64,000 bases of DNA from a bacterium (GCA_026713745.1 JAPONU010000255.1:8371-72370), one strand, 5' to 3'; positions 1-64,000 are shown, numbered from the stretch's first letter. The notes: a model not told the origin generated them from the letters alone. Numbers and translations: made by a program.

Positions 1-463
1 TCCCGAGACAACCCGTGCTCGCCAGGATCCCCTCGGAATGCTCGGCCAGCACCTCCCAGTCCACTTTCGGCTTGTAGTAGTAGCCCTCGAGGAAGGCGCG
101 GCTGGCGATCTGGATGAGATTGCGGTAGCCGGCCTCGTTCTCCGCCAGCAGCGTCAGGTGGTAGTACAGCTTGTTCCCCGTGGCCGTCTCGCCGCCGCTG
201 TCATCCACCTTGCCGCGCCGGGCAGGGCGTTCGTGGCGGCTCTCGTGCGCCAGGTAGGCCTCGATGCCCAGGATCGGCTTCACGCCCCCGGCTCGGCAGG
301 CCTTGTAGAAGGGGACGACCCCGTAGAGGTTCCCGTGATCGGTGATCCCGAGCGCCGGCTGGCCGTCAGCGGAAGCGGCGGCCACGAGGGCTTCGACCCG
401 CGAGGCTCCGTCCAGCATGGAGTACTCGGTGTGGGTGTGCAGGTGAACGAAGCTGTCAGGCAT
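1..463 (-). CDS. dnaE: DNA polymerase III alpha subunit, N-terminal PHP domain (5' part only; the gene runs off the left edge)
   Basis: Not in the ORF track because there is no stop in the window. My reverse-complement translation from the ATG (complement of 461-463) reads MPDSFVHLHTHTEYSMLDGASRVEALVAAASADGQPALGITDHGNLYGVVPFYKACRAGGVKPILGIEAYLAHE... HLHxHTxYSxLDG and ITDHGNxYG are DnaE PHP-domain signatures. Confidence 0.85.
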   Translation of the reverse strand, partial: MPDSFVHLHTHTEYSMLDGASRVEALVAAASADGQPALGITDHGNLYGVVPFYKACRAGGVKPILGIEAYLAHESRHERPARRGKVDDSGGETATGNKLYYHLTLLAENEAGYRNLIQIASRAFLEGYYYKPKVDWEVLAEHSEGILASTGCLG

Positions 464-615
464 CCTCGACTCCCCAATCTGTCCCCACGGCGTCCCCACC
501 GCCTGTGGACAAATCACAGCGATGTCGTTTCGGTGCCGACCATAGTCGGCTACGGCCCCGAACGCGCAGGGTGCCGGGCGGCGGCAACTCGCAGGTGGCC
601 GCGAGGGCTCGCGGC

Positions 616-1113
616 CTAGAGATAGGTGCCGGGGCGCTCCTCGGCGGGATTCTGCTCGTCGCCGGGCTCCAGGGGCCGAAGCTGGCCGCGCATGTCCGCC
701 AGCTGCTTGCGAGCGAGTACCTGCTGCGCGTACAGCGTCGCCTGGATGCCCTGGATGAGCCCCTCCATCCAGCCGACCAACTGCGCCTTGGCAATACGCA
801 ACTCGGCCTCGGAGGGCACTTCGCTGTCGGGGAAGGGTTGTGCCAGGCGGTCGAGCTCCTCACGCAGATCCACCGAGACGGCCGACCCCAACTCCTGCAG
901 AGAGATCTCGTAGATCTCCCGCAACCGGTCACGGCTGCGCTCGTCCAGCGGCGCCTCCCGGACCTCCTGCAGCAGGCCGCGCAGCATGGCGCCGACGCGC
1001 ATCACCTTGGCCGGCTGCTCGATGGCGTCGCCGTGCGGTTCCCGCTCCTGATCCGGCGCGACGATCTCTGCGCGCTCGGGCTCGGACGGGCTGTGCTCGA
1101 TGTCAGGGGACAT
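616..1113 (-). CDS. bpa: Bacterial proteasome activator Bpa/PafE-like protein
   Basis: This is the C-terminal 165 codons of ORF 616..1248. EQPAKVMRVGAMLRGLLQEVREAPLDE, PSEAELRIAKAQLVGWMEGL and the C-terminal GTYL tail resemble the Rv3780 family, which ends in GQYL. I set the start at ATG MSPDIEH (1113), because the 1248 start would overlap the divergent Rrf2 gene. Confidence 0.8.
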   Translation of the reverse strand: MSPDIEHSPSEPERAEIVAPDQEREPHGDAIEQPAKVMRVGAMLRGLLQEVREAPLDERSRDRLREIYEISLQELGSAVSVDLREELDRLAQPFPDSEVPSEAELRIAKAQLVGWMEGLIQGIQATLYAQQVLARKQLADMRGQLRPLEPGDEQNPAEERPGTYL

Positions 1114-1234
1114 GCTGGCCGGCTCCGTGGTCGGGGAACGATCGGGCGCTTTGACGCTAGCGGCCCTCCGACGCGCTCCAACGGCCGCCGATCGCCCGCC
1201 GACCCCCGGCGACCGAACCGGTACGCTCGCAGGC

Positions 1235-1690
1235 GTGAAGGTCTCCACCCGGGCGGACTATGCCAGCCGGGCGCTGCTGTCGCTCACGTTGCACGAGGCC
1301 GGCGCACCCCAGTCGGCGCGAGACATCGCCGACCGCACCGGACTCCCCCAGCCCTACCTGGAACAGATACTCCTGGCACTCAAGGGCGCCGGGCTGGTGC
1401 TGTCCAAGCGTGGCGTCGGCGGCGGCTACCGGCTGGCGCGACCGGCCCGGCAGATCTACCTCAGCGAGATCGTGAGCGCCGTGGAGGCCCCGATCGTGGC
1501 AGACGACTTCGGCGAGCCGCACAAGGACGGGGCCTGCGACCACGAGGGGCAGTGCGTGCTGCTGGCGGTCTGGGCCGCTGTCGGGACCGAGATGCGGCGC
1601 CTGCTCTCGTCCTTCAGCCTCGCCGACATCGCCGACATGGCCGGCGGCGCTGTCCCGTGGCCCGACACGGCCGCCGGTGGCTCGGCCTGA
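1235..1690 (+). CDS. Rrf2-family transcriptional regulator
   Basis: GTG start inside ORF 1100..1690. VKVSTRADYASRALLSLTLH...SARDIADRTGLPQPYLEQILLALKGAGLVLSKRGVGGGYRLAR is a typical Rrf2 winged helix. Only two Cys are present (CDHEGQC). The gene is divergent from bpa. Confidence 0.8.
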   Translation: MKVSTRADYASRALLSLTLHEAGAPQSARDIADRTGLPQPYLEQILLALKGAGLVLSKRGVGGGYRLARPARQIYLSEIVSAVEAPIVADDFGEPHKDGACDHEGQCVLLAVWAAVGTEMRRLLSSFSLADIADMAGGAVPWPDTAAGGSA

Positions 1691-1787
1691 GGTACCGCCC
1701 CAGGAGGGTTGTGAGCAACCCCCGGATCGGCCAATCCCTCGCCGCGAAAGCCCTGGTGAGGGGCTTGTGGGTTCGGCGAAATGGCCA

Positions 1788-2732
1788 TTACGCACCAGTC
1801 TCTCGGGACAACGCCGCGAGAAGCGTTCTGAGGTCAGCGGGCAGAGCCGACTCGAAGATCATCGCCCGGGCGTCGGCGGGGTGGTCGAATCCCAGCAGCG
1901 CCGCATGCAGGGCCGGGCGATCGAGTCGCAGCGCGGCTCCCCCCGACCGGCCGGCGCCGTAGACCTCGTCACCGAGCAGCGGATGGCCGATCGCCGAGAG
2001 ATGCACCCTGATCTGGTGGGTCCTCCCGGTCTCCAGCCGGCACGTCAGGTGGGTCACCTCGTCGGGGGAGCCGTAGCGCCGGCGCACTTCGTAGGCGGTC
2101 CGGGCCGGTCGGCCGCGCTCGGTCACCGCCATCTGCGTGGGCCGGCGCCCCGAACGCCCGACCGGCGCATCGATCAGGCCCCGGTCCTCGCGAACCGCTC
2201 CCCAGCAGACGGCTTCGTAGCAGCGGCGCACGGTGCGGTTCGCCAGCTGTGACACCAGGGAATCGTAGGCCTCGGTGGTGCGGGCGGCGACCAGCAGGCC
2301 GCTGGTGCCGGCATCGAGACGGTGCACGATGCCCGGGCGGGCCGCCTCGCCCACTCCGGCCATCCCGGGGTAGCGCGCCAGCAGGCCGCCGCAGAGCGTC
2401 CCCGCCGTCCGGCCGGAGCCGGGATGGACCACGAGGCCCGCCGGTTTGTCCACCACCACGAGGTGAGGATCCTCGTGGACCACCGCCAGGCGGACCTCCG
2501 GTTCGGCCTGCGGTTCGGTACGGTGCCGTTGCGCCGCGAGCGCTTCGGCGGCCACGACCAGTTCATCGCCCGCCGCGAGCCGTGTCGCACGGTCGGTGCG
2601 TACCGCGCCGTTCACCCGAACCGCTCCGGCGGCCACCAGAGCGGACGCGCCGCTACGACTGGTCTGCCACAAGAGCGCGACCGCCCGATCCAACCGCTCG
2701 CCGGCCAGAGCCGGCGGGAGGGGTTCGGTCAC
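1788..2732 (-). CDS. rluD: RluA/RluD-family 23S rRNA pseudouridine synthase
   Basis: Contains an S4-like N-terminus, VVDKPAGLVVHPG and IVHRLDAGTSGLLVAA (catalytic Asp motif), and RTHQIRVHL. I chose the GTG at 2732, which overlaps the lspA stop (GTGA). The ORF-track extension to 2978 lies inside lspA. Confidence 0.85.
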   Translation of the reverse strand: MTEPLPPALAGERLDRAVALLWQTSRSGASALVAAGAVRVNGAVRTDRATRLAAGDELVVAAEALAAQRHRTEPQAEPEVRLAVVHEDPHLVVVDKPAGLVVHPGSGRTAGTLCGGLLARYPGMAGVGEAARPGIVHRLDAGTSGLLVAARTTEAYDSLVSQLANRTVRRCYEAVCWGAVREDRGLIDAPVGRSGRRPTQMAVTERGRPARTAYEVRRRYGSPDEVTHLTCRLETGRTHQIRVHLSAIGHPLLGDEVYGAGRSGGAALRLDRPALHAALLGFDHPADARAMIFESALPADLRTLLAALSRETGA

Positions 2733-3250
2733 GCTCCCTCCAGCATCGGGTCCCCACGCCGGCTCGCACGCAAGCCAACCACCGCGAAGAGGACGACGCC
2801 CACCGAGATGGCGGAATCGGCCACGTTGAACACCGGCCACCACTGCAGATCCACGAAGTCCACCACGCTGCCGCCGAAGAACCCGTCGCCCCGGAAGGCC
2901 CGATCCCCCAGGTTGCCCAGCGCGCCCCCGAACACGAGCCCCGCCAACACCGCCACGCCGGGCCGCGTGTTCGACCACGTCAGACGCAGGAGCAAGAGCG
3001 CCACCAGCGCGGCGGCGACGGTGATGACCGGGGCCAGCGAGCTGCCCAGGCCGAAGGCGGTGCCCTGGTTGAAGACGAGCCGCAGCCGGATCGTCCAGAA
3101 GAGATCGATGCTGCCGTCGGCCAGTTGCCGCAGGGCCCAGAGCTTGGTCAGCTGGTCCGCCAGCAGAATCGCTGCGGCGACCGACAGCAGCAGAACCCGG
3201 TTGTGCCGCAGGCAGCCGGGCTTGCGGCTCTCAGCGCCGTCTGAGGCCAC
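2729..3250 (-). CDS. lspA: Lipoprotein signal peptidase II
   Basis: LLADQLTKLWA...FNQGTAFGL...GGALGNLGDR...VVDFVDL..WPVFNVADSAI are LspA motifs. The start is placed at GTG 3250 just after the upstream gene; the ORF maximum is 3331. Confidence 0.85.
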   Translation of the reverse strand: MASDGAESRKPGCLRHNRVLLLSVAAAILLADQLTKLWALRQLADGSIDLFWTIRLRLVFNQGTAFGLGSSLAPVITVAAALVALLLLRLTWSNTRPGVAVLAGLVFGGALGNLGDRAFRGDGFFGGSVVDFVDLQWWPVFNVADSAISVGVVLFAVVGLRASRRGDPMLEGA

Positions 3251-3659
3251 CGGCCTTGTATTCGACCCGCTCGGCCGCCCAAGGAATGGCACGGAGACGC
3301 TCCTTCTGGATGGGCTTGCCGGAGACGGCACAGGTGCCGTAAGTGCCCTCCTCGATCCGCTGCAAGGCCTCGTCGATCAACTCCACCGCGGCGCGGGCCG
3401 CGGCGCTCAGTGCCAGGTCCCGCTCACGCTCCACCGCCCAACTGTCGCCCTCACCGGACTCCTCGTCGAACTGCAGGTCACCGGGCTCGCGGTCGTCGAG
3501 CAGGGCCGCCGCCTCGGCCGCCATCGTCTCGGCCGATCGGACGTACCGTTCCCGCTCGGCGAGCAGCTTCTTGCGCTGTTCGGAGAGGAAGGCGTCATCG
3601 AGGCGCCGCCCGGCGGAGCCGTCCTCGCCGCGGTCCGGAGACCTTCCGGGTGGGGCCAC
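3231..3659 (-). CDS. TraR/DksA-family protein with a degenerate zinc finger
   Basis: LSEQRKKLLAERERYV...ALQRIEEGTYGTCAVSGKPIQKERLRAIPWAAERVEY has a coiled coil plus a DksA C-terminal region, but only one of the four canonical Cys. The start is taken at GTG 3659. Confidence 0.65.
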   Translation of the reverse strand: MAPPGRSPDRGEDGSAGRRLDDAFLSEQRKKLLAERERYVRSAETMAAEAAALLDDREPGDLQFDEESGEGDSWAVERERDLALSAAARAAVELIDEALQRIEEGTYGTCAVSGKPIQKERLRAIPWAAERVEYKAGGLRRR

Positions 3660-3835
3660 CTGTCCTCCTGACCTGATCCTGTGAGCCGGCGCTCCGGGCG
3701 CGCGACTCAACGGTGGGCGGGCCAACTCTAGCCGCCGGGTCCTGGCACGCCGCCACGCTGCCGGCAGGGGGTCGAAGTGCACCGCCGGGGCCCGCGAGCG
3801 CCGGGTCGGAGACTTCGGCGGTATTTTCATCCGCC

Positions 3836-6800
3836 ATGGAGCACGTGCCGCCGCGGTATCCCGGGGTGGACCCCCAGCCCGACTTCGCGGCGATCGAGTC
3901 CGAGGTCCTGGCGCGCTGGGAATCCGAAGGCACTTTCAAGGCGTCGGTGGAGAACCGCCCTACCGGGCCGGGAGGCGCGAACGAGTACGTCTTCTACGAC
4001 GGGCCCCCGTTCGCCAACGGGCTCCCCCACACCGGCAACCTGCTCACGGGTTACGTGAAGGACGTGATCCCGCGCTACCGCACCATGCGCGGGCAACGGG
4101 TCGAACGCCGTTTCGGCTGGGACTGCCACGGCCTGCCGCCGGAGATGGAGGCCGAGAAGGAACTCGGGGTCTCCGGGCGGCGAGCGATCACCGACTACGG
4201 GATCGAGCGGTTCAACGCGCACTGCCGCCACTCGGTCATGCGCTACACCGACGAGTGGCAGCACTACGTCCACCGCCAGGCGCGCTGGGTGGACTTCGAG
4301 AACGACTACAAGACCATGGACCTCCCGTTCATGGAGAGCGTGCTGTGGGCCTTCAAGCGGCTCTGGGAGAAGGACCTCGTCTACGAGTCCCACCGGGTGC
4401 TGCCCTACTCGTGGGGAGCTGAGACGCCGCTGTCCAACTTCGAGATCCGCATGGACGACGCCACACGGCCGAGGACCGACCCCGCCATCACGGTGGCGTT
4501 CCGCCTCGTCGGAACTCCGGGCGATCCGGCCCCGTTGTTCCTGTGGGCCTGGACGACCACCCCGTGGACCCTTCCGTCGAACCTGGCGCTGGCCGTCGAC
4601 CCCGAGACGACCTACGCGGTCCTGGAAGAGGCCACCGACAGCGGTCCGCGGCGTCACGTCCTAGCCGCAGACGCCGCTGAGCGCTACACCCGCCAACTCG
4701 CCGATACGCGTCCGGCCGGGACCCTCCGAGGACGCGATCTCATTGGGCGACGCTACGAGCCCCTGTTCGACTACTTCGCCGACACCCCTGGCGGGTTCAC
4801 CGTGCTCGGCGCAACCTTCGTGGACACTGCCGAGGGCACCGGGATCGTGCACATGGCTCCCGGCTTCGGCGAGGACGACCAGCGCCTCTGCACCGAGGCC
4901 GGCATCGGCGTCGTGGTGCCTGTCGATGACCAGGGGCGCTTCACCACCGAGGTCGCCGACTGGGCGGGCCTGAACGTCTTCGACGCCAACCCGGGAATCA
5001 TCGCCGCGCTGAAGGAGCGCGGTCTCGTCGTCCGTCACGACAACCACGTCCACAACTACCCACACTGCTGGCGAACCGACACACCGGTCATCTATCGCGC
5101 CGTGAACTCCTGGTACGTACGAGTCACCGCCATCCGCGACCGGATGGCGGAACTGAACCGGCAGATCAACTGGATCCCCGCCCACGTGCGCGACGGGCGC
5201 TTCGGCAACTGGCTCCAAGGCGCCCGCGACTGGTCCATCAGCCGCAACCGCTTCTGGGGTTCGCCTGTTCCGGTGTGGCGCTCCGACGACCCCGCCTGGC
5301 CTCGTACGGACGTCTACGGGAGCCTCGCGGAGATCGAGCGCGACTTCGGGGTGCGCCCCGACGACCTGCACAGGCCGTTCGTCGACTCCCTGACGAGGCC
5401 CAACCCCGACGACCCCACGGGGCAATCGGTGATGCGGCGCGTCCCGGAGGTTCTGGACTGCTGGTTCGAGTCGGGCTCGATGCCCTATGCCCAGGTGCAC
5501 TATCCCTTCGAGAACAAGGAATGGTTCGAGAACCACTTCCCCGCCGACTTCATCGTGGAGTACGTGAACCAGACGCGGGGCTGGTTCTACACGCTGCACG
5601 TCCTGGCCACCGCGCTGTTCGACCGGCCGCCCTTCCGCACCGCCGTGTGCCACGGGGTGGTGCTGGCCACCGATGGGGCGAAGCTCTCGAAGCGCTTGGG
5701 GAACTACACCGATCCCGAGGTCATCTTCACCCGCCAGGGGGCCGACGCCCTGCGCTGGTACCTGATGTCCTCACCGGTGCTGCGCGGCGGCGACCTGCGT
5801 ATGAGCGACGAGGGCATCGACGCCGTCGTGCGCGGCGTCCTGCGCCCGCTGTGGAACGCCTACGTGTTCTTCTGCATGTACGCCAACGCCGACAGCTCCG
5901 AGGGGAGTTGGAATACCGCCTCCGAGCACGTCCTGGATCGTTACGTGCTGGCCAAGACACGCCATCTCACCGTAGAGGTGGCCGAGCGGCTCGACGCCTA
6001 CGACGTGCCGGGAGCCTGCGCTGAGATCGAGTCGTTCCTGGGCACCGTCAACAACTGGTACATCCGCCGCAGTCGCGACCGGTTCTGGGCCCCGGCGACC
6101 GAATCCGAACCGCGGGACAAGCAGGCCGCATACGACACGCTCTACACGGTCCTCGTGACACTCGTGCAGGTAGCGGCGCCGCTCCTGCCCCTAATCTGCG
6201 AGTCGATCCATCACGGCCTCGGTGGCGGCACAAGCGTTCACCTCTGCGACTGGCCCGACGCCTCGGCACTGCCGCGCGACGACGACCTGGTCACCGTCAT
6301 GGATCGGGCGCGCGAGGTTTGCTCGGCCGCACTGGGTGTGCGCGTGACACGCGGCCTTCCAGCCCGCCAACCTCTGCGTTCGGCGCGGGTAGCCGGGCGC
6401 GACGCCACGACGCTGGCTCCGTTCACAGACCTCATCGCTTCGGAGATCAACGTGAAGTCCGTCGTGCTGACCGAGGAACTCGACGCGGACACGCGCTTCG
6501 TGCTGCGGCCGCGCGGCAAGGTGCTGGGGCCGCTCCTCGGCCCCGCGACGCAGCCGGTCATGGCCGCGGCCCGCGCCGGCGAGTGGCTGCGCGAGGCCGA
6601 CGGCACGGTCACCGTCGCCGGGCGGAATCTCACCGCTGACCAGTACGAACTCGTGCTGGAGACCGCAGAGGACCGTCCCAGCGCGGCACTCCGGAGCGCA
6701 GACCTGGTCGTGACCCTGGACGTCGCACTCGACGACGAGCTATGCGCCGAGGGCGCGGCGCGCCACCTGGTGCGCGTCCTGCAGCAGGGGCGGCGCGATC

Positions 6801-7018
6801 GCGGACTGCACGTCTCGGACCGCATCCGCGTGGACCTCGATCTGCCCGATGAACTCGCCTCGGCTCTCGCGCCGCACACCCGGTACGTGGCCGATCAGGT
6901 TCTCGCCGTCGATGTGCGTCACAGCGACCTGCGGGGCGCCCGCGAAGCGGGAAGCGCCAGCATCGAGGGACACGAGATCCGCTTTGCTATCGCCCGCAGC
7001 GAGGCGGGCGCCGCCTAG
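3836..7018 (+). CDS. ileS: Isoleucine--tRNA ligase (type 2, actinobacterial-like)
   Basis: EYVFYDGPPFANGLPHTGNLLTGYVKD (HIGH region), KLSKRLGNY (KMSKS) and about 1060 aa of collinear IleRS sequence. ATG 3836 (MEHVPPRYPGVDPQPDF) fits family N-termini. Confidence 0.95.
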   Translation: MEHVPPRYPGVDPQPDFAAIESEVLARWESEGTFKASVENRPTGPGGANEYVFYDGPPFANGLPHTGNLLTGYVKDVIPRYRTMRGQRVERRFGWDCHGLPPEMEAEKELGVSGRRAITDYGIERFNAHCRHSVMRYTDEWQHYVHRQARWVDFENDYKTMDLPFMESVLWAFKRLWEKDLVYESHRVLPYSWGAETPLSNFEIRMDDATRPRTDPAITVAFRLVGTPGDPAPLFLWAWTTTPWTLPSNLALAVDPETTYAVLEEATDSGPRRHVLAADAAERYTRQLADTRPAGTLRGRDLIGRRYEPLFDYFADTPGGFTVLGATFVDTAEGTGIVHMAPGFGEDDQRLCTEAGIGVVVPVDDQGRFTTEVADWAGLNVFDANPGIIAALKERGLVVRHDNHVHNYPHCWRTDTPVIYRAVNSWYVRVTAIRDRMAELNRQINWIPAHVRDGRFGNWLQGARDWSISRNRFWGSPVPVWRSDDPAWPRTDVYGSLAEIERDFGVRPDDLHRPFVDSLTRPNPDDPTGQSVMRRVPEVLDCWFESGSMPYAQVHYPFENKEWFENHFPADFIVEYVNQTRGWFYTLHVLATALFDRPPFRTAVCHGVVLATDGAKLSKRLGNYTDPEVIFTRQGADALRWYLMSSPVLRGGDLRMSDEGIDAVVRGVLRPLWNAYVFFCMYANADSSEGSWNTASEHVLDRYVLAKTRHLTVEVAERLDAYDVPGACAEIESFLGTVNNWYIRRSRDRFWAPATESEPRDKQAAYDTLYTVLVTLVQVAAPLLPLICESIHHGLGGGTSVHLCDWPDASALPRDDDLVTVMDRAREVCSAALGVRVTRGLPARQPLRSARVAGRDATTLAPFTDLIASEINVKSVVLTEELDADTRFVLRPRGKVLGPLLGPATQPVMAAARAGEWLREADGTVTVAGRNLTADQYELVLETAEDRPSAALRSADLVVTLDVALDDELCAEGAARHLVRVLQQGRRDRGLHVSDRIRVDLDLPDELASALAPHTRYVADQVLAVDVRHSDLRGAREAGSASIEGHEIRFAIARSEAGAA

Positions 7019-7536
7019 CCGGGGCCGGATTCGCCGCTCTCGGCAGCCGCCCGCTCGAGTCGGGCCAGAAAGCTGTCCGTCTCGGGGGCCTCGTCGGCTC
7101 CCGTCGCGGTCTCGGCCTCGTCGGCCGTCTCGGCGGTCACCTCATCGGCCGGCTCGGCCTCGGCGTCGCCGCTGGGCGCCGCGTCGGCGCCCGGATCAGG
7201 CGCAGGCTCGCTCGTTGCATCGATAAGCGCCAGAGCCTCGAGGATCCCGCGACGCCGGTCTGCGAGCATCAGCTGCAGATCTGCGACCGCTTGGGCGAGT
7301 TCGTCGCGGCGACTCTGCAACTCCGCCACCTCCCCGAGCGTCTCCTGGCGGACCTGCTCGATCGCCAGGCGTGCCCGTTCGGCGGCCAGTGCCGCCATCG
7401 GTTCGCTGCGTTCGGTGATGAGTTCCTCGAGGGCGCCGGCCGCCTCGATCAGGAAGGCGTCCACCTCGGCGGCGTCGTAACCCCTGAATCGCTCGGTGAA
7501 ACGGATGTCACGCAGCATCTCCGGTGAGAGTTCCAC
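7015..7536 (-). CDS. divIVA: DivIVA-domain cell-division/polar growth protein
   Basis: LSPEMLRDIRFTERFRGYDAAEVDAFL is the DivIVA N-terminal motif. It is followed by a coiled coil and then an acidic Ala/Glu/Asp/Thr-rich tail. This is the last gene of the division/cell-wall (dcw) cluster. Confidence 0.85.
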   Translation of the reverse strand: MELSPEMLRDIRFTERFRGYDAAEVDAFLIEAAGALEELITERSEPMAALAAERARLAIEQVRQETLGEVAELQSRRDELAQAVADLQLMLADRRRGILEALALIDATSEPAPDPGADAAPSGDAEAEPADEVTAETADEAETATGADEAPETDSFLARLERAAAESGESGPG

Positions 7537-7594
7537 GCACGCAACCGTAGTGCCCACCGCTGCAGGGAGCCGCAATCCCTCCTCGACGGGGGGC

Positions 7595-7846
7595 TCAGCA
7601 GATGCGCGCCCGGACGTAGAACAGCACCACCATCACGATCGTGGGAGCGAAGTCCAGCGCCACGGTGCCCACGCGCAGGGGCCGCAGCAGGCGTCGCAGC
7701 GGCCGCAGGATCGGGTCGGTGATCATGATCAGGCCCCCGGCCACGGTGGCAGGCACACCGTCGGGCCGCATCGGGAACCAGCTCAGCAATGCGCGCGCCA
7801 AGAACGCGAGCGCGTAGAGAAGGAGAATCCAGCAGAGGACGACCAC
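7595..7846 (-). CDS. yggT: YggT-family membrane protein
   Basis: 83 aa with two TM segments. LLSWFP...ITDPILRPLRRLLP is YggT-like, and the gene sits in the conserved position between sepF and divIVA. Confidence 0.8.
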   Translation of the reverse strand: MVVLCWILLLYALAFLARALLSWFPMRPDGVPATVAGGLIMITDPILRPLRRLLRPLRVGTVALDFAPTIVMVVLFYVRARIC

Positions 7847-7864
7847 GGGACCGCGGCTTGGCGT

Positions 7865-8392
7865 TCAGGAGTCGCCCGGGAGCTTCCGTTCCTCGAGCGC
7901 CACCCGCACATCGCTCGGCGTGAGCAGGTAGACACCCGGGGTCACACGTTCCACCTGGCCGTCGAGTGCGTAGCAAAGCCCTGCGGCGAAATCGACCAAC
8001 CTGCGCCGCAAGTCGCTGCTGGCGTCCTGCAGGTTCACGATGACCGGCTGGCGTTGCTTGAAGTGGTCGCCTACCTCCTGCGCCTCATCGAACATCGCGG
8101 GCGAGACCACGATCGGGCGCACGGCGGCCGATGCCGAGCGAGGACGTGCGATCGCCGGCCGGGAGGCTGGTTCGGCGGTGACGGGATCGGGGGCGGGCCT
8201 CACCGCTGCCAGCCCCACGGGATCGGGCATCGCCGTCGGCTCGATGGCAGAGGAATAGCGCTCCGCCGGCGCTCCGCCGTAGGGGCCGGGTCCCGAGTTT
8301 CCCTGCTGGGGCGCACCGAGGTGACCCGCGTACGGTTCTCCCTCGTCGGGCCCCAGACCCAACCAGTTCACGAAGGACTTCAAGGCCGACAT
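7865..8392 (-). CDS. sepF: Cell division protein SepF
   Basis: The N-terminal amphipathic MSALKSFVNWLGL is followed by a Pro/Gly linker. The C-terminal part reads IVVSPAMFDEAQEVGDHFKQRQPVIVNL...RRLVDFAAGLCYALDGQVERV. GGAGGAG lies 6 nt upstream of the ATG at 8392. Confidence 0.9.
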   Translation of the reverse strand: MSALKSFVNWLGLGPDEGEPYAGHLGAPQQGNSGPGPYGGAPAERYSSAIEPTAMPDPVGLAAVRPAPDPVTAEPASRPAIARPRSASAAVRPIVVSPAMFDEAQEVGDHFKQRQPVIVNLQDASSDLRRRLVDFAAGLCYALDGQVERVTPGVYLLTPSDVRVALEERKLPGDS

Positions 8393-8581
8393 GGGCTCTC
8401 CTCCAAAGATGTGCGAGCCGTGCGGGTGATCCGCCGTGCGCCGGCCTTCGACCGGTGGCGGATCTGCGACTTGTCCACAGCGGAACATGCCCGCACGCGG
8501 TTCGTGCGCAGCGTCGTTGTGAAGAGTTGCATCGCACCTCGTTGTTTACACAAGTGTAGTCCCCTCGCGACCCCGCCGCCC

Positions 8582-9253
8582 TTATCCCGGCAGTCGCCGA
8601 GCTTCACCGAGCAGGACGCGCCCGAGCCGCAGCATGTTCGCGCCTTCCTTCACCGCGAGGGCCAGGTCGCTGCTGGTTCCCATGCTTCGCACCGCGAGGT
8701 CGAGATCGTCAGCGAGGCTGCGGACCTGGCGGAATTGCCGCCGCACCTCGGTGGGCGGGCCGGGAATCGCCATCGACATGAGCCCCATCGGGGCAAGTCC
8801 CAGGTCCTTGGCCTCGGCAATGAGTCGCCGCGCCGTTGCCGGGTCGCAACCTCCGCGTCCGGGCACTGGCTGCGCCGCGACCTGGATCAGGATCTCTGCG
8901 CCGGGACTGTGCCGGGCGATCTCTCCCAGCAGGCGCGGGCGATCGACGCTCTGCCAGACCGCCACATACGGCGCCAGGCGGCGAACCTTGTTGGACTGCA
9001 GGTTGCCGATGAAATGCCAGCGGACTCCGTCGAGCCCCGGAGTCTTCTCCAGTAGCTCCTGTGCGTAGTTCTCGCCCAACTCGCCGAGACCGGCAGCCAC
9101 CGCTGCGGCCGCGGTGAGTCGATCGCGCCCCTTGGTCACCGCAACGATCCTCACCACCTCGGGATCGCCACCGGCGTCGGTCACCTGCTGGCGGATTCGC
9201 CCAAGCCTCGCTCGGACCTCGTGGGTGCGGCGGTTCAGCTCGGTCTGATCCAT
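8582..9253 (-). CDS. yggS: YggS-family pyridoxal-phosphate homeostasis protein
   Basis: IVAVTKGR (PLP Lys), GENYAQEL, WHFIGNLQSNKV, GLMSM and SMGTSSDL match the YggS/PROSC family. Start at ATG MDQTELN (9253). Confidence 0.85.
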   Translation of the reverse strand: MDQTELNRRTHEVRARLGRIRQQVTDAGGDPEVVRIVAVTKGRDRLTAAAAVAAGLGELGENYAQELLEKTPGLDGVRWHFIGNLQSNKVRRLAPYVAVWQSVDRPRLLGEIARHSPGAEILIQVAAQPVPGRGGCDPATARRLIAEAKDLGLAPMGLMSMAIPGPPTEVRRQFRQVRSLADDLDLAVRSMGTSSDLALAVKEGANMLRLGRVLLGEARRLPG

Positions 9254-9906
9254 GTTGCCATGACGTGCCGGCCGGTCTCGCCGCGGGCTCGGTGGGAGTA
9301 CCAAGCGCCCGCCTCGCACGCCGTGCAACGGTCGGCCTCGATGACGTCGCCGACGTCGCTGCTCCGCAGCGCGGCACGGACCGCGGCGGGGATATCGAGG
9401 GCAGGTGTGCCCCAGGCTGTTCGCGACACCACCTCGGGACCGAATTGAGCGGCGAGGTCGTTCAGAGGCTCCCGTCCGAACTCGTAACACTCCGGATGGA
9501 TGCACGGGCCCACGTAGGCGCGGAGTTCACGACCGCCCAGTCCCCGCACAGCCGCAGCGGCCTGCTCCACGACGCCTGCGGCCAGCCCTCGCCAGCCGGC
9601 ATGAACCGCCGCAACGACACCCTCTGCGGCAACAAGGGCCACCGGCGCACAGTCGGCGGTCCTGATTGCCAGCACCGCTTCGCTCGCCGAGGTGACCGCG
9701 GCATCGCCGGCCACTCCGTCGCCACCGCCGGGCGCGGTCACCGTCACGACTGCCGCTCCGTGCTGCTGGGCCGGGCGCGTCCAGCGGCCAGTCGCCACCG
9801 ACGCCAGTTGTGCCCGCGAACCCTCACCGAAGTCGCCCTCGCGCCGGTCGCTGAATCTGATCTCCGCGCGGCGGGCGCCGTTCAACTCAACGGTCAGCGC
9901 CAACAC
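9235..9906 (-). CDS. pgeF: Peptidoglycan editing factor PgeF (YfiH/DUF152 laccase-domain protein)
   Basis: RTADCAPV, VAAVHAGWRG and the Cys-His pattern in GPCIHPECYEF match the family, as does the conserved location downstream of ftsZ. GTG 9906 lies 13 nt after the ftsZ stop. Confidence 0.8.
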   Translation of the reverse strand: MLALTVELNGARRAEIRFSDRREGDFGEGSRAQLASVATGRWTRPAQQHGAAVVTVTAPGGGDGVAGDAAVTSASEAVLAIRTADCAPVALVAAEGVVAAVHAGWRGLAAGVVEQAAAAVRGLGGRELRAYVGPCIHPECYEFGREPLNDLAAQFGPEVVSRTAWGTPALDIPAAVRAALRSSDVGDVIEADRCTACEAGAWYSHRARGETGRHVMATWIRPS

Positions 9907-9919
9907 GGGCGAATCCGTA

Positions 9920-11002
9920 TCACCGCAGGAACGACGGGATGTCCAACTCCAGATCGCCCGCCGGCTCGCTGTTGGCTTCACCGCTCTCAGCGAACGGGTC
10001 CGGCAGGCTGTGTCGCGCCGAGGCTGCACCCTCCGCGCGCTGGGACGACGACTCCTCCCAGCGATCGAAACCGGCGGCGATCACCGTCACCCGCATCGAT
10101 TCGCCGAGCGACTCGTCGATGACGGTGCCGAAGATGATGTTGGCATCCTCGTGAGAGACCCCACCGATCACCTCGGCGGCCTGGGTCACCTCGAGGAGGC
10201 CCATCTCCTTGCTGCCCGAGATTGTGAGCAACAGACCTCGTGCACCCTCGATGGAGGATTCCAGCAGGGGGCTGGCAATTGCCTTGCGAGCCGCGCTGGC
10301 TGCACGATCTTCACCCGAGGAGGTGCCGACGCCCATGAGCGCCGAGCCGGCGTCGGACAGCACCGCCCGCACGTCCGCGAAGTCGGTGTTGATGAGTCCG
10401 GGGGTCGTGATCAGATCGGTGATCCCCTGCACGCCCTGCAGCAGCACGTCGTCCGCCATCTGGAAGGCGTTCAACAGGCTCGTGTTCTCCGACACCTCGT
10501 TGAGGAGACGGTCATTCGGGATCACAATCTGGGTGTCGACCTTCTCACTGAGGCGCTGGATGCCCTGTTCTGCCTGCAGCGCCCGCTTGCGTCCCTCGAA
10601 CCGGAACGGCCGGGTCACAACGGCAATCGTCAAGGCCCCGAGGTCGCGTGCGATCTCGGCAATGACGGGTGCGCCACCCGTGCCGGTTCCGCCCCCCTCG
10701 CCGGCGGTGATGAATACCATGTCAGCCCCGTCGAGCGCCTCGCGCAACTGCTCTGCCGCCGAGTTTGCCGCCGTCTCGCCGATGTCCGGATCGCTGCCGG
10801 CACCCAGACCGCGGGTGAGATCGCGGCCGATGTCGATCTTGATGTCGGCATCGCTCATCAGCAGGGTCTGAGCGTCGGTGTTGACGGCCACGAACTCGAC
10901 ACCGCGCAGGCCCGCTTCGATCATGCGGTTCACGGCGTTCACGCCACCGCCGCCGACGCCGACGACCTTGATGACTGCCAGGTATTGATGTGGGGTGCTC
11001 AC
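9920..11002 (-). CDS. ftsZ: Cell division GTPase FtsZ
   Basis: [36 protein letters not shown] (tubulin signature), NDRLL and the C-terminal peptide DIPSFLR. Start at GTG 11002 (VSTPHQY). Confidence 0.97.
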
Positions 11003-11144
11003 GGGATCCTCCCGGGATTTCTGCGGCTCGGGCCGCATGTTGCTGGTTCGGTGTTGCCTGTTTGTCTGCAAGCCCGCAAGGCAACCGCGGAGCAATATAA
11101 AGCTCTACTTGAGCCTTATATCAGCCTCTGGTACAACGGGAAGT

Positions 11145-11936
11145 CTACTGACATGGAATCCGTCGCGTCAACACCGGACTACCCGGTAAACGGACATCCA
11201 GAGTGTCCAGACAGCGCAGGTTCACGTGCTCGATGAAGGTGTGCACGGCGAGGACCTTTGCGTCGATTGCGGTGGCATCGCCCAGCAACACTCGGCCAGG
11301 AATATGCAGGTGCAATACGTAACCCGCGGGGCCCAGTGCAATGCCTCGAACCGCTGAACGGACGGGTTCATAGAGTGCATTTGCCACACCCACCGCTGCG
11401 CGCTGATCGGCGCTCAACCAGTCTCCGGGGGCGGCTTGCGCCACGTTCAGTCCGACGATCGGTAGCACTGCTTCGGAGAGTTCGGACTCAAGGGAGAGCA
11501 CTCGACCATTCTCCTCCACGAGAGCCCACGCACCGGGTATTGCCATCGCCGCGACCGGTGATCTTTCCGTCACGGTGAAGCTGACGACACCGTTCCAGGA
11601 CCTCGTCGAGTACACGTCCTCCACCCACGGCAGCCGGGAGATGCGGGTGCGGGCATCTCTGAGGTCGAGGCCCACGAGTGGTTCACCTGTCCGGATGCCC
11701 GCTGCGTCGATGATCTCCGAGGCGCCCGTTCTGGTAGCTCCGTTCACTTCCAGCCTGTCCACGTCGAGCAGCTCGCTCCTGGTGCTCAGGTAGCCGCACA
11801 GCAGCGCGAAGGCGACTGCCAGCGCGATCCACAGGAAGCGTCGCCGTCGGGTGTCCTTGGCTCGTGTAGCCGCATCCACCGTCGCACGACGCTGCGCGAT
11901 ACGTGGGTGGGGAAGGCTTGGTGCGTGGACTGTCAT
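11145..11936 (-). CDS. ftsQ: Cell division protein FtsQ (POTRA domain)
   Basis: Basic N-terminus, a single TM (FLWIALAVAFALLCGYL), then a POTRA-like LDVDRLEVNGATRTGASEIIDAAGI. The ATG at 11936 overlaps the murB stop (ATGA). Confidence 0.8.
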   Translation of the reverse strand: MTVHAPSLPHPRIAQRRATVDAATRAKDTRRRRFLWIALAVAFALLCGYLSTRSELLDVDRLEVNGATRTGASEIIDAAGIRTGEPLVGLDLRDARTRISRLPWVEDVYSTRSWNGVVSFTVTERSPVAAMAIPGAWALVEENGRVLSLESELSEAVLPIVGLNVAQAAPGDWLSADQRAAVGVANALYEPVRSAVRGIALGPAGYVLHLHIPGRVLLGDATAIDAKVLAVHTFIEHVNLRCLDTLDVRLPGSPVLTRRIPCQ

Positions 11937-12895
11937 CGTTGGCTCCGGAATGGCTGATCGAACCCCACGAAATGGGTCTCGGGGAGAAGTCGAATCCCGC
12001 TGTGCGACTCCACTCGGCGTGCGACCTCGACCATGAGGGACATCACATCGTCGGCAGAACCGCCCGGGTCGGCCTGGATGAAATTGGCGTGAAGAGCCGA
12101 CACCGAGGCCGAGCCCATCCGGAGGCCCTTGCCCCCTGCGTCCTCGACAAGGCGCCCTGCAGAGTCTCCGGGCGGGTTCGTGAACACCGACCCCGTGTTG
12201 GCGCCGCCGGGTTGATTGTGCCGGCGCCATGTGACGACCTCGCCAATGAGGTGCTCCTCACGTTCTCGGTTGCTTGGTTGCAGATGTAGCTCAACCTCAA
12301 CTACAACGTGAGTGCTAGTGACAGCTGAGCTGCGATACGTCAGCCCAAGGGTCTCGAGACCCGCACGCCAGTCCTTCCCGGTTGCGAGATCCACGATGTC
12401 TGCGCTCCGGAGGACCTCGCTCATCTCCGAACCGTGGCCGCCGGCATTCATGCGGACTGCGCCGCCGACACTCCCCGGAACACCGACGGCCCAGCTGAAC
12501 CCGCCCAATCCGGCTGCGGCGCACTGGCGCGCCACCACGGGCAACGGTGTCGCCCCACCGACGTGGACTCTCGTGTGTTCGATCCGGGTGATTGCGAATG
12601 CCGTGCCGAGCCGGATGGCCACGCCGTCGAATCCGGCATCGGCGACGAGCAGGTTGGAGCCGAGTCCTACGACAACCACCTCCCAACCTTCACGGGCCAC
12701 GGTTCGGGCAAGGGTGCGCAAATCACCAGCGGTGCCCACCTCCACGAGCACGCCGGCGGTTCCCCCGACCCGGTACGTGCTCAACGCTCCAAGGGGCGCG
12801 TCGGGGAGAACCCTGCTCCCGGGCAACTCGGTAGCGAGTGACTCTGCAATGCGCGGCCAGTCATGCACGCCTCGGGACGTTCGCTCGATGCTCAT
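11933..12895 (-). CDS. murB: UDP-N-acetylenolpyruvoylglucosamine reductase
   Basis: LSTYRVGGTAGVLVEV, VVGLGSNLLV, GVPGSVGGAVRMNAGGHG and GSVFTNP are MurB FAD-domain and catalytic motifs. Confidence 0.9.
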   Translation of the reverse strand: MSIERTSRGVHDWPRIAESLATELPGSRVLPDAPLGALSTYRVGGTAGVLVEVGTAGDLRTLARTVAREGWEVVVVGLGSNLLVADAGFDGVAIRLGTAFAITRIEHTRVHVGGATPLPVVARQCAAAGLGGFSWAVGVPGSVGGAVRMNAGGHGSEMSEVLRSADIVDLATGKDWRAGLETLGLTYRSSAVTSTHVVVEVELHLQPSNREREEHLIGEVVTWRRHNQPGGANTGSVFTNPPGDSAGRLVEDAGGKGLRMGSASVSALHANFIQADPGGSADDVMSLMVEVARRVESHSGIRLLPETHFVGFDQPFRSQR

Positions 12896-14304
12896 GATCC
12901 GAGGGCGCCGATCAGTTCGGCCGGAAGTGTCGTCAGGTCGCCCGCGTTCAGAGTCAGGCAGACATCGCCCGGCCGCAGCTCTCGCTCCAGGTAGCCCAGC
13001 AGCTCGCGCCGGTGCGGGAACCAGGCAACCCGCTTGTACGGCTCTGCGGTGAGCACCGAGTCCACGAGCAACTTGCCGCTGATTCCTGGTCGCGCCTGCT
13101 CACCTGCGGCGTAGACGTCGGTGAACACGACCAGATCGGCGGCAGCGAATGCCGTCCCGAAGTCGCGCCACAGTGTTGCGGTGCGGGTGTAACGATGGGG
13201 CTGGTACACGCACACGATCCGCCCCCAACCCCCGTCGCGGGCCGTCGCCAGTGCCGCTGCCACTTCACCGGGCAGATGCGCGTAGTCATCGACGAACGTG
13301 ACACCTCCGGCGCTGCCCCTGAATTCGTACCTGCGGGACACCCCTCCGTAGTGCGCCAGAATCTCGGCACTGCGCGACAACGGCACGCCGAGATGGTCCG
13401 CACACGTCATTGCCGCAGCGGCATTGAGCGCGTTGTGCAACCCGGGCACCGGCAGCTTCACGCATACGGTGTCCCCTTCGCGGCGATCCAGCGTGAATTC
13501 CACGCCCGTCCGCCCCGAGACCACATCGACCAGCCGGAGATCGGCCGCGGCGGCGGTGCCGTATCCGACCACTCCCTGGTGCCGCTCGGCGAACCGGCTC
13601 CCCCAGGAGTCCTCCAGGCAGACCAACCGGAAACCTTGGACTCCTGCCAGGAACTCGTCGAACGCCTCGTGCAGACCTTCGACGCTCCCGTACCGCTCAA
13701 GGTGGTCGGGCTCGACGCTGGTGACCACCGCTGCCTCCGGTTCGAGTTGCAGGAAGGTGCCGTCGCTCTCGTCAGCCTCCACGACGAGCCAATCGCCCGT
13801 TCCCCACACCGCTCCGCTGCCGATCTCGTTGACATCACCGCCGACGAGGAACGAAGGCCGGCAGCCGGACTCGCCGAGAATCAGCGACAACATGGACGAG
13901 GTCGTCGTCTTGCCGTGCGTGCCGGCAACAGCCAACGGCCGCCGCAACCGGCAGACGGCGGCCAGGATGGCAGCCCGGGAACACACCGGGATACCGGAGC
14001 GGCGTGCCGCGAGGATCTCCACGTTGCCGTCACCCACGGCACTGGAACGCGCCACGAGGTCGGGCAGTCGTCCCCCCGGCAGGTCGGCGCCGGTCGTGGC
14101 GGGTTCGAGAACGTGCTCGGCGCGGTGGCCCACGACCACCCCCAGCCCGCGGGCTCGGAGACGCTCGAAGGCCACCGAGGCCTTGAGGTCCGAGCCTGTG
14201 ACCACGTGTCCTGCATCGGCGAGCACGCTGGCGATGGCGCTCATTCCCGCGCCCCCGACACCCACCACGTGGATATGTCGCATCCTCTCGAGCGAAATGC
14301 TCAT
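12892..14304 (-). CDS. murC: UDP-N-acetylmuramate--L-alanine ligase
   Basis: HVVGVGGAGMSAIASVL, GTHGKTTTSSM, VVEADESDG, NALNAAAA and DDYAHLP are Mur ligase motifs in the MurC arrangement. Confidence 0.93.
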   Translation of the reverse strand: MSISLERMRHIHVVGVGGAGMSAIASVLADAGHVVTGSDLKASVAFERLRARGLGVVVGHRAEHVLEPATTGADLPGGRLPDLVARSSAVGDGNVEILAARRSGIPVCSRAAILAAVCRLRRPLAVAGTHGKTTTSSMLSLILGESGCRPSFLVGGDVNEIGSGAVWGTGDWLVVEADESDGTFLQLEPEAAVVTSVEPDHLERYGSVEGLHEAFDEFLAGVQGFRLVCLEDSWGSRFAERHQGVVGYGTAAAADLRLVDVVSGRTGVEFTLDRREGDTVCVKLPVPGLHNALNAAAAMTCADHLGVPLSRSAEILAHYGGVSRRYEFRGSAGGVTFVDDYAHLPGEVAAALATARDGGWGRIVCVYQPHRYTRTATLWRDFGTAFAAADLVVFTDVYAAGEQARPGISGKLLVDSVLTAEPYKRVAWFPHRRELLGYLERELRPGDVCLTLNAGDLTTLPAELIGALGS

Positions 14305-15479
14305 GTCCCCGCACCCTCACCGGCGGCGGACAGTAGGAGTCCCGCGACCCGCCGCGCGGCGCCCGGCTCGCCGAGGCCGGCAGCCGCCTCGTGCATCCGG
14401 TCCAGCGAGTCCGGATCTGCGAGAAGGTCGGAGATCGTTTCCGCCAGCCGCGGACCGTCGAGTTCGGATTCCGGTATCGCGACGGCCGCACCGGCGGCGG
14501 CCACTGCTGCTGCGTTGGCGGTCTGGTGATCGTCGGCAGCGCCTGGCATCGGGACGAGCACCGAGGCGCGGCCGGCCATCGCCAACTCCGCCAGTGCGCT
14601 GCCTCCGGCACGGCTGACAACAAGGTCGGCTGCCGCCAGCGCCCCGGCCATGTCGTGCTCGTACGGAACGGCTTCGTAGTGGAGTCCCGATCCGGGATCC
14701 CGATCGGGTGCAGGTCGTTTCAAACCCGCACCAGCGCGCCCAAGGACGTGGCGCACCGCGAGGTCGGCGCGATCTGCAAGAAGGTCGCACGCCTGCCTGG
14801 CAGCCGCATTGAGGTGGCCTGAACCCTGCGAACCCCCCGTCACCAACACCAACCGCCGACCGTCGGAGACGCCGAGAGCGGCGCGAGCCGCCGCGCGGCC
14901 GTTGCCGGGGGTCGCCTGGTCGCCGGAACTCGGGTGGAGTGTGGCGATGGCGGCGCGCACCGGCAGCCCCGTCGGCACCGCTCGGCCAAGCCGTGCGCTC
15001 TCGAACGCCACCGCACAGGCCACAGCCCAGCGGGCAGCGAGGCGGTTGGCGGCGCCGGGTACGGCGTTGGCCTCGAGCACGACCACCGGGATGCCGCGCA
15101 GGCGTGCGGCAAGGGCACAGGCTGCGCTGACGTAGCCGCCCTGAGCCAGCACGACTCGCGGAGAGGTGTGACCGAGAACCCGCCAGCACTGCCAGACGCC
15201 CTGTGCCAGCGCACAGGCCGAAACCAGGTTTGCCGCGGTGAGGCGCCGGCGGAAACCTCGGGCGCTGACCGCCGTGGCGGCGTATCCGGCGGCGGCGACG
15301 ATCTCCGAATCCAGATCTCGCCGGCTCACCACGAAGTGGACAGGCCGCGCCGAGGAGGTGTCGCCGGCCAGCACATCGGCGACCGCCAAGCCGGGATAGA
15401 CGTGCCCTCCCGTTCCCCCGCCCGCGATCACCGCCCAGGCATGCCGGTCACTGAACGCCGGGTCGCCTCGGTTGCTCAT
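14301..15479 (-). CDS. murG: UDP-GlcNAc:lipid I GlcNAc transferase
   Basis: AGGGTGGHVYPGLAVA, VTGGSQGS and DDHQTANA. The ATG at 15479 overlaps the ftsW stop (ATGA); the ORF-track extension is discarded. Confidence 0.9.
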   Translation of the reverse strand: MSNRGDPAFSDRHAWAVIAGGGTGGHVYPGLAVADVLAGDTSSARPVHFVVSRRDLDSEIVAAAGYAATAVSARGFRRRLTAANLVSACALAQGVWQCWRVLGHTSPRVVLAQGGYVSAACALAARLRGIPVVVLEANAVPGAANRLAARWAVACAVAFESARLGRAVPTGLPVRAAIATLHPSSGDQATPGNGRAAARAALGVSDGRRLVLVTGGSQGSGHLNAAARQACDLLADRADLAVRHVLGRAGAGLKRPAPDRDPGSGLHYEAVPYEHDMAGALAAADLVVSRAGGSALAELAMAGRASVLVPMPGAADDHQTANAAAVAAAGAAVAIPESELDGPRLAETISDLLADPDSLDRMHEAAAGLGEPGAARRVAGLLLSAAGEGAGT

Positions 15480-16651
15480 GACGCCCGTCCCTGGCGCGCC
15501 ACGTTCATGAGGATGCCCGCAGCGGCCATGTTCACGATGAGGCTCGAACCGCCGTAGGAGACGAACGGCAGCGTCACCCCCATGGTTGGCATCAGACTCT
15601 GGGCAACCGCGATGTTGACGAAGGCCTGCAGCACGAACCACCCGCTGATCCCTGCTGCCAGGAACGCTCCGTAGGGGTCGGGTGCGTCACGGACGACGCG
15701 GATTCCCAGAATCCCCAGAGCCAAGAACAGCACGACCACCACGACGGCACCGATCAGCCCCAGATTCTCGGCGATCGTCACGAATATGAAGTCGGTGTGC
15801 GCGTAGGGCACATACGCCAGATTGGCGCGCGCCCCTCCCGGTCCGACCCCCGTCAGTCCGCCCGAGGCGATCCCCACCTGCGCCTGCACGGCCTGGTATC
15901 CCGCCCCGTAGGGATCCGACCAGGGATTCAGGAACGAGATGAGACGCTGGCGCCGGTACGGGAACAAGAAGGTGAACAGCACGACTGCACCTACACCCAG
16001 CGCCACGAGCGTCGCCACGTGTCGCGCAGGCAGACCCGCCAGGAACAACATCGCCAGCAGGATCCCCCCGAGGAGCACGACAGTGCCCAGGCTCGGCTGG
16101 GCCAGGATCAGCGCGGCCATGACCCCGAACACCACCAGCAGCGGCAACAACGTCTCACCGATGCTCCCCACGCGGTCCAGGCGCCGCGACAGCAGCGACG
16201 CGGCAAAGAGAACCAGGGCCAGCTTCGCCGCCTCGGAGGGCTGGACCACAATGCCCCCCACCCGGATCCAGCGTGCAGATCCGTTACTGACCTGCACGAA
16301 CGGCGAGGGCATCAGCAGGACGGCCAGTGCACCGAGGGTCACCAGGATCGCTCCGGTAGTGAGGAACGGCGCCCGCCAGCGGTGGTAGTCCACACGAAGG
16401 GTCACGACGCAGGCGACGACGCCGAGTGACAGCCACATGGCGTGCCGCTTCACGTGGAAGAAGGGATCGCCCGTGGTCTCCAGCGACGGGACCGTCGAGG
16501 ACAGAACCACCATCACGAGACCAAGCAGGGTCACGAGCCCCAGGACGACCGCCAACGCTCCGAAAGTGCGCGTGTTGCGCCCGACCGGCGGACTCCGCAA
16601 CGCACGGACCAGCGGTGCGCGACGCGTGCGGTCGGGCACTGTGGCGGTCAT
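15476..16651 (-). CDS. ftsW: FtsW/RodA/SpoVE-family (SEDS) peptidoglycan glycosyltransferase / lipid II flippase
   Basis: About 10 TM segments. QPSEAAKLALVLF, HTDFIFVTIAENLGLIG and LPFVSYGGSSL are SEDS signatures. Confidence 0.9.
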   Translation of the reverse strand: MTATVPDRTRRAPLVRALRSPPVGRNTRTFGALAVVLGLVTLLGLVMVVLSSTVPSLETTGDPFFHVKRHAMWLSLGVVACVVTLRVDYHRWRAPFLTTGAILVTLGALAVLLMPSPFVQVSNGSARWIRVGGIVVQPSEAAKLALVLFAASLLSRRLDRVGSIGETLLPLLVVFGVMAALILAQPSLGTVVLLGGILLAMLFLAGLPARHVATLVALGVGAVVLFTFLFPYRRQRLISFLNPWSDPYGAGYQAVQAQVGIASGGLTGVGPGGARANLAYVPYAHTDFIFVTIAENLGLIGAVVVVVLFLALGILGIRVVRDAPDPYGAFLAAGISGWFVLQAFVNIAVAQSLMPTMGVTLPFVSYGGSSLIVNMAAAGILMNVARQGRAS

Positions 16652-17979
16652 CGCGGTGCCCCCTCCCCGACTGCGCAGCGCACCAGGGCGGCGAAGTGCT
16701 CACCTCGCTGGCGATAGGAGTCGTACCAATCGAAGGAGGTGCAGCCCGGCGACAGCAGGATCGCCTCCCCCGGCAGTGCCATGTCTCCTGCCACCGAGAC
16801 GGCCGTCTCCATGTCCGTCACCGGTTGGACCCGGCGTGATCCGGCGAACGCAGCGCGGACCTCTCCGGATGCCTCACCGATCGCCACGACGGCGCGCACA
16901 GACGGCGCGCTCGCCATGGTCTGCAGGTCCAGGCCCTTGTTGCGCCCACCGGCAATGAGAACCACCGAATCGAATCCGCCGGCGGCCGCGAGCACCGCGT
17001 CGGGAGTCGTCGCCTTCGAGTCGTCGTACCAGCGGTTCGTTTCGGTCTCCGCCACCAGTTCCAGCCGGTGTGGCAGGCCGCGGAAGGACTCGAGGGCAGC
17101 GCGCACATCCTCGGGAGGAGCACCGGCAGCCACCGCGCAGGCCGTGGCCGCCTCGGCGTTTCGCAGGTCATGAGGGAACCGTCTCGGCAGCTCTGCGATC
17201 TGAACGAGCGGCTCGCCGCAGACCACGAGCGAATCGCCGGCCACCGCAACATCGCTCGCCGGCGCCCCGAAGGTCAACAGCCTGCCTGTCGCCGGGCGCC
17301 GAGCCGCCACGACCGGATCCCCGGCGTTCAGGACGGCCACATCGTTGGGGCCGAGGTGCCTCCAGATGCGGGCCTTGGCCTCCTCGTAGGTCTCCAGCGA
17401 TGCGTGCACGTCCAGATGATCCGGGGCGAAATTCAACCAGGCCGCAACCCGCGGCCGGAAGCACCGGCTCCGGCTCAGCCGGAATGAGGAGGCCTCGGCC
17501 ACGAACACGGCTGGGGAGGGGTCGTCGATGGCGCTCACGAGCGGCAGGTCGTTGTTGCCCGCAGCGACTGCCCCGGTGCTCGGAGCCAGCGCCGCGGCAA
17601 CCAGGGTCGTCACGGTCGTCTTGCCGTTCGTCCCGGTGACGGCCACGACCGGACGGTCGTCCCAGGCCGCCGCCAGGTCGAACTCACTGAGCACAACGGC
17701 GTCCCCCTTGGCCGCGGCTTGCATCGCCCGGTGACGGTCCGGGAGGCCGGGCGTGGGCAGGAAGCTGCCGCAACGCTCGATCAGGCCGGTGAGTTCGCTG
17801 TCGTCCGGTGGCGACTGCAACACCCCGCCGGCCTCGGAGGCGGCCCGCCGGGAGCCCGCGGCGGGTGCGTCGTCGACGGCGATGAACTCCCGGCCGCGCC
17901 GGTGCAGTGCCGCTGCGACCGCCCGGTTGGTGGCTCCCATGCCCCAGAGCAGGAACGGACCTTCGGGCCAGGTGGTCAC
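16648..17979 (-). CDS. murD: UDP-N-acetylmuramoylalanine--D-glutamate ligase
   Basis: VAVTGTNGKTTVTTL, RNAEAATA, PHRLELV and DDSKATTPDA are MurD motifs. The GTG at 17979 overlaps the mraY stop (GTGA); the 122-codon ORF-track extension lies inside mraY. Confidence 0.9.
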   Translation of the reverse strand: MTTWPEGPFLLWGMGATNRAVAAALHRRGREFIAVDDAPAAGSRRAASEAGGVLQSPPDDSELTGLIERCGSFLPTPGLPDRHRAMQAAAKGDAVVLSEFDLAAAWDDRPVVAVTGTNGKTTVTTLVAAALAPSTGAVAAGNNDLPLVSAIDDPSPAVFVAEASSFRLSRSRCFRPRVAAWLNFAPDHLDVHASLETYEEAKARIWRHLGPNDVAVLNAGDPVVAARRPATGRLLTFGAPASDVAVAGDSLVVCGEPLVQIAELPRRFPHDLRNAEAATACAVAAGAPPEDVRAALESFRGLPHRLELVAETETNRWYDDSKATTPDAVLAAAGGFDSVVLIAGGRNKGLDLQTMASAPSVRAVVAIGEASGEVRAAFAGSRRVQPVTDMETAVSVAGDMALPGEAILLSPGCTSFDWYDSYRQRGEHFAALVRCAVGEGAPR

Positions 17980-19034
17980 GGCGACCCCTCCGCGGCGGAA
18001 TTCGCCTCCAGCAGCGGGAAGTAGTCCGCGTAGAACAGTCCCAGGGCCACCGCGGTGGCGAATCCGGCGAGCAGCCAGAACCGTACGATGACCCAGGTCT
18101 CGTGCCAGCCGCGCTGCTCGAAGTGATGATGGATCGGTGCCATCGCGAACAGGCGCCGTCCCCCCATCGACCTGAACACCCCGATCTGCAGGATCACCGA
18201 CAGGGCTTCCATCACGAAGAGCGCCGCCATGATCGGAAGCAGAAGGTGGGTGTTGGTGGTGAGGGCCAGGCAGGCCAGGGCGGTCCCGATGCCCAGTGCT
18301 CCGGCGTCGCCCATGATGATCTGGGCCGGTGCGGCGTTCCACCACAGGAATCCGATGCAGCCACCCAGCATCGCGGCTCCGACGACGGCCAGATCCAGGG
18401 CGTGGGGCAGGTCGTAGAGATCAACGTGCCGGAATGCCCAGTAGCCGATGATCGTGAACGCGGCGAAGTTGAAGATGCTCGATCCCGCGGCCAGACCGTC
18501 CAAGCCGTCTGTGAAGTTCACCGCGTTGGACGCACCCACGATGATCAGCACCCCCCAGAAGCTCCAACCCACCGGGCCCATGTCCCAGCCGATGCCACCC
18601 GAACGTGTGAACGACAACTCGGTGCTGACGTCGGTCGCCAGGACTGTCACCGCGGCGAACCCACCGCCCACGGTGCACAGTCCCAGCATCTTGGCGCGCT
18701 TGCTGAGGCCCTTGCTGTGCGCGCGGGACACCTTCAGCCAGTCGTCGACGGCCCCCACCGCAGTGGCCCCCAGGATGGCCAACATCACGAACAGCCCCGT
18801 CCGGGTGAAGATGCCGCCGTGGATGAAGTCGCTCCCGGCATAGCCGGCGCAGGCGCCGCCGACGATGGCGAGGCCGCCCATCGTCGGCGTGCCCTCCTTG
18901 CGGGTATGGGACTCCGGACCGTCACTGCGGATCGGCTGGGTGAGGTTCCGCGCCCGGAAGAAGGCGATCAGCAGTCGTGTCCCCGCCAGGGACACGACGG
19001 CGGCGATGGCGGCGGCGAGCAGGAGCCTGATCAC
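17976..19034 (-). CDS. mraY: Phospho-N-acetylmuramoyl-pentapeptide transferase
   Basis: KEGTPTMGG, VGAVDDWLKV, NAVNFTDGLDGLA and APIHHHFE. Confidence 0.95.
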   Translation of the reverse strand: MIRLLLAAAIAAVVSLAGTRLLIAFFRARNLTQPIRSDGPESHTRKEGTPTMGGLAIVGGACAGYAGSDFIHGGIFTRTGLFVMLAILGATAVGAVDDWLKVSRAHSKGLSKRAKMLGLCTVGGGFAAVTVLATDVSTELSFTRSGGIGWDMGPVGWSFWGVLIIVGASNAVNFTDGLDGLAAGSSIFNFAAFTIIGYWAFRHVDLYDLPHALDLAVVGAAMLGGCIGFLWWNAAPAQIIMGDAGALGIGTALACLALTTNTHLLLPIMAALFVMEALSVILQIGVFRSMGGRRLFAMAPIHHHFEQRGWHETWVIVRFWLLAGFATAVALGLFYADYFPLLEANSAAEGSP

Positions 19035-20479
19035 AGCGCGGGCACCTCCGGTGTGGCGCCCAGCAAATCCCGCACCACCGCGGCGTCGTCGAAGGGCAGC
19101 GACCGCCCAGCGATGACCTGCGCCGTCTCGTGTCCCTTGCCGGCCACAATCACGACGTCATCGGGGCGCGCACCCGCCACGGCGGCCGCGATGGCGCGCC
19201 GACGGTCGAGTTCCAGTTCTACCGCGGCGCCCTGAGCGCCCGCCATGATCGATCGGGCGATACTCGCCGGGTCCTCGCCCCGAGGATTGTCAGAGGTGAT
19301 GATGATCCTGTCGGCAAGGCGGGAGGCGATGGCTCCCATCGCCTCCCGCTTGCCTTCATCCCGCTCGCCGCCGCAGCCGAAGACCACGGTGAGGCGAGAA
19401 TGCGCGGGCAGCAGGCTCCGGCCCGCGCTCAGCAGCTGCTCCAATGCCGCCGGAGAATGAGCGAAGTCAACGATCACCACCGCTGGGAACTCAGTGACCA
19501 CCTCGAAGCGGCCCCGCAGGTGCGGTGCCCGCCGGAGCCCCTCGGCGATCTCGGCCGGTCCGGCCCCCAGAGCGTCGGCCAACGTGGCCGCCACCACCGC
19601 GTTGGAGACGTTGTGCGCGCCTCCCAGGGGCAGTGAGATCTCGATCCCGCGCCAGCGGAACCGGCTCCCGAGCGCGGCGACCTCCAACATCTCTGCGTCG
19701 CCGATCGAGCAGCGCCGCACCTCCCCGCTGATTTCGGTAGCGAGGCGCCGGCCCCAACCGTCGTCGGTGCAGATCACCGAGACGGCAGTCCTGGCACTCT
19801 CGAAGAGCGTGCGCTTGGCTCCGAAGTAGTCCTCCATGTCCTGGTGGTAGTCGAGGTGCTCGGGAGAGAGATTCGTGAACGCCGCGGCCGCGAAGCGCAG
19901 CCCCTCGACCCGCTTCTGGGAGAGCCCGTGCGAGCTGACCTCCAGCGCCGCGGCCCGCGCCCCGGCTTGTCGCGCCGCGGCCAGCCGGCGAGCCAACCCG
20001 GTTGCTCGCGGGGTGGTGAGAGTCCCGCTCAGGGTGCCGATGGCGACGCACTGTCGGCCTGCGCGCTCCAGGATGCTGGTAAGCAGGTGGGTGACGGTTG
20101 TCTTGCCGTTGGTTCCCGTCACCCCCGCCAACTCCAGGTGTTCGTGCGGCGACCCCGCTCCGGCCAGAGCCAGGGGACCCACAGCGGCGCGCACGTCGGG
20201 AACGAGCAGTTGCGGCAGCGCTACGGGGAGGGGGCGATCCACGACCAGCGCGGCCGCGCCGGCGCCCGCCGCCCGCTGCGCGAAGTCGTGACCGTCCACC
20301 GATCGCCCCGGCACGCAACAGAAGAGGGATCCGGCTTGCACCTCGCGGGAGTCCTCGCAGACCGCGGCGATCAGCGGATCCTCCGACGCCACGCCGGACG
20401 GGACGTGCAGCCGACCGGGGACCCGGCTGTGCAGTACCAGGGCCCGCAAGGCCTGCGGCTCACCCACGCAGGTCTCCAA
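19031..20479 (-). CDS. murE: UDP-MurNAc-L-Ala-D-Glu--2,6-diaminopimelate ligase (MurE, not MurF)
   Basis: GVTGTNGKTTVTHL, EVSSHGLSQKRV, FTNLSPEHLDYH, DFAHSP, GCGGERD, the mDAP-specific DNPR motif (SDNPRGEDP) and AGKGHE. Start is TTG 20479 or GTG 20467; both overlap the ftsI end. Confidence 0.9.
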   Translation of the reverse strand: METCVGEPQALRALVLHSRVPGRLHVPSGVASEDPLIAAVCEDSREVQAGSLFCCVPGRSVDGHDFAQRAAGAGAAALVVDRPLPVALPQLLVPDVRAAVGPLALAGAGSPHEHLELAGVTGTNGKTTVTHLLTSILERAGRQCVAIGTLSGTLTTPRATGLARRLAAARQAGARAAALEVSSHGLSQKRVEGLRFAAAAFTNLSPEHLDYHQDMEDYFGAKRTLFESARTAVSVICTDDGWGRRLATEISGEVRRCSIGDAEMLEVAALGSRFRWRGIEISLPLGGAHNVSNAVVAATLADALGAGPAEIAEGLRRAPHLRGRFEVVTEFPAVVIVDFAHSPAALEQLLSAGRSLLPAHSRLTVVFGCGGERDEGKREAMGAIASRLADRIIITSDNPRGEDPASIARSIMAGAQGAAVELELDRRRAIAAAVAGARPDDVVIVAGKGHETAQVIAGRSLPFDDAAVVRDLLGATPEVPAL

Positions 20480-22256
20480 GCGTCGTCGCAGCCAGTATCA
20501 GCTGGGGCTCGCCGTCGTCGGGTGGCGGAACCTTCAGGCGGCGCAGCGCGATCCGCGCCAACTCCGCGAACGCCGGCGCGGCGGCGCTCCCGCCATAGAT
20601 GGTGGTTGTGGGCTCGTCGATCACGACAATCAGCGAGAGCTCCGGAGCCGATGCCGGCAGGAACCCCACGAACGTGGCGACGTAGCGATAGTTCCCCGCC
20701 TCATCGGCATAGCCGCCATTGGGATGCGGCTTGCGGGCGGTGCCTGTCTTGCCGGCCACCTCGTAGCCCTCGACGGCCGCCCGCCGCCCCGTACCGCTCT
20801 CGACGACCTCGCCCAGGATCCTGCGCATGTGGGCCGCGGCCGCCGTGGAGACGACGCGGCGCGATTCCAGGACTGATTGCGGGCTCGTCGGCTCGCCACC
20901 GGGCGCGGTCACGTCCGCCACGATTCTCGCCGGGACGTAGACGCCGTCGTTGGCGATGGTGTTGAACGCCTGCAGGAGTTGCAGCGGCGTCAACGAGACG
21001 CCCTGGCCGATGGAGATGGTTGCGAGCGAGGTCCCCGACCAGTTCGCCACGCTCGGCAGCAGACCGGCGGACTCGCCGTAGAGCTCCAGCCCGCTGCGCG
21101 CCCCGAGGCCGAAACGGCGCAGGTAGTTCTCGAGTCCCGCCGCTCCGAGTCGCTCGCCCCAGAGGATCGTGCCGATGTTCGAGGATTCCACGACGATGTC
21201 GCGCACCGAGTAGTCCAGGACCGGATGAGGCGTGTAGTCGGTGAATTCGGAGTCGTGCACCACCAGGCGATCGGGCACTGCACTGGTGGTGGCCGGCGTC
21301 GCCAGGCCGGCGTCCAGAACGGCGGAGAACGTGAGCCCCTTGATGGCCGATCCGGGCTCGAAGGCCCAGGTGACGGCCTTGTTCTCGGCACCGATGACCA
21401 CCTCGCCGGACTCATCTCGGGTGGCGGTGGACATGGCCAGGATCTCGCCGGTCGCCGGGCGACCGAGGATGATCACCCCGCCTGCGGCATCGGTCTCGCG
21501 AACCTGGGTGGCCAGGATGCGAGCAGCCTCGAACTGCAGCAGTCCATCGACGGTAAGCCGCAGGTCTGCACCGTCGACGGCGTTGACCGACTCGTTGAGT
21601 CCGCCGGGAACGCTGTGGCCTCCCGGATACATCTCGCGCAACTCCGAGCCGTCGCTGGCGGCCAGAAGCTCGTCGTGGAGCAATTCGATGCCCGAGATGC
21701 CTGAGTGGTCGGTGCTCACCGAGCCGACGATCTCGACGGCGAACTCGCCCAGCGGATACTCACGATGCAACTCCGGAAGCGTGCCCACCCCCGCCAACGC
21801 CAACTCCTGCACCGCTGCGGCCTGCTCAGGAGGCACCTGGCGTTTGATGTAGACGAACTGGCCGGGGACCGACATCTTCTGGGCCAGCGGCGCCACCTCT
21901 GTCCCCAGGACGGGTGCGAGGGAGCTCGCCACGGCGAGCGGGTCACCGATCCGGCTGGGGTCCGCGTAGATCGCCGACCATTCCACCGATGTCGCCAGAG
22001 GTTCGCCGGAGCGGTCCAGGATGTCCCCGCGCACGCCCATCACGGCGGTCTCCTGGAGGCGATGGGACCTCGCCCAGGTCAGGATCTGGTCGTTCTCACC
22101 GAACTGCAGGTCGACGGTTCTCGCAACCAGCCCGGCTGCCATTGCCAGCATCACCAGAACCAGCACCGCCCGGCGCCCGCCGGAGCGGTAGCCCTTCGGC
22201 CCCGCAGGTCGGGCCCTCCTCGGGCTGTGTGCGTGACCACGGGTTGACTCGCTCAC
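20460..22256 (-). CDS. ftsI: Penicillin-binding protein 3-type transpeptidase
   Basis: N-terminal TM (VLVLVMLAMAAGLVA) and a PBP dimerisation region, with the transpeptidase motifs SAIKG (SxxK), SSN (SxN) and KTGTA (KTG). The GTG at 22256 overlaps the ftsL stop; the ORF-track extension to 22802 is discarded. Confidence 0.9.
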   Translation of the reverse strand: MSESTRGHAHSPRRARPAGPKGYRSGGRRAVLVLVMLAMAAGLVARTVDLQFGENDQILTWARSHRLQETAVMGVRGDILDRSGEPLATSVEWSAIYADPSRIGDPLAVASSLAPVLGTEVAPLAQKMSVPGQFVYIKRQVPPEQAAAVQELALAGVGTLPELHREYPLGEFAVEIVGSVSTDHSGISGIELLHDELLAASDGSELREMYPGGHSVPGGLNESVNAVDGADLRLTVDGLLQFEAARILATQVRETDAAGGVIILGRPATGEILAMSTATRDESGEVVIGAENKAVTWAFEPGSAIKGLTFSAVLDAGLATPATTSAVPDRLVVHDSEFTDYTPHPVLDYSVRDIVVESSNIGTILWGERLGAAGLENYLRRFGLGARSGLELYGESAGLLPSVANWSGTSLATISIGQGVSLTPLQLLQAFNTIANDGVYVPARIVADVTAPGGEPTSPQSVLESRRVVSTAAAAHMRRILGEVVESGTGRRAAVEGYEVAGKTGTARKPHPNGGYADEAGNYRYVATFVGFLPASAPELSLIVVIDEPTTTIYGGSAAAPAFAELARIALRRLKVPPPDDGEPQLILAATTLGDLRG

Positions 22257-22624
22257 GGCGCCGGAGGGACAGCCGGGTCCAGGTAGTGGATCGTGTCCGG
22301 CGGCACCATCCCGAGACGGTCCCGGGCTTCGAAGGCCAGACGTGCCGGCGACAGCAACTCGGCGCGCCGCAGTCGCAGTTGGCGGTCGAGGCTGACCGCC
22401 TCGTCGATCTGGCCGTCCAGCTGGTCGATGCGCCCCTGGGACTGTGTAACCACCGCTTGGAGCACCCCGATGGCGAACAGCCCACCGAGCAGCACGACCG
22501 CAGCGCGCAGGACGATGCGGCGCATGTGGTTCGGCCGCGGCCGCTCGCTCCCCACGACACGCAGCCGAGACTGCGCCCCCGCCTGCGGGGCGGGCGACCG
22601 GCGGGTCGGGAGGGCCCTGTTCAC
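22253..22624 (-). CDS. ftsL: FtsL-like cell division protein (single TM plus coiled coil)
   Basis: 123 aa with the TM IVLRAAVVLLGGLFAIGVL followed by a heptad-like QSQGRIDQLDGQIDEAVSLDRQLRLRRAEL. It sits between rsmH and ftsI, with GTGA overlaps at both ends. Confidence 0.6.
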   Translation of the reverse strand: MNRALPTRRSPAPQAGAQSRLRVVGSERPRPNHMRRIVLRAAVVLLGGLFAIGVLQAVVTQSQGRIDQLDGQIDEAVSLDRQLRLRRAELLSPARLAFEARDRLGMVPPDTIHYLDPAVPPAP

Positions 22625-23598
22625 GGTGTGGCCACCGGAAGCTTCTCGAAGGACCGCAGGCGGGCGCTCGAGGCGCGCGGGTTGCGCTGGATCTCGCACT
22701 GGTCCGGCCGGGCCACACGCCCGGAGAGCAGCCGGATACAGCCGGCGGCACCACAGACACAGGGGAGCTTCGGCGGGCAGGCGCAGCCGCCGGTGACCGC
22801 ATGGGCCAGCGTGTCCTTCACGAGCCGGTCCTCTCCGGAGTGGTAGCTGAGCACCACTCCCCTGCCGCGAGGCACCAGACGGCCGATGGCATGCGTGAGA
22901 GCCGGGGCGATCTGGGAGAGTTCATCGTTGACGGCGATACGGATCGCCTGGAAGCTGCGTTTGGCGGGATGCCCGCCGCGCCGGCGGTGCCGGGCGGGTA
23001 TGGCCGCTCGCACGACCTCGGCCAACTCGACGGTGTCATGAAGCGGGCGGCGCGCCACGATGGCCCGGGCGATCCCGCGGGCGCGCGGCTCGTCCCCGTA
23101 CTCCTTCAACAGACGCACCAGGCGCTCGACCGGCCACTCGTTGACGATGTGCGCAGCGCAGAGCGTCGCACCCGGGTCCATCCGCATGTCGATCGGACCG
23201 GCTGCTCGGTAGCTGAATCCCCTGCCGGCGGTGTCGAGCTGCATCGAGCTGACGCCCAGGTCGAAGATCACGCCCGAGAGAGCGTCGACCCCCAGCCGGG
23301 CGAGGGCCTCACCCAGGTCCGCGAAGCTGCACTGCGCCAGCCGGACGCCCCCGGCGAGCCGCCGAGCGGCGGCTGCGAGCGCTGCGGGATCCCGATCCAG
23401 CCCGACGAACCTCAGATCGGGTCGACACTCCGCCAGGGCGGCGGTGTGACCACCGGCCCCGACGGTGGCGTCGAGGAAGACTCCCGTCGGGATCGGCTCC
23501 AACACCTCGGTGACCTCGCGAACCATGACGGATTCGTGCCCGCCGATGCCGGGGCCCTCATGGACGGCCACGGTGCCGCTGCACTCGCGGTTCGTCAC
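22621..23598 (-). CDS. rsmH: 16S rRNA (cytosine1402-N4)-methyltransferase
   Basis: HESVMVREV, FLDATVGAGGHT, FDLGVSSMQLD, SFQAIRIAVNDEL and SYHSGEDRLVK. Confidence 0.93.
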   Translation of the reverse strand: MTNRECSGTVAVHEGPGIGGHESVMVREVTEVLEPIPTGVFLDATVGAGGHTAALAECRPDLRFVGLDRDPAALAAAARRLAGGVRLAQCSFADLGEALARLGVDALSGVIFDLGVSSMQLDTAGRGFSYRAAGPIDMRMDPGATLCAAHIVNEWPVERLVRLLKEYGDEPRARGIARAIVARRPLHDTVELAEVVRAAIPARHRRRGGHPAKRSFQAIRIAVNDELSQIAPALTHAIGRLVPRGRGVVLSYHSGEDRLVKDTLAHAVTGGCACPPKLPCVCGAAGCIRLLSGRVARPDQCEIQRNPRASSARLRSFEKLPVATP

Positions 23599-23720
23599 TC
23601 AGCAATCCCCCGACTGCCAGGCCCTCGCGGCGATTTGTTCCGTCGCAAGGAGGATGGCAAGTGGGCGGAATAGGAGTTGGCTGTCCTCCTGCCAGCCGGG
23701 GGATTGCTGAGCGACGAACG
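23589..23720 (-). promoter_or_regulatory. Long-range RNA helix in the mraZ-rsmH spacer that sequesters the rsmH SD and start codon (candidate mraW-type leader motif)
   Basis: The arms 23598-23621 and 23688-23711 are reverse complements (22/24 on DNA; 23/24 with one G-U on the sense RNA). Seven further pairs follow (23590-23596 with 23713-23719). The 3' arm contains GGGGGA, then a 7-nt spacer, then the GTG. Confidence 0.45.
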
Positions 23721-23736
23721 AACGCGAGTCGATCGT

Positions 23737-24207
23737 TCACAGCCAACTGCTCTCGGACCAGGTACCCAGGCCCGTCTCGTCGGTGAAGGCGTTGGCCCCA
23801 CCGACCGTCTCCAGCCAGACCTCGCGGTTCCACAACTCGATGCGCTCGCCGACGCCCGCTACGAAGACGCGGGCGTCGCTCTGGTCGGTATCGACGTGCA
23901 GTACGTCGCGAAGGGGCTCGGGCACGACGATCCGGCCCTGCGCGTCAGGCCTGACGGGATAGCCGTTGCCGGAGAACCAGCGGAGCAGGTTCTGTCCCGT
24001 CCCCCGGGTGCGCACCTCTTCCTCGAGTCGCCGGTAGGCGGCGTCGAAACTCTTCTGCCGCCAAAGCCCCAGGCAGGGGCTCCCGGGAACGCGGCCCAGG
24101 ACGCACCGTTCCTCGGCGTCCACTCCTCCTCGAAACTCCGGTGGGAGCGAGACGCGCCACTTGCCGTCGATGGAGCGCTCGTGGCTGCCGGAGAATGTTC
24201 TATCCAT
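23737..24207 (-). CDS. mraZ: Transcriptional regulator MraZ
   Basis: MDRTFSGSHERSIDGKWRVSLPPEFR and a second SpoVT/AbrB-like half DAQGRIVVPEPLR form the duplicated MraZ fold. It is the first gene of the dcw cluster. Start at ATG 24207. Confidence 0.9.
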   Translation of the reverse strand: MDRTFSGSHERSIDGKWRVSLPPEFRGGVDAEERCVLGRVPGSPCLGLWRQKSFDAAYRRLEEEVRTRGTGQNLLRWFSGNGYPVRPDAQGRIVVPEPLRDVLHVDTDQSDARVFVAGVGERIELWNREVWLETVGGANAFTDETGLGTWSESSWL

Positions 24208-24267
24208 AGCGTGTGGTATCTCACGAACTCGGCGCCGTGCGCTGGGCACAGCGCGGCGGTTCTCGAT

Positions 24268-24297
24268 GGGAAGCAGTATAGGGACTGCTTCCCTTTT
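24268..24297. other. Perfect 9-bp stem-loop (gggaagcag-tataggga-ctgcttccc) followed by TTTT on the plus strand
   Basis: Read directly from the sequence. On the plus strand it looks like an intrinsic terminator, but no plus-strand gene precedes it. On the minus strand it lies just downstream of the predicted mraZ promoter, so it would be a 5'-terminal hairpin, or a tract-less terminator for the gene upstream of mraZ. Confidence 0.4.
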
Positions 24298-24303
24298 CTC
24301 ACC

Positions 24304-24332
24304 ACAATAGACCACTCTCCCCCACCGAACAA
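24304..24332 (-). promoter_or_regulatory. Candidate SigA-type promoter of the mraZ/dcw operon
   Basis: The minus strand reads TTGTTC (24332-24327), a 17-nt spacer, then TATTGT (24309-24304), which fits TANNNT. It lies about 95 nt upstream of the mraZ ATG in one of the few AT-containing patches. This is prediction by eye only. Confidence 0.35.
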
Positions 24333-24429
24333 GCCAATCGGCCCACAGAGGTGGTCTCGACGAGCCGGTGGAACTCCCCAAGCAGCCGCCCGGCAAAGCC
24401 CGTGGGAGTGATGCGCCGGTCCGCCCTCC

Positions 24430-25146
24430 CTAGGGCACCAGGGTCTCGGTATCCAGCGCCCCGGTCAGCGCCTCGAGAATCCTCGATTCGGATACCTCGA
24501 GAGCGCCCGCGCAAACCGCGAGATCGCGCTCCAGCACGCCGCGCCTCCCCGGCGGCATCCCAAGCAGGCCGGCGAGGGATCCGGGCTCCCAGCGCCGCAG
24601 GAGCCCGCACTGGAATCGCGCGCCGGCGCTACTGCGTCGCTGGGACAAGCCGACGACCTTCCGTCCCTCCACGAACACCTCGCCCGGGCCGCGCCCGGCG
24701 AAGCAGACCAACGATCCCCACGGGCCGGGCTCGTAGGGGCCCTCGTAGACCTCCGCGGCGATTCCCACTCCGGTGAGCACAGTCCGCCACAGCTCTCCGA
24801 GCCACAGGAAGGCTCGCCCCACGTCGTGGTGCCACAGCCGATCGCCCCGCGGCACCAGAACATCGATCCACAGCAGATCGGTGTGCGAGACCAGCACCAC
24901 TCCCCCGCCCGAGCGGCGACGCAACACCGTCAGGCCGCGCCGGCGCGCCGCCGTCGCATCCACCAAGCCGGGGCGCTGCCCGCTGCCGAGCACAACGGCC
25001 CCGTCGCCGGGCCGCATGACCCATAGCTCCCGGCGCGGGCGCGGGCCGGGGACGATGCCGTGCAGGCTTCGCACCGAGCCGGTTCGCTCGACGATTCTCC
25101 AGGGCTCCGGCGAACCGCCCGTCGTGGCGGCCTCGCCGCGCCTCAC
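24430..25146 (-). CDS. Lipoate-protein ligase/octanoyltransferase-family (BPL_LplA_LipB domain) protein
   Basis: RRSGGGVVLV and the catalytic-Lys region VEGRKVVGLSQRR resemble LplA/LipB. The GTG at 25146 overlaps the upstream HNH stop (GTGA). Confidence 0.65.
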   Translation of the reverse strand: MRRGEAATTGGSPEPWRIVERTGSVRSLHGIVPGPRPRRELWVMRPGDGAVVLGSGQRPGLVDATAARRRGLTVLRRRSGGGVVLVSHTDLLWIDVLVPRGDRLWHHDVGRAFLWLGELWRTVLTGVGIAAEVYEGPYEPGPWGSLVCFAGRGPGEVFVEGRKVVGLSQRRSSAGARFQCGLLRRWEPGSLAGLLGMPPGRRGVLERDLAVCAGALEVSESRILEALTGALDTETLVP

Positions 25147-25652
25147 GCCGACAGGGCTCGGTCGTTGCGCAGGTACGCGCTCCACTGGTCGGGGACCTCG
25201 CCGGCACTGAGGCGGATGAGGGTGGTCCACGTCGGCGGGTGCGGCGTCCGCCGTAGTCGCATGCCGATCTCGCTCGGGAGACGGTCGCGCTTGCGTGTGT
25301 TGCAGCGTCGGCAGGCCGCCACCACGTTGTCCCAGGTGTGCCCGCCGCCGCGGCTGCGAGGCCGGACGTGGTCGACACTGTCGGCCCGGTGGCCGCAGTA
25401 CTGGCAACTGTGGTCGTCCCTCGCCAGCACGCCCCGCCGGCTCAACGAGCCCCGCCGAAGGTAGGGCACCCGGACGTAGTACTGCAGGCGAACCACCGAC
25501 GGGATCCGGAGGCTCACATTCTCCGATCGCAGCACAACGCCGGTGAGGTGCACCGCGTCGGCCTTCCCGTCGAGCACCAGCACAGCGGCGCGGCGACCCG
25601 GCACCACGCTCAACGGCTCGTCGGTGGCGTTCAGCACCAGGGCCCGGGTCAT
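25143..25652 (-). CDS. HNH endonuclease-family protein
   Basis: RDDHSCQYCGHRADSVDHVRPRSRGGGHTWDNVVAACRRCNTRK is a classic HNH CxxC...H...N...CxxC motif. Start at ATG MTRALVLNA. Confidence 0.8.
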   Translation of the reverse strand: MTRALVLNATDEPLSVVPGRRAAVLVLDGKADAVHLTGVVLRSENVSLRIPSVVRLQYYVRVPYLRRGSLSRRGVLARDDHSCQYCGHRADSVDHVRPRSRGGGHTWDNVVAACRRCNTRKRDRLPSEIGMRLRRTPHPPTWTTLIRLSAGEVPDQWSAYLRNDRALSA

Positions 25653-25686
25653 GGCCTCACAAGCTAGCCCGACGGGGCGTGCCGTC

Positions 25687-25947
25687 TCACATGTTGCGGG
25701 CACAGTCCCGCCTGAAGGACCGTGCCCACCTCAGCCACGCCACGACGTCGGCCCCGGTGGGCGGGCGGTCCGGATCGCCGTAGGCGGTAACCGAGCGAAG
25801 ACCCCGGTACGACGCGGACGCGGCCGCGCGCACCTGCCGCAAGGCCTCCGGCCAGAGCAGCGGGCGGCGCAGCACCGCCCAGCCCACCGCCAGGATCGGG
25901 CCACCCAACCGGCGCCGCGGGGGAATGCGACTTGTCGGGCCCACCAT
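25687..25947 (-). CDS. Small hypothetical protein (86 aa)
   Basis: The ORF has strongly G/C-biased third positions and sits at the head of the HNH/LplA-like operon, divergent from moxR. I recognise no family, so the call is weak. Confidence 0.35.
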   Translation of the reverse strand: MVGPTSRIPPRRRLGGPILAVGWAVLRRPLLWPEALRQVRAAASASYRGLRSVTAYGDPDRPPTGADVVAWLRWARSFRRDCARNM

Positions 25948-26048
25948 CGGCGTACCCTAATGGGGCACGGGAGCCCCCGTCGGGCTCGGTACCGAACCCA
26001 CCCGGACCCGTGCAGGACCGCAGGCGAGCACACACCGGATCTGCCAGA

Positions 26049-27038
26049 GTGACCAACGCCAACCCCGAGCCGCAAACCCCTGCTCCGACCCAGGGAGGCT
26101 TCGCGGCCACCTTCGAGGCCATCGCCGCCAACATCGAGCGGGTCGTCAAGGGCAAGCGCCGCCTCGTGCGGCTCCTGCTGCTGTGCCTGCTCGCCGAGGG
26201 GCACGTGCTCCTGCGCGACCCTCCCGGCGCAGGGAAAACCGTGCTCGCCAAGACAGTGGCACGCACCCTCGGTCTCGAATTCGGCCGCGTGCAGTTCACG
26301 CCGGACCTGTTGCCCAGCGACGTCGTCGGGGTGTCACTGTGGAACCCGGTTCTCAATGGCTTCGAATTCAGGCCGGGGCCGGTGTTCGCCGGGCTCCTGC
26401 TGGCCGACGAGATCAACCGCACGTCGCCCCGCACCCAGTCCGCGCTTCTCGAAGCGATGGCCGAGCGCCAAGTCACTGTGGACGGCACAACGCATGCGCT
26501 CGCCGCACCCTTCCTCGTGATCGCCACGGAGAACTCCGAGGAGATCGAAGGCACGTTCCCACTCCCCACCAGCCAGCTCGACCGCTTCCTGATGAGTCTC
26601 AGCGCAGGATTCCCGGATCGTGCCGCAGAGGCGGAGATCCTGGATTCGCATCTCACCGGGAGCCCGCTGGACTCCCTGCCCGCCGTCACCGACACAGCCT
26701 CGGTTCGGTCGATGATCGACATGGCCCGGGCCGTGCACGTCGCGCCGGCCGTGCGCGACTACCTCGTGGATCTGGCCTTCAACAGCCGCGTCCACGGCTC
26801 CATCGCCGGCGGGATGTCACCGCGCGCGGTGCTGGGCCTGCAACGCGTGGCACAGGTGAGGGCCGCCGCCTCCGGACGCAAGTTCGTCCTGCCCGACGAC
26901 GTCAAGGACGTCGCCCGACCGATCCTGATCCATCGCCTGACCTTGCACCAGAGCGCCCAATTCAACGGGATCACTCCCGCCGCAGTGATCGAGGAGATCC
27001 TGACCGACACCCCAAGCCCGCCGGTCAGCGTTCGCTGA
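26049..27038 (+). CDS. MoxR-family AAA+ ATPase
   Basis: GHVLLRDPPGAGKTVLAK (Walker A), FTPDLLPSDVVG, LLADEINRTSPRTQSALLEAMAERQVT (Walker B/sensor) and ATENSEEIEGTFPLPTSQLDRF. Start at GTG 26049. Confidence 0.92.
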   Translation: MTNANPEPQTPAPTQGGFAATFEAIAANIERVVKGKRRLVRLLLLCLLAEGHVLLRDPPGAGKTVLAKTVARTLGLEFGRVQFTPDLLPSDVVGVSLWNPVLNGFEFRPGPVFAGLLLADEINRTSPRTQSALLEAMAERQVTVDGTTHALAAPFLVIATENSEEIEGTFPLPTSQLDRFLMSLSAGFPDRAAEAEILDSHLTGSPLDSLPAVTDTASVRSMIDMARAVHVAPAVRDYLVDLAFNSRVHGSIAGGMSPRAVLGLQRVAQVRAAASGRKFVLPDDVKDVARPILIHRLTLHQSAQFNGITPAAVIEEILTDTPSPPVSVR

Positions 27039-27050
27039 TCGGACGGCCAC

Positions 27051-28187
27051 GTGACCCGGGCCGGCGTACTGGCGCTGCTCTCCGCCCTGGTGCTCGGGGC
27101 GGCGGCCTTGCTCTTCGGGCTGCCGGAGTTGTTCCTCGTGGCGGTGGTGTGCGGAGGGCTGGTGCTCCTCGCCGGCGTCGCCCTGTCCCTGCGGCCCCCG
27201 CTGCGGGCCGTTTGCAACCCGGCCCGCCGGCGCGTCGCCTGCGGCACCCCCCTGGTGGTCCATCTCCGCCTGAACAACGTGGCCCGGCGGCGCGCTGCGC
27301 CCGCGTCCGACGTCTTCGACGAGGCCTTCGACCCTCCCGGGCCCGTCCTGCGTTTGGGCCCCATGAGGTCCGGAGCGGTGGTCAACGAGCATTACCACCT
27401 CGCTACCCCCAGGCGCGGCTGGCGCACCATCGGACCTGTGTGGCTGGAGGTGGAGGACGCCTTCGGCCTGGCGCGTCGCCGCCACCGGCTGGCCCCGCGT
27501 CGCCAGGTGCTCGTGTGGCCCGAGATCGCTGAGTTGGCGGCGATTCCCGAGACCGTCGAGCACGCTACCGAACGGCGCAGGCAGGCCCGGCTCACCTCGG
27601 GCGCCGCCACCGACTTCCACAGCCTCCGGAGCTTCGAGCCCGGCGACGATCCGCATCGGATCCACTGGCCGGCGAGCACCCGCTACCAGGAACTGCTGGT
27701 GCGCCGCTTCGAGACCGTCCAGCGTCCGGAGACCTTGCTGTACCTGGACACCCACGCGACGGCCGCGAGCCCCGAGGTCTTCGAGCTGATGGTCTCGGCC
27801 GCCGCCGGGCTGGCCGTGATGGCCACCGCCGAGTCGGGATCGGTCCGGTTGCTGACGAGCAGCGGTGCCGAGGTGCGCGCCACGGGCTCTCCCACGGGCG
27901 TTCTCGACGCCCTGGCCCTCGTCGAACAGGTTCCCGCCGACGGTCCGGAGGCCGCGCGGCTGCCGGTCGGCGCGGCGCGGATGATCCTGCTGGCTGTCAT
28001 GGGCGGCAGTGTGGGCGAGTCCCCGCCGGCTCTGAATCTGTTCGAGGGGCGCCGGCTGGTCCTGAGTTTCTACCAGGACGAGCCCCCCGAGGAACACCGC
28101 GACGTCCTGGCCATCGGACCGGGCGAATCGACCGCCGAGCGCTGGGAGGAGTTCCGGACAATGCGGGCCGGCTCCGGTGGCCGATGA
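27051..28187 (+). CDS. DUF58-domain protein (MoxR partner)
   Basis: Two N-terminal TM segments, then the DUF58 core FHSLRSFEPGDDPHRIHWPASTRYQELLVRRFE. It follows moxR by 12 nt. Confidence 0.85.
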   Translation: MTRAGVLALLSALVLGAAALLFGLPELFLVAVVCGGLVLLAGVALSLRPPLRAVCNPARRRVACGTPLVVHLRLNNVARRRAAPASDVFDEAFDPPGPVLRLGPMRSGAVVNEHYHLATPRRGWRTIGPVWLEVEDAFGLARRRHRLAPRRQVLVWPEIAELAAIPETVEHATERRRQARLTSGAATDFHSLRSFEPGDDPHRIHWPASTRYQELLVRRFETVQRPETLLYLDTHATAASPEVFELMVSAAAGLAVMATAESGSVRLLTSSGAEVRATGSPTGVLDALALVEQVPADGPEAARLPVGAARMILLAVMGGSVGESPPALNLFEGRRLVLSFYQDEPPEEHRDVLAIGPGESTAERWEEFRTMRAGSGGR

Positions 28188-30490
28188 CCCGGCTACCGCA
28201 CCCGCCGGCCGGCTCACTGCCGGGAGAGCTGCTGGCGGCCGCGGTCACCTTGACCACCCTGGCAGGGGGTGTCCGCCTCTTCGACGGCACGACTTTCCTG
28301 GCCCCGGTGCTGGGGTCGGCCCTGCTTGCACACGTGCTCGTGGCTCTTGTGCGTCGTGCGGGCCGCGGCGTGGTGCTCGGCGCGCTCGTCGGGCTGGTCG
28401 GCGTGGCCGCGCTGCAGCTCTGGGTGCATTACCCGCACACGACCACCTACGGGCTTCCCCGGCGCGCCTCCCTCGAAGCGTTCACGGCGGACATCGGCGG
28501 CATCGGGGAGGTGTTGCGCTCCTCGCAGGTACCGCTCGCCACCGACACCGGCCTGATCGTCGCGGCCGCCGCAGTCGCCTGGTTGCTCGCCCTGCTGAGC
28601 GACTGGGCGGCCTTCCGCGTCGGAGCGCGCGGCGAGGCGCTGGCCCCGGCGGCGATCCTGCTGGCCGTGGTGGCGACCTTCGGAACCTCCGGGGGCGCGA
28701 TCCTCTACCCGACCATCATCGTGGCCTGCGCCGTGGCCTTCGCCCTGGTTCATGCCGCGGCACGTTCGGCGGCCCGGCCGGTCGCCGGCTCCACCGGACA
28801 TCGCCGGGCGCACATGCCCCGGGGGCTCATCACGGGAGCGCTGGCCATCGGCGCCGGCGCGCTGATTACCAGCGCGCTGGGGCCCACTCTCGCCGACGGA
28901 CCGCTGCGGAAGCTGCTGGATCCGTCGACGCCTGCGGTGGGCGAGGGTCGCACGGTCGTCCTAAGTCCGCTCGTCGCCGTACCCGGCCAGCTGCTGCGAA
29001 ACCCCGATCTGGAACTCTTCACGGTGTGGAGCTCGGAGCGCTCCTACTGGCGCCTGACCGCTCTCGGTGACTTCGACGGCGAGGTCTGGTCGCTCGATGA
29101 GACCACCCGGGCGGCCGGCGAGTCCCTACCGGCCCTCGCTGTGACGTCCGGCCCGGTACGCGAGATCACCCAGAGTTACGAGATCGGAGCGCTGGCCGCA
29201 GTCTGGCTGCCGGCGGCCTACCAGCCTGTGGAGTTCGAACCCTTGACCGCGCAGTTCGGAGCCAGCTACGAGCCGATCTCCTCGACCCTGCTCGTGGGTT
29301 CGGGGCGTTCGGACTCCGACGGCGTGGCCTACACCGTGCGATCGGCAGCGCCGAGCTTCGACCCTGCCTTTCTGGGATCGCTGCGGAACGATCCCATGGA
29401 CGTACCTCCGGGGTTCCTGGAGCTGCCGGAGGACCTGGACCCATCGCTCGCCGAGTTGGCCGCAGAGGTCACCGCCGGGCGGGACGGGCCCTACGAGCAG
29501 GGGCTCTCCCTGCAGGACTGGTTCCGGGGTGGCTTCGAGTACGACCTCGAGGTGGCCCCCGGCCATTCGGGCGACCGGCTCGAGAGCTTCCTCTTCAGCG
29601 AGCGCCGGGGATACTGCGAACAGTTCGCCGCCGCTTTCGCCACGCTGGCCAGAACCCTCGGCCTGCCGGCGCGGGTGGCGGTGGGGTTCACCCCGGGAGT
29701 GGCCGTGGACACCGGCGCTTCCGGCGACACTCTCTACAGCGTGCGCGGCCGGCAGGCCCATGCCTGGCCCGAGGTCCACATCAGCGGCGCCGGCTGGGTG
29801 GCCTTCGAGCCCACTCCGGGACGCGGCGCGCCCGGAGCCGAGGCGTACACGTTGATCCCCGAGGAGCAGGACGCGCCGCCGCAGTCCCCGGGCCCCGCGG
29901 CGACCCAACCGCCGTCGGTCGGGCCCGGATCGGGCGCTGAGCCGCCGGCGCCTCCTCCGACCGCCCCCACCCCAGGCGAATTCGCTGATGAGGGGAACGG
30001 TGTCAGCGCGGCGCGCATCGCAACACTGGTTGGATTCGCTGTGGCGGCCGTTGTGGCCGCTGCCGCCCTCTACGCGGCGGAGACCGCCGGGCTCCGCTCC
30101 CTGCAGCGCCGGCGCAGGCGCCGCTGGGCAGGCGGGGACGCCGGCCGCGGTGCGGTGGTGGCCTGGGAGGAGGTCATGGATCTGCTGCGACCCCACCGCA
30201 TCAGGCCGCGCTCCTCAGAGACACCCATCGAGGTGGCTCAGCGAGCCTCCCGGAGACTCGGCTCGGCACCGGAGCCGTGGCGACGGCTCGCCTTCTCCGT
30301 CTCGGTGGCGGCGTTCGCGGACGGTCCCATGCCAGCCGAACTCCACCGGCAGGTGGTGGCGGCGGTCGAGTTGATCACAGCGGACCTGCGGGAGTCCCGG
30401 ACACCGGTGCAGCGATTGCGGGGAATCGTCGACCCCCGTCCCTGGGAGTTGCTGCTGGGATTCGAGCGCCGGGACCGGAGTACTACCTAG
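28184..30490 (+). CDS. Transglutaminase-like membrane protein (TgpA-like)
   Basis: Multi-TM N-terminus and the transglutaminase core RRGYCEQFAAAFATLARTLGLPARVAVGF...GRQAHAWPEVHISGAGWVAFEPT (Cys-His-Asp/Glu). A Pro-rich segment and a C-terminal TM follow. ATGA overlap with the DUF58 gene. Confidence 0.85.
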   Translation: MTRLPHPPAGSLPGELLAAAVTLTTLAGGVRLFDGTTFLAPVLGSALLAHVLVALVRRAGRGVVLGALVGLVGVAALQLWVHYPHTTTYGLPRRASLEAFTADIGGIGEVLRSSQVPLATDTGLIVAAAAVAWLLALLSDWAAFRVGARGEALAPAAILLAVVATFGTSGGAILYPTIIVACAVAFALVHAAARSAARPVAGSTGHRRAHMPRGLITGALAIGAGALITSALGPTLADGPLRKLLDPSTPAVGEGRTVVLSPLVAVPGQLLRNPDLELFTVWSSERSYWRLTALGDFDGEVWSLDETTRAAGESLPALAVTSGPVREITQSYEIGALAAVWLPAAYQPVEFEPLTAQFGASYEPISSTLLVGSGRSDSDGVAYTVRSAAPSFDPAFLGSLRNDPMDVPPGFLELPEDLDPSLAELAAEVTAGRDGPYEQGLSLQDWFRGGFEYDLEVAPGHSGDRLESFLFSERRGYCEQFAAAFATLARTLGLPARVAVGFTPGVAVDTGASGDTLYSVRGRQAHAWPEVHISGAGWVAFEPTPGRGAPGAEAYTLIPEEQDAPPQSPGPAATQPPSVGPGSGAEPPAPPPTAPTPGEFADEGNGVSAARIATLVGFAVAAVVAAAALYAAETAGLRSLQRRRRRRWAGGDAGRGAVVAWEEVMDLLRPHRIRPRSSETPIEVAQRASRRLGSAPEPWRRLAFSVSVAAFADGPMPAELHRQVVAAVELITADLRESRTPVQRLRGIVDPRPWELLLGFERRDRSTT

Positions 30491-30538
30491 CCACCGCCGC
30501 CCCGGCGAGACCCGCCGGCAATCTGTGTGGGCCGCGCG

Positions 30539-30940
30539 TCAGTCGCCCCGCTGGTCGCGGTTGAAACGGTCGCGCATCCGCTGGCCGGGCGAACCGCTCT
30601 CGTCGCGCCAGGCGCCGCTGAGGGGATTGCGTGAGATCTGCTGCAGGCCGGCCTTACCCACAAGGCGGGCATTCCGCTCGAAGAACATCGCCGAGGCCAG
30701 CATGATCAAGAAGCCCACGAACGACAGCCAGAACGATGTCGACAGTGTGAAGATCATGAAGACGATGCCGGCGATGAATCCCAGGACCGATCGGCGCAGG
30801 TTCCGGAATCCGTGGCGGAACACCGTGGTGGAGCGAACTTCTTCGGCGAGCTCCGGATCGGTCTCATAGAGGTTCGCCTCGATCTCACTGAGTATCCGTT
30901 GCTCGTCATCCGACAGCGGCACAGGCGTTGCTCCCTTCAC
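30539..30940 (-). CDS. DUF3040-domain membrane protein
   Basis: PLSDDEQRILSEIEANLYETDPEL is the typical DUF3040 N-terminus and is followed by two TM helices. GTG start at 30940. Confidence 0.75.
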   Translation of the reverse strand: MKGATPVPLSDDEQRILSEIEANLYETDPELAEEVRSTTVFRHGFRNLRRSVLGFIAGIVFMIFTLSTSFWLSFVGFLIMLASAMFFERNARLVGKAGLQQISRNPLSGAWRDESGSPGQRMRDRFNRDQRGD

Positions 30941-31028
30941 GGTCAACAGCGGCTCGGCAGACCGCTGTTGGGTCGGCCGAGGTACCCAAGTCTCGCACAC
31001 GCGGCGCGCTGCCACAACGCATTGTCGC

Positions 31029-32258
31029 TCATTGAGCGCGTTCAACCCCCTCCTGCGGTGCCGGAGAATGAGTGCTGGCCGGAGCGATCACCTGCGCACC
31101 GAATCTGGCCCGCAGCTCGTCGAGCGCCTCGTCGAGCGCGCTGGCCGGCGCCCCGGCGGCCTCATCGAGGGTGAGTTGCTCGCCGCCACCGACCGAGAGT
31201 GCGCCCGCTGCGAGGCCCAGGAGTCGCACCCCGGTGTCGATCCCGGTGGAATCCAGCAGCTTTCGTGCCGCCCGTGCGATGTGCGGGCCGTGCGCGGTCG
31301 CCCGCGGCAAGGTCCGCGATCTGCTCACAGTCCGGAAGTCGCCGAAACGAAGCTTCAGAACGATGGTGGCGGTCGTGCAACCGGCCTCCCGCAGGCGTGC
31401 CGCGAGGGCGTCGGCTTGACGCACCACCTCGACCTGCAGTGCGAGGCGGTCCAGTACGTCCTGGGGGAAGGTCACCTCGGTGCTCAGCGACTTTGGCGCC
31501 CGCGAGGCAACGACCGGGCGAGGGTCGTGTCCCACGGCGAGTTCGGCGAGCCGGTACCCGTGCGCCCTGCCGAAGGTGGCCACGAGGGTGTCGGGAGGCA
31601 GAGCCGCCAACTCGCTGACGGTCTTCACGCCGAACTCGCGCAGCCGGCCCAACGTGGCCGGACCGACCCCTGGCAGCGACCGCACCGGCAGCCCGTGCAG
31701 GAACGCCGGCGTCTCAGCAGGCTCCACCACTACCACCCCGCGGCCGGGTCGCACCCCTCCTGGGGCCGCCAGCGGCTTGGCATGCTCGGAGGCCAGCTTT
31801 GCCACCAGCTTGTTCGACGCGACGCCCACCGAGCAGGTGAGACCCTCGGTATGCGCCAAGTCGGCGCGGATCCGCCGGGCAATCTCAGCGGGCTTGCCGA
31901 ACAATCGCCGGGCGCCGGTCACGTCCAGGAACGCCTCGTCCAGCGACAGCGCCTCCACCACCGGCGTGAAGGTCGCGAAGTGTTCCATGATCCTCCGGCT
32001 GAGTTCACGGTAGTAGTCGTGATCGGTGTCCAGGAACACTCCGCCGGGACACAGCGAGCGAGCACGCCGGGTTGGCATCGCGGAGTGCACACCGAACCGG
32101 CGGGCCTCATAGGAGGCTGCGGCCACGACACCCCGATCACCCGTGCCCCCGACAATCACCGGCCGGTCGAGAAGTTCGGGACGCCGCAGCACCTCCGCCG
32201 CGGCGAAGAAGGCGTCCATGTCCACGTGCAGCACGTTGGCCGCACCGGTCTGCGGCAT
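31029..32258 (-). CDS. dinB: DNA polymerase IV (Y-family)
   Basis: VLHVDMDAFFAAAEVLRRPEL, PVIVGG, ASYEARRFGVHSAMP and SLDEAFLDVTG. Confidence 0.93.
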   Translation of the reverse strand: MPQTGAANVLHVDMDAFFAAAEVLRRPELLDRPVIVGGTGDRGVVAAASYEARRFGVHSAMPTRRARSLCPGGVFLDTDHDYYRELSRRIMEHFATFTPVVEALSLDEAFLDVTGARRLFGKPAEIARRIRADLAHTEGLTCSVGVASNKLVAKLASEHAKPLAAPGGVRPGRGVVVVEPAETPAFLHGLPVRSLPGVGPATLGRLREFGVKTVSELAALPPDTLVATFGRAHGYRLAELAVGHDPRPVVASRAPKSLSTEVTFPQDVLDRLALQVEVVRQADALAARLREAGCTTATIVLKLRFGDFRTVSRSRTLPRATAHGPHIARAARKLLDSTGIDTGVRLLGLAAGALSVGGGEQLTLDEAAGAPASALDEALDELRARFGAQVIAPASTHSPAPQEGVERAQ

Positions 32259-32291
32259 GCGGCCACGCTAGGGCGCCTCGGCGCCGGTGCG

Positions 32292-32618
32292 ATGGTGACG
32301 CGGAGTCGTAGCATGGTCCGGGTGAGTGACGGGGAGGCCCCCACGACGCCCCGCTCGGCCCTGCCGGGGCGCCGGGCACGAGCCGTTGCCACCCTGGCGA
32401 TCCTCCTGGCGGGGGTCTGCGGCGGCCTGATCGGGTACGCCCTCGTCGACGTGAGTTGCACGGGCGAGTGCAACTGGCAACAGGGGGTGGGTGCCCTCGT
32501 GGGTGCCGCAGTGGGCGCGTCAGGCGTCGCCGTCGTCGCCTCCCTCACGCTGCGTGCCATGCACGAGTGGCGAACCTCCTCCCGAGCCGGCTCCAGGTCC
32601 GCCCGGCGGTCCCGGTGA
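32292..32618 (+). CDS. Small hypothetical membrane protein
   Basis: This is the C-terminal part of ORF 31032..32618, after the region antisense to dinB. Two predicted TM segments (VATLAILLAGVCGGLIGYALV and ALVGAAVGASGVAVVASLTL). Its TGA overlaps the GTG of the next gene. Start is ATG 32292 or 32313. Confidence 0.4.
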   Translation: MVTRSRSMVRVSDGEAPTTPRSALPGRRARAVATLAILLAGVCGGLIGYALVDVSCTGECNWQQGVGALVGAAVGASGVAVVASLTLRAMHEWRTSSRAGSRSARRSR

Positions 32619-33469
32619 GTCCTGGAGGCATCGACCTCCACCCCCTCCGGCAACTCGCGGTTGAACTGGCCACCGAAGCCGCCGGCGTCGTTTCCGAACA
32701 CCACGGTCGAGCCGCGGCCGTCGCCACCAAGTCCTCCCGGACCGATCTGGTCACCGCCATCGATCGTGCCGCGGAGACGCTGATCACCTCGCGCCTCGAC
32801 GACCTCCGACCGGATGACGGCATCGTCGGCGAGGAGGGGGCCTCCCGACCCGCTACGTCGGGGATCACGTGGTTCATCGACCCCATCGACGGCACCACAA
32901 ACTTCGTGTACGGGCATCCCGGATACGCGGTGTCGGTGGCGGCGGCCAGCGGTGGCCGGCCGATCGCCGGCGCCGTCGTCGACCCGCTGCACGGGGAGGT
33001 CTTCTCGGCGGCGCTCGGTGCCGGGGCGGCGTGCAACGGCGAAGCGCTCGCGGTGACCAGCACCGGAGACCTCCGGTCGGCCCTCGTCGCCACCGGATTC
33101 GGGTACGACGCAGCTGATCGGGCCCACCAGGGCGCCGTCGTGGCCGGCCTCGTCGGTCGGGTGCGCGATATCCGCCGCATGGGTTCGGCGGCCCTGGACC
33201 TCTGCTCGGTCGCCGCCGGCCGCGTGGACGCCTACTACGAGTACCGCCTCTGCCCGTGGGACCACGCGGCGGGAACCCTCATCGCCTCCGAGGCCGGCGC
33301 GGTCACCCGGAGCCCCCTGCTGGCGGCACCGGGAACCGCCGGTTCCGACCACACCGGGTTCGTCGTAGCGTCGGCCCCCGGCGTGGCGGCAACCCTCGAC
33401 GAACTCTTGATCGAGCTTGAAGCCTGGCCGTCCGCGAGTTCCCCCGACCGGACCGCCGACAAACTCTGA
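32615..33469 (+). CDS. Inositol monophosphatase-family protein (SuhB/ImpA-like)
   Basis: DLVTAIDRAAE, GEEG, WFIDPIDGTTNFV and WDHAAGTLIASEAG are IMPase motifs. GTG 32615. Confidence 0.85.
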   Translation: MSPGGIDLHPLRQLAVELATEAAGVVSEHHGRAAAVATKSSRTDLVTAIDRAAETLITSRLDDLRPDDGIVGEEGASRPATSGITWFIDPIDGTTNFVYGHPGYAVSVAAASGGRPIAGAVVDPLHGEVFSAALGAGAACNGEALAVTSTGDLRSALVATGFGYDAADRAHQGAVVAGLVGRVRDIRRMGSAALDLCSVAAGRVDAYYEYRLCPWDHAAGTLIASEAGAVTRSPLLAAPGTAGSDHTGFVVASAPGVAATLDELLIELEAWPSASSPDRTADKL

Positions 33470-33499
33470 GCACGGCAGCACCGCGCAAATTGGGGCAGC

Positions 33500-34189
33500 A
33501 TGGTGCCTATGGCGACGCGCATCCTGACCGTGGAGGACGACGAGAGGATCCGCACCTCCCTGCGACTGGCCCTCGAGGACGAAGGCTGGGAGGTGGCGGA
33601 ATCCTCCAACGGCGAGGACGCGCTGAGCATCTTCCGCCGGCAACCCACCGATGTCGTTCTGATCGACATCATGCTGCCGGGAGTGGACGGATTCGAGGTG
33701 TGCCGCTCGCTGCGACGTATCAGCAACGTTCCCATCGTGATGGTGACCGCCCGGGAGGACACCCACGACATCGTGGCCGGGCTGGAGGCGGGCGCCGACG
33801 ACTACCTCACCAAGCCGTTCGCGCCCAAGGAGTTGTCGGCACGGATCCGGGCCCTGCTACGCCGGGCGCGCACCGCCGAGGGCCCTCTCACGAACTTCAT
33901 CTTCGCCGATCTGGAGGTGTTCGCCGAGGAGGGCGTCGTGCGCCGCGGCAGCCAGGAGATCAACCTCACCAAGACCGAACTCCGGTTGCTGGTCGAGTTG
34001 GCCTCCAACCCCGGGCGAACCCTCAGCCGGGAGGTGCTGCTGGAACGGATCTGGGGCTACGACTACTTCGGCGACAGCCGCCTGGTTGACGTGCACATCC
34101 GGCGCCTGCGAACCAAGATCGAGACCGACCCTGCCAATCCCCGCCACGTGGTGACCGTCCGCGGCGAGGGGTACAAGCTGCAGCCGTAG
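33500..34189 (+). CDS. mtrA: OmpR-family response regulator MtrA-like
   Basis: RILTVEDDERI, DVVLIDIMLPGVDG (phospho-acceptor Asp), DDYLTKPF, and the winged helix TKTELRLLVELASNPGRTLSREVLLERIWGYDYFGDSRLVDVHIRRLRTKIE. Confidence 0.9.
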   Translation: MVPMATRILTVEDDERIRTSLRLALEDEGWEVAESSNGEDALSIFRRQPTDVVLIDIMLPGVDGFEVCRSLRRISNVPIVMVTAREDTHDIVAGLEAGADDYLTKPFAPKELSARIRALLRRARTAEGPLTNFIFADLEVFAEEGVVRRGSQEINLTKTELRLLVELASNPGRTLSREVLLERIWGYDYFGDSRLVDVHIRRLRTKIETDPANPRHVVTVRGEGYKLQP

Positions 34190-34194
34190 CCGCC

Positions 34195-35574
34195 GTGGCC
34201 GCGCGCATCTCCCTGCGGCTGCGCGTCAGCCTCGTGTTCGGCCTCGGAGCGCTTGTGCTCGCTGCAGGTCTGTCACTCATCACCTACGAGTTGACAAGGG
34301 ACAACCTGCTGAGCCGCCGGGAGGAGTCCTCCCTGGCACGGGTCCTGTTCAACGCCACCCAGGTGAGCCGGCTCATTGACGCCGAGTCCACCGAGCAACA
34401 GCTGCGCGACCTGTTGCAGAACCTCTACACGCCGCTCGGGGCGCGTCCGGTCATACGCTTCGGAGACCTCTGGCTCTCCGCCAACCCCGTGGAGTTCAGT
34501 GAGCCTCAGATCGACCCATTCCTGAAGGACACGGTGGCACAGGGCCGCGCCGCACAGATGCGCTACGTCGTGGGCGAAACCCCCTTCGCCGTCATCGGCA
34601 TCCCCTACTTCGACATCGACGCCGCCTACTACGAGGCAGTGCCGCTCGACGACATCGCGGCCACGCTCAGCTCGCTGCTGATCGCGCTCCTCACCGGCAG
34701 CGCCATCACGGTGCTCGCCGGCATCGGGATCGGCATCTGGGCGGCACAGCGTGCGGTGCAACCCCTCACCGACATCGGCGAGGCGGCCGAGGCCATCGCC
34801 GCCGGCGATCTCAACACGCGCCTCGAGGGCGCCGATCCCGACCTCGAGCGGCTCTCGCGCTCGTTCAACCAGATGGCGAGTGCCCTGCAGGACCGGATCG
34901 AGCGCGATGCCCGCTTCGCCTCGAACGTCAGCCACGAGTTGCGCTCACCCCTGATGACGCTGACCGCCTCTCTGGAGGTCCTCCGCAAGCGCCAGAGCGA
35001 GTTGCCGGCGCGCTCCCAGACGGCCCTCAACCTGCTCACCGCCGACCTCGAACACTTCAAGCAGCTCGTCGCCGACCTGCTGGAGATTTCCCGGTACGAC
35101 GTCGGCGCGGCCGCGCTGGAGCTGGAGGAGTTCGAGATCATCGAGTTCGTCCAGCAGGCGGCGCGCGCCGCCGGTCAGACTCCCGGAGTGACGCGCGATC
35201 CCGACACCGAGGGTTTGGTGGTGCGGGCCGACCGGCGCCGGCTGGCGCAGGTCATGGCAAATCTGCTGGAGAACGCGCACAATCACGCCGGAGGAGCCGC
35301 GGCGATCCACGTGGAACGCCGCGATTCCACCGTGGAGATCGCCGTGATCGACTCCGGGCCCGGAGTGGCGCCGGCGGACCGGGACATCATCTTCGACCGC
35401 TTCTCCCGCGGCAGCCGGCAGACCTCCGGCGGGCGCTTCAGCGGCACGGGGCTGGGATTGGCACTCGTGTCCGAACACGTTCGCATCCACGGAGGCTCGA
35501 TCCGCGTGACCGACCGACCCGACGGCCTCTCCGGCGCATGCTTCGTCGTCAGTCTCCCGGTGAACGAACTGTGA
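34195..35574 (+). CDS. mtrB: Sensor histidine kinase MtrB-like
   Basis: Two TM segments plus HAMP, the H-box FASNVSHELRSPL, the N-box LLENAHNH, and the G-boxes DSGPGV and GTGLGLALV. Confidence 0.88.
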   Translation: MAARISLRLRVSLVFGLGALVLAAGLSLITYELTRDNLLSRREESSLARVLFNATQVSRLIDAESTEQQLRDLLQNLYTPLGARPVIRFGDLWLSANPVEFSEPQIDPFLKDTVAQGRAAQMRYVVGETPFAVIGIPYFDIDAAYYEAVPLDDIAATLSSLLIALLTGSAITVLAGIGIGIWAAQRAVQPLTDIGEAAEAIAAGDLNTRLEGADPDLERLSRSFNQMASALQDRIERDARFASNVSHELRSPLMTLTASLEVLRKRQSELPARSQTALNLLTADLEHFKQLVADLLEISRYDVGAAALELEEFEIIEFVQQAARAAGQTPGVTRDPDTEGLVVRADRRRLAQVMANLLENAHNHAGGAAAIHVERRDSTVEIAVIDSGPGVAPADRDIIFDRFSRGSRQTSGGRFSGTGLGLALVSEHVRIHGGSIRVTDRPDGLSGACFVVSLPVNEL

Positions 35575-36200
35575 AGCCCGTGCGGCACCGACGCCCCACC
35601 CTGCGGTCCGTTCCCGCGTTGCTGGCGACTCTCGGGCTGCTGGGGATCGCAGCGGCATGCGGGGTCCCCCAGGATCCGGCGCCACGCATCCTCGACGCTT
35701 CGGTGCTGCCCGAGGAGCTGGCGGTCCCCGTCACGACCACGACTTCCACCGAGGCTCCGGTACCGCGCCAGACCGTCCTCCTGTACTTCGTGGACGGCGA
35801 GTCTCTCAGCCGGCCGATCGAGCGCGAGCTGGCCACACCGGCAGGCCTGCCGGCCGCTCTCGACGCACTCATCGCCGGCCCGACCGAGGAGGAGGCCGGG
35901 GCGGGGCTGACGTCGGTGATTCCTGCCGAGACGGTCGTCCTCGGCAGCGACCTCGCCAACGGCGTCCTACAGGTGAACCTCGCCGAAGGGGCGCTGGAGC
36001 AGATCGAGGGCGCGCTCCAGAGCCTGGCGATCGCCCAGCTCGTCTATACCGCCACCGAGCTCCCCGGAGTGGACTGGCTCTGGGTGCTGATCGAGGGTGA
36101 ACCCCGCGCCCTGCCCACTGATCAGGGCGACGTGGAGGCACCCGTCGGCCGGGTGCACTACGCCACCCTGGGACCGTCGGGGCCCGGTCCCGGCAGCTAG
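35571..36200 (+). CDS. lpqB: Short LpqB-like lipoprotein (GerMN domain only)
   Basis: GTGA overlap with mtrB. Signal peptide with a Cys lipobox-like LLGIAAACG. VLLYFVDGESL...LDALIAGPTEEE...GVLQVNL...AIAQLVYTATELPGVDWLWVLIEG is a GerMN-type domain. It is about 209 aa, whereas I recall LpqB proteins as several hundred aa longer. Confidence 0.7.
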   Translation: MKPVRHRRPTLRSVPALLATLGLLGIAAACGVPQDPAPRILDASVLPEELAVPVTTTTSTEAPVPRQTVLLYFVDGESLSRPIERELATPAGLPAALDALIAGPTEEEAGAGLTSVIPAETVVLGSDLANGVLQVNLAEGALEQIEGALQSLAIAQLVYTATELPGVDWLWVLIEGEPRALPTDQGDVEAPVGRVHYATLGPSGPGPGS

Positions 36201-37228
36201 GAGCGGCAGGCCTCGGCCACGTCCCACAGCCCGTCGGGGATCGGCTTCAGGGCGGCGGTGGCCTCGGCGAGCGGCACGAGCGCGATCCTGCCGGCCTGGA
36301 CCGCCACCATCTGCCCGAACCCTCCCGCGTGGGCAGCGTCGACCGCCGCCACCCCGAAGGAGGTGCACAGCACGCGGTCGAAGGCCGTCGGGGTGCCGCC
36401 GCGCTGGGTGTGGCCCAGCACGGTGATCCGGGTCTCGATACCGGTGCGCCGCTCGATCTCGGCGGCAACGATGGCGCCGATTCCGCCGAGGCGAAGGTGC
36501 CCGTACTCGTCGAGTCCGGGCTCGGGCACCTCCAGGGTGCCTGCGACCGGCCGCGCGCCCTCGGCCACGACGACCACCGAGGACTGGGCGCCATCGGTGT
36601 GCGAGCTGTGCAGTTCTCCCGAGATAGCGGCTATGTCGAAGGGCCGCTCCGGCACCAGGATGGCGGCGGCGCCGCCGGCGATGCCCGCCCACAATGCCAC
36701 GTGACCGGCGTGGCGGCCCATGACCTCGACGACCATGACCCGATGGTGCGACTCGGCAGTGGTGTGCAGCCGGTCGATGGCGTCTGTGGCGGTCTGCACC
36801 GCTGTCTCGAAGCCGAAGGTCAACTGCGTGCCACCGACGTCGTTGTCGATTGTCTTGGGAACGCCCACGAGGGCAACGCCGAGATCGCTGTGCAGCCTCC
36901 GCGCCACACTGAGGGTTCCCTCGCCGCCCACGACGATCAGCGCCCCCACCTCCCGGTCGGCCAGTACCTCGACCACCCGGCCAGGGCCGTCGTCGGTCAT
37001 GTACGGCTGGATCCGGGACGTGCCGAGGATCGTGCCGCCGCGAGACAGGATTCTCGACGCACGCTCGGGATCGACTGGGAACGCGTCATCCTCGACGACT
37101 CCCCGCCAACCGTCCCGGAAGCCCAGCACCTCGTCCCGGTAGCGCCTGGCACCGTACAGGACCACGGCGCGGATCACCGCGTTCAGCCCCGGACAGTCGC
37201 CCCCGCCGGTGAGGATGCCCAGGCGCAC
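36197..37228 (-). CDS. pfkA: 6-phosphofructokinase
   Basis: LGILTGGGDCPGLNAVIRA, VVGGEGTL, PKTIDNDV, MGRHAGH and GHTQRGG. GTG 37228; the ORF-track extension to 37927 is antisense to the aminotransferase gene. Confidence 0.9.
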   Translation of the reverse strand: MRLGILTGGGDCPGLNAVIRAVVLYGARRYRDEVLGFRDGWRGVVEDDAFPVDPERASRILSRGGTILGTSRIQPYMTDDGPGRVVEVLADREVGALIVVGGEGTLSVARRLHSDLGVALVGVPKTIDNDVGGTQLTFGFETAVQTATDAIDRLHTTAESHHRVMVVEVMGRHAGHVALWAGIAGGAAAILVPERPFDIAAISGELHSSHTDGAQSSVVVVAEGARPVAGTLEVPEPGLDEYGHLRLGGIGAIVAAEIERRTGIETRITVLGHTQRGGTPTAFDRVLCTSFGVAAVDAAHAGGFGQMVAVQAGRIALVPLAEATAALKPIPDGLWDVAEACRS

Positions 37229-37233
37229 GGGAC

Positions 37234-38409
37234 TCAGTCCAGCGCGGGCAGGGCTTTGCGCAGGTTCCGCACCGCCTGGCCGATGCGTTGCTCGTTCTCG
37301 ATGAGCGCGAACCGCACGTGCCCCTCGCCGCCGGGGCCGAACCCGCCGCCGGGCGAGGTGGCCACGCGCGCCTCGGTGACCAGGAAGGAGGCGAAGCTCA
37401 CCGAATCCATGTGGCGGTAGGCCTCGGGAATGGGCGCCCAGACAAACATCGTTCCCTTCGGCGGATCCCCCTCCCAGCCGATCCGTGCCAGCCCCTCGCA
37501 GAGGCTGTCGCGGCGGCTCTGATAGGTCTCGTTCACCAGCTTGGGATAGTCGGCCGCCTCGTTGAGCGTCACTGTGGCGGCGATCTGGACGGGCTGGAAC
37601 GTGCCGTAGTCGAGGTAGGACTTGAGTTTGGCCAGCGCGGCGACCGCCTCGGCGTTGCCCACCATGAAGGCCACCCGCCACCCCGCCATCGAGAATGACT
37701 TGGTGAGGGAGTAGAACTCCACGGCCACGTCCGGAGCGCCCTCGGCCTCCAGGATGGACGGTGGCCGGTAGCCGTCGAATGCGATGTCGGCGTAGGCGAA
37801 GTCGTGGACGACGAGCACTTCGTGCTCCCGGGCGAAATCCACCACCCGCTGCATGAAGTCCAGGTCGACACAGGTCGTTGTCGGATTGTGGGGGAACGAC
37901 AGGAGGATGACGCGTGGCTTGGGCCACGAGTACTCCCAGCGCTGGCGCAGAACCTCGTCGAGGTCATCGCCCACCGACAGGGGGATGTGGCGGATCTCCG
38001 CACCGGCGAAGAGCGGCGCATAGAGGTGAATGGGGTACGAGGGTGCCGGCACCAGCACGGCATCACCGGGCTGCAGCAGCACCCACATCAGGTGCGAGAG
38101 GCCCTCCTTGGCACCGATGGTGTTGATGACCTGCGTCTCGGGATCCAATTCGACGCCGAACCGGCGGAGGTACAGGTCCGCCACGGCGCCGCGGAGCTTG
38201 GGAATGCCACGGCTCAGCGAGTAGCGGTGGTTGCGAGGGTTGCGTGCGGCCTCGGCCAGCTTCTCGACAGCGATGTCGGGCGACGGGATGTCCGGATTGC
38301 CGAACCCCAGATCGATGATGTCCTCCCCCTGTCGCCGGCCCTCCACCTTCAGCCGGTCGATCACCGAGAACACGTACGGCGGGAGATTCGATATACGGCG
38401 GAAGTCCAT
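37234..38409 (-). CDS. Class I/II PLP-dependent aminotransferase (alanine/aspartate aminotransferase-like)
   Basis: IIDLGFGNPD, HRYS.SRGIPKLR and PSYPIH, with the PLP-Lys region YSLTKSFSMAGWR and GFG..GEGHVRFAL. Confidence 0.9.
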   Translation of the reverse strand: MDFRRISNLPPYVFSVIDRLKVEGRRQGEDIIDLGFGNPDIPSPDIAVEKLAEAARNPRNHRYSLSRGIPKLRGAVADLYLRRFGVELDPETQVINTIGAKEGLSHLMWVLLQPGDAVLVPAPSYPIHLYAPLFAGAEIRHIPLSVGDDLDEVLRQRWEYSWPKPRVILLSFPHNPTTTCVDLDFMQRVVDFAREHEVLVVHDFAYADIAFDGYRPPSILEAEGAPDVAVEFYSLTKSFSMAGWRVAFMVGNAEAVAALAKLKSYLDYGTFQPVQIAATVTLNEAADYPKLVNETYQSRRDSLCEGLARIGWEGDPPKGTMFVWAPIPEAYRHMDSVSFASFLVTEARVATSPGGGFGPGGEGHVRFALIENEQRIGQAVRNLRKALPALD

Positions 38410-38420
38410 GTGCCCGGAGG

Positions 38421-39413
38421 CTACCGAACGCGCCCGGAGGGTCCGTGCAACTCAGAGGATCCGAGGAGGTCGAGCGCCAGATGTGCTGCCCCGACGACAC
38501 CCGCCCGGTCGCCGTGGAGAGCCTGGCGCACCTCGACGGGAGGTCGCCGGTCCTGCTCGACGTAGACCTCTGAGAGGGCGTCGCGCACCGGCACCAGGAA
38601 CACCTCACCCAGTGCGGACAGTCCCCCACCGAGCACCACCACCTCGGGCGAGACCAGCAGGATCAGGTTGTTGATTCCCAGCGCCACCCAGGAGGCGAAG
38701 TCCCGTAGCAGCCGGCGCGCCACCGGGTCTCGGGCCGTCGCCAGCTCTCCCACGTGCTCACCCCGGATCGATTCGATGCGACCTGCCACCCTGTCCCGCA
38801 GGGCCGGAGCCTTTCCGGCGGCGGCGGCGCTCCGGGCGGCCCGTCCGAGCGCCTCGCCGGAGGCGAGCTGCTCCCAGCAGCCCCGGCGGCCGCAGGGGCA
38901 CTCGGGACCGTCGGGCGCCACGACCATGTGTCCCGCCTCGCCGGCGAAGCCGTGCGCGCCGCGCCTGATCGCACCATCGAGCAGCAGCGCCGCCCCGATG
39001 CCGGTGCCGAAGGCGACGAGCACGGCGTTGCTGACTCCCGCCACCGCACCCCCCTCCATCTCGCCCCGCAGCGCCGCGGTGGCATCGTTGTCGACCGCCA
39101 CGGGGCGGCTGAGACTCTCGGTCAGCAGCGCCCGCAGGGCGAAATCATCGATCGCCGGGATGTTCGGGGAGGTGGATACGACACCCGACCGGTCGACGAG
39201 CCCCGCACAACCCACGCCGATGGCGGCCAGTGGTCCGCCGGCCTCCACTTCCAGCCTCTGGGTCATCTCGCAGATCGCAGCGACGATGCCTGCGGTGGTG
39301 TCGGGGCACACGCAGCGCCGAACTGCGACCTCGTCCCGGGTACCTGTACGGGCAAGCTCCGCCCGGATATTCGTCCCGCCGACATCGAAGCCGGCCACAG
39401 CAGCGACGGTCAT
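38421..39413 (-). CDS. ROK-family sugar kinase (glucokinase-like)
   Basis: GFDVGGTNIR, VDNDATAA, GTGIGAAL, and the ROK Zn motif GHMVVAPDGPECPCGRRGCWE. Confidence 0.85.
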   Translation of the reverse strand: MTVAAVAGFDVGGTNIRAELARTGTRDEVAVRRCVCPDTTAGIVAAICEMTQRLEVEAGGPLAAIGVGCAGLVDRSGVVSTSPNIPAIDDFALRALLTESLSRPVAVDNDATAALRGEMEGGAVAGVSNAVLVAFGTGIGAALLLDGAIRRGAHGFAGEAGHMVVAPDGPECPCGRRGCWEQLASGEALGRAARSAAAAGKAPALRDRVAGRIESIRGEHVGELATARDPVARRLLRDFASWVALGINNLILLVSPEVVVLGGGLSALGEVFLVPVRDALSEVYVEQDRRPPVEVRQALHGDRAGVVGAAHLALDLLGSSELHGPSGRVR

Positions 39414-39489
39414 GGCCGCAGTGCCGGCGCCCGCTCGCGGTCCTCGCTACCGAACGACCCGCTGGGGTGGGCAGCACGAACCGCCGCGC

Positions 39490-39963
39490 TCACCCGTGCG
39501 GCTGCGACTGTCCGGCGCTCGCCGTCTCGATGCGGTTGCGAAGCTCGTCGAGCGCGGTCGCCATGATCCGCGACGCGGCGCGTCGCTTCACGAACCCGGG
39601 TATCGCCACCGCCAACTCCGCTGAGAGCGAGTAGGTGATGAGCGTCTTGGCCCCTTCGTCGCCCGCCGGCGCCAACTCGTACTCCCCGTCGAGGTGACGG
39701 ACCTGATCGCCCTCGGTGAGGCGCCACGCCACCCGCAGCGGGTTGGAGCCGTAGAAGTACTTGAGCGTGTACGTCACGCTGCGACCCATCGCGGCGGCGC
39801 GGAAGGCCACGAGACCTCCGACTCCGCTGTCGTCGCGCCGCAGGACCCGAGCCTCCTTGATGTCGGGAGCCCACTGCGGGTAGCTCTCGAAGTCCACGAC
39901 GACGTCGAAGCATTCCGACGGTGAGGCGTTCACCAGCATCTGGCGCGTCGAGAACTCAACCAT
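39490..39963 (-). CDS. SRPBCC (polyketide cyclase/dehydrase-like) domain protein
   Basis: VNASPSECFDVVVDFESYPQWAPDIKEARVL is a typical SRPBCC/START-like N-terminus. ATG 39963. Confidence 0.75.
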   Translation of the reverse strand: MVEFSTRQMLVNASPSECFDVVVDFESYPQWAPDIKEARVLRRDDSGVGGLVAFRAAAMGRSVTYTLKYFYGSNPLRVAWRLTEGDQVRHLDGEYELAPAGDEGAKTLITYSLSAELAVAIPGFVKRRAASRIMATALDELRNRIETASAGQSQPHG

Positions 39964-40447
39964 TCCGCCTCCGCTCCAGGTGCCCGGCTCGGCTGGGGAA
40001 CTCCCCATGTCCTGCGCCCCAGAGAGCAATCACGCCCAATCCGTACACACCACCAAGAATACCGAACGCGAGCGGGCCAAAGGGGCGAAGGGCGGCTCCG
40101 GTGAGTCCGGCGGCGAATTGCAGACCTACAGCGACCCACAATTCGACACGTACCGAGCGCGGGGCTCCGGGCATCTGCATGAAGACCGCCATGGTCGACA
40201 CCTGCTCGAAGCGGCTCCGCCGCACCGCCACCGCGAACGCCTGCCCGAAACCCAGACTGCCCGCTGCGAACAGCACCAGCGCCACGACCTGGGCCACCCG
40301 ACCGGCCCCCTCCGGCCACGTTGCACCAAGCGCGATGACGACGCACAACACTGCGGTGCCCCCGCGTGAGGCCACCAGCAGCCCCTGGCCGGGAGGCGCC
40401 GCACGGCCGCCGCGACGCACCGGGAGCGTCAACCGAGGGCGCTGCAC
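39956..40447 (-). CDS. Hypothetical integral membrane protein
   Basis: About four hydrophobic segments (AVLCVVIALG, VVALVLFAAGSLGFGQAFAV, VELWVAVGLQFAAGL, FGILGGVYGLGVIALWG). It overlaps the neighbouring genes at both ends, consistent with operon membership. The start is uncertain (40447 or GTG 40375). Confidence 0.45.
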   Translation of the reverse strand: MQRPRLTLPVRRGGRAAPPGQGLLVASRGGTAVLCVVIALGATWPEGAGRVAQVVALVLFAAGSLGFGQAFAVAVRRSRFEQVSTMAVFMQMPGAPRSVRVELWVAVGLQFAAGLTGAALRPFGPLAFGILGGVYGLGVIALWGAGHGEFPSRAGHLERRRNG

Positions 40448-41583
40448 AGGTTCTTGGCCAGCCGGTCGTAGCTGAACTGCTCCTCGGCGCGGTGCCGTGC
40501 CGTCGAGCCCAGGCGGCGACGATGGTCGGGATCGTCAACCAGGGTGGCCAGCGCGCCGGCCACTCCCGCCACATCCCCGGGGTTCGCGACCACCAGCCCG
40601 CTGGCTCCGTGCTCGACGGCCTCGGCCGCTCCCCCGCTCTCGCCCGCCACCTGCGCCACCCCAGCGGCCGCCGCCTCGAGGAAGACGATCCCGAATCCCT
40701 CCTGCTCGAGGCCGAACCAGCGCTTGCGGCACAGCATCGCGAACACGTCCGCCGCTCCGTACAGGTCTGCCAGCTCCCCCTCGCCGACCCGTCCCAACAG
40801 GCGCGCCGGCGCACCGGTCCGGCGCACGAGCCTCTCCAACCTCGGCTTGTCCCGGCCCTCCCCGGCGATGCACAGGCGTAGACCCGGCCTGGCGGGCGCC
40901 AGACGCGCAACCGCTTCGATCAGCCTGTCCATCCCCTTGCGGGGCACCAGCCGGCTGACGCTGAGGACCAGGCTCTCCCCCTCGGCCACCCCGAGGCGCC
41001 CGCGCGCAGCCTGCCGGCGCTCACCGGACTGCGGCACGAAGCGCGCCACATCGACCCCCGGCGGCACGTAGTGCTCGGGGGCCATGTCGGGACACAGGCG
41101 CCGGGCTTCGGAGGCGGCATAGCGGCTGGCGGCGATCACGACGTCGGCGCCCGCCAAGGTGCGCCGCAGCGCGGTGGCGGCCAGCGGCAACCGCGCCGGC
41201 ACCGTCACCTCGGCGCCGTGCAGCACAACTCCGTAGGGCACCTCCAGGCGAGGTCCCAAAGCACCGACGGGGACCGCCGGGTCGAAAACCACCAGTTCGG
41301 CACCGGTCGCGGCGAGCAGCCCGCGAATCTCAGCGAGCACCAACGGCATGGGCAGCAGGAACGAGGCCGCGCTGCGCACGATGGGATAGGCCTCGCCTGC
41401 ATCGAAGTCCGCCGAGTGGGGATGCGGGCGCGTGAGCACGCAGAACCGGTCCGGTGGCAGGCGCCGCCAGAGCTCCCACAGATAGTTCTGGATACCGCCG
41501 ACCTTCGGCGGGTAATCGTTGGTGACCAGGAGGTGCCGGCGCGGGCGGAACTCGCCACCGGATGCGGGGGGCGGCCGGCTCAC
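40429..41583 (-). CDS. GT4-family glycosyltransferase (PimB-like mannosyltransferase)
   Basis: LLVTNDYPPKVGGIQNY, SRLVPRKG and the EX7E-type region EQEGFGIVFLEAAAAGVAQVAG. The GTG at 41583 overlaps the queG stop. Confidence 0.85.
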   Translation of the reverse strand: MSRPPPASGGEFRPRRHLLVTNDYPPKVGGIQNYLWELWRRLPPDRFCVLTRPHPHSADFDAGEAYPIVRSAASFLLPMPLVLAEIRGLLAATGAELVVFDPAVPVGALGPRLEVPYGVVLHGAEVTVPARLPLAATALRRTLAGADVVIAASRYAASEARRLCPDMAPEHYVPPGVDVARFVPQSGERRQAARGRLGVAEGESLVLSVSRLVPRKGMDRLIEAVARLAPARPGLRLCIAGEGRDKPRLERLVRRTGAPARLLGRVGEGELADLYGAADVFAMLCRKRWFGLEQEGFGIVFLEAAAAGVAQVAGESGGAAEAVEHGASGLVVANPGDVAGVAGALATLVDDPDHRRRLGSTARHRAEEQFSYDRLAKNLCSALG

Positions 41584-42674
41584 GAGCCCCGCTCCGGATC
41601 CCTCCCGGCACCGGGGCGACACCCGACGACCGCCCCGGTGGCGTCGTCGGGCTCCATCCCCAGGCGGCGCGCCGCCCACGACGCGTGAGCGGCCAGCATC
41701 GGGTCCGGATGCCCCCGATAGCGCCGCAGCGTCTCGGAGACCTCGGGGTCACCGCCGTCAGCGATGTTGCCCAGCACCACGAGCGCGTTGCGCCGCAGGT
41801 AGCGGGGGTCACGGTCCGGGATGTACCAGCGCCCGTGACGCTCCATCAACTCCTCGTCGCCCGCCGCCAGCAGGTCCAGGACATCCACCGAGGCCTCGTC
41901 ACCGGGATCGGTCGCCTCGGGCTGCCGCCGGTTGGGCGGGCAGACCTCCTGGCAGTCATCGCAGCCGTACAACCGGTCCCCGAGTGCCTCCCGGAACTCA
42001 ACGGGAAAGTCGCCGGTGGCCTGCACCAGCCACGCCAGGCAGCGGCGGGCGTCGACGACCCCGGGGGCAATGATGGCGTCCGTCGGGCAGCCGTCCAGGC
42101 AGCGCCGGCAGGGACCACAGCCGTCGGGCACCTGTTCGACGGCAGGCGGCAGGACCGCATCGGTGACCACCGATCCCAGCACGAACCAGCTTCCCCGCTT
42201 CGCCAGCAGCAGGTTGCTGTTCTTGCCGTAGTAACCCAGACCGGCCCTGCGGGCGGCCTCGCGGTCCACCAGCGCGTTGTCGTCGGCCACGACGACAGCC
42301 CGGTGACCCGCGTCGACCAGGACCCGGGCGACGACGCCGAGGGCGGACCGCAACTCTTCGTAGACGTCGCCGCTGGCGTAGCGGGCCACCCGGGCCATCG
42401 GGCGCCCCGTGGCGGGCCCCGAGGCCGCGGGACGGGCGTAGTTCAGCGCCCCGACGACCAGGGATGCCGCCGCCGGGAGGATCCGCCCCGGATCCGTGGA
42501 GCGCTCGGGATTGCGGTACGTGAACTGCATACCGCCGTGGTGACCTTGCGCCTTGCGCTCTCCCAGAATGCGCCGCGTGCCCTCGAAGACCTCCACCGGA
42601 GCCACACCGACCGCGGTCAGCCCGGCTCGCCGCCCCGCTTCGGAAACCTCGCGTTGCAGACCCGCCGACGTCAT
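41580..42674 (-). CDS. queG: Epoxyqueuosine reductase
   Basis: YYGKNSNLL, two ferredoxin-type Cys clusters (CGPCRRCLDGCPT and CDDCQEVCPPN), and a C-terminal HEAT-like part. ATG 42674 is preferred; the GTG at 42770 is also possible. Confidence 0.85.
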   Translation of the reverse strand: MTSAGLQREVSEAGRRAGLTAVGVAPVEVFEGTRRILGERKAQGHHGGMQFTYRNPERSTDPGRILPAAASLVVGALNYARPAASGPATGRPMARVARYASGDVYEELRSALGVVARVLVDAGHRAVVVADDNALVDREAARRAGLGYYGKNSNLLLAKRGSWFVLGSVVTDAVLPPAVEQVPDGCGPCRRCLDGCPTDAIIAPGVVDARRCLAWLVQATGDFPVEFREALGDRLYGCDDCQEVCPPNRRQPEATDPGDEASVDVLDLLAAGDEELMERHGRWYIPDRDPRYLRRNALVVLGNIADGGDPEVSETLRRYRGHPDPMLAAHASWAARRLGMEPDDATGAVVGCRPGAGRDPERGS

Positions 42675-42813
42675 GTCCCCCGCCGGTTCCTCCCCGCTCG
42701 GGCGGTGCACGGCGCGCGCCGGTGCGAGCCGAGCCGCGCCGTCATGCCCCGCGATACCTGCGGTTGTCACCCCTTGAGCGTAGGCCTCACCGAGACCTCG
42801 ATGGCCTCGACCT

Positions 42814-45800
42814 CTACCCGGAGGCCTCCGTGGCGGCGGTCAGTTCCAGCCGGGCCCGGCGCCGCTGCTCGTAGAGGCCGAGCGCGTGGAGGGGGAAGTA
42901 CTGCCGGTACAGGCCGTAGTCCAGAATCGCCGTGCGGAAGAACACCCCGGACCCGTCCTGGCGGGGCCATCCCCCATTTGACTCCTGGGCGTCCAGCAAG
43001 AACCGGGCGCCCTGGGAAATCGCCGTCCAGTTCGAATCGTCCGCTTCGAGAAGAGCGAGCATCGCCCAGGCGGTCTGGATGATCTGACTCTCGGTATGCG
43101 CCACGTATCGACCGGTCAGGCAGCCGCTGTGGTGCTCGCCCCATCCCCCGTCGGGCCGCTGGCGATCCACCAGCCACCGGCATGCCCGGCGCAGCGCCGG
43201 ATCACCGGGGCGGGCTCCGGCGGCAAGCAGACCTCTGACCCCGAAGAAGGTGCCGTAGATGAACTGAACGCCCCAGACGCCGCGCCAGGACCCATCGCTT
43301 GCCTGGCTCCGGCGGAGCCAGGCCTCGCCCCGTGAGACCGCGCTCGCGACCTCCGGATTCGCGACCTCCCCGAAGTGCTCCGTGCAAGCGGTCAACGCGG
43401 CAAGGCACGACGAGGTGCACTCGACATAGGACCTCTCGGTCATCGACTCACCGAACATCTCAGCCGGGTTCAGCCACTCGAGACCGACCGAAGAGCGCCG
43501 TGCCTCGTAGCTGCCGAACCCTCCGTCGCGGTACTGGCCGCGCAGCATGAAGCGAACCGCATCGCCGAGCACTGCGGTGTTCGCGGCGCCGCAGTCGGCG
43601 GCGAGAATTCCGAGCACCGCTTCCGCTGTGCAGTCGGTCACCGGCCAGCCATGCCAACTCCCGGCGAAACACCAGCCGCCCTTGGGGTCGGTCCGGTAGG
43701 CCTCATGGAATCCTTCGAAGCTGGTATCGATCTGTTGCCGCCCCAGGAAGTCGGTCCCGCGCCGCAGTGCGCTCCCGACGCCGTCGAGGTCCGGCACGGT
43801 CGCCAGCGCCTGCAGGGAGAACCCGGTATCCCACGAGGCGGTTCTGGCTCCGCTGACGCGCGTCCCGCCCTCCTCGTCCTCCCAGATCCAGCCGTCGAGT
43901 CGCGCCAGAGCCTGCTGGCAGTCGGTGTCATTCGGGTCGCGCAGCCACAGGGCGAGAATGTTGAGGAAGCCGCTGACCGGCGAGATGCTCCGGTGGGTGG
44001 TCGTCTGCAATTCCCACTTGATGTGCCGGACGATCGACTCGGTACATCGGGCCCGCAGACCCTCGGTGTGGAACCGTTCGTACCACAGCGCAAGCCCGAG
44101 GCCGGTTCGGAGCCACACACTGGGTCGGGCGAAGAGGTCGCCGTCCCGCAGGCGATTGCGGCCCGCCGTGAAATCCACGTTGTCGAAACCCTGAGGAAAC
44201 AACTCCTCCTGTATGGCGGCGATCGCGGGAGTGACGGGCGCTCGGAACCGGAGCGGGTAGATGGCCGCCATCGCCATGTAGATGAGCCGAGTGTGGCAGT
44301 ACCACTTCGAAGGGTGTATCGCCATCCAGCGTGGCAGGCTCCACAGTTCCGGCAGAACGGCGTTGACACCTCGCCAGTCGTAGAGGCCGACGAGCGCCAG
44401 CCAGAACTTCCCCCAACTCGGGATGCTCAGAACCCCCTCCGCCTGCAGGAATCGCCGGGCCGGTTCGATCAACGGGTCATCCGGCTCGACGCCGAGCAAT
44501 CGCGCCGCGACATAGACCAGGGTGGTGACGAACAGGTGGGGCGATGAGTGCTCGTGCAAACCCCACGAACCGTCTTCGAGGCGGGATCGCTCGAAATAGC
44601 GCAGCACGAGCCGGCGCCGGTCAGGGTCCAACGGCCGTCCCAGAATGTGGTGCAGCAGCACGTACTGCGCGGTGAGCATCGGACACCACGCCATCTCGCT
44701 TTCCCACGCACCGTCGGCACCCTGGAGACTCACCAACCGCGCGCTTGCGTTCTTCAGCGCCTTGCCGGCATCGGGTGACGCGACCTCCTCCGGGCGGCTG
44801 GGCCGGAGCTCCCCCGCTCGTGAGGGCATGGACATCAGGAACCCGCGAGCCAAGGAATCCCGAGCTCGCTGATCCTTCTGTCCGCCGGCGTTGCGCGCCC
44901 TGCGCAACTGCCGAACCCCGCGGAGAACCCACCCGACGCGCACCGACAGCGCCCGCACGATGTCGCGGGCCCGACGCCAGGCGGTTCGGTCGCAGGATCT
45001 CGGAAGCTCGCCGACCATCGCCCGGGTCGCCATCGCCCCACACGCCAGACTCAGACTGGCAATGGATGTGTTCTCACAGGCGAGCAAGCCGATGGTCCGG
45101 TCGCGGACCGTTCGACTCTCCCGCCAGCGCCGGTAGACCGCGTGCCTGAGCGCCACGCTCTCGACTCGATGATCCGCGAAGATCTCGTACAGCCCCATGG
45201 CGAGGAGTTCCGGTGCGCGGGTCGCCCGGAGTCGCCGGTTGGTGAAGTCGCGAAAGTCCCGACCCTCGGCCAGTGCGAGCGCATCACCGAAGCCGAGGGT
45301 CATTCCCACCGCCGTCAGCGGGTGGTAATGCCCGGCCGCATCCCCGATGAGCACCCGCCGTGGGCTCCCGTAGGTGGCGCGCGGCCTCAGCGCATTGGCC
45401 GCAGCGAGGAATCTCCGTGCCCGCAGGGCCTCGAGGAACGCAGGCCTGAGTGTTTCCGGCATCCAGCCGGCGTACGAATCCGACAGCAAGGCAACCAGGT
45501 CCCGCGGTGAGTACCCCAATGGGACGTCGACGATTACCCGGACCGAATCGTCTCCCAGGCGATAGATGAGAATCGGACCCGGCCCGCCGCAGACGACATG
45601 CCCATAGCCCTCCATCGGCAACGTCACCCCGCTCAGTGCGATCCCCATCATCCGCGAGCAGTTTTTCGGACTCGTCCACAGGCCCAATGAGCGCCGCACG
45701 ATCGAGGCGCGGCCGTCCGCGCCGACAATCAGCGCGGCCTCCAGGGATTCGTCGGCACCGTGACGGGTGAACGTGACACGATGTTCTTCGACCGCCCGCA

Positions 45801-46188
45801 CACGCGCATGCAGCACGAAGTCGACTCCCGGCTCCTCCTCGGCGGCTTCACGCAGGCGCGAGACCAGCGTCTCGTGTTCGCATACCAAGCCGAGAGATCC
45901 GTCCGGGTACGGAAGCACGATCGGCTCCGACCGGTCTTCGGGAAACACCGCAAATCCCTTGCCGGCGGCGCTCCGCGGCTGCGAATCGAGCTCGATCCCG
46001 AAGTCCCGGAGTGTGCGCAGAGCGGGGGGATGGAGCCACTCGCCGGCGAGTCGTTTGGAGACATTGGGGTTTGCCTCGAGCAGAGCCACCGAGGCGCCCC
46101 GACGAGCGTGAGCGAGCGCGCACAAGCTGCCTACCGGACCCGCGCCGACGACCACGAGGTCATAACTCTGGGCGGTGGCGCCGCTCAT
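42814..46188 (-). CDS. Fusion protein: squalene monooxygenase-like FAD enzyme (N-terminal) plus oxidosqualene-cyclase-type triterpene cyclase (C-terminal)
   Basis: One continuous ORF. N-terminal part: YDLVVVGAGPVGS, GEWLHPPAL and GDAAGHYHPLTAVGMTLGFGD (squalene-epoxidase-like). C-terminal part: at least 6 QW-type repeats and GWPVTDCTAEAV (OSC V(S/T)DCTAE, not the SHC DxDDTA). ATG 46188 (MSGATAQSYDL) is preferred; the ORF maximum is 46233. Confidence 0.85.
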   Translation of the reverse strand: MSGATAQSYDLVVVGAGPVGSLCALAHARRGASVALLEANPNVSKRLAGEWLHPPALRTLRDFGIELDSQPRSAAGKGFAVFPEDRSEPIVLPYPDGSLGLVCEHETLVSRLREAAEEEPGVDFVLHARVRAVEEHRVTFTRHGADESLEAALIVGADGRASIVRRSLGLWTSPKNCSRMMGIALSGVTLPMEGYGHVVCGGPGPILIYRLGDDSVRVIVDVPLGYSPRDLVALLSDSYAGWMPETLRPAFLEALRARRFLAAANALRPRATYGSPRRVLIGDAAGHYHPLTAVGMTLGFGDALALAEGRDFRDFTNRRLRATRAPELLAMGLYEIFADHRVESVALRHAVYRRWRESRTVRDRTIGLLACENTSIASLSLACGAMATRAMVGELPRSCDRTAWRRARDIVRALSVRVGWVLRGVRQLRRARNAGGQKDQRARDSLARGFLMSMPSRAGELRPSRPEEVASPDAGKALKNASARLVSLQGADGAWESEMAWCPMLTAQYVLLHHILGRPLDPDRRRLVLRYFERSRLEDGSWGLHEHSSPHLFVTTLVYVAARLLGVEPDDPLIEPARRFLQAEGVLSIPSWGKFWLALVGLYDWRGVNAVLPELWSLPRWMAIHPSKWYCHTRLIYMAMAAIYPLRFRAPVTPAIAAIQEELFPQGFDNVDFTAGRNRLRDGDLFARPSVWLRTGLGLALWYERFHTEGLRARCTESIVRHIKWELQTTTHRSISPVSGFLNILALWLRDPNDTDCQQALARLDGWIWEDEEGGTRVSGARTASWDTGFSLQALATVPDLDGVGSALRRGTDFLGRQQIDTSFEGFHEAYRTDPKGGWCFAGSWHGWPVTDCTAEAVLGILAADCGAANTAVLGDAVRFMLRGQYRDGGFGSYEARRSSVGLEWLNPAEMFGESMTERSYVECTSSCLAALTACTEHFGEVANPEVASAVSRGEAWLRRSQASDGSWRGVWGVQFIYGTFFGVRGLLAAGARPGDPALRRACRWLVDRQRPDGGWGEHHSGCLTGRYVAHTESQIIQTAWAMLALLEADDSNWTAISQGARFLLDAQESNGGWPRQDGSGVFFRTAILDYGLYRQYFPLHALGLYEQRRRARLELTAATEASG

Positions 46189-46457
46189 CGGTGGATGCCC
46201 CCCTGCGAGCGCCGGCGACACCGGAACCAACACGGTTCCTGAGGACCGGTCACCCGGCTACCGTACTTCGGGTTGGGAGAGCGGTCATTCTCCGGAACCG
46301 CAGACGTACGTGAGCCTCGCCCGACGCTCCGCTCGGCTGCTCGACCCCCTCGCCCGGGCCCGGCTGCGATCCGTCGGCGGTGCCGGTGCCGGCGAATGGT
46401 TCCGCCGCGGAGAATCGAAGTGGCGCAGCGCTCCTCGTCGGCGAATCGGCCGGGGTA

Positions 46458-47546
46458 TCAGCGACCGTCGGCGAGGCGGCGGGACACCTCCACCCAACGG
46501 GACAGCTTGACCGCCGCCGCTCCGCTGTCGAGTGCCTCCGCCGCCAGCCGCAGCCCCCCGGGGAGGTCGGCGGCCAGATCACCCACGACGAGCCCCGCGG
46601 CGGCGTTCAGGCACACGATGTCCCGCCATGGCACCGACTTGCCCGCCAGCAGCGCCTGAGTCGCCGCCACCCCGGTGGCCAGGTCCGCGCCCGCGAGATC
46701 GGCCAGCCCGACGGTGGCCAGGCCCAGATCCTCCGGCGTCACGGTATAGCGCTCGATCCGCCCCCCGCGCAGCTCGATCACTATCGTCGGGCCGATCGTG
46801 GACAGCTCGTCGAGGCGAGGATAGCCGTGCACCACCATGGCCCGTTGGGTACCGGTAACGGCCAGCACCTCCGCCATCCGCTCGGCCATGGTGGGGTCGT
46901 TCACACCGATCACCTGGCGCCGCACGCCGGCGGGATTCGCCATCGGACCGAGGTAGTTGAACGCCGTGGGTACACCCAGGCTGCGCCGCGCGGGACCGGC
47001 GTGGCGCAGTGCCGGATGGAACAGGGGCGCCAGGCAGAAAGCGATACCGGCCTGCTCGAGGCTGGCGGCAACGCCTTCGGGCCCCAGGTCCACCACCACG
47101 CCCAGGGCCTCCAGCAGGTCGGCGGATCCGCAGGCCGACGACACCGCACGGTTGCCGTGCTTGCAGACGCGGGCACCGGCGCCCGCGGCCACGAGCGCCG
47201 CCATGGTGGAGATATTCAGCGAGCCGCTGCCGTCGCCGCCAGTGCCGGCGGTGTCGATCAGTCCCATCGCCTCGGCATCCACGCCGACCTCCAGCGCCGC
47301 GGCCCGCAAGCCCTCGAGCAGCCCGGCCAACTCGGCAGCCGTCTCACCCTTGGTGCGCAGGCCGATCAGCAGCCCCGCCATCTGTGCCTCGGTGGCACGG
47401 CCGGTCAGCATGGCGTCAGCCGCGGCCCGGGCCTGGACCCCTGACAGGTGCTCGCCCGCCACCAGCGTCCTGAACAACTCGGCGAAATCGACACCCTCTC
47501 CGGTGCCTGTGCCCGTCACGCCGGCGGCGTCGCTGTCTGTACTCAT
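46458..47546 (-). CDS. trpD: Anthranilate phosphoribosyltransferase
   Basis: DTAGTGGDGSGSLNISTMAA, KHGNRAVSSACGSADLLEALG, and the FHPA..H.GP.RR and PTAFN regions. ATG 47546; the remaining 472 codons of ORF 46458..48962 are antisense to the kinase gene and are rejected. Confidence 0.93.
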   Translation of the reverse strand: MSTDSDAAGVTGTGTGEGVDFAELFRTLVAGEHLSGVQARAAADAMLTGRATEAQMAGLLIGLRTKGETAAELAGLLEGLRAAALEVGVDAEAMGLIDTAGTGGDGSGSLNISTMAALVAAGAGARVCKHGNRAVSSACGSADLLEALGVVVDLGPEGVAASLEQAGIAFCLAPLFHPALRHAGPARRSLGVPTAFNYLGPMANPAGVRRQVIGVNDPTMAERMAEVLAVTGTQRAMVVHGYPRLDELSTIGPTIVIELRGGRIERYTVTPEDLGLATVGLADLAGADLATGVAATQALLAGKSVPWRDIVCLNAAAGLVVGDLAADLPGGLRLAAEALDSGAAAVKLSRWVEVSRRLADGR

Positions 47547-47735
47547 GCTGCAGCCTCGATCGTTCGATGTCGGTGGGCGGCCCGCTGCGACGGTGACCGC
47601 CGCGGTCATCCCGGCCGCCGCCGGACCTACCTCTAGCATGCCAACCGTGCCCACCTGTGACGAGCCCGGTGCCCCGCCGCCGACCGCGGTGACGGCGGCC
47701 GGCCGGGATCCGCATCGACCGGACCCGACGGCGCC

Positions 47736-49172
47736 ATGAGGATTCTCGTGATCGACCTGGGGAGCACGAGCGCCCGCGCGGCCGTTGTGGACGAGGCGGG
47801 TCACCTCCGCCACGAGCGGCGCGCGGCCACGCCGCGGGAATCCCCGGCGCCCGGACTGCTGGAGTTCGACCCGGTCGCGGTGGCCGATGCGGCCATGCAG
47901 GCCGCCACGGCGACGCTGACCGAGGCGGGAAGGGTGGACGCCGTCGGCATCGCCAACCAGCGTGCCTCCACGGTCGTCTGGGATCGCACCAGCGGCGAAC
48001 CGGCCGGTCCTGGACTCGGCTGGCAGGACCTTCGTACCGCCCTCGACTGCCTCACCCTGCAGGGCGAGGGACTGCGCCTGGCGCCGAACCAACCCGCCAC
48101 CAAGGCCGCCCACCTGATCGGCGCGGCCGGCGTCCCGCCCACCCAGCTCTGCGTGGGCACGCTGGACTCGTGGCTCGTCTGGAATCTCACCGGCGGGACC
48201 CACCACCTCACCGACGCCACCAACGCGGCGATCACCGGACTCTGCTTCGACGATCGCGTTGAGTGGGACCTGGCTGTTGCCGGGAGGCTCGGCATCCCCG
48301 CGGTGAGCCTGCCCCGCATCGTCGACAGCACCGGACCGGTGGCCGAGGCCACCGAACTGCGGGGAGCTCCCGTCATCGCCGGTCTCGCCGGTGACCAGCA
48401 GGCGGCGCTCGTGGGCGCCGGCTGCGTCGGGCGGGGCGCCGTGAAGATCACCTTCGGCACCGGAGGCACGCTGGACGCCTGCCTCGGCCCCGGCGACCCG
48501 CCGACCGATGTCCGCGGCCCCAGTGGCACCTTCCCGATCGTCTCCTGGCAACAGCAGGGACGGGTGGTCTGGGGGATCGAAGCCATGATGCTCAGCGCCG
48601 GCAGCTGTGTGGCGTGGTTGTGCGAGCTCGGGCTGCTCGAGAACCCCGGTGATTCCGACGCCGTCGCCGCCGCCTGCGCCGACAGTGGGGGCGTGAGCTT
48701 CGTGCCCGCTCAGATGGGCCTCGGTACACCGGACTGGGACTTCGGGGCTCGCAGCACCTTCACCGGCCTCACCGCCACCGCCGGCACCGGACACCTTGTG
48801 CGCGCCGTGCTGGAAGGCGTGGCGCACCACGGGGTCGATCTGCTCGAAGCGGCGCGCGCCGACAGCGGGCTGGAGTTGGCCGGCCCGGTCATCGACGGGG
48901 GCATGAGCACCAACGGCACGTTCATCCAGGCGCTCGCCGACGCCTCCGGAGGCGTGGTGCACCTCGCTCCCGAGATCGAATGCACAGCCCTCGGCGCCGG
49001 CTACCTCGCGGGGCTTGGAGTCGGATCCTGGCGTGACTGGGAGGAGGTCGCCTCACTGCGACCGCCGCGGCGGACCGTCGAGCCGCACAAGCTCGCCGAC
49101 CGGGCCGCATGGCAGGAGGCCAAGCGGCGAGCCGCCAGCTGGCACCCCGACCTCAGCGCCGTCTCGTTCTGA
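47736..49172 (+). CDS. FGGY-family carbohydrate kinase (glycerol kinase-like)
   Basis: ILVIDLGSTSARAAVVD, GIANQRASTVVWD, GTLDSWLVWNLTGG, AGDQQAALVG, TFGTGG and IDGGMSTN. Confidence 0.85.
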   Translation: MRILVIDLGSTSARAAVVDEAGHLRHERRAATPRESPAPGLLEFDPVAVADAAMQAATATLTEAGRVDAVGIANQRASTVVWDRTSGEPAGPGLGWQDLRTALDCLTLQGEGLRLAPNQPATKAAHLIGAAGVPPTQLCVGTLDSWLVWNLTGGTHHLTDATNAAITGLCFDDRVEWDLAVAGRLGIPAVSLPRIVDSTGPVAEATELRGAPVIAGLAGDQQAALVGAGCVGRGAVKITFGTGGTLDACLGPGDPPTDVRGPSGTFPIVSWQQQGRVVWGIEAMMLSAGSCVAWLCELGLLENPGDSDAVAAACADSGGVSFVPAQMGLGTPDWDFGARSTFTGLTATAGTGHLVRAVLEGVAHHGVDLLEAARADSGLELAGPVIDGGMSTNGTFIQALADASGGVVHLAPEIECTALGAGYLAGLGVGSWRDWEEVASLRPPRRTVEPHKLADRAAWQEAKRRAASWHPDLSAVSF

Positions 49173-49256
49173 GCCCGGCGGCCGTCGCCGCACGCGCCGC
49201 AGGTCTCAGAGGCCTCCAAGGTGCCGGCGTCACGGCAACTCTGGCAGACTGTCAGC

Positions 49257-49626
<370 letters not shown>

Positions 49627-49628
<2 letters not shown>

Positions 49629-50112
49629 ACCGCCGCCGGGAGGGGCGCGGTGCGACCGCCAACCTGCCGGTGCGCAGGAAGTCGCGCCTGCGATTTGCGT
49701 CGGCCAGCCCGAAACGCCGCCAGGACCACCACAGCGCCGCCGCACCGATCAACTCCATGACCACCAGTAGCCAGACCGCCCGCAGACCTACCCCGGCCAC
49801 CTCGCCGGAACCGAATGGCCACCAGAAGGCCTCGGTCCGCACCCAGGCACCGTCCAGCACGAGATGGCAGAAGAACCCGATCGGGAGCCCTAACCAGCGG
49901 CGCTGCACCAGGCGCCTGCCCCACCCCCCGACCATGACCGCGGTCATCACTCCGATCGGGAACAGTACCGAGCCCATGATCCACAACCCGTCCACGACGA
50001 GAGCCACCGAAGGGAGCACCGCCCCGGCCACTACGAAGCGATAGTCCAACCCGCGGCTGGCGAACACCGCCGCAACAGCCGGTGGGGCGAGCCCGGCGAA
50101 CCAGAGCAGCAC
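49627..50112 (-). CDS. Hypothetical membrane protein (possibly a YdjM/DUF457-like membrane hydrolase)
   Basis: Four to five TM segments, and FFCHLVLDGAW resembles the HLxxD of the YdjM family (weak). I chose GTG 50112, just after the upstream stop. The 3' end abuts the rnpB 3' end convergently. Confidence 0.5.
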
Positions 50113-50116
50113 CAGC

Positions 50117-50860
50117 TCAGATGACCAGGATCCGCCCGCAAGAGGGGCACGTGGCTGTCCCCTTGTCTGCCTCCCCCGGCGGCGCCTCACCCACTTCGGG
50201 GAGCCTGCGCAGCCGATCCACTTCCATGAGAGGCAACGTTAGATGGCAGCCGAGGCAGCTCGTCGCCTCGAGACGTGCCACCGCCACACCACCGATCTGC
50301 GTGCGGAGGCGCTCGTAGCGCTCGAGCAGGCCGGCGTCGATCTCCGCGCCGGCCGCGGCGCGGGCCAGGCGGACCCCCTCGAGTTCGGCGTCGATCTCGG
50401 CGGCCGCCTCACCGAGTTGCCCGGTCATCGCATCGATGCCCCTCGCGAACTCCTCCCTGGCCCCGCGAAGAGCCCCAAGCTCCGCCGACGCCGCTTCGAG
50501 GTCCTCCATCACCTCCAGCAGCTTGTCCTCCACCACGCGCTGACGCCTCCCGAGAGCCGCCACCTCCTCCTCGAGGCCCTGCAGCTCGCGGATCGCCGTG
50601 ACGTCACCGGAGTAGAGAAGGTTCCTCTCGCGGTCCCGCTTGGCCAGCACCGACGCCAGATCGTCGTCGTAGCGTCGCTGGTGCCGTTCCAACTCCGAGT
50701 GATGTTGCCCGGCCGCCTCGATCCGCTCGTCGACTTCCTCTGCCTGGCGCTCGAGTCGGCGCAACTCCACCCGTTCGGGCAATTGGGCGTGGCGGTGCTC
50801 GAGTTGCGCAATGCGAGTGTCGTGAGCCTGGAGTTCCAGGAGGTGTTCCAGAGGGTTCAC
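50117..50860 (-). CDS. COG1579-type zinc-ribbon/coiled-coil protein
   Basis: LLELQAHDTRIAQLEHR, a long coiled coil, ERYERLR, then a C4 ribbon CLGCHLTL...CPSCGRILV. Confidence 0.8.
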   Translation of the reverse strand: MNPLEHLLELQAHDTRIAQLEHRHAQLPERVELRRLERQAEEVDERIEAAGQHHSELERHQRRYDDDLASVLAKRDRERNLLYSGDVTAIRELQGLEEEVAALGRRQRVVEDKLLEVMEDLEAASAELGALRGAREEFARGIDAMTGQLGEAAAEIDAELEGVRLARAAAGAEIDAGLLERYERLRTQIGGVAVARLEATSCLGCHLTLPLMEVDRLRRLPEVGEAPPGEADKGTATCPSCGRILVI

Positions 50861-50959
50861 GACTCGCCGCTTGGTTCTCGCCTGTGTTCTGCCATGTCCA
50901 CGCGTGACCCTAAACGAGACCGGCCGGGGCGCTCAAGGACACCCGTCAACCGGGGGCCG

Positions 50960-51004
50960 AAAAGGGACGACGCCCCGCCGAGGGGGGGACTTCGACGGGG
51001 CGTC
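50960..51004 (-). terminator. Candidate intrinsic terminator (minus strand)
   Basis: On the sense RNA: GACGCCCCG, an 18-nt loop, CGGGGCGUC, then GUCCCUUUUCGG. The stem is 50969-50977 with 50996-51004, and the U-tract is the complement of about 50961-50964. Confidence 0.35.
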
Positions 51005-51144
51005 CGCTCACCGCCGTGGCAGGGGGGGTGCCCGGGGTGAACTGTTATGCCGTTGGCACGGCAGATTCTGGCAAGCAGGCTAGTCGGGCCGCGTCGCGGC
51101 GCTGCTGCCGGACGTGTGACATCGGCCACAACCGAGGACCCGGA

Positions 51145-51204
51145 TCCCGCCGTCCGGTCCCGCCGTCCGGCCGATTGGCGGGCCGATTGGCGGGCCGATT
51201 GGCC
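51145..51204. repeat. Tandem direct repeats: 2 x 13 bp (tcccgccgtccgg), then 3 x 12 bp (ggccgattggcg/c)
   Basis: Read directly. The 13-mers are 51145-51157 and 51158-51170. The 12-mers are 51169-51180, 51181-51192 and 51193-51204. The region is noncoding. Confidence 0.9.
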
Positions 51205-51352
51205 GGACGGACCTCAACGGGTATACACTTGAAGTCGCGACCAAGTCGTCCTTCGGAGGGGATGGCGGGTCTGGAGAGAATCTCGCTGATCCCGGCTGCT
51301 CCAACAGTCCCAGGCCCGCTCCCTCCACCACAGCCTGCTTCGACGGATCCGG

Positions 51353-51427
51353 TGGGCGCTGGCGGACTCGAACCGCCGACCCCTTCCTTGTAAGGGAAGT
51401 GCTCTGAACCAACTGAGCTAAGCGCCC
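51353..51427 (-). tRNA. tRNA-Val (anticodon TAC)
   Basis: Reverse complement: GGGCGCTTAGCTCAGTTGGTTCAGAGCACTTCCCTTACAAGGAAGGGGTCGGCGGTTCGAGTCCGCCAGCGCCCA. It folds as a cloverleaf with anticodon loop CTTACAA. The terminal CCA is not fully encoded. Confidence 0.93.
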
Positions 51428-51438
51428 GGAACCGCAGA

Positions 51439-52182
51439 CTACCCGGCACAGGCCGCGCACAGGTCGCCCAGCAGGCCCTCCCCGGCCGCCGCCAGCAAGC
51501 TGCGGCGAGCCCCCGGATCGGTCGTCGTGAGATCCCTGCCGGCGGCGTCGACCACGTGGGCGCCGGCCTCCCGGCAGACCAGCATGGCCCCCAGGTAGTC
51601 CCACGGTCCGTGCGAGTGGCAGTCCACGAAGCCGTCGAGGCGCCCGTCGGCCACCGCGCACAGATCCAGCGCGGCCGCGCCGAGGGCTCGGTACTGGCGC
51701 CAGCGCAGGTGTCGTGACGGGTAGCCGGACAGACCGATGACCGCCTCGGGCAGGCTGCCGACCTGCGATGGCCGTATCGGCCGGCGGTCCCGGTAGGCCC
51801 CACCACCGCGGATCGCGCTGTAGCGCTCGCCGGAAGCCAGGTTGACCACCAGCGCGGCCAGCGCCCCGGAGTCGTCGACCGCGCAGAAACTCGTGGCGTA
51901 CCAGGGGATGCCCTGAGCCGCGTTCGTTGATCCGTCGAGTGGGTCGACGACGACGATCACGGCACGATCGGTGCCCTGCAGGCCGGACTCCTCGCTGCAC
52001 ACCCCCAGGCCGGCGTCGAGCAGCGCTCCGGTCGCCACCTCGTCGGCGGCGATGTCGGAACGGTGCTGGCCGGGACGCGTCCCCGCCAAACCCCAGTCAG
52101 CCAGAGACTCCAGAGCAGCCGCCACCGAGCGGGCGGTCTCCTCGAACAGCGACAGCAGGTCCTCGGGCGCGATGAGTGTCAC
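51439..52182 (-). CDS. Inositol monophosphatase/FBPase-family phosphatase (second paralog in the window)
   Basis: VVDPLDGSTNAAQG and PWDYLGAMLVCREAG are IMPase-family motifs. GTG 52182 (VTLIAPEDLL) is preferred; the ORF maximum is 52317. Confidence 0.8.
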   Translation of the reverse strand: MTLIAPEDLLSLFEETARSVAAALESLADWGLAGTRPGQHRSDIAADEVATGALLDAGLGVCSEESGLQGTDRAVIVVVDPLDGSTNAAQGIPWYATSFCAVDDSGALAALVVNLASGERYSAIRGGGAYRDRRPIRPSQVGSLPEAVIGLSGYPSRHLRWRQYRALGAAALDLCAVADGRLDGFVDCHSHGPWDYLGAMLVCREAGAHVVDAAGRDLTTTDPGARRSLLAAAGEGLLGDLCAACAG

Positions 52183-52276
52183 GCTAGGTCGACTCTCGGC
52201 ACTCAGGTCGACATCGCCGACGGGTAGGGTGGTTCCGCCCCGACACCAGTGACCCCGAACGCGGAGGAGCCGTCCA

Positions 52277-52840
52277 TTGTCCGTCGTTGACTTTCCCGGG
52301 TTCGTCACCGATCTCAAGTTCCACGCCGCTGACGGGGGGTTCCACTACCACGAGGATCATCACTGCATCGACGTCACCACCGGACGGCAATGGTGGGAGA
52401 TCCATCTCCACCCGGATTACGACTGCGACGGGCCCCTGGAGCTGCACATCGTCGCCGACTTGGACCCGCGGGTACAGATCGCATTCGAGGACGAGGTGAA
52501 CAAGCTGCCCGACGACGCCGAGTGGCCCGAGGAAGGGTTCGACCTGCTGCTTCGTTTCCACTGGCGGATGCCGCCGCTGCCGAACAGCCCCAACCTCCTG
52601 GAGTTGGCCACCGAACTCTCCGCCATCGGCGGCACGGCGCTGCCCCTGCACGTCTGGGCGGCGGACACCATCGCCACGGTCACCGACGATGTCGCCAGGT
52701 CGGTGCACGTGGAGTCGGAGCGGTCGGTCCCGCTGGCGCATCTGGTTGGCGAGCACGATTTTCTGGACGAGACGTTCGGCCTGATCGGGAGCGTCACCCG
52801 CTACCTGCACGACCGGGCACCCGCCTGGCTGGGCGAGTGA
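52277..52840 (+). CDS. Hypothetical acidic, His-rich protein of unknown family
   Basis: TTG start 7 nt after a strong GGAGGA. 187 aa with a realistic composition (FHYHEDHHCIDV, WWEIHLHPDYDCDG, acidic middle). It lacks the Arg/Pro/Gly excess that off-frame ORFs show here. I recognise no family. Confidence 0.6.
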   Translation: MSVVDFPGFVTDLKFHAADGGFHYHEDHHCIDVTTGRQWWEIHLHPDYDCDGPLELHIVADLDPRVQIAFEDEVNKLPDDAEWPEEGFDLLLRFHWRMPPLPNSPNLLELATELSAIGGTALPLHVWAADTIATVTDDVARSVHVESERSVPLAHLVGEHDFLDETFGLIGSVTRYLHDRAPAWLGE

Positions 52841-52884
52841 GCCTGCCCGGAGCGGTCGCACAGCGGGACTCGCGCCCCTGAGAG

Positions 52885-52957
52885 TGGGCTCGGTGGGGAT
52901 CGAACCCACGACCAAACGATTATGAGTCGTCTGCTCTGACCACTGAGCTACGAGCCC
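52885..52957 (-). tRNA. tRNA-Met (anticodon CAT), elongator type (a tRNA-Ile2/lysidine identity cannot be excluded)
   Basis: Reverse complement: GGGCTCGTAGCTCAGTGGTCAGAGCAGACGACTCATAATCGTTTGGTCGTGGGTTCGATCCCCACCGAGCCCA. The first acceptor pair is G:C (Watson-Crick, 1:72) and the anticodon stem has no GGG/CCC, so it is not an initiator. Confidence 0.9.
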
Positions 52958-53014
52958 GGCGAAAACCTAGCCCCCGGGTGATGCCGCGCCGCGTGTCGCG
53001 GGCTGTTCCGGCAG

Positions 53015-53087
53015 CTCCGGGGGTGGGGCTCGAACCCACGACAAACGGCTTAACAGGCCGGCGCTCTGCCAACTGAGCTACCCCGGA
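53015..53087 (-). tRNA. tRNA-Asn (anticodon GTT)
   Basis: Reverse complement: TCCGGGGTAGCTCAGTTGGCAGAGCGCCGGCCTGTTAAGCCGTTTGTCGTGGGTTCGAGCCCCACCCCCGGAG. Anticodon loop CTGTTAA. Confidence 0.9.
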
Positions 53088-53116
53088 TCGGGCTTCGATG
53101 ATACCAGCGGGAGGAC

Positions 53117-54037
53117 TCAGGATTCTTCCATGAGTTCCCGGAGTTCGGTCCCCAGACCGCTGCGGCGCAACCGGGCCAGCGTCCGGGCCTCGATCAACCG
53201 GAGCCGCTCCTTCGTGACGCCGAATTGGCCGCTCAGTTCGGCGAGGGTGCGGATGCGGCCGTCCACGAGCCCGAAGCGCAGGCGCAGCAGCCGGCGCACG
53301 CGTTCGTCCTCCACTGCGGCGAGCGCCTCGGTGGCCGCCTCGCGCACTGCGGCGCTGTGCAGCCGTCGGATCACCACGTCGTCAGGGCCTACCTCCGAGC
53401 CGTCCGAGAGCACCTCTCCCAGTGACGTGTCCTCGCCGACCGGCGACTCCAATGAGACGGGCGAGGCGCGCAGCTCGCGTACCTGCGCCACGTGGTCCTC
53501 GGAGATCCCACATCGATGCGCCACCTCGGCAACCGTCGGCGGGCGGTGATTCTCTCGCTCCAACTCCTGCTCCGCCCGGTAGATCTGCGTCGCGGCGGCC
53601 GCCAGATGCGACGGCATTCGCACGACCCCTCCCTGGCTCTTGATGGCGCGGAGCATGGCGCTGCGGATCCACGATCCCGCATAGGTCGAGAACCGCCAAC
53701 CCTTGTCCGGCTGGAATCTCGCCGCCGCCGCCATGAGCCCCACGTTCCCCTCCTGGACGAGATCGGCGAACGGGACCCCTCGCCCCTGGTAGCCGCGGGC
53801 GAGGTAGACGACGAGGCGCAAGTTCGCCTCGGTGAGACGGCACCGCGCCGCCTCGCCCTCCCGCACCTTGCGCCGAAGACCGGGCCGGCGCGCTCCCTCC
53901 GGTTCCCCGTCGCCATCCAGGATCGCCTGGGCAGCCAGCCCCTCCTGCACCTTGCGGCCCAACTCACACTCCTGCTCGGCGCTCAGCGGCGCGACGCGGC
54001 CGATGCCGTCGAGGTAGGTGGTGAACCCCTCGGTCAT
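53117..54037 (-). CDS. Sigma-70 family RNA polymerase sigma factor (RpoD-like regions 2-4, no region 1.1; group 2/3-like)
   Basis: Region 2 (LRLVVYLARGYQGRGVPFADLVQEGNVGLMAAAARFQPDKGWRFSTYAGSWIRSAMLRAI), region 3 (VRMPSH) and region 4 (LRLRFGL..GRIRTLAELSGQFGVTKERLRLIEARTLARLR). ATGA overlap with the dnaG stop. Confidence 0.9.
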   Translation of the reverse strand: MTEGFTTYLDGIGRVAPLSAEQECELGRKVQEGLAAQAILDGDGEPEGARRPGLRRKVREGEAARCRLTEANLRLVVYLARGYQGRGVPFADLVQEGNVGLMAAAARFQPDKGWRFSTYAGSWIRSAMLRAIKSQGGVVRMPSHLAAAATQIYRAEQELERENHRPPTVAEVAHRCGISEDHVAQVRELRASPVSLESPVGEDTSLGEVLSDGSEVGPDDVVIRRLHSAAVREAATEALAAVEDERVRRLLRLRFGLVDGRIRTLAELSGQFGVTKERLRLIEARTLARLRRSGLGTELRELMEES

Positions 54038-55983
54038 CGGCGGGAGTCTCCGGGGACGGGTCCGTCCGGCGTGAACCCCTCATCGCTACTCGAGATCGGC
54101 AAGTCCTCGTAGAAGCGCTCTTCATCGGCGGCGGACAGGGCCTCCGGCGGCTTGCCGGCGAGGCCCCCCGATGGACCGGTTGGAAGCGGCGCTCGCGGCT
54201 CGGTACCGGGCAGGTTCTCGATCAGCAGCCCCGCCAAACGCTCTGCGACCTCGGCGGACCAGTTCTGCTCGCGCAACTCGGCACGGGTGAGTTGCACCTC
54301 CGCCAGGCGCGGACCGAAGCTCGCGTCACCGGCGGTACGCGCCGCCCGGCTGGCTTCACGTATCCAGCGGGACGCGGCGTCGAATGCGAACCGCCCGATC
54401 ACGTGGTCGGCATGGTCGGGTGCCTCCCATACCGACAGCCTCGCCAGGGAGGCCGCGGCCTCACCCTGGGCCACTCCGGCCAGTTCTACCAGCGGTGCGC
54501 CGTCGGCAACGAGGCCGAAGATCGCGCCGTGGAGTTCCGAGGCGAAGAACCGAGCGGTCACCCAGGCGGGCAACTTCTCTCCTGCATGCACCCGCAGCAG
54601 GAGGATCTGCTCTTCGATCGTCGGCCCGGCCGGCGAGGACGGTTCCGCCGCCGGTGCCTGCAACTCGACACCGAGCCGCCGCTTGCGACGCCATTCCGCC
54701 ACAGCATGGCGGAGTCGATCCTCATTCAGGTCCAGCTTGTCGGGCGCCGCCACCGCCATGAGGTATTCGTCCCGCACGAGCTCGCTCGGATGCTCCTCAA
54801 TGACTGCGAAGGTGGCTTCGGCGGCGCGAACCCTGCCCTCGGCGGTGCTCATGTTTCCCCGTCCCAGCGCACGGTTGACCCGGTACTCCAGGAATGGTTG
54901 CGCCCCCGACACCCGCTCGCGCAGGTCCTGGGGATCCCGGCGCGCCAGGTCGTCGGGATCGGCGCCCGGCGGCAGGTCGGCCACGTACACGTCGAGTTGA
55001 TGGGTGCTCTCCCACTGGTAGATCCGCTCGGCCGCAGCGGAGCCCGCAGCATCGGCGTCGAAGGCCAGCACGATGCGGTCGCAGAACCGCCGCATGGTCT
55101 TGACGTGATCCTCGGTGAGTGAGGTCCCGCAGGTGGCGACAGCCTGCGGCAATTCGGCGGCGTGTAGCCCGATCACGTCGGTGTAGCCCTCGCAGACGAT
55201 CACCTCGCCGGCGCGCACCATGGCATCCTTGGCCCAGTTCAGACCGTAGAGAAGGCGGCTCTTGGCGTAGAGCGGGGACTCGGGTGTGTTCTTGTACTTG
55301 GGTCCGGGCCGGTCACCGGCGTCGGGCAGGATCCGACCGCCGAACCCCACCGCGTCGCCGCGCGCGTCGAAGACCGGGAATAGCACCCGGCCGCGGAAGT
55401 TGTCGATGAGCCCGCCGCGTGAACTCACCACGGCCAGGCCGGTCTTGGTCAGGTCCTCCGCCGAGGCCTTCGAGCGCAGCGCCGCGCAGAGCGAGTCCCA
55501 ACCGGACGGTGCCCAACCCACCTTGAATTTCCGAACCTCGTCGCCGGTCAGGCCGCGGGAGCGCAGGTAGCCGCGCGCACCGCCTGCGTCCGCGTGCCCC
55601 AACAGCCGCTCGTGGTACCACTCGACCGCCGCGGCCACCAGCTCGGTCAACTTCCGGCGTCGCCCGTGCTGCGCCGCCTCTCCCTTGCTGTCGTAGTGCA
55701 GGGTGATGCCGGCGCGGGCGGCGAGGACCTCCACGCCGGCGACGAAGTCGAGGCCCTCGGTCTGGCGCACGAAGGTGATGGCGTCGCCCGAGGCACCGCA
55801 GCCGAAACAGTAGTAGAGGCCCTCCTCGGCGTTCACCGAGAACGAGGGGCTCTTCTCGGAGTGGAACGGGCAGAGCCCCTGCCAGCGCCGCCCGGCCTTG
55901 CGGAGGGCCACGGTGTTGCTGATGAGCCCGACGATGTCGGTCGCCTCGCGGACACGGACCACGTCCTCGGAGACAATGCCCAT
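54034..55983 (-). CDS. dnaG: DNA primase
   Basis: Zn ribbon GLCPFHSEKSPSFSVNAEEGLYYCFGCGASGD, then the TOPRIM region VIVCEGYTDVIG...VLAFDADAAG. Confidence 0.95.
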   Translation of the reverse strand: MGIVSEDVVRVREATDIVGLISNTVALRKAGRRWQGLCPFHSEKSPSFSVNAEEGLYYCFGCGASGDAITFVRQTEGLDFVAGVEVLAARAGITLHYDSKGEAAQHGRRRKLTELVAAAVEWYHERLLGHADAGGARGYLRSRGLTGDEVRKFKVGWAPSGWDSLCAALRSKASAEDLTKTGLAVVSSRGGLIDNFRGRVLFPVFDARGDAVGFGGRILPDAGDRPGPKYKNTPESPLYAKSRLLYGLNWAKDAMVRAGEVIVCEGYTDVIGLHAAELPQAVATCGTSLTEDHVKTMRRFCDRIVLAFDADAAGSAAAERIYQWESTHQLDVYVADLPPGADPDDLARRDPQDLRERVSGAQPFLEYRVNRALGRGNMSTAEGRVRAAEATFAVIEEHPSELVRDEYLMAVAAPDKLDLNEDRLRHAVAEWRRKRRLGVELQAPAAEPSSPAGPTIEEQILLLRVHAGEKLPAWVTARFFASELHGAIFGLVADGAPLVELAGVAQGEAAASLARLSVWEAPDHADHVIGRFAFDAASRWIREASRAARTAGDASFGPRLAEVQLTRAELREQNWSAEVAERLAGLLIENLPGTEPRAPLPTGPSGGLAGKPPEALSAADEERFYEDLPISSSDEGFTPDGPVPGDSRR

Positions 55984-56113
55984 GGTCAGCCCTCGCCGGT
56001 ACCGGCAGCCGCGACGACAGCGGCCGGCGATGTGCGGGCAGCGGTCATGGGGGCAAGTTACCAGCCGTCATTTTCGCCGCGGAGGGCCGCCGGCCCGCCG
56101 CGGCCCGGCGGAC

Positions 56114-57487
56114 TCAGCGGGCGAGCCGTTCGTGCAGGTACCCCACCAGGTCGTCAATCGCCAAGCGGTCCTGCGCCATCGAGTCCCGCTCCCGCACGGT
56201 GACCGCGCCGTCCCCCAGCGTGTCGAAGTCGATCGTCACGCAGTACGGGGTGCCCAACTCGTCCTGGCGGCGGTAGCGACGGCCGATGGACTGCGTCACA
56301 TCGAAGTCCACCATCCAGTGTGGCGTCAGGCGGTCCAGCACCTCCCGTGAGCGCTCGGTGAGATGCTCCTTCTTCGACAGGGGCAACACCGCCACCTGGT
56401 AAGGGGCCAAGCGGTGATGCAGGCGGAGCACGGTCCGGGTCTCGCCGCGCACCTCCTCGGTGTCATAGGCCGCCAGCAGGAAGGCCATCAGCGCCCGGGT
56501 CGCCCCCGCTGCGGGCTCGATCACGTGCGGCACGTAGCGCTCCCCCGAAGCGGGATCGAAGTACTCCAACTTCTCCCCGGAGTGCTCGGCGTGACGGCGC
56601 AGGTCGTAGTCGGTTCGGTTCGCCACACCCTCCAGTTCCCCCCAGCCCCAGGGGTAACGGAACTCCACGTCGGAGGTGGCGTCGGAGTAGTGACTGCGCT
56701 CGTCGGGCCCGTGGGGGCGCAGACGCAGCAGGTGCTCGGGGATTCCCAGGTCCACATACCAACCCAGCCGCTCGGCGCACCAGTACTCGTACCAGCGGGA
56801 GGCCTCGTCGGGAGGCACGAAGAACTCCAACTCCATCTGCTCGAACTCCCGCGTGCGGAAGATGAAGTTCCCGGGGGTGATCTCGTTGCGGAAGGACTTG
56901 CCGATCTGCGCGATGCCGAACGGGGGCCGCAGCCGGCACGCCCGCTGCACGTTGGCGAAGTTCACGAACATGCCTTGGGCGGTCTCGGGTCGCAGGTAGA
57001 CCTCGGCTCCCGTCTCGACGACCGGTCCGGCGTGGGTCCGGAACATGAGGTTGAACTGGCGAGGCTCGCTGAGGGCCCCCGTCGAGCCGCACTCCGGGCA
57101 GCGCTCCGGATCCTCCAGCTGATCCTCCCGGTGGCGATGCCCGCACTCGCGGCACTCCACCAGCGGGTCGGTGAAGCTCTCCAGATGGCCCGAGGCCTCC
57201 CAGATCGCCGGCGGCGAGAGGATGGCGGCGTCGATCCCCACCACGTCCGGGCGCATCTGCACCATGGCGCGCCACCAAGCGTCCTTCACGTTGCGCAGCA
57301 TGAGAGCGCCGACCGGTCCGTAGTCGTAGGTGGACCGGAATCCTCCGTAGATCTCCGCCGACCGGAAGACGAAGCCGCGCCGCTTACACAGGTTCACGAC
57401 GGCGTCGAGGCGTTCACCGTCCCCGCTGGGATCGGTATCGGCCACCGGGACATCGACGGTGGACTCCGGAGGTGCTGTTTCGACCAC
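56114..57487 (-). CDS. glyQS: Glycine--tRNA ligase (class II, alpha2 type)
   Basis: LCKRRGFVFRSAEIYGG..STYDYGPVG, FNLMFRT, YLRPETAQG, GKSFRNEITPGNFIFRTREFEQMELEFF, and the C-terminal anticodon-binding domain. Confidence 0.95.
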   Translation of the reverse strand: MVETAPPESTVDVPVADTDPSGDGERLDAVVNLCKRRGFVFRSAEIYGGFRSTYDYGPVGALMLRNVKDAWWRAMVQMRPDVVGIDAAILSPPAIWEASGHLESFTDPLVECRECGHRHREDQLEDPERCPECGSTGALSEPRQFNLMFRTHAGPVVETGAEVYLRPETAQGMFVNFANVQRACRLRPPFGIAQIGKSFRNEITPGNFIFRTREFEQMELEFFVPPDEASRWYEYWCAERLGWYVDLGIPEHLLRLRPHGPDERSHYSDATSDVEFRYPWGWGELEGVANRTDYDLRRHAEHSGEKLEYFDPASGERYVPHVIEPAAGATRALMAFLLAAYDTEEVRGETRTVLRLHHRLAPYQVAVLPLSKKEHLTERSREVLDRLTPHWMVDFDVTQSIGRRYRRQDELGTPYCVTIDFDTLGDGAVTVRERDSMAQDRLAIDDLVGYLHERLAR

Positions 57488-57496
57488 GCCCGCAGG

Positions 57497-58300
57497 CTAC
57501 CGGTGGGGCCGGCGCCCCCTCGCCTCGGCGTCGCTGTCGGGCACACCACCAACGGCGCCGAGCAGAGGCGGCACGCGCAGGCGCCGCTCGGTGTGCTGCT
57601 CCAGCACCGCCACGCCGAGCCGCTCCACGGCATCGGTGGCAGGCGAGGCCGGCCGCGCCAGCGCCTCGGCGAGTTGCCCCCCCAGGATCTCCCGCAGCAC
57701 GGCGATGGTCTCGACGTCCACTGCGGGCGCCGCAACCGGCCGGCAGCGCCGACAGGTCAAGCCACCGTGGGCGAGGTCGAGTGCGACAAGTTCGACACCG
57801 GAGTCGCAGTGCACACAGCCACCGACATCCGGCGCCACTCCTTCGAGCTGCGCCAGGCGCCACAGGAATGCGCCCACGCTCAGCGTAGAGGGGTGGGTCA
57901 CCAACGAACCCAGCCCACGCAACAACCGCTCGTAGAGCTCCGGAACCGGCGTCCGTTCCAGCGTCAACCGGTCGACGGCCTCCAGCATCGCCATCGCCCG
58001 ACCGAAGAGCGCCAGATCCTCCCGGAGGGCGCTCAACTGTTCGATGTCGCCCGCGCTGTCCGCACCGGTAATGGTGTCCAGCTCTCCCCGCCCGCGCCAC
58101 AGCGAGATTTCCACGTGACTCGCCGGCTCCAGACGCGACCCGAAGCGGCTGCGCGTGCGGCGCACCCCCTTCGCCACACCCCGGATCTTGCCGTGATCAC
58201 GCCCCAGGAGGACGATGATGCGGTCCGCTTCGCCGAGCCGGTAGGTGCGCAGCACCACCGCCCGATCACGGTACGGCCCGGTCCAGTCGGGAGCGCTCAC
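57497..58300 (-). CDS. recO: DNA repair protein RecO
   Basis: YRDRAVVLRTYRLGEADRIIVLLGRDHGKIRGVAKGVRR (OB fold) and the Zn motif CVHCDS...LTCRRC. GTG 58300; the ORF extension overlaps uppS. Confidence 0.88.
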   Translation of the reverse strand: MSAPDWTGPYRDRAVVLRTYRLGEADRIIVLLGRDHGKIRGVAKGVRRTRSRFGSRLEPASHVEISLWRGRGELDTITGADSAGDIEQLSALREDLALFGRAMAMLEAVDRLTLERTPVPELYERLLRGLGSLVTHPSTLSVGAFLWRLAQLEGVAPDVGGCVHCDSGVELVALDLAHGGLTCRRCRPVAAPAVDVETIAVLREILGGQLAEALARPASPATDAVERLGVAVLEQHTERRLRVPPLLGAVGGVPDSDAEARGRRPHR

Positions 58301-58334
58301 GGCGCGGCCTGCGGCAGCGAGCCCCGGCCGGCAC

Positions 58335-59054
58335 TCACTGGTCCACTCCTCCGAAGCGCCGCTCGCGTCGCTGGTACTCGGCAACCGCCTCGAACAGGTG
58401 GGAGCGGTTGAAGTCCGGCCACAGCACGTCGAGGAACACCAACTCGCTGTAGGCCGCCTGCCAGAGCAGGAAGTTGGAGAGGCGGTACTCGCCCGAGGTG
58501 CGAATAACCACGTCGGGATCGGGCATGTCGGAGGTGGCCAGATTGGCGCGGATGGTCTCCTCGGTGATCGCACGGGGCCGCGCCCCTGACGCCACGATCG
58601 TGCGCACCGCCTCGGTCAGGTCCGCGCGGCCGCCGTAGTTGAACGCCACGGTCAAGGTGAGTCGCCTGTTTCCGGCGGTGAGTTCGGCTGCCGCGTCCAT
58701 CTCGGCAAGCAGGCTCCGGGCGAGGCGGCTGTCCCTCCCGCCGATGAACCGCAGCCGCACTCCCCGCTCGTGCATCTCGTCGCGCCGCGCCGCCAGGATC
58801 GAGCGGTTGAAGTCCAGCAGGAAGCGCACCTCGTCGCGGGGTCGAGTCCAGTTCTCCGTCGAGAAGGCGTAGACGGTCAGCCACCGCACACCGATCTCCA
58901 ATGCCCCGTCGACGGCATCGAACAGCGCGTCCAACCCGGCCTCGTGTCCGGCGGTGCGTGGCAGGCCGCGCCGCGCCGCCCAGCGCCCGTTGCCATCCAT
59001 GACGCAGGCCACGTGCGCCGGGACGGCGGAGAGATCAACAGCGGGAACGCTCAT
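58335..59054 (-). CDS. uppS: Di-trans,poly-cis-(undeca/deca)prenyl diphosphate synthase
   Basis: HVACVMDGNGRWA, LTVYAFSTENWTRP, IRTSGEYRLSNFLLWQAAYSE and RRFGG. Confidence 0.93.
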   Translation of the reverse strand: MSVPAVDLSAVPAHVACVMDGNGRWAARRGLPRTAGHEAGLDALFDAVDGALEIGVRWLTVYAFSTENWTRPRDEVRFLLDFNRSILAARRDEMHERGVRLRFIGGRDSRLARSLLAEMDAAAELTAGNRRLTLTVAFNYGGRADLTEAVRTIVASGARPRAITEETIRANLATSDMPDPDVVIRTSGEYRLSNFLLWQAAYSELVFLDVLWPDFNRSHLFEAVAEYQRRERRFGGVDQ

Positions 59055-59260
59055 GGGATACCTGGTGGACAAGTCGGCACAGCGCCAATTCTCAGCTTCA
59101 TTTGTAGCAGTCACCGCGCCGCTTGGGTGCCCCCGCTCCAGCAAGACGCGCCTCACTGCGGCCCGTGCCGGCACCGCTCGGACCGGAGTCGCAATCACAA
59201 CGGACTGCGGCGAGGGCCGTGAACCCCGCTCGGCCGCGAGGCGAGCGGTACCCTGCGGGG

Positions 59261-61210
59261 GTGAGTCTCACCGAGCGGAGCCTCGCCCTGCTGGCAGCGG
59301 CGACAGGGGCGCTCGGCGAGGCCGGTGAGCACCGCCCGGGTCAGGAGCAGATGACCGCGGCCATCGCCGGCGCCTTCGAGAACGACCGTCATCTGGCGGT
59401 CGCCGCAGGCACCGGGACCGGCAAGTCGCTGGCCTACCTGATCCCTGCGGTCCTGACCGGCCGCCGAGTGATCGTCGCCACAGCCACCAAGGCGCTGCAG
59501 GATCAACTCGCGACCAAGGAGTTGCCCTTCCTGGCGGCGCTGGCCCGGACGCGGCAACTCCGTCCCGGTGAGCGGCCGTTCCGCTGGGCGGTGCTGAAGG
59601 GACGCTCGAACTACATCTGCCGGCAACTCGTCGCTGAGGCAACCCGGACAGGAGTCCAACTCGAACTGGGAAATCCGGGCGCGGCCAACGGTCCGTCGAC
59701 CGGTGGCGATCGCCGGGGCGGTGCCGGCGGGGCACCCGCGCTCGCCGCCGGTGAAGACTTGGCGCGACTGCTCGCCTGGTCCGAGGTGTCCGGGACCGGC
59801 GAACGAACCGACGTCGACTGGGAACTGCCGCCGGGACTCTGGGAGCGCCTCAGCGTCACCTCCACGCAGTGCCCCGGTCGCACGCGCTGCCCGCAGGGCG
59901 GAGCCTGCTTCGCCGAGGCCGCCCGGGAACGGGCCGACCGCGCCGACATCGTCGTCGTCAACACGCACCTGCTGGTCCTGCACCTGCTGGGCACTCCCCT
60001 GCTTCCTCCTCACGATCTGGTGGTCGTCGACGAGGCCCACCAGTTCCACGACACCGTCAGCGCCATCGCCGGAGTCACCCTCGGCGAGCGCAACCTGCGC
60101 AACGCCGGCCAGGAGGTGAACGCCGTGATCGCCCGGGCGGGAGCCCCCCTGGCGAACTCCGGCCGGCGCATCGCCGAGATCCTCCAGGAACACCACGGCA
60201 GGCGACTGCCCGCCGACGGTCCACCCGCGCTCACCGAGGCACTCGCCCTGGCGGGAAGCCGCCTGGCGGCTGCCGGCGCCGAGTTGCGCGCCACGCAGCC
60301 CGGCGACGACGACGCCGAGGCGCAACGGCTGCGGGCGCTCGGAGAGGTGTCGGCGCTGAGCGAAGCCGTTGCCGCGCTGCTGGCGCAACCCGACGGCACG
60401 GTGGCATTCGTGGAGGGCGCCGCGAACGCTCCCGAACTGCGCCTCGCCCATCTGGAGGTCGGCGGGCTCCTGCGCACACCTCTCTTCGAGGAGCGGACCG
60501 TCGTGATGACCTCCGCCACGCTGGGGGCCACCACACCCGCCGCACTGGGCCTCGAAACCGACGACTACCGGCATCTGGACGTGGGCAGTCCGTTCGACTA
60601 CCGGTGGGCGGGACTGCTCTACTGCGCCGCCCGCCTCCCGCCGCGCGACTCTCCGGAGTTCACGGGGGCGGCGATCACCGAGCTCGAGGCACTCGTCAAC
60701 GCCGCCCAGGGACGCACCCTGGCCCTGTTCACCAGCCATCGCATGCTCACCACCGCAGCCGGCGCTCTCCGGCAGCGCCTGCGTTGGCCGCTGCTGCGTC
60801 AGGGTGACCTCCCACCGCCGCAACTCCTCGAGCGATTCGCCGCCGACGATGCCACCTGCCTGTTCGCCACCATCGGCTTCTGGCAGGGAGTGGACGTACC
60901 CGGACCGGCATTGACGCTCGTGACCCTGGACCGGCTGCCGTTTCCCCGCCCCGATGATCCGCTGCTGGCGGCCCGGCGGGAGCACATCGGCGATGACGCG
61001 TTCCGGCTGGTGGACCTGCGGCGAGCCGGCATCCTGCTGGCGCAGGGTGCCGGACGGCTCATCCGCTCGGCAACCGACCGGGGTGTGGTCGCGGTGCTGG
61101 ACCGCCGTCTGGCCACCGCCCGTTACCGGACCGAACTGCTCGAAGAGGTGCCTCCGCTGCGGCGGACCACCAACCGCGACGAGGTGCTCGAATTCCTGGC
61201 CTCACTCTGA
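59261..61210 (+). CDS. dinG: DinG/Rad3-like ATP-dependent DNA helicase
   Basis: HRPGQEQM, AAGTGTGKSLAYL (Walker A), VVDEAHQF (DEAH), four Cys between motifs I and II (ICRQ, TQCPGRTRCPQGGAC) suggesting an Fe-S cluster, then LFTS, FWQGVD and QG.GRLIR. GTG 59261. Confidence 0.85.
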   Translation: MSLTERSLALLAAATGALGEAGEHRPGQEQMTAAIAGAFENDRHLAVAAGTGTGKSLAYLIPAVLTGRRVIVATATKALQDQLATKELPFLAALARTRQLRPGERPFRWAVLKGRSNYICRQLVAEATRTGVQLELGNPGAANGPSTGGDRRGGAGGAPALAAGEDLARLLAWSEVSGTGERTDVDWELPPGLWERLSVTSTQCPGRTRCPQGGACFAEAARERADRADIVVVNTHLLVLHLLGTPLLPPHDLVVVDEAHQFHDTVSAIAGVTLGERNLRNAGQEVNAVIARAGAPLANSGRRIAEILQEHHGRRLPADGPPALTEALALAGSRLAAAGAELRATQPGDDDAEAQRLRALGEVSALSEAVAALLAQPDGTVAFVEGAANAPELRLAHLEVGGLLRTPLFEERTVVMTSATLGATTPAALGLETDDYRHLDVGSPFDYRWAGLLYCAARLPPRDSPEFTGAAITELEALVNAAQGRTLALFTSHRMLTTAAGALRQRLRWPLLRQGDLPPPQLLERFAADDATCLFATIGFWQGVDVPGPALTLVTLDRLPFPRPDDPLLAARREHIGDDAFRLVDLRRAGILLAQGAGRLIRSATDRGVVAVLDRRLATARYRTELLEEVPPLRRTTNRDEVLEFLASL

Positions 61211-61241
61211 GCGCACAGGCCGGCGCGCCCATGGCACTCCC

Positions 61242-62096
61242 TCAACTGCAGTAGCGCTCCACGGCACCCGGGCGGTCCTGCCAGTTGGGATCCACCGCTA
61301 CGTGCAGGTCGAGGTAGGCGCCGGGGGGTAGTTGCCGGCGCACCTCGGTTCCCACGTGCTTCAGCACCGAGCCGCGGTGGCCGATGACGATGCGCCGCTG
61401 CGACTCTCGCTCCACGAGAATCTCGCAGCGGATGCGCGGCCAGTCCCACTCGGTGACGCGGGTGGCGATGGCGTACGGCAACTCCTCCCGCATGAGGGCG
61501 AGGAGTTGCTCCCGCACCAGCTCCGCCACCACCACCTCGTCAGCCAGCGCGCTCACCATGCCCTCGGGGTAGTACGGCGGGCCCGGCGGCATCCGCCCCA
61601 GCAGGTGCTCCTCGAACGCCTCGAGTCCCTCCCCTGTTCGCGCCGACAGCGGGAAGTACGCCTCCGCAGGCACTTCGGACACACGCGCCAGTTGCTCCAG
61701 CACGCGCGCCGGTGAGGCGGCGTCGATCTTGTTCACCACGACAACTCCGGTGGCGGGAAGCCTGTCGGCCACGAACCGGTCGCCGGGGCCGAATCGCCTG
61801 GTCGCGTCGACCACCAGGCAGGCCACGTCGACATCGCCGAGCGCGCCGGTGGCGGTGGCGTTCAGCCGAGTCCCCAGGGCCGTGCGCGGCTTGCCGATGC
61901 CGGGCGTGTCCACGAAGACGACCTGTACGCCGGCGCGGTGCAGCACCCCGTGAACGGCGCGCCGGGTGGTCTGCGGTTTGTCGCTGACGATGGATACCTT
62001 CGTGCCGCAGAGCCGGTTCAGCAGCGTCGACTTGCCGACGTTCGGCCGGCCGACCAGCGTCACGAATCCCGACCGGAGATCCCCCTGGTGGCTCAC
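61242..62096 (-). CDS. era: GTPase Era
   Basis: GRPNVGKSTL (G1), DTPG (G3), NKID (G4), then a C-terminal KH domain VERESQRRIVIGHRGSVLK. Confidence 0.95.
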   Translation of the reverse strand: MSHQGDLRSGFVTLVGRPNVGKSTLLNRLCGTKVSIVSDKPQTTRRAVHGVLHRAGVQVVFVDTPGIGKPRTALGTRLNATATGALGDVDVACLVVDATRRFGPGDRFVADRLPATGVVVVNKIDAASPARVLEQLARVSEVPAEAYFPLSARTGEGLEAFEEHLLGRMPPGPPYYPEGMVSALADEVVVAELVREQLLALMREELPYAIATRVTEWDWPRIRCEILVERESQRRIVIGHRGSVLKHVGTEVRRQLPPGAYLDLHVAVDPNWQDRPGAVERYCS

Positions 62097-63346
62097 GCCG
62101 GCGTCCCGCCGTCGAGTTCGGTCACGAGGACGCGGGCGATGCGGCGCCGCTGCACCCGTTCCACGAGAAAGCGGTGGCCGTTCACGTCGAGGCTCTCGCC
62201 CTCCTCGGGAACCCGCCCCAGCAGGGTGAAGATCAGCCCTCCCACGGTGCTCCAGCGGCCCGAGGGCAACTCCGCCTCGAGTGCTTCTGACAGCTCGCTG
62301 AGCGGGACGCGGCCACTCGCCCGGAAACTGCCGTCACCCAGCTTCTCCACGAGAGCGTGCTCCACGTCGAACTCGTCGGTGATCTCCCCCACCATCTCCT
62401 CGAGCAGGTCCTCCAGGGTCACCAGGCCCGCGGTGCCGCCGAACTCGTCGATCACGATCACGAGATGCGAGCGGCCCCCCTGCATCTCCGCAAGCAATTC
62501 GGCGATCCGTTTGGTGTCGGGAACGAAGCCGACCTCGCGCATCACCTCTCCGACGGGCCGGTCGTCGCCCTCATCGCGCACCGCCGCGATGAGGTCTCGC
62601 ACGTGCGCCAACCCAACGATGTCGTCGATTCCCTCGCCGTAGACCGGGATACGGGTGAGCCCGTTGAACAAGGCCACCTCGAGCGCTTCGGCAACGCTGA
62701 ACGTGCTCGCGATCGCCACCATGTCGGTCCGCGGCACCATGACCTCCCGGGCGATGGTGTCGCCGAAGGAGATCACCGACTCGATGAGACGGTGCTCCTC
62801 GGCTTCGATGCTCTCATCGGCGGCCGCCAGTTCGGCGACGGCCAGCAACTCCTCCTCCGATACCCCTTCGGGCTCGTCGCGCTCGCTCGGACCGAATCTC
62901 CCCGCCCGCTCCCGAAACCCGATGAGCAGTCGCAGCGGCGTGAACACCACCAGGATCCGCAGGAACGGGGCGACCAGGCGCGCCACCCTCTCGGGCTGGC
63001 GCATGGCCAGGGACTTCGCACCGACGCCGATGGCGACGTAGAGCACCACGAGCTCGATCGCGAAGGCGATACCCAGCGCTCCGGCTCCCCAGCGTCGCTG
63101 CACCAGGAACGCAACGAGCGTGGCAACCCCCAGGTGGCAAGCCAGGACCAGTCCCAGCACCAAGCCGAGGACCCGCCGGCGCCGCTCGAGAAGCCAACCC
63201 AGTGGGCTGGTCCCGGTGGGTTCCTCCTCGATCAGCACCTTGGCCTGGCTCCGGCGCAACCGGGTGAGGCTCGTCTCGGCGGCCGACAGCACGACCGCGC
63301 ACAGGGTCAGGACCGCCACCGCAGCGATGGCCGGAGCCTCGGGCAC
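62093..63346 (-). CDS. CNNM/DUF21 + CBS pair + CorC_HlyC domain protein (hemolysin-family / Mg-Co efflux-like)
   Basis: The N-terminal 4-TM DUF21 is followed by MVPRTDMV and a CBS pair. The C-terminus has IDEFGGTAGLVTLEDLLEEMVGEI and the transporter-associated domain. GTGA overlap with era. Confidence 0.88.
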   Translation of the reverse strand: MPEAPAIAAVAVLTLCAVVLSAAETSLTRLRRSQAKVLIEEEPTGTSPLGWLLERRRRVLGLVLGLVLACHLGVATLVAFLVQRRWGAGALGIAFAIELVVLYVAIGVGAKSLAMRQPERVARLVAPFLRILVVFTPLRLLIGFRERAGRFGPSERDEPEGVSEEELLAVAELAAADESIEAEEHRLIESVISFGDTIAREVMVPRTDMVAIASTFSVAEALEVALFNGLTRIPVYGEGIDDIVGLAHVRDLIAAVRDEGDDRPVGEVMREVGFVPDTKRIAELLAEMQGGRSHLVIVIDEFGGTAGLVTLEDLLEEMVGEITDEFDVEHALVEKLGDGSFRASGRVPLSELSEALEAELPSGRWSTVGGLIFTLLGRVPEEGESLDVNGHRFLVERVQRRRIARVLVTELDGGTPA

Positions 63347-63349
63347 CGC

Positions 63350-64000
63350 TCAGCCCACCCGCCGGGAGCCTGCGGCCGGCGCCGCGGTACGTTCCCGGCC
63401 GGGTCGGTGGAACCGGGCAAGCAGCGTCCGCGTGCGCCGCTTCATCTTGAGGGATTCCACCGGGCCGGCGTGGTCGTGCCCAAGCAGGTGCAGGACGCCG
63501 TGCACGATGAGCAGTGCCAGCTCATCGGCCGGCGCGTGCCCCGCCTCGTCCGCCTGGCGGGCCGCGACCTGCGGGCAGACGACGACATCGCCGATCAGCA
63601 GAGGGGGATCTCCCACCGGAGCCCTCCGCAGTGAGCGGCGTGCGCTCGCCTCCACTGGGAACGCCAGTACGTCGGTCGGATGGTCGCTGTGGAGCCACAC
63701 CGACGCCAATGCGGCAATCTCGGACTCGCCCACGAAAGCCAGACCCAATTCGGCCGGACGCCGGACACCTTCACTGTGAGCAACCGACGCCGCCAGCAGG
63801 CCCCACCGGTTTAGGTCGAGCGCCTCGGGTCCGGCAGCGTCGGCGCCGCCGTGCCGGTCGACCGCTTCGACGGCGACGGGCCCGTGTACGACCCGCCGAG
63901 GAGGTCTCGGCTCTTCATCGGGGTGCCCCGTCGGCAACCGTTCGGCCGGCGAGTCCGCCCTCCGGCCACCCGGCGAGTCCGCCGGCCCCTCCTCGGTCAC
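63350..64000 (-). CDS. ybeY: Endoribonuclease YbeY (rRNA maturation); the 5' end is at or beyond the window edge
   Basis: PTDVLAFP and the metal motif HGVLHLLGHDH. The reading frame stays open to base 64000, so the true start is unresolved. Confidence 0.85.
   Translation of the reverse strand: MTEEGPADSPGGRRADSPAERLPTGHPDEEPRPPRRVVHGPVAVEAVDRHGGADAAGPEALDLNRWGLLAASVAHSEGVRRPAELGLAFVGESEIAALASVWLHSDHPTDVLAFPVEASARRSLRRAPVGDPPLLIGDVVVCPQVAARQADEAGHAPADELALLIVHGVLHLLGHDHAGPVESLKMKRRTRTLLARFHRPGRERTAAPAAGSRRVG

What the first reader, a model, noticed from the sequence alone, without database searches (positions are those of the whole stretch)
42814..46188. Single-polypeptide fusion of squalene monooxygenase and an oxidosqualene-type cyclase (candidate bacterial sterol/tetracyclic triterpenoid synthase)
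**The ORF.** It is uninterrupted on the minus strand, 1124 codons from ATG 46188 or 1139 from 46233.

**N-terminal ~440 aa.** This part has the FAD fingerprint DLVVVGAGPVGS. It also has GEWLHPPAL (compare GELLQPGG of squalene epoxidases) and GDAAGHYHPLTAVGMTLGFGD (compare the HPLTGGGMT signature of Erg1-type enzymes).

**Linker.** An Arg/Ser-rich linker of about 40 aa follows, encoded at roughly 44750-44870.

**C-terminal ~650 aa.** This part is a class II triterpene cyclase with at least six QW-like repeats. These are QGADGAWESE, RLEDGSWGLH, QYRDGGFGSYE, SQASDGSWRGVWG, RQRPDGGWGEH and AQESNGGWPRQ. The catalytic-acid motif is GWPVTDCTAEAV, which is the V(S/T)DCTAE of oxidosqualene cyclases and not the DxDDTA of squalene-hopene cyclases.

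**Why it stands out.** The two O2-dependent steps squalene -> 2,3-oxidosqualene -> tetracyclic product would sit on one protein. In the bacteria known to make sterols these are separate, usually adjacent genes, and OSC genes are rare in bacteria. The positions that separate cycloartenol from lanosterol synthases (plant H477/I481, human C449/V453) read H and V here (WHGWPVTDC). That is a mixed signature, so the product (lanosterol, cycloartenol, parkeol or arborinol-type) cannot be predicted. No squalene synthase, CYP51 or C4-demethylation genes are in the window, and the neighbours are queG and trpD. I cannot tell from the sequence alone whether this architecture has already been catalogued.
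Basis: partly seen in the sequence, partly recalled or inferred. Interest (0 to 1): 0.85.

Follow-up and report, generated by a model that had tools for sequence, protein, structure and literature searches.

The report
Fused squalene epoxidase–sterol cyclase gene
This is a real single gene that joins the two oxygen-dependent first steps of sterol synthesis. The fusion was already described in 2020 in sponge-symbiont bacteria, so this is a new, stand-alone copy of a known kind and not a discovery.

Summary
Window 42814-46188 (minus strand) is one uninterrupted 1124-codon gene. The N-terminal ~450 aa match squalene monooxygenase (Pfam SE; best solved relative human SQLE, 4e-27). The C-terminal ~635 aa match oxidosqualene cyclase (human lanosterol synthase, 1e-129; VTDCTAE present, no DxDD).

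It is not an assembly artefact. The identical protein is on two independent assemblies. A genome scan found 371 related stretches, and the 80 examined are all full-length fusions.

The architecture is not new. Mohanty et al. [quoted passage not shown] Brown et al. 2023 mention "fused SMO/OSC homologs". Kelly et al. 2022 described horizontally spread steroid gene clusters in sponge symbionts of 10 phyla.

The window copy belongs to this family (66-95% identity). Its closest relatives are Acidimicrobiia genomes that are collinear with it.

In most other lineages the gene ends an sdmB-sdmA-ERG24-CYP51 cassette. Here it stands alone in housekeeping DNA between trpD and a queG-like gene.

Both halves are under purifying selection (dN/dS about 0.2). 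The invariant Val at human position 453 predicts lanosterol.

No biochemical test of any fused member was found. Verdict: new member of a known kind, modest interest.

The parts
42814..46188 (-). Complete fused gene: 1124 codons plus stop at 42814-42816. An alternative GTG start at 46233 would add 15 codons.
   Evidence: The 100% identical protein P0001 was called as 1124 aa on two independent assemblies.
44827..46188 (-). Squalene monooxygenase (epoxidase) half, aa 1-454. It comprises the FAD-binding Rossmann fold, the SE domain, and two long Arg-rich C-terminal helices (aa ~401-451).
   Evidence: Pfam SE PF08491 at aa 151-371 (4.8e-23) and FAD_binding_3 at aa 10-307. The best solved relative is human squalene monooxygenase 6C6N, 4e-27. 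Helices are from the AF2 model. The naturally separate 477-aa homologue aligns to aa 1-464.
46129..46146 (-). FAD dinucleotide-binding GxGxxG (G15-A-G17-P-V-G20).
   Evidence: G15, G17 and G20 are invariant in 68 family members.
45283..45345 (-). GD...HPLT(A/G)xGMT motif of Erg1-type epoxidases (aa 282-302).
   Evidence: It aligns to human SQLE 'GDAYNMRHPLTGGGMTVAF'. G282, D283, H289 and P290 are invariant.
44764..44826 (-). Flexible inter-domain linker, aa ~455-475 (PSRAGELRPSRPEEVASPDAG).
   Evidence: pLDDT is below 50 at aa 447-474. The consensus is variable here. The split homologue L081 has its stop, a 5-nt gap and a new start at this position.
42859..44763 (-). Oxidosqualene cyclase half, aa 476-1110 (two alpha/alpha barrel domains).
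   Evidence: SQHop_cyclase_N at aa 479-772 and SQHop_cyclase_C at aa 786-1107. TIGR01787 scores 504 bits, above its cut-off. Human lanosterol synthase 1W6K matches at 1.2e-129 over aa 480-1109.
43621..43641 (-). Catalytic-acid motif V850-T-D852-C-T-A-E856. Val850 corresponds to human V453, the lanosterol-versus-cycloartenol indicator.
   Evidence: H846, V850 and D852-A857 are invariant in the family. The V453 rule is from PMC4919349.
41580..42770 (-). Downstream neighbour, queG-like 4Fe-4S protein, same strand, 44 bp after the stop. It is not part of the sterol function.
   Evidence: Fer4_16 4.7e-17. The same neighbour is present in the collinear Acidimicrobiia loci.
46458..47546 (-). Upstream neighbour trpD (anthranilate phosphoribosyltransferase), same strand, about 270 bp before the start. 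It is not part of the sterol function. The start coordinate is approximate.
   Evidence: Glycos_transf_3 4e-79 and Glycos_trans_3N. It was called as 362 aa on the source contig.

Best explanation
**What it is.** The gene encodes a bifunctional, membrane-surface enzyme of the MsbE type.

**Proposed mechanism (inferred, not shown).**
- The N-terminal FAD-dependent monooxygenase half uses O2, with electrons from an unidentified partner, to convert squalene to (3S)-2,3-oxidosqualene.
- A ~20-aa flexible linker tethers it to a C-terminal oxidosqualene cyclase.
- In the cyclase, Asp852 (human D455), polarised by Cys853 and Cys924, protonates the epoxide and drives cyclisation to the protosteryl cation.
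- Deprotonation most likely gives lanosterol, because the residue at human position 453 is Val.

**What fusion would achieve (inferred).**
- It fixes a 1:1 ratio of the two activities.
- It keeps the greasy intermediate at one membrane patch.
- It makes 'squalene to protosterol' a single transferable gene.

**Origin.**
- The window copy sits in a sponge-associated Acidimicrobiia chromosome.
- It was acquired horizontally as part of the pool of sterol genes shared among sponge symbionts of many phyla.
- It is kept under purifying selection as a stand-alone gene, without the usual sdmB-sdmA-ERG24-CYP51 partners next to it.

**Shown versus inferred.**
- Shown: domain identities, conserved catalytic residues, family distribution, genomic context and selection.
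- Inferred: both enzymatic activities, the product, channelling and the electron donor.
For: **Domain identity**
- Pfam SE, FAD_binding_3 and both cyclase domains match.
- TIGR01787 scores above its cut-off, and osq_cycl (720 bits) far exceeds hopene_cyclase (261 bits).
- The best solved relatives are human lanosterol synthase (1e-129) and human squalene monooxygenase (4e-27).

**Catalytic residues**
- D852, C853, C924, H632 and Y894 are present, and there is no DxDD.
- These residues and the FAD motifs are invariant across 68 homologues.

**The fusion is real**
- The identical protein is on two independent assemblies.
- The 80 best genome loci are all full-length fusions, several of them on records titled as chromosomes.
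- The two halves have co-evolved: pairwise-distance correlation r = 0.81.

**Sterol role of the family**
- In 63 of 80 loci CYP51 lies directly upstream of the fusion, mostly within the full sdmB-sdmA-ERG24-CYP51 cassette, with a sterol methyltransferase nearby in most.
- The same cassette was published as msbA-F (PMC7074536).
- Sterol methyltransferases from sponge-symbiont sterol gene clusters are active in vitro (PMC10070321).

**Lanosterol prediction**
- The V453 rule held among the bacterial cyclases tested in PMC4919349.

**Function retained in this lineage**
- dN/dS is 0.17-0.24 in both halves against six collinear relatives.

**Horizontal origin**
- Identity is 66-77% across different phyla.
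- Gene GC is pulled towards about 0.65 whatever the host GC.
- Transposases lie next to the lone gene in L051 and L052.
- Kelly et al. also inferred horizontal transfer.
Against: **No biochemical test.**
- No member of the fused family has been assayed, as far as the held literature shows.

**Two epoxidase residues differ from human.**
- From my recollection of the 6C6N structure paper, human Gln168 and Tyr195 line the inhibitor and substrate site. I did not read that paper here.
- In this protein they are His53 and Phe79.
- These residues are invariant in the family and shared with stand-alone bacterial relatives, so they look like a bacterial-type signature and not decay.

**Below one curated cut-off.**
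- The cyclase scores below NCBIfam's trusted cut-off for osq_cycl (720 against 851 bits).

**Pathway partners not seen.**
- No squalene synthase (SQS or HpnCDE), reductase partner or downstream sterol gene is in the 64 kb.
- No cassette-type CYP51 was seen on the large contigs that carry Acidimicrobiia copies. This is a weak negative.
- The substrate source and the fate of the product in this organism are therefore unknown.

**Fusion is not required.**
- A close homologue exists as two separate genes.

**No structural support for channelling.**
- The AF2 model is too poor (pTM 0.46) to say anything about channelling geometry.
Confidence: 0.75

Rival explanations
1. The protein is bifunctional as proposed, but the cyclase makes something other than lanosterol, such as cycloartenol, parkeol, an arborane-type alcohol or a product mixture.
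For: - Position 449 is His, as in cycloartenol synthases.
- Position 381 is Ala, which is neither the lanosterol-type Thr nor the cycloartenol-type Tyr.
- The osq_cycl model score is below its cut-off.
- From my own knowledge, not checked here: some bacterial cyclases give parkeol (Gemmata) or arborinols (Eudoraea).
Against: - Val at 453 correlated completely with lanosterol among the bacterial cyclases tested (PMC4919349).
- It is invariant in this family.
- Most family members sit next to CYP51 and ERG24. I infer that this context fits a lanosterol-type protosterol.
- MsbE was annotated as a lanosterol cyclase on the same residue.
Confidence: 0.15
2. Only the cyclase half is active. The N-terminal flavoprotein half is inactive or acts on another substrate, such as a quinone or another prenyl lipid, as UbiH-type hydroxylases do.
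For: - NCBIfam lists only UbiH/UbiF/COQ6-type and geranylgeranyl-reductase models for the N-terminal half, all below their cut-offs.
- Human SQLE Gln168 and Tyr195 are replaced by His and Phe.
- No electron donor is encoded nearby.
Against: - The Pfam squalene-epoxidase domain scores 82 bits against a 20-bit cut-off.
- Human SQLE is the best solved relative by about 19 orders of magnitude over the next flavoprotein.
- The half is under purifying selection (omega about 0.15-0.23).
- It co-evolves with the cyclase.
- In the split relative, the separate epoxidase gene sits immediately before the cyclase gene, after sdmB, sdmA and CYP51.
Confidence: 0.06
3. In this Acidimicrobiia lineage the gene is a functionless passenger: a recently transferred remnant of the sponge-symbiont cassette with no substrate and no pathway partners.
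For: - No SQS/HpnCDE, CYP51, ERG24, sdmAB or SMT lies in the 64 kb or within 10 kb in collinear relatives.
- Its synonymous divergence is unusually low, which suggests recent movement.
Against: - The ORF is intact in every relative.
- All catalytic residues are invariant.
- dN/dS of about 0.2 is similar to neighbouring housekeeping genes.
- The gene occupies the same chromosomal slot in at least seven diverged genomes.
- Protosterol-only bacteria are known: Cystobacterineae keep only SQMO and OSC (PMC8237579).
Confidence: 0.04
4. The single ORF is an assembly chimera, or hides a sequencing error that removed a stop between two adjacent genes.
For: A close relative really does have two adjacent genes separated by TAG plus 5 nt at the linker.
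Against: - The identical 1124-aa protein is on two independent assemblies.
- More than 120 protein clusters (90% identity) show the fused length.
- The 80 best genome loci, several of them on records titled as chromosomes, show the same fused ORF.
- Reading-frame GC3 is continuous across the gene.
Confidence: 0.01

Closest known systems
[quoted passage not shown] 2020, PMC7074536)
   Same: - The architecture is the same: N-terminal epoxidase, C-terminal cyclase with the diagnostic Val.
- The window protein is 66-72% identical to gammaproteobacterial members of this family sitting in the same sdmB-sdmA-ERG24-CYP51-fusion-SMT cassette.
   Different: - The window copy is in an Acidimicrobiia genome.
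- It stands alone between trpD and a queG-like gene, with no cassette within 64 kb.
- The MsbE sequence itself (MT026193.1) was not available to me, so identity to MsbE proper was not measured.
- Neither protein has been assayed.
The 'LSS/ERG7' gene of the clusters of steroid genes (ERG24-CYP51-LSS) in Ircinia sponge symbiont genomes (Kelly et al. 2022, PMC9531527)
   Same: - This is apparently the same gene family. Their LSS alignment is 3765 nt, which is the fused size.
- It was found in 10 phyla including Acidimicrobiia.
- Horizontal transfer and strong purifying selection (omega 0.17) were reported there.
- I find omega 0.17-0.24 and a comparable spread of phyla.
   Different: - In the passages I read, they describe the gene inside the three-gene cluster, name it lanosterol synthase, and do not mention the fusion.
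- All 11 Acidimicrobiia copies among my 80 loci that have at least 5 kb of upstream sequence lack the cluster. Three more have too little upstream sequence to tell.
Separate, adjacent squalene monooxygenase and oxidosqualene cyclase genes of sterol-producing bacteria (Methylococcus, Gemmata, myxobacteria)
   Same: - The two enzyme families and the gene order are the same.
- A split relative, L081, has SQMO (477 aa) followed after 5 nt by OSC (666 aa). These are 60% and 74% identical to the two halves of the window protein.
   Different: - Here the stop and restart are absent, so one polypeptide is made.
- In a rough neighbour-joining tree the fused forms cluster together within one bacterial cyclase sub-clade, with a few stand-alone proteins interspersed.
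Human lanosterol synthase (PDB 1W6K) and human squalene monooxygenase (PDB 6C6N)
   Same: - They are the best solved-structure relatives of the two halves (1e-129 and 4e-27).
- The catalytic Asp-Cys pair, Cys533, His232 and Tyr503 equivalents are conserved.
- The FAD motifs are conserved.
   Different: - In eukaryotes they are separate proteins.
- Positions 381 and 449 of the cyclase differ (Ala and His).
- Positions 168 and 195 of the epoxidase differ (His and Phe).

Membership tests
Oxidosqualene cyclase (class II triterpene cyclase, OSC branch) | Two alpha/alpha-barrel cyclase domains. | tested here: met
   PF13249 4e-53 and PF13243 8e-51. TIGR01787 scores 504 bits against a 322.7 cut-off.
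Oxidosqualene cyclase (class II triterpene cyclase, OSC branch) | Catalytic acid in V-x-D-C-T-A-E, not the DxDD of squalene-hopene cyclases. | tested here: met
   VTDCTAE at aa 850-856. No DxDD in the cyclase half. The motif is invariant in 68 homologues.
Oxidosqualene cyclase (class II triterpene cyclase, OSC branch) | Scores above the curated cut-off of the OSC-specific model TIGR03463. | tested here: not met
   The score is 720 bits against a cut-off of 851. It is still the best-scoring model, and far above hopene_cyclase at 261 bits.
Oxidosqualene cyclase (class II triterpene cyclase, OSC branch) | Closer to characterised OSCs than to SHCs. | tested here: met
   Human lanosterol synthase matches at 1.2e-129 and a plant terpene cyclase at 2.6e-113, against A. 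acidocaldarius SHC at 1e-52.
Oxidosqualene cyclase (class II triterpene cyclase, OSC branch) | Cyclises 2,3-oxidosqualene to a tetracyclic protosterol. | not testable with these tools
   This needs expression and lipid analysis.
Squalene monooxygenase (Erg1/SQLE type) | Pfam squalene-epoxidase domain plus the FAD motifs GxGxxG, DG and GD. | tested here: met
   PF08491 scores 82 bits against a 20.1 cut-off. G15/G17/G20, D158-G159 and G282-D283 are invariant.
Squalene monooxygenase (Erg1/SQLE type) | Closest solved relative is a squalene monooxygenase and not a UbiH-type or other group-A flavoprotein. | tested here: met
   6C6N matches at 4e-27. The next hits (PqsL-like, VisC) are at 2e-8 or worse.
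Squalene monooxygenase (Erg1/SQLE type) | Human active-site residues Gln168 and Tyr195 conserved. | tested here: not met
   They are His53 and Phe79 here. These are invariant in the family and shared with stand-alone bacterial relatives. The residues may not be defining for bacterial enzymes, and their role in the human enzyme is from my memory of the structure paper.
Squalene monooxygenase (Erg1/SQLE type) | Epoxidises squalene. | not testable with these tools
   This needs an enzyme assay, and the electron donor is unknown.
MsbE-type fused SQMO-OSC of sponge symbionts | Both domains in one ORF in the order SQMO-linker-OSC, with high identity to family members. | tested here: met
   The protein is 66-95% identical over the full length to the 80 best genome loci. 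The whole family falls in one 50%-identity cluster.
MsbE-type fused SQMO-OSC of sponge symbionts | Last gene of the sdmB-sdmA-ERG24-CYP51 cassette, with SMT nearby. | tested here: not met
   tblastn with all five cassette proteins found nothing in the 64-kb window or in the collinear loci L001-L007. Context is not a property of the protein, so this marks a variant context, not exclusion from the family.

The most novel reading that the evidence does not exclude
**Proposed reading.**
- In sponge-associated Acidimicrobiia the fused gene acts as a self-contained, single-gene 'squalene to lanosterol' module.
- It is still being exchanged among co-resident symbiont lineages. Its synonymous divergence is about half that of the surrounding chromosome.
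- These bacteria would make only the protosterol and pass it to the host or to neighbouring symbionts that carry the CYP51, ERG24, SdmAB and SMT steps.
- Sponge sterol synthesis, including biomarker-relevant sterols, would then be partly a community-level, divided pathway.
Probability: 0.15. Interest if true: 0.6.

Novelty: new member of a known kind. Interest (0 to 1): 0.3.

Why it matters
**Biomarker debate.**
- Bacterial sterol synthesis in sponge microbiomes bears on how 24-isopropylcholestane and other steranes are read as animal or eukaryote biomarkers.
- The fused epoxidase-cyclase is the entry enzyme of that bacterial pathway.
- It has spread across more than ten phyla.

**What this copy adds.**
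- The fused gene also persists alone, under selection, in core chromosomal DNA of Acidimicrobiia symbionts.
- This suggests that protosterol production by itself is useful there, or that the pathway is shared between organisms.

**Enzymology.**
- No fused member was found to have been assayed.
- A natural one-gene route from squalene to lanosterol would be a convenient tool and a test case for substrate channelling between two monotopic membrane enzymes.

**Limit.** None of this is a new discovery at the level of the architecture.

Tried and rejected
1. **AlphaFold2 model of the full protein** from a 68-sequence alignment.
   - Mean pLDDT was 67.5 and pTM 0.46.
   - It was good enough to delimit the disordered linker, but too poor for domain packing or channel geometry.
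   - No fold search was run and no channelling claim rests on it.
2. **Regex search for squalene-synthase motifs** in the window and loci. It was uninformative and was replaced by Pfam scans of about 40 window ORFs, which found only housekeeping genes.
3. **Test for CYP51 elsewhere in the Acidimicrobiia genomes**, by matching 'longest contig' lengths of CYP51 homologues to those of the fusion-bearing contigs.
   - Several non-Acidimicrobiia contigs matched; no Acidimicrobiia contig did.
   - Only the top 120 of 1267 hits are listed, so this is a weak negative.
4. **Promoter/terminator scan**, **repeat search around the gene** and **tRNA scan**. They gave no promoter, terminator, flanking repeats or adjacent tRNA, so there is no visible insertion scar.
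5. **Literature searches** for a biochemical characterisation of a fused enzyme. None was found. The held library does not cover most subscription journals.
6. **The listing of cluster members on distant fusion clusters**. It gave almost no names or taxa.
I considered it and set it aside in favour of the empirically supported V453 rule. A non-lanosterol product is kept as a rival.

Full report
**1. The observation**

Window 42814..46233 (minus strand) is a single open frame: 1139 codons from GTG 46233, or 1124 from ATG 46188.

The frame is not one of the long shadow ORFs that 70%-GC DNA produces. Pfam gives:
- SE (squalene epoxidase), aa 151-371, 4.8e-23
- FAD_binding_3, aa 10-307, 9e-20
- SQHop_cyclase_N, aa 479-772, 4e-53
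- SQHop_cyclase_C, aa 786-1107, 8.5e-51

ATG 46188 is the likely start. Homologues begin at the same Met, and two independent gene calls give 1124 aa. A G-rich stretch, which I read as Shine-Dalgarno-like, lies upstream.

**2. What the two halves are**

*Cyclase half*
- Against solved structures, aa 480-1109 match human lanosterol synthase (1W6K) at 1.2e-129 and a plant terpene cyclase at 2.6e-113. The squalene-hopene cyclase of Alicyclobacillus scores only 1e-52.
- NCBIfam ranks osq_cycl first at 720 bits. This is below its strict cut-off of 851.
- The general squalene/oxidosqualene cyclase model scores above its cut-off (504 against 323). hopene_cyclase reaches only 261 bits.
- Mapping through the HMMER alignment to 1W6K, the residues I recall as catalytically important in the human enzyme are all present:

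| Human residue | Residue here |
|---|---|
| D455 | D852 |
| C456 | C853 |
| C533 | C924 |
| H232 | H632 |
| Y503 | Y894 |

- No DxDD motif is present in the cyclase half.

*Epoxidase half*
- Aa 9-303 match human squalene monooxygenase (6C6N) at 4e-27. The next flavoproteins (PqsL-like, VisC) are at 2e-8 or worse.
- GxGxxG, DG and GD motifs are present and invariant.
- Two positions that I recall as lining the human active site differ here: Gln168 is His53 and Tyr195 is Phe79.
- Both are invariant in the family and shared with stand-alone bacterial relatives. I read them as a bacterial-type signature and flag them as an uncertainty.

*Linker*
- The AlphaFold2 model is of modest quality (pLDDT 67.5, pTM 0.46). 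It places two long helices at aa 401-451 and a disordered stretch at aa 447-474.
- A natural split homologue breaks at aa ~464-476.
- The real linker is therefore about 20 aa (aa ~455-475, window 44764-44826).

**3. Not an artefact**

- The identical 1124-aa protein is encoded on two independently assembled contigs from different ENA assemblies.
- A search of 5.8 billion proteins lists more than 120 clusters, 116 of them 1107-1181 aa long, at 69-100% identity over at least 96% of the query. Four shorter ones (1090-1092 aa) are also full-length fusions.
- A scan of GTDB genomes found 371 related stretches. The best 80 are all full-length fusions, several of them on records titled as chromosomes.
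- Pairwise distances of the two halves correlate (r = 0.81) across 81 sequences, so the halves have travelled together. The epoxidase half evolves faster: mean distance 0.35 against 0.22.

**4. Where it belongs**

*Distribution*
- The 80 loci come from metagenome-assembled genomes labelled:
  - Acidimicrobiia
  - Binatia
  - Nitrospirales
  - Thermodesulfobacteriota
  - Bryobacterales
  - Vicinamibacterales
  - Alpha- and Gammaproteobacteria
  - Opitutales
  - Nitrospinaceae
  - Chloroflexota
  - Longimicrobiales
- Several names point to sponge microbiomes, for example Spongia_Bin9, Poriferihabitaceae and Porisulfidus. I did not verify the source of every bin.
- Identity across these phyla is still 66-77%.
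- A neighbour-joining tree groups sequences mostly by class, with several cross-class placements. All Acidimicrobiia copies fall in one clade next to Acidobacteriota copies.
- Gene GC is pulled towards about 0.65 in all hosts. It is below the local GC in the high-GC Acidimicrobiia relatives and above it in the low-GC Nitrospirales and Gammaproteobacteria. The window gene is 0.677 against a window mean of 0.700. This fits horizontal spread with incomplete amelioration.

*The window's own lineage*
- Loci L001-L007, all Acidimicrobiia, are collinear with the window across 23 kb at 76-87% nucleotide identity, except L005, whose upstream half does not align. The gene sits in the same slot in each of them.
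- The window is therefore a sponge-type Acidimicrobiia chromosome segment.
- Its other genes are core housekeeping: ileS, the ftsZ-mraZ division and cell-wall cluster, dinB, PFK, trpD, a sigma-70 factor, dnaG and recO.

**5. Genomic context**

- In 63 of 80 loci CYP51 lies directly upstream of the fusion.
  - In most of these the full cassette is present, and a sterol C-24 methyltransferase lies nearby.
  - The cassette order is sdmB-like NAD-dependent dehydrogenase, sdmA-like Rieske oxygenase, ERG24 sterol C-14 reductase, CYP51, then the fusion.
- The window lacks all five cassette proteins: there is no tblastn hit in 64 kb.
- The same is true of:
  - all 11 Acidimicrobiia loci that have at least 5 kb of upstream sequence (three more have too little upstream sequence to tell);
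  - one Syntrophobacterales locus, one Alphaproteobacteria locus and one Rariloculaceae locus.
- In the last two, a transposase lies next to the lone gene (IS481 family in L051, YhgA-like in L052). In the second Acidimicrobiia sub-clade the neighbours are unrelated genes.
- No promoter, terminator, flanking repeat or adjacent tRNA marks an insertion in the window.

**6. Is the lone copy alive?**

- Against six collinear relatives, dN/dS is 0.17-0.24 for the whole gene and similar for each half.
  - This lies within the range of the neighbouring genes overall (0.04-0.32).
  - It is close to queG and the GT4 glycosyltransferase, and higher than trpD at 0.06-0.11.
- All catalytic residues are intact, so it is not a decaying passenger.
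- Whether the organism makes squalene, or processes lanosterol further, could not be tested.
  - The only indirect probe found no cassette-type CYP51 on the large contigs that carry Acidimicrobiia copies. This probe matched contig lengths among the top 120 CYP51 homologues.
  - It did find CYP51 on several non-Acidimicrobiia fusion contigs. This is a weak negative.

**7. Mechanism (inferred)**

1. Squalene plus O2 is converted to 2,3-oxidosqualene by the FAD half. The electron donor is unknown, since no reductase domain or neighbouring reductase gene is present.
2. The intermediate is handed over at the membrane surface to the cyclase half.
3. Asp852 protonates the epoxide, and cyclisation and rearrangement follow.
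4. Deprotonation gives lanosterol.

The lanosterol call rests on Val850 (human V453).
- Wei et al. 2016 found that Val against Ile at this position correlated completely with lanosterol against cycloartenol among the bacteria they tested (PMC4919349).
- Val850 and His846 are invariant in the family.
- His at position 449 is shared with all close bacterial relatives.

Fusion is not obligatory. L081 carries a close relative as two genes, SQMO of 477 aa and OSC of 666 aa, separated by TAG plus 5 nt exactly at the linker. They sit in the order sdmB-sdmA-CYP51-SQMO-OSC.

The likely benefits of fusion are stoichiometry, co-localisation and transfer as one gene.

**8. Comparison with what is known**

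The architecture is published.
- Mohanty et al. [quoted passage not shown] It lies within msbA-F of a Melophlus symbiont. That gene order is the same as the cassette I see (PMC7074536).
- Kelly et al. 2022 describe ERG24-CYP51-LSS clusters in 115 of 537 Ircinia symbiont genomes from 10 phyla, including Acidimicrobiia.
  - Their LSS alignment is 3765 nt, which is the fused size.
  - They infer horizontal transfer and report omega 0.17 (PMC9531527).
- Brown et al. [quoted passage not shown]
- The main text of Hoshino and Gaucher 2021 does not mention the fusion.
- I found no biochemical test of any fused member.

Beyond the sponge family:
- The sponge family collapses into one 50%-identity cluster.
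- At least eight more distant clusters of fusion length exist at 39-51% identity, plus about a dozen weaker candidates.
- In a rough tree of the cyclase half, the fused forms sit together in one bacterial sub-clade, with two stand-alone proteins interspersed. This suggests one old fusion with occasional fission. The tree is only indicative.

**9. Verdict**

The novelty it hoped for is not there.
- This is a new member of a known kind. The modest twists are the Acidimicrobiia host, the stand-alone context in core chromosomal DNA, and signs of recent exchange (see noticed in passing).
- Interest is about 0.3.

Noticed in passing
window 42814-46188 compared with 32814-56233; loci L001-L004, L006, L007: The fusion gene has the lowest synonymous divergence of 14-17 syntenic genes in five of six comparisons. 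dS is 0.39-0.43 against a median of 0.75-0.81 (L002, L003, L004, L007), and 0.10 against 0.54 for L006. trpD is also low against L001 and L006. This suggests a recent recombination tract or allelic exchange of the gene among related symbionts.
   Followed up: partly
L081 6001-9440 (ENA ERZ24894576 ctg49556l): This is a natural split version of the fusion. SQMO (477 aa) ends with TAG, and after 5 nt a GTG starts the OSC (666 aa). The gene order is sdmB-orf82-sdmA-CYP51-SQMO-OSC, without ERG24. The 477-aa form recurs in 13 cluster members on many contigs, so it is not a sequencing error.
   Followed up: partly
L051 13442-14326; L052 13910-15127: Transposase genes lie directly beside lone copies of the fused gene: IS481 family in an alphaproteobacterial genome and YhgA-like in a Rariloculaceae genome. 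This fits movement of the gene on its own.
   Followed up: no
window 12892-24396 (minus strand): A complete division and cell-wall (dcw) cluster is present in canonical order: mraZ, mraW, a PBP transpeptidase, murF-like, mraY, murD-like, ftsW, murG and murC. ftsZ lies a little further on at 9920-11095. This confirms that the window is core chromosome.
   Followed up: no
window 25932-30490 (plus strand): A MoxR-type AAA ATPase, a DUF58 protein and a transglutaminase-like membrane protein (TgpA type) form a three-gene set. Its function was not examined.
   Followed up: no
window 46458-48962 (minus) and 47736-49172 (plus): The 834-codon minus-strand ORF is mostly a shadow frame. Only its last ~360 codons are trpD. 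The opposite strand over its upstream part encodes an FGGY-family sugar kinase. This shows how misleading long ORFs are in this 70%-GC DNA.
   Followed up: yes
window 51351-53087 (minus strand): Three tRNA genes (Val-TAC, Met-CAT, Asn-GTT) lie about 5-7 kb from the fusion gene. They are not adjacent to it, and no integrase is nearby.
   Followed up: no
L008, L010-L012, L023 (Binatia and Thermodesulfobacteriota loci): In these loci sdmB and sdmA are not upstream of ERG24-CYP51-fusion. They lie downstream on the opposite strand, beyond the methyltransferase, so the cassette has been rearranged in this clade.
   Followed up: no
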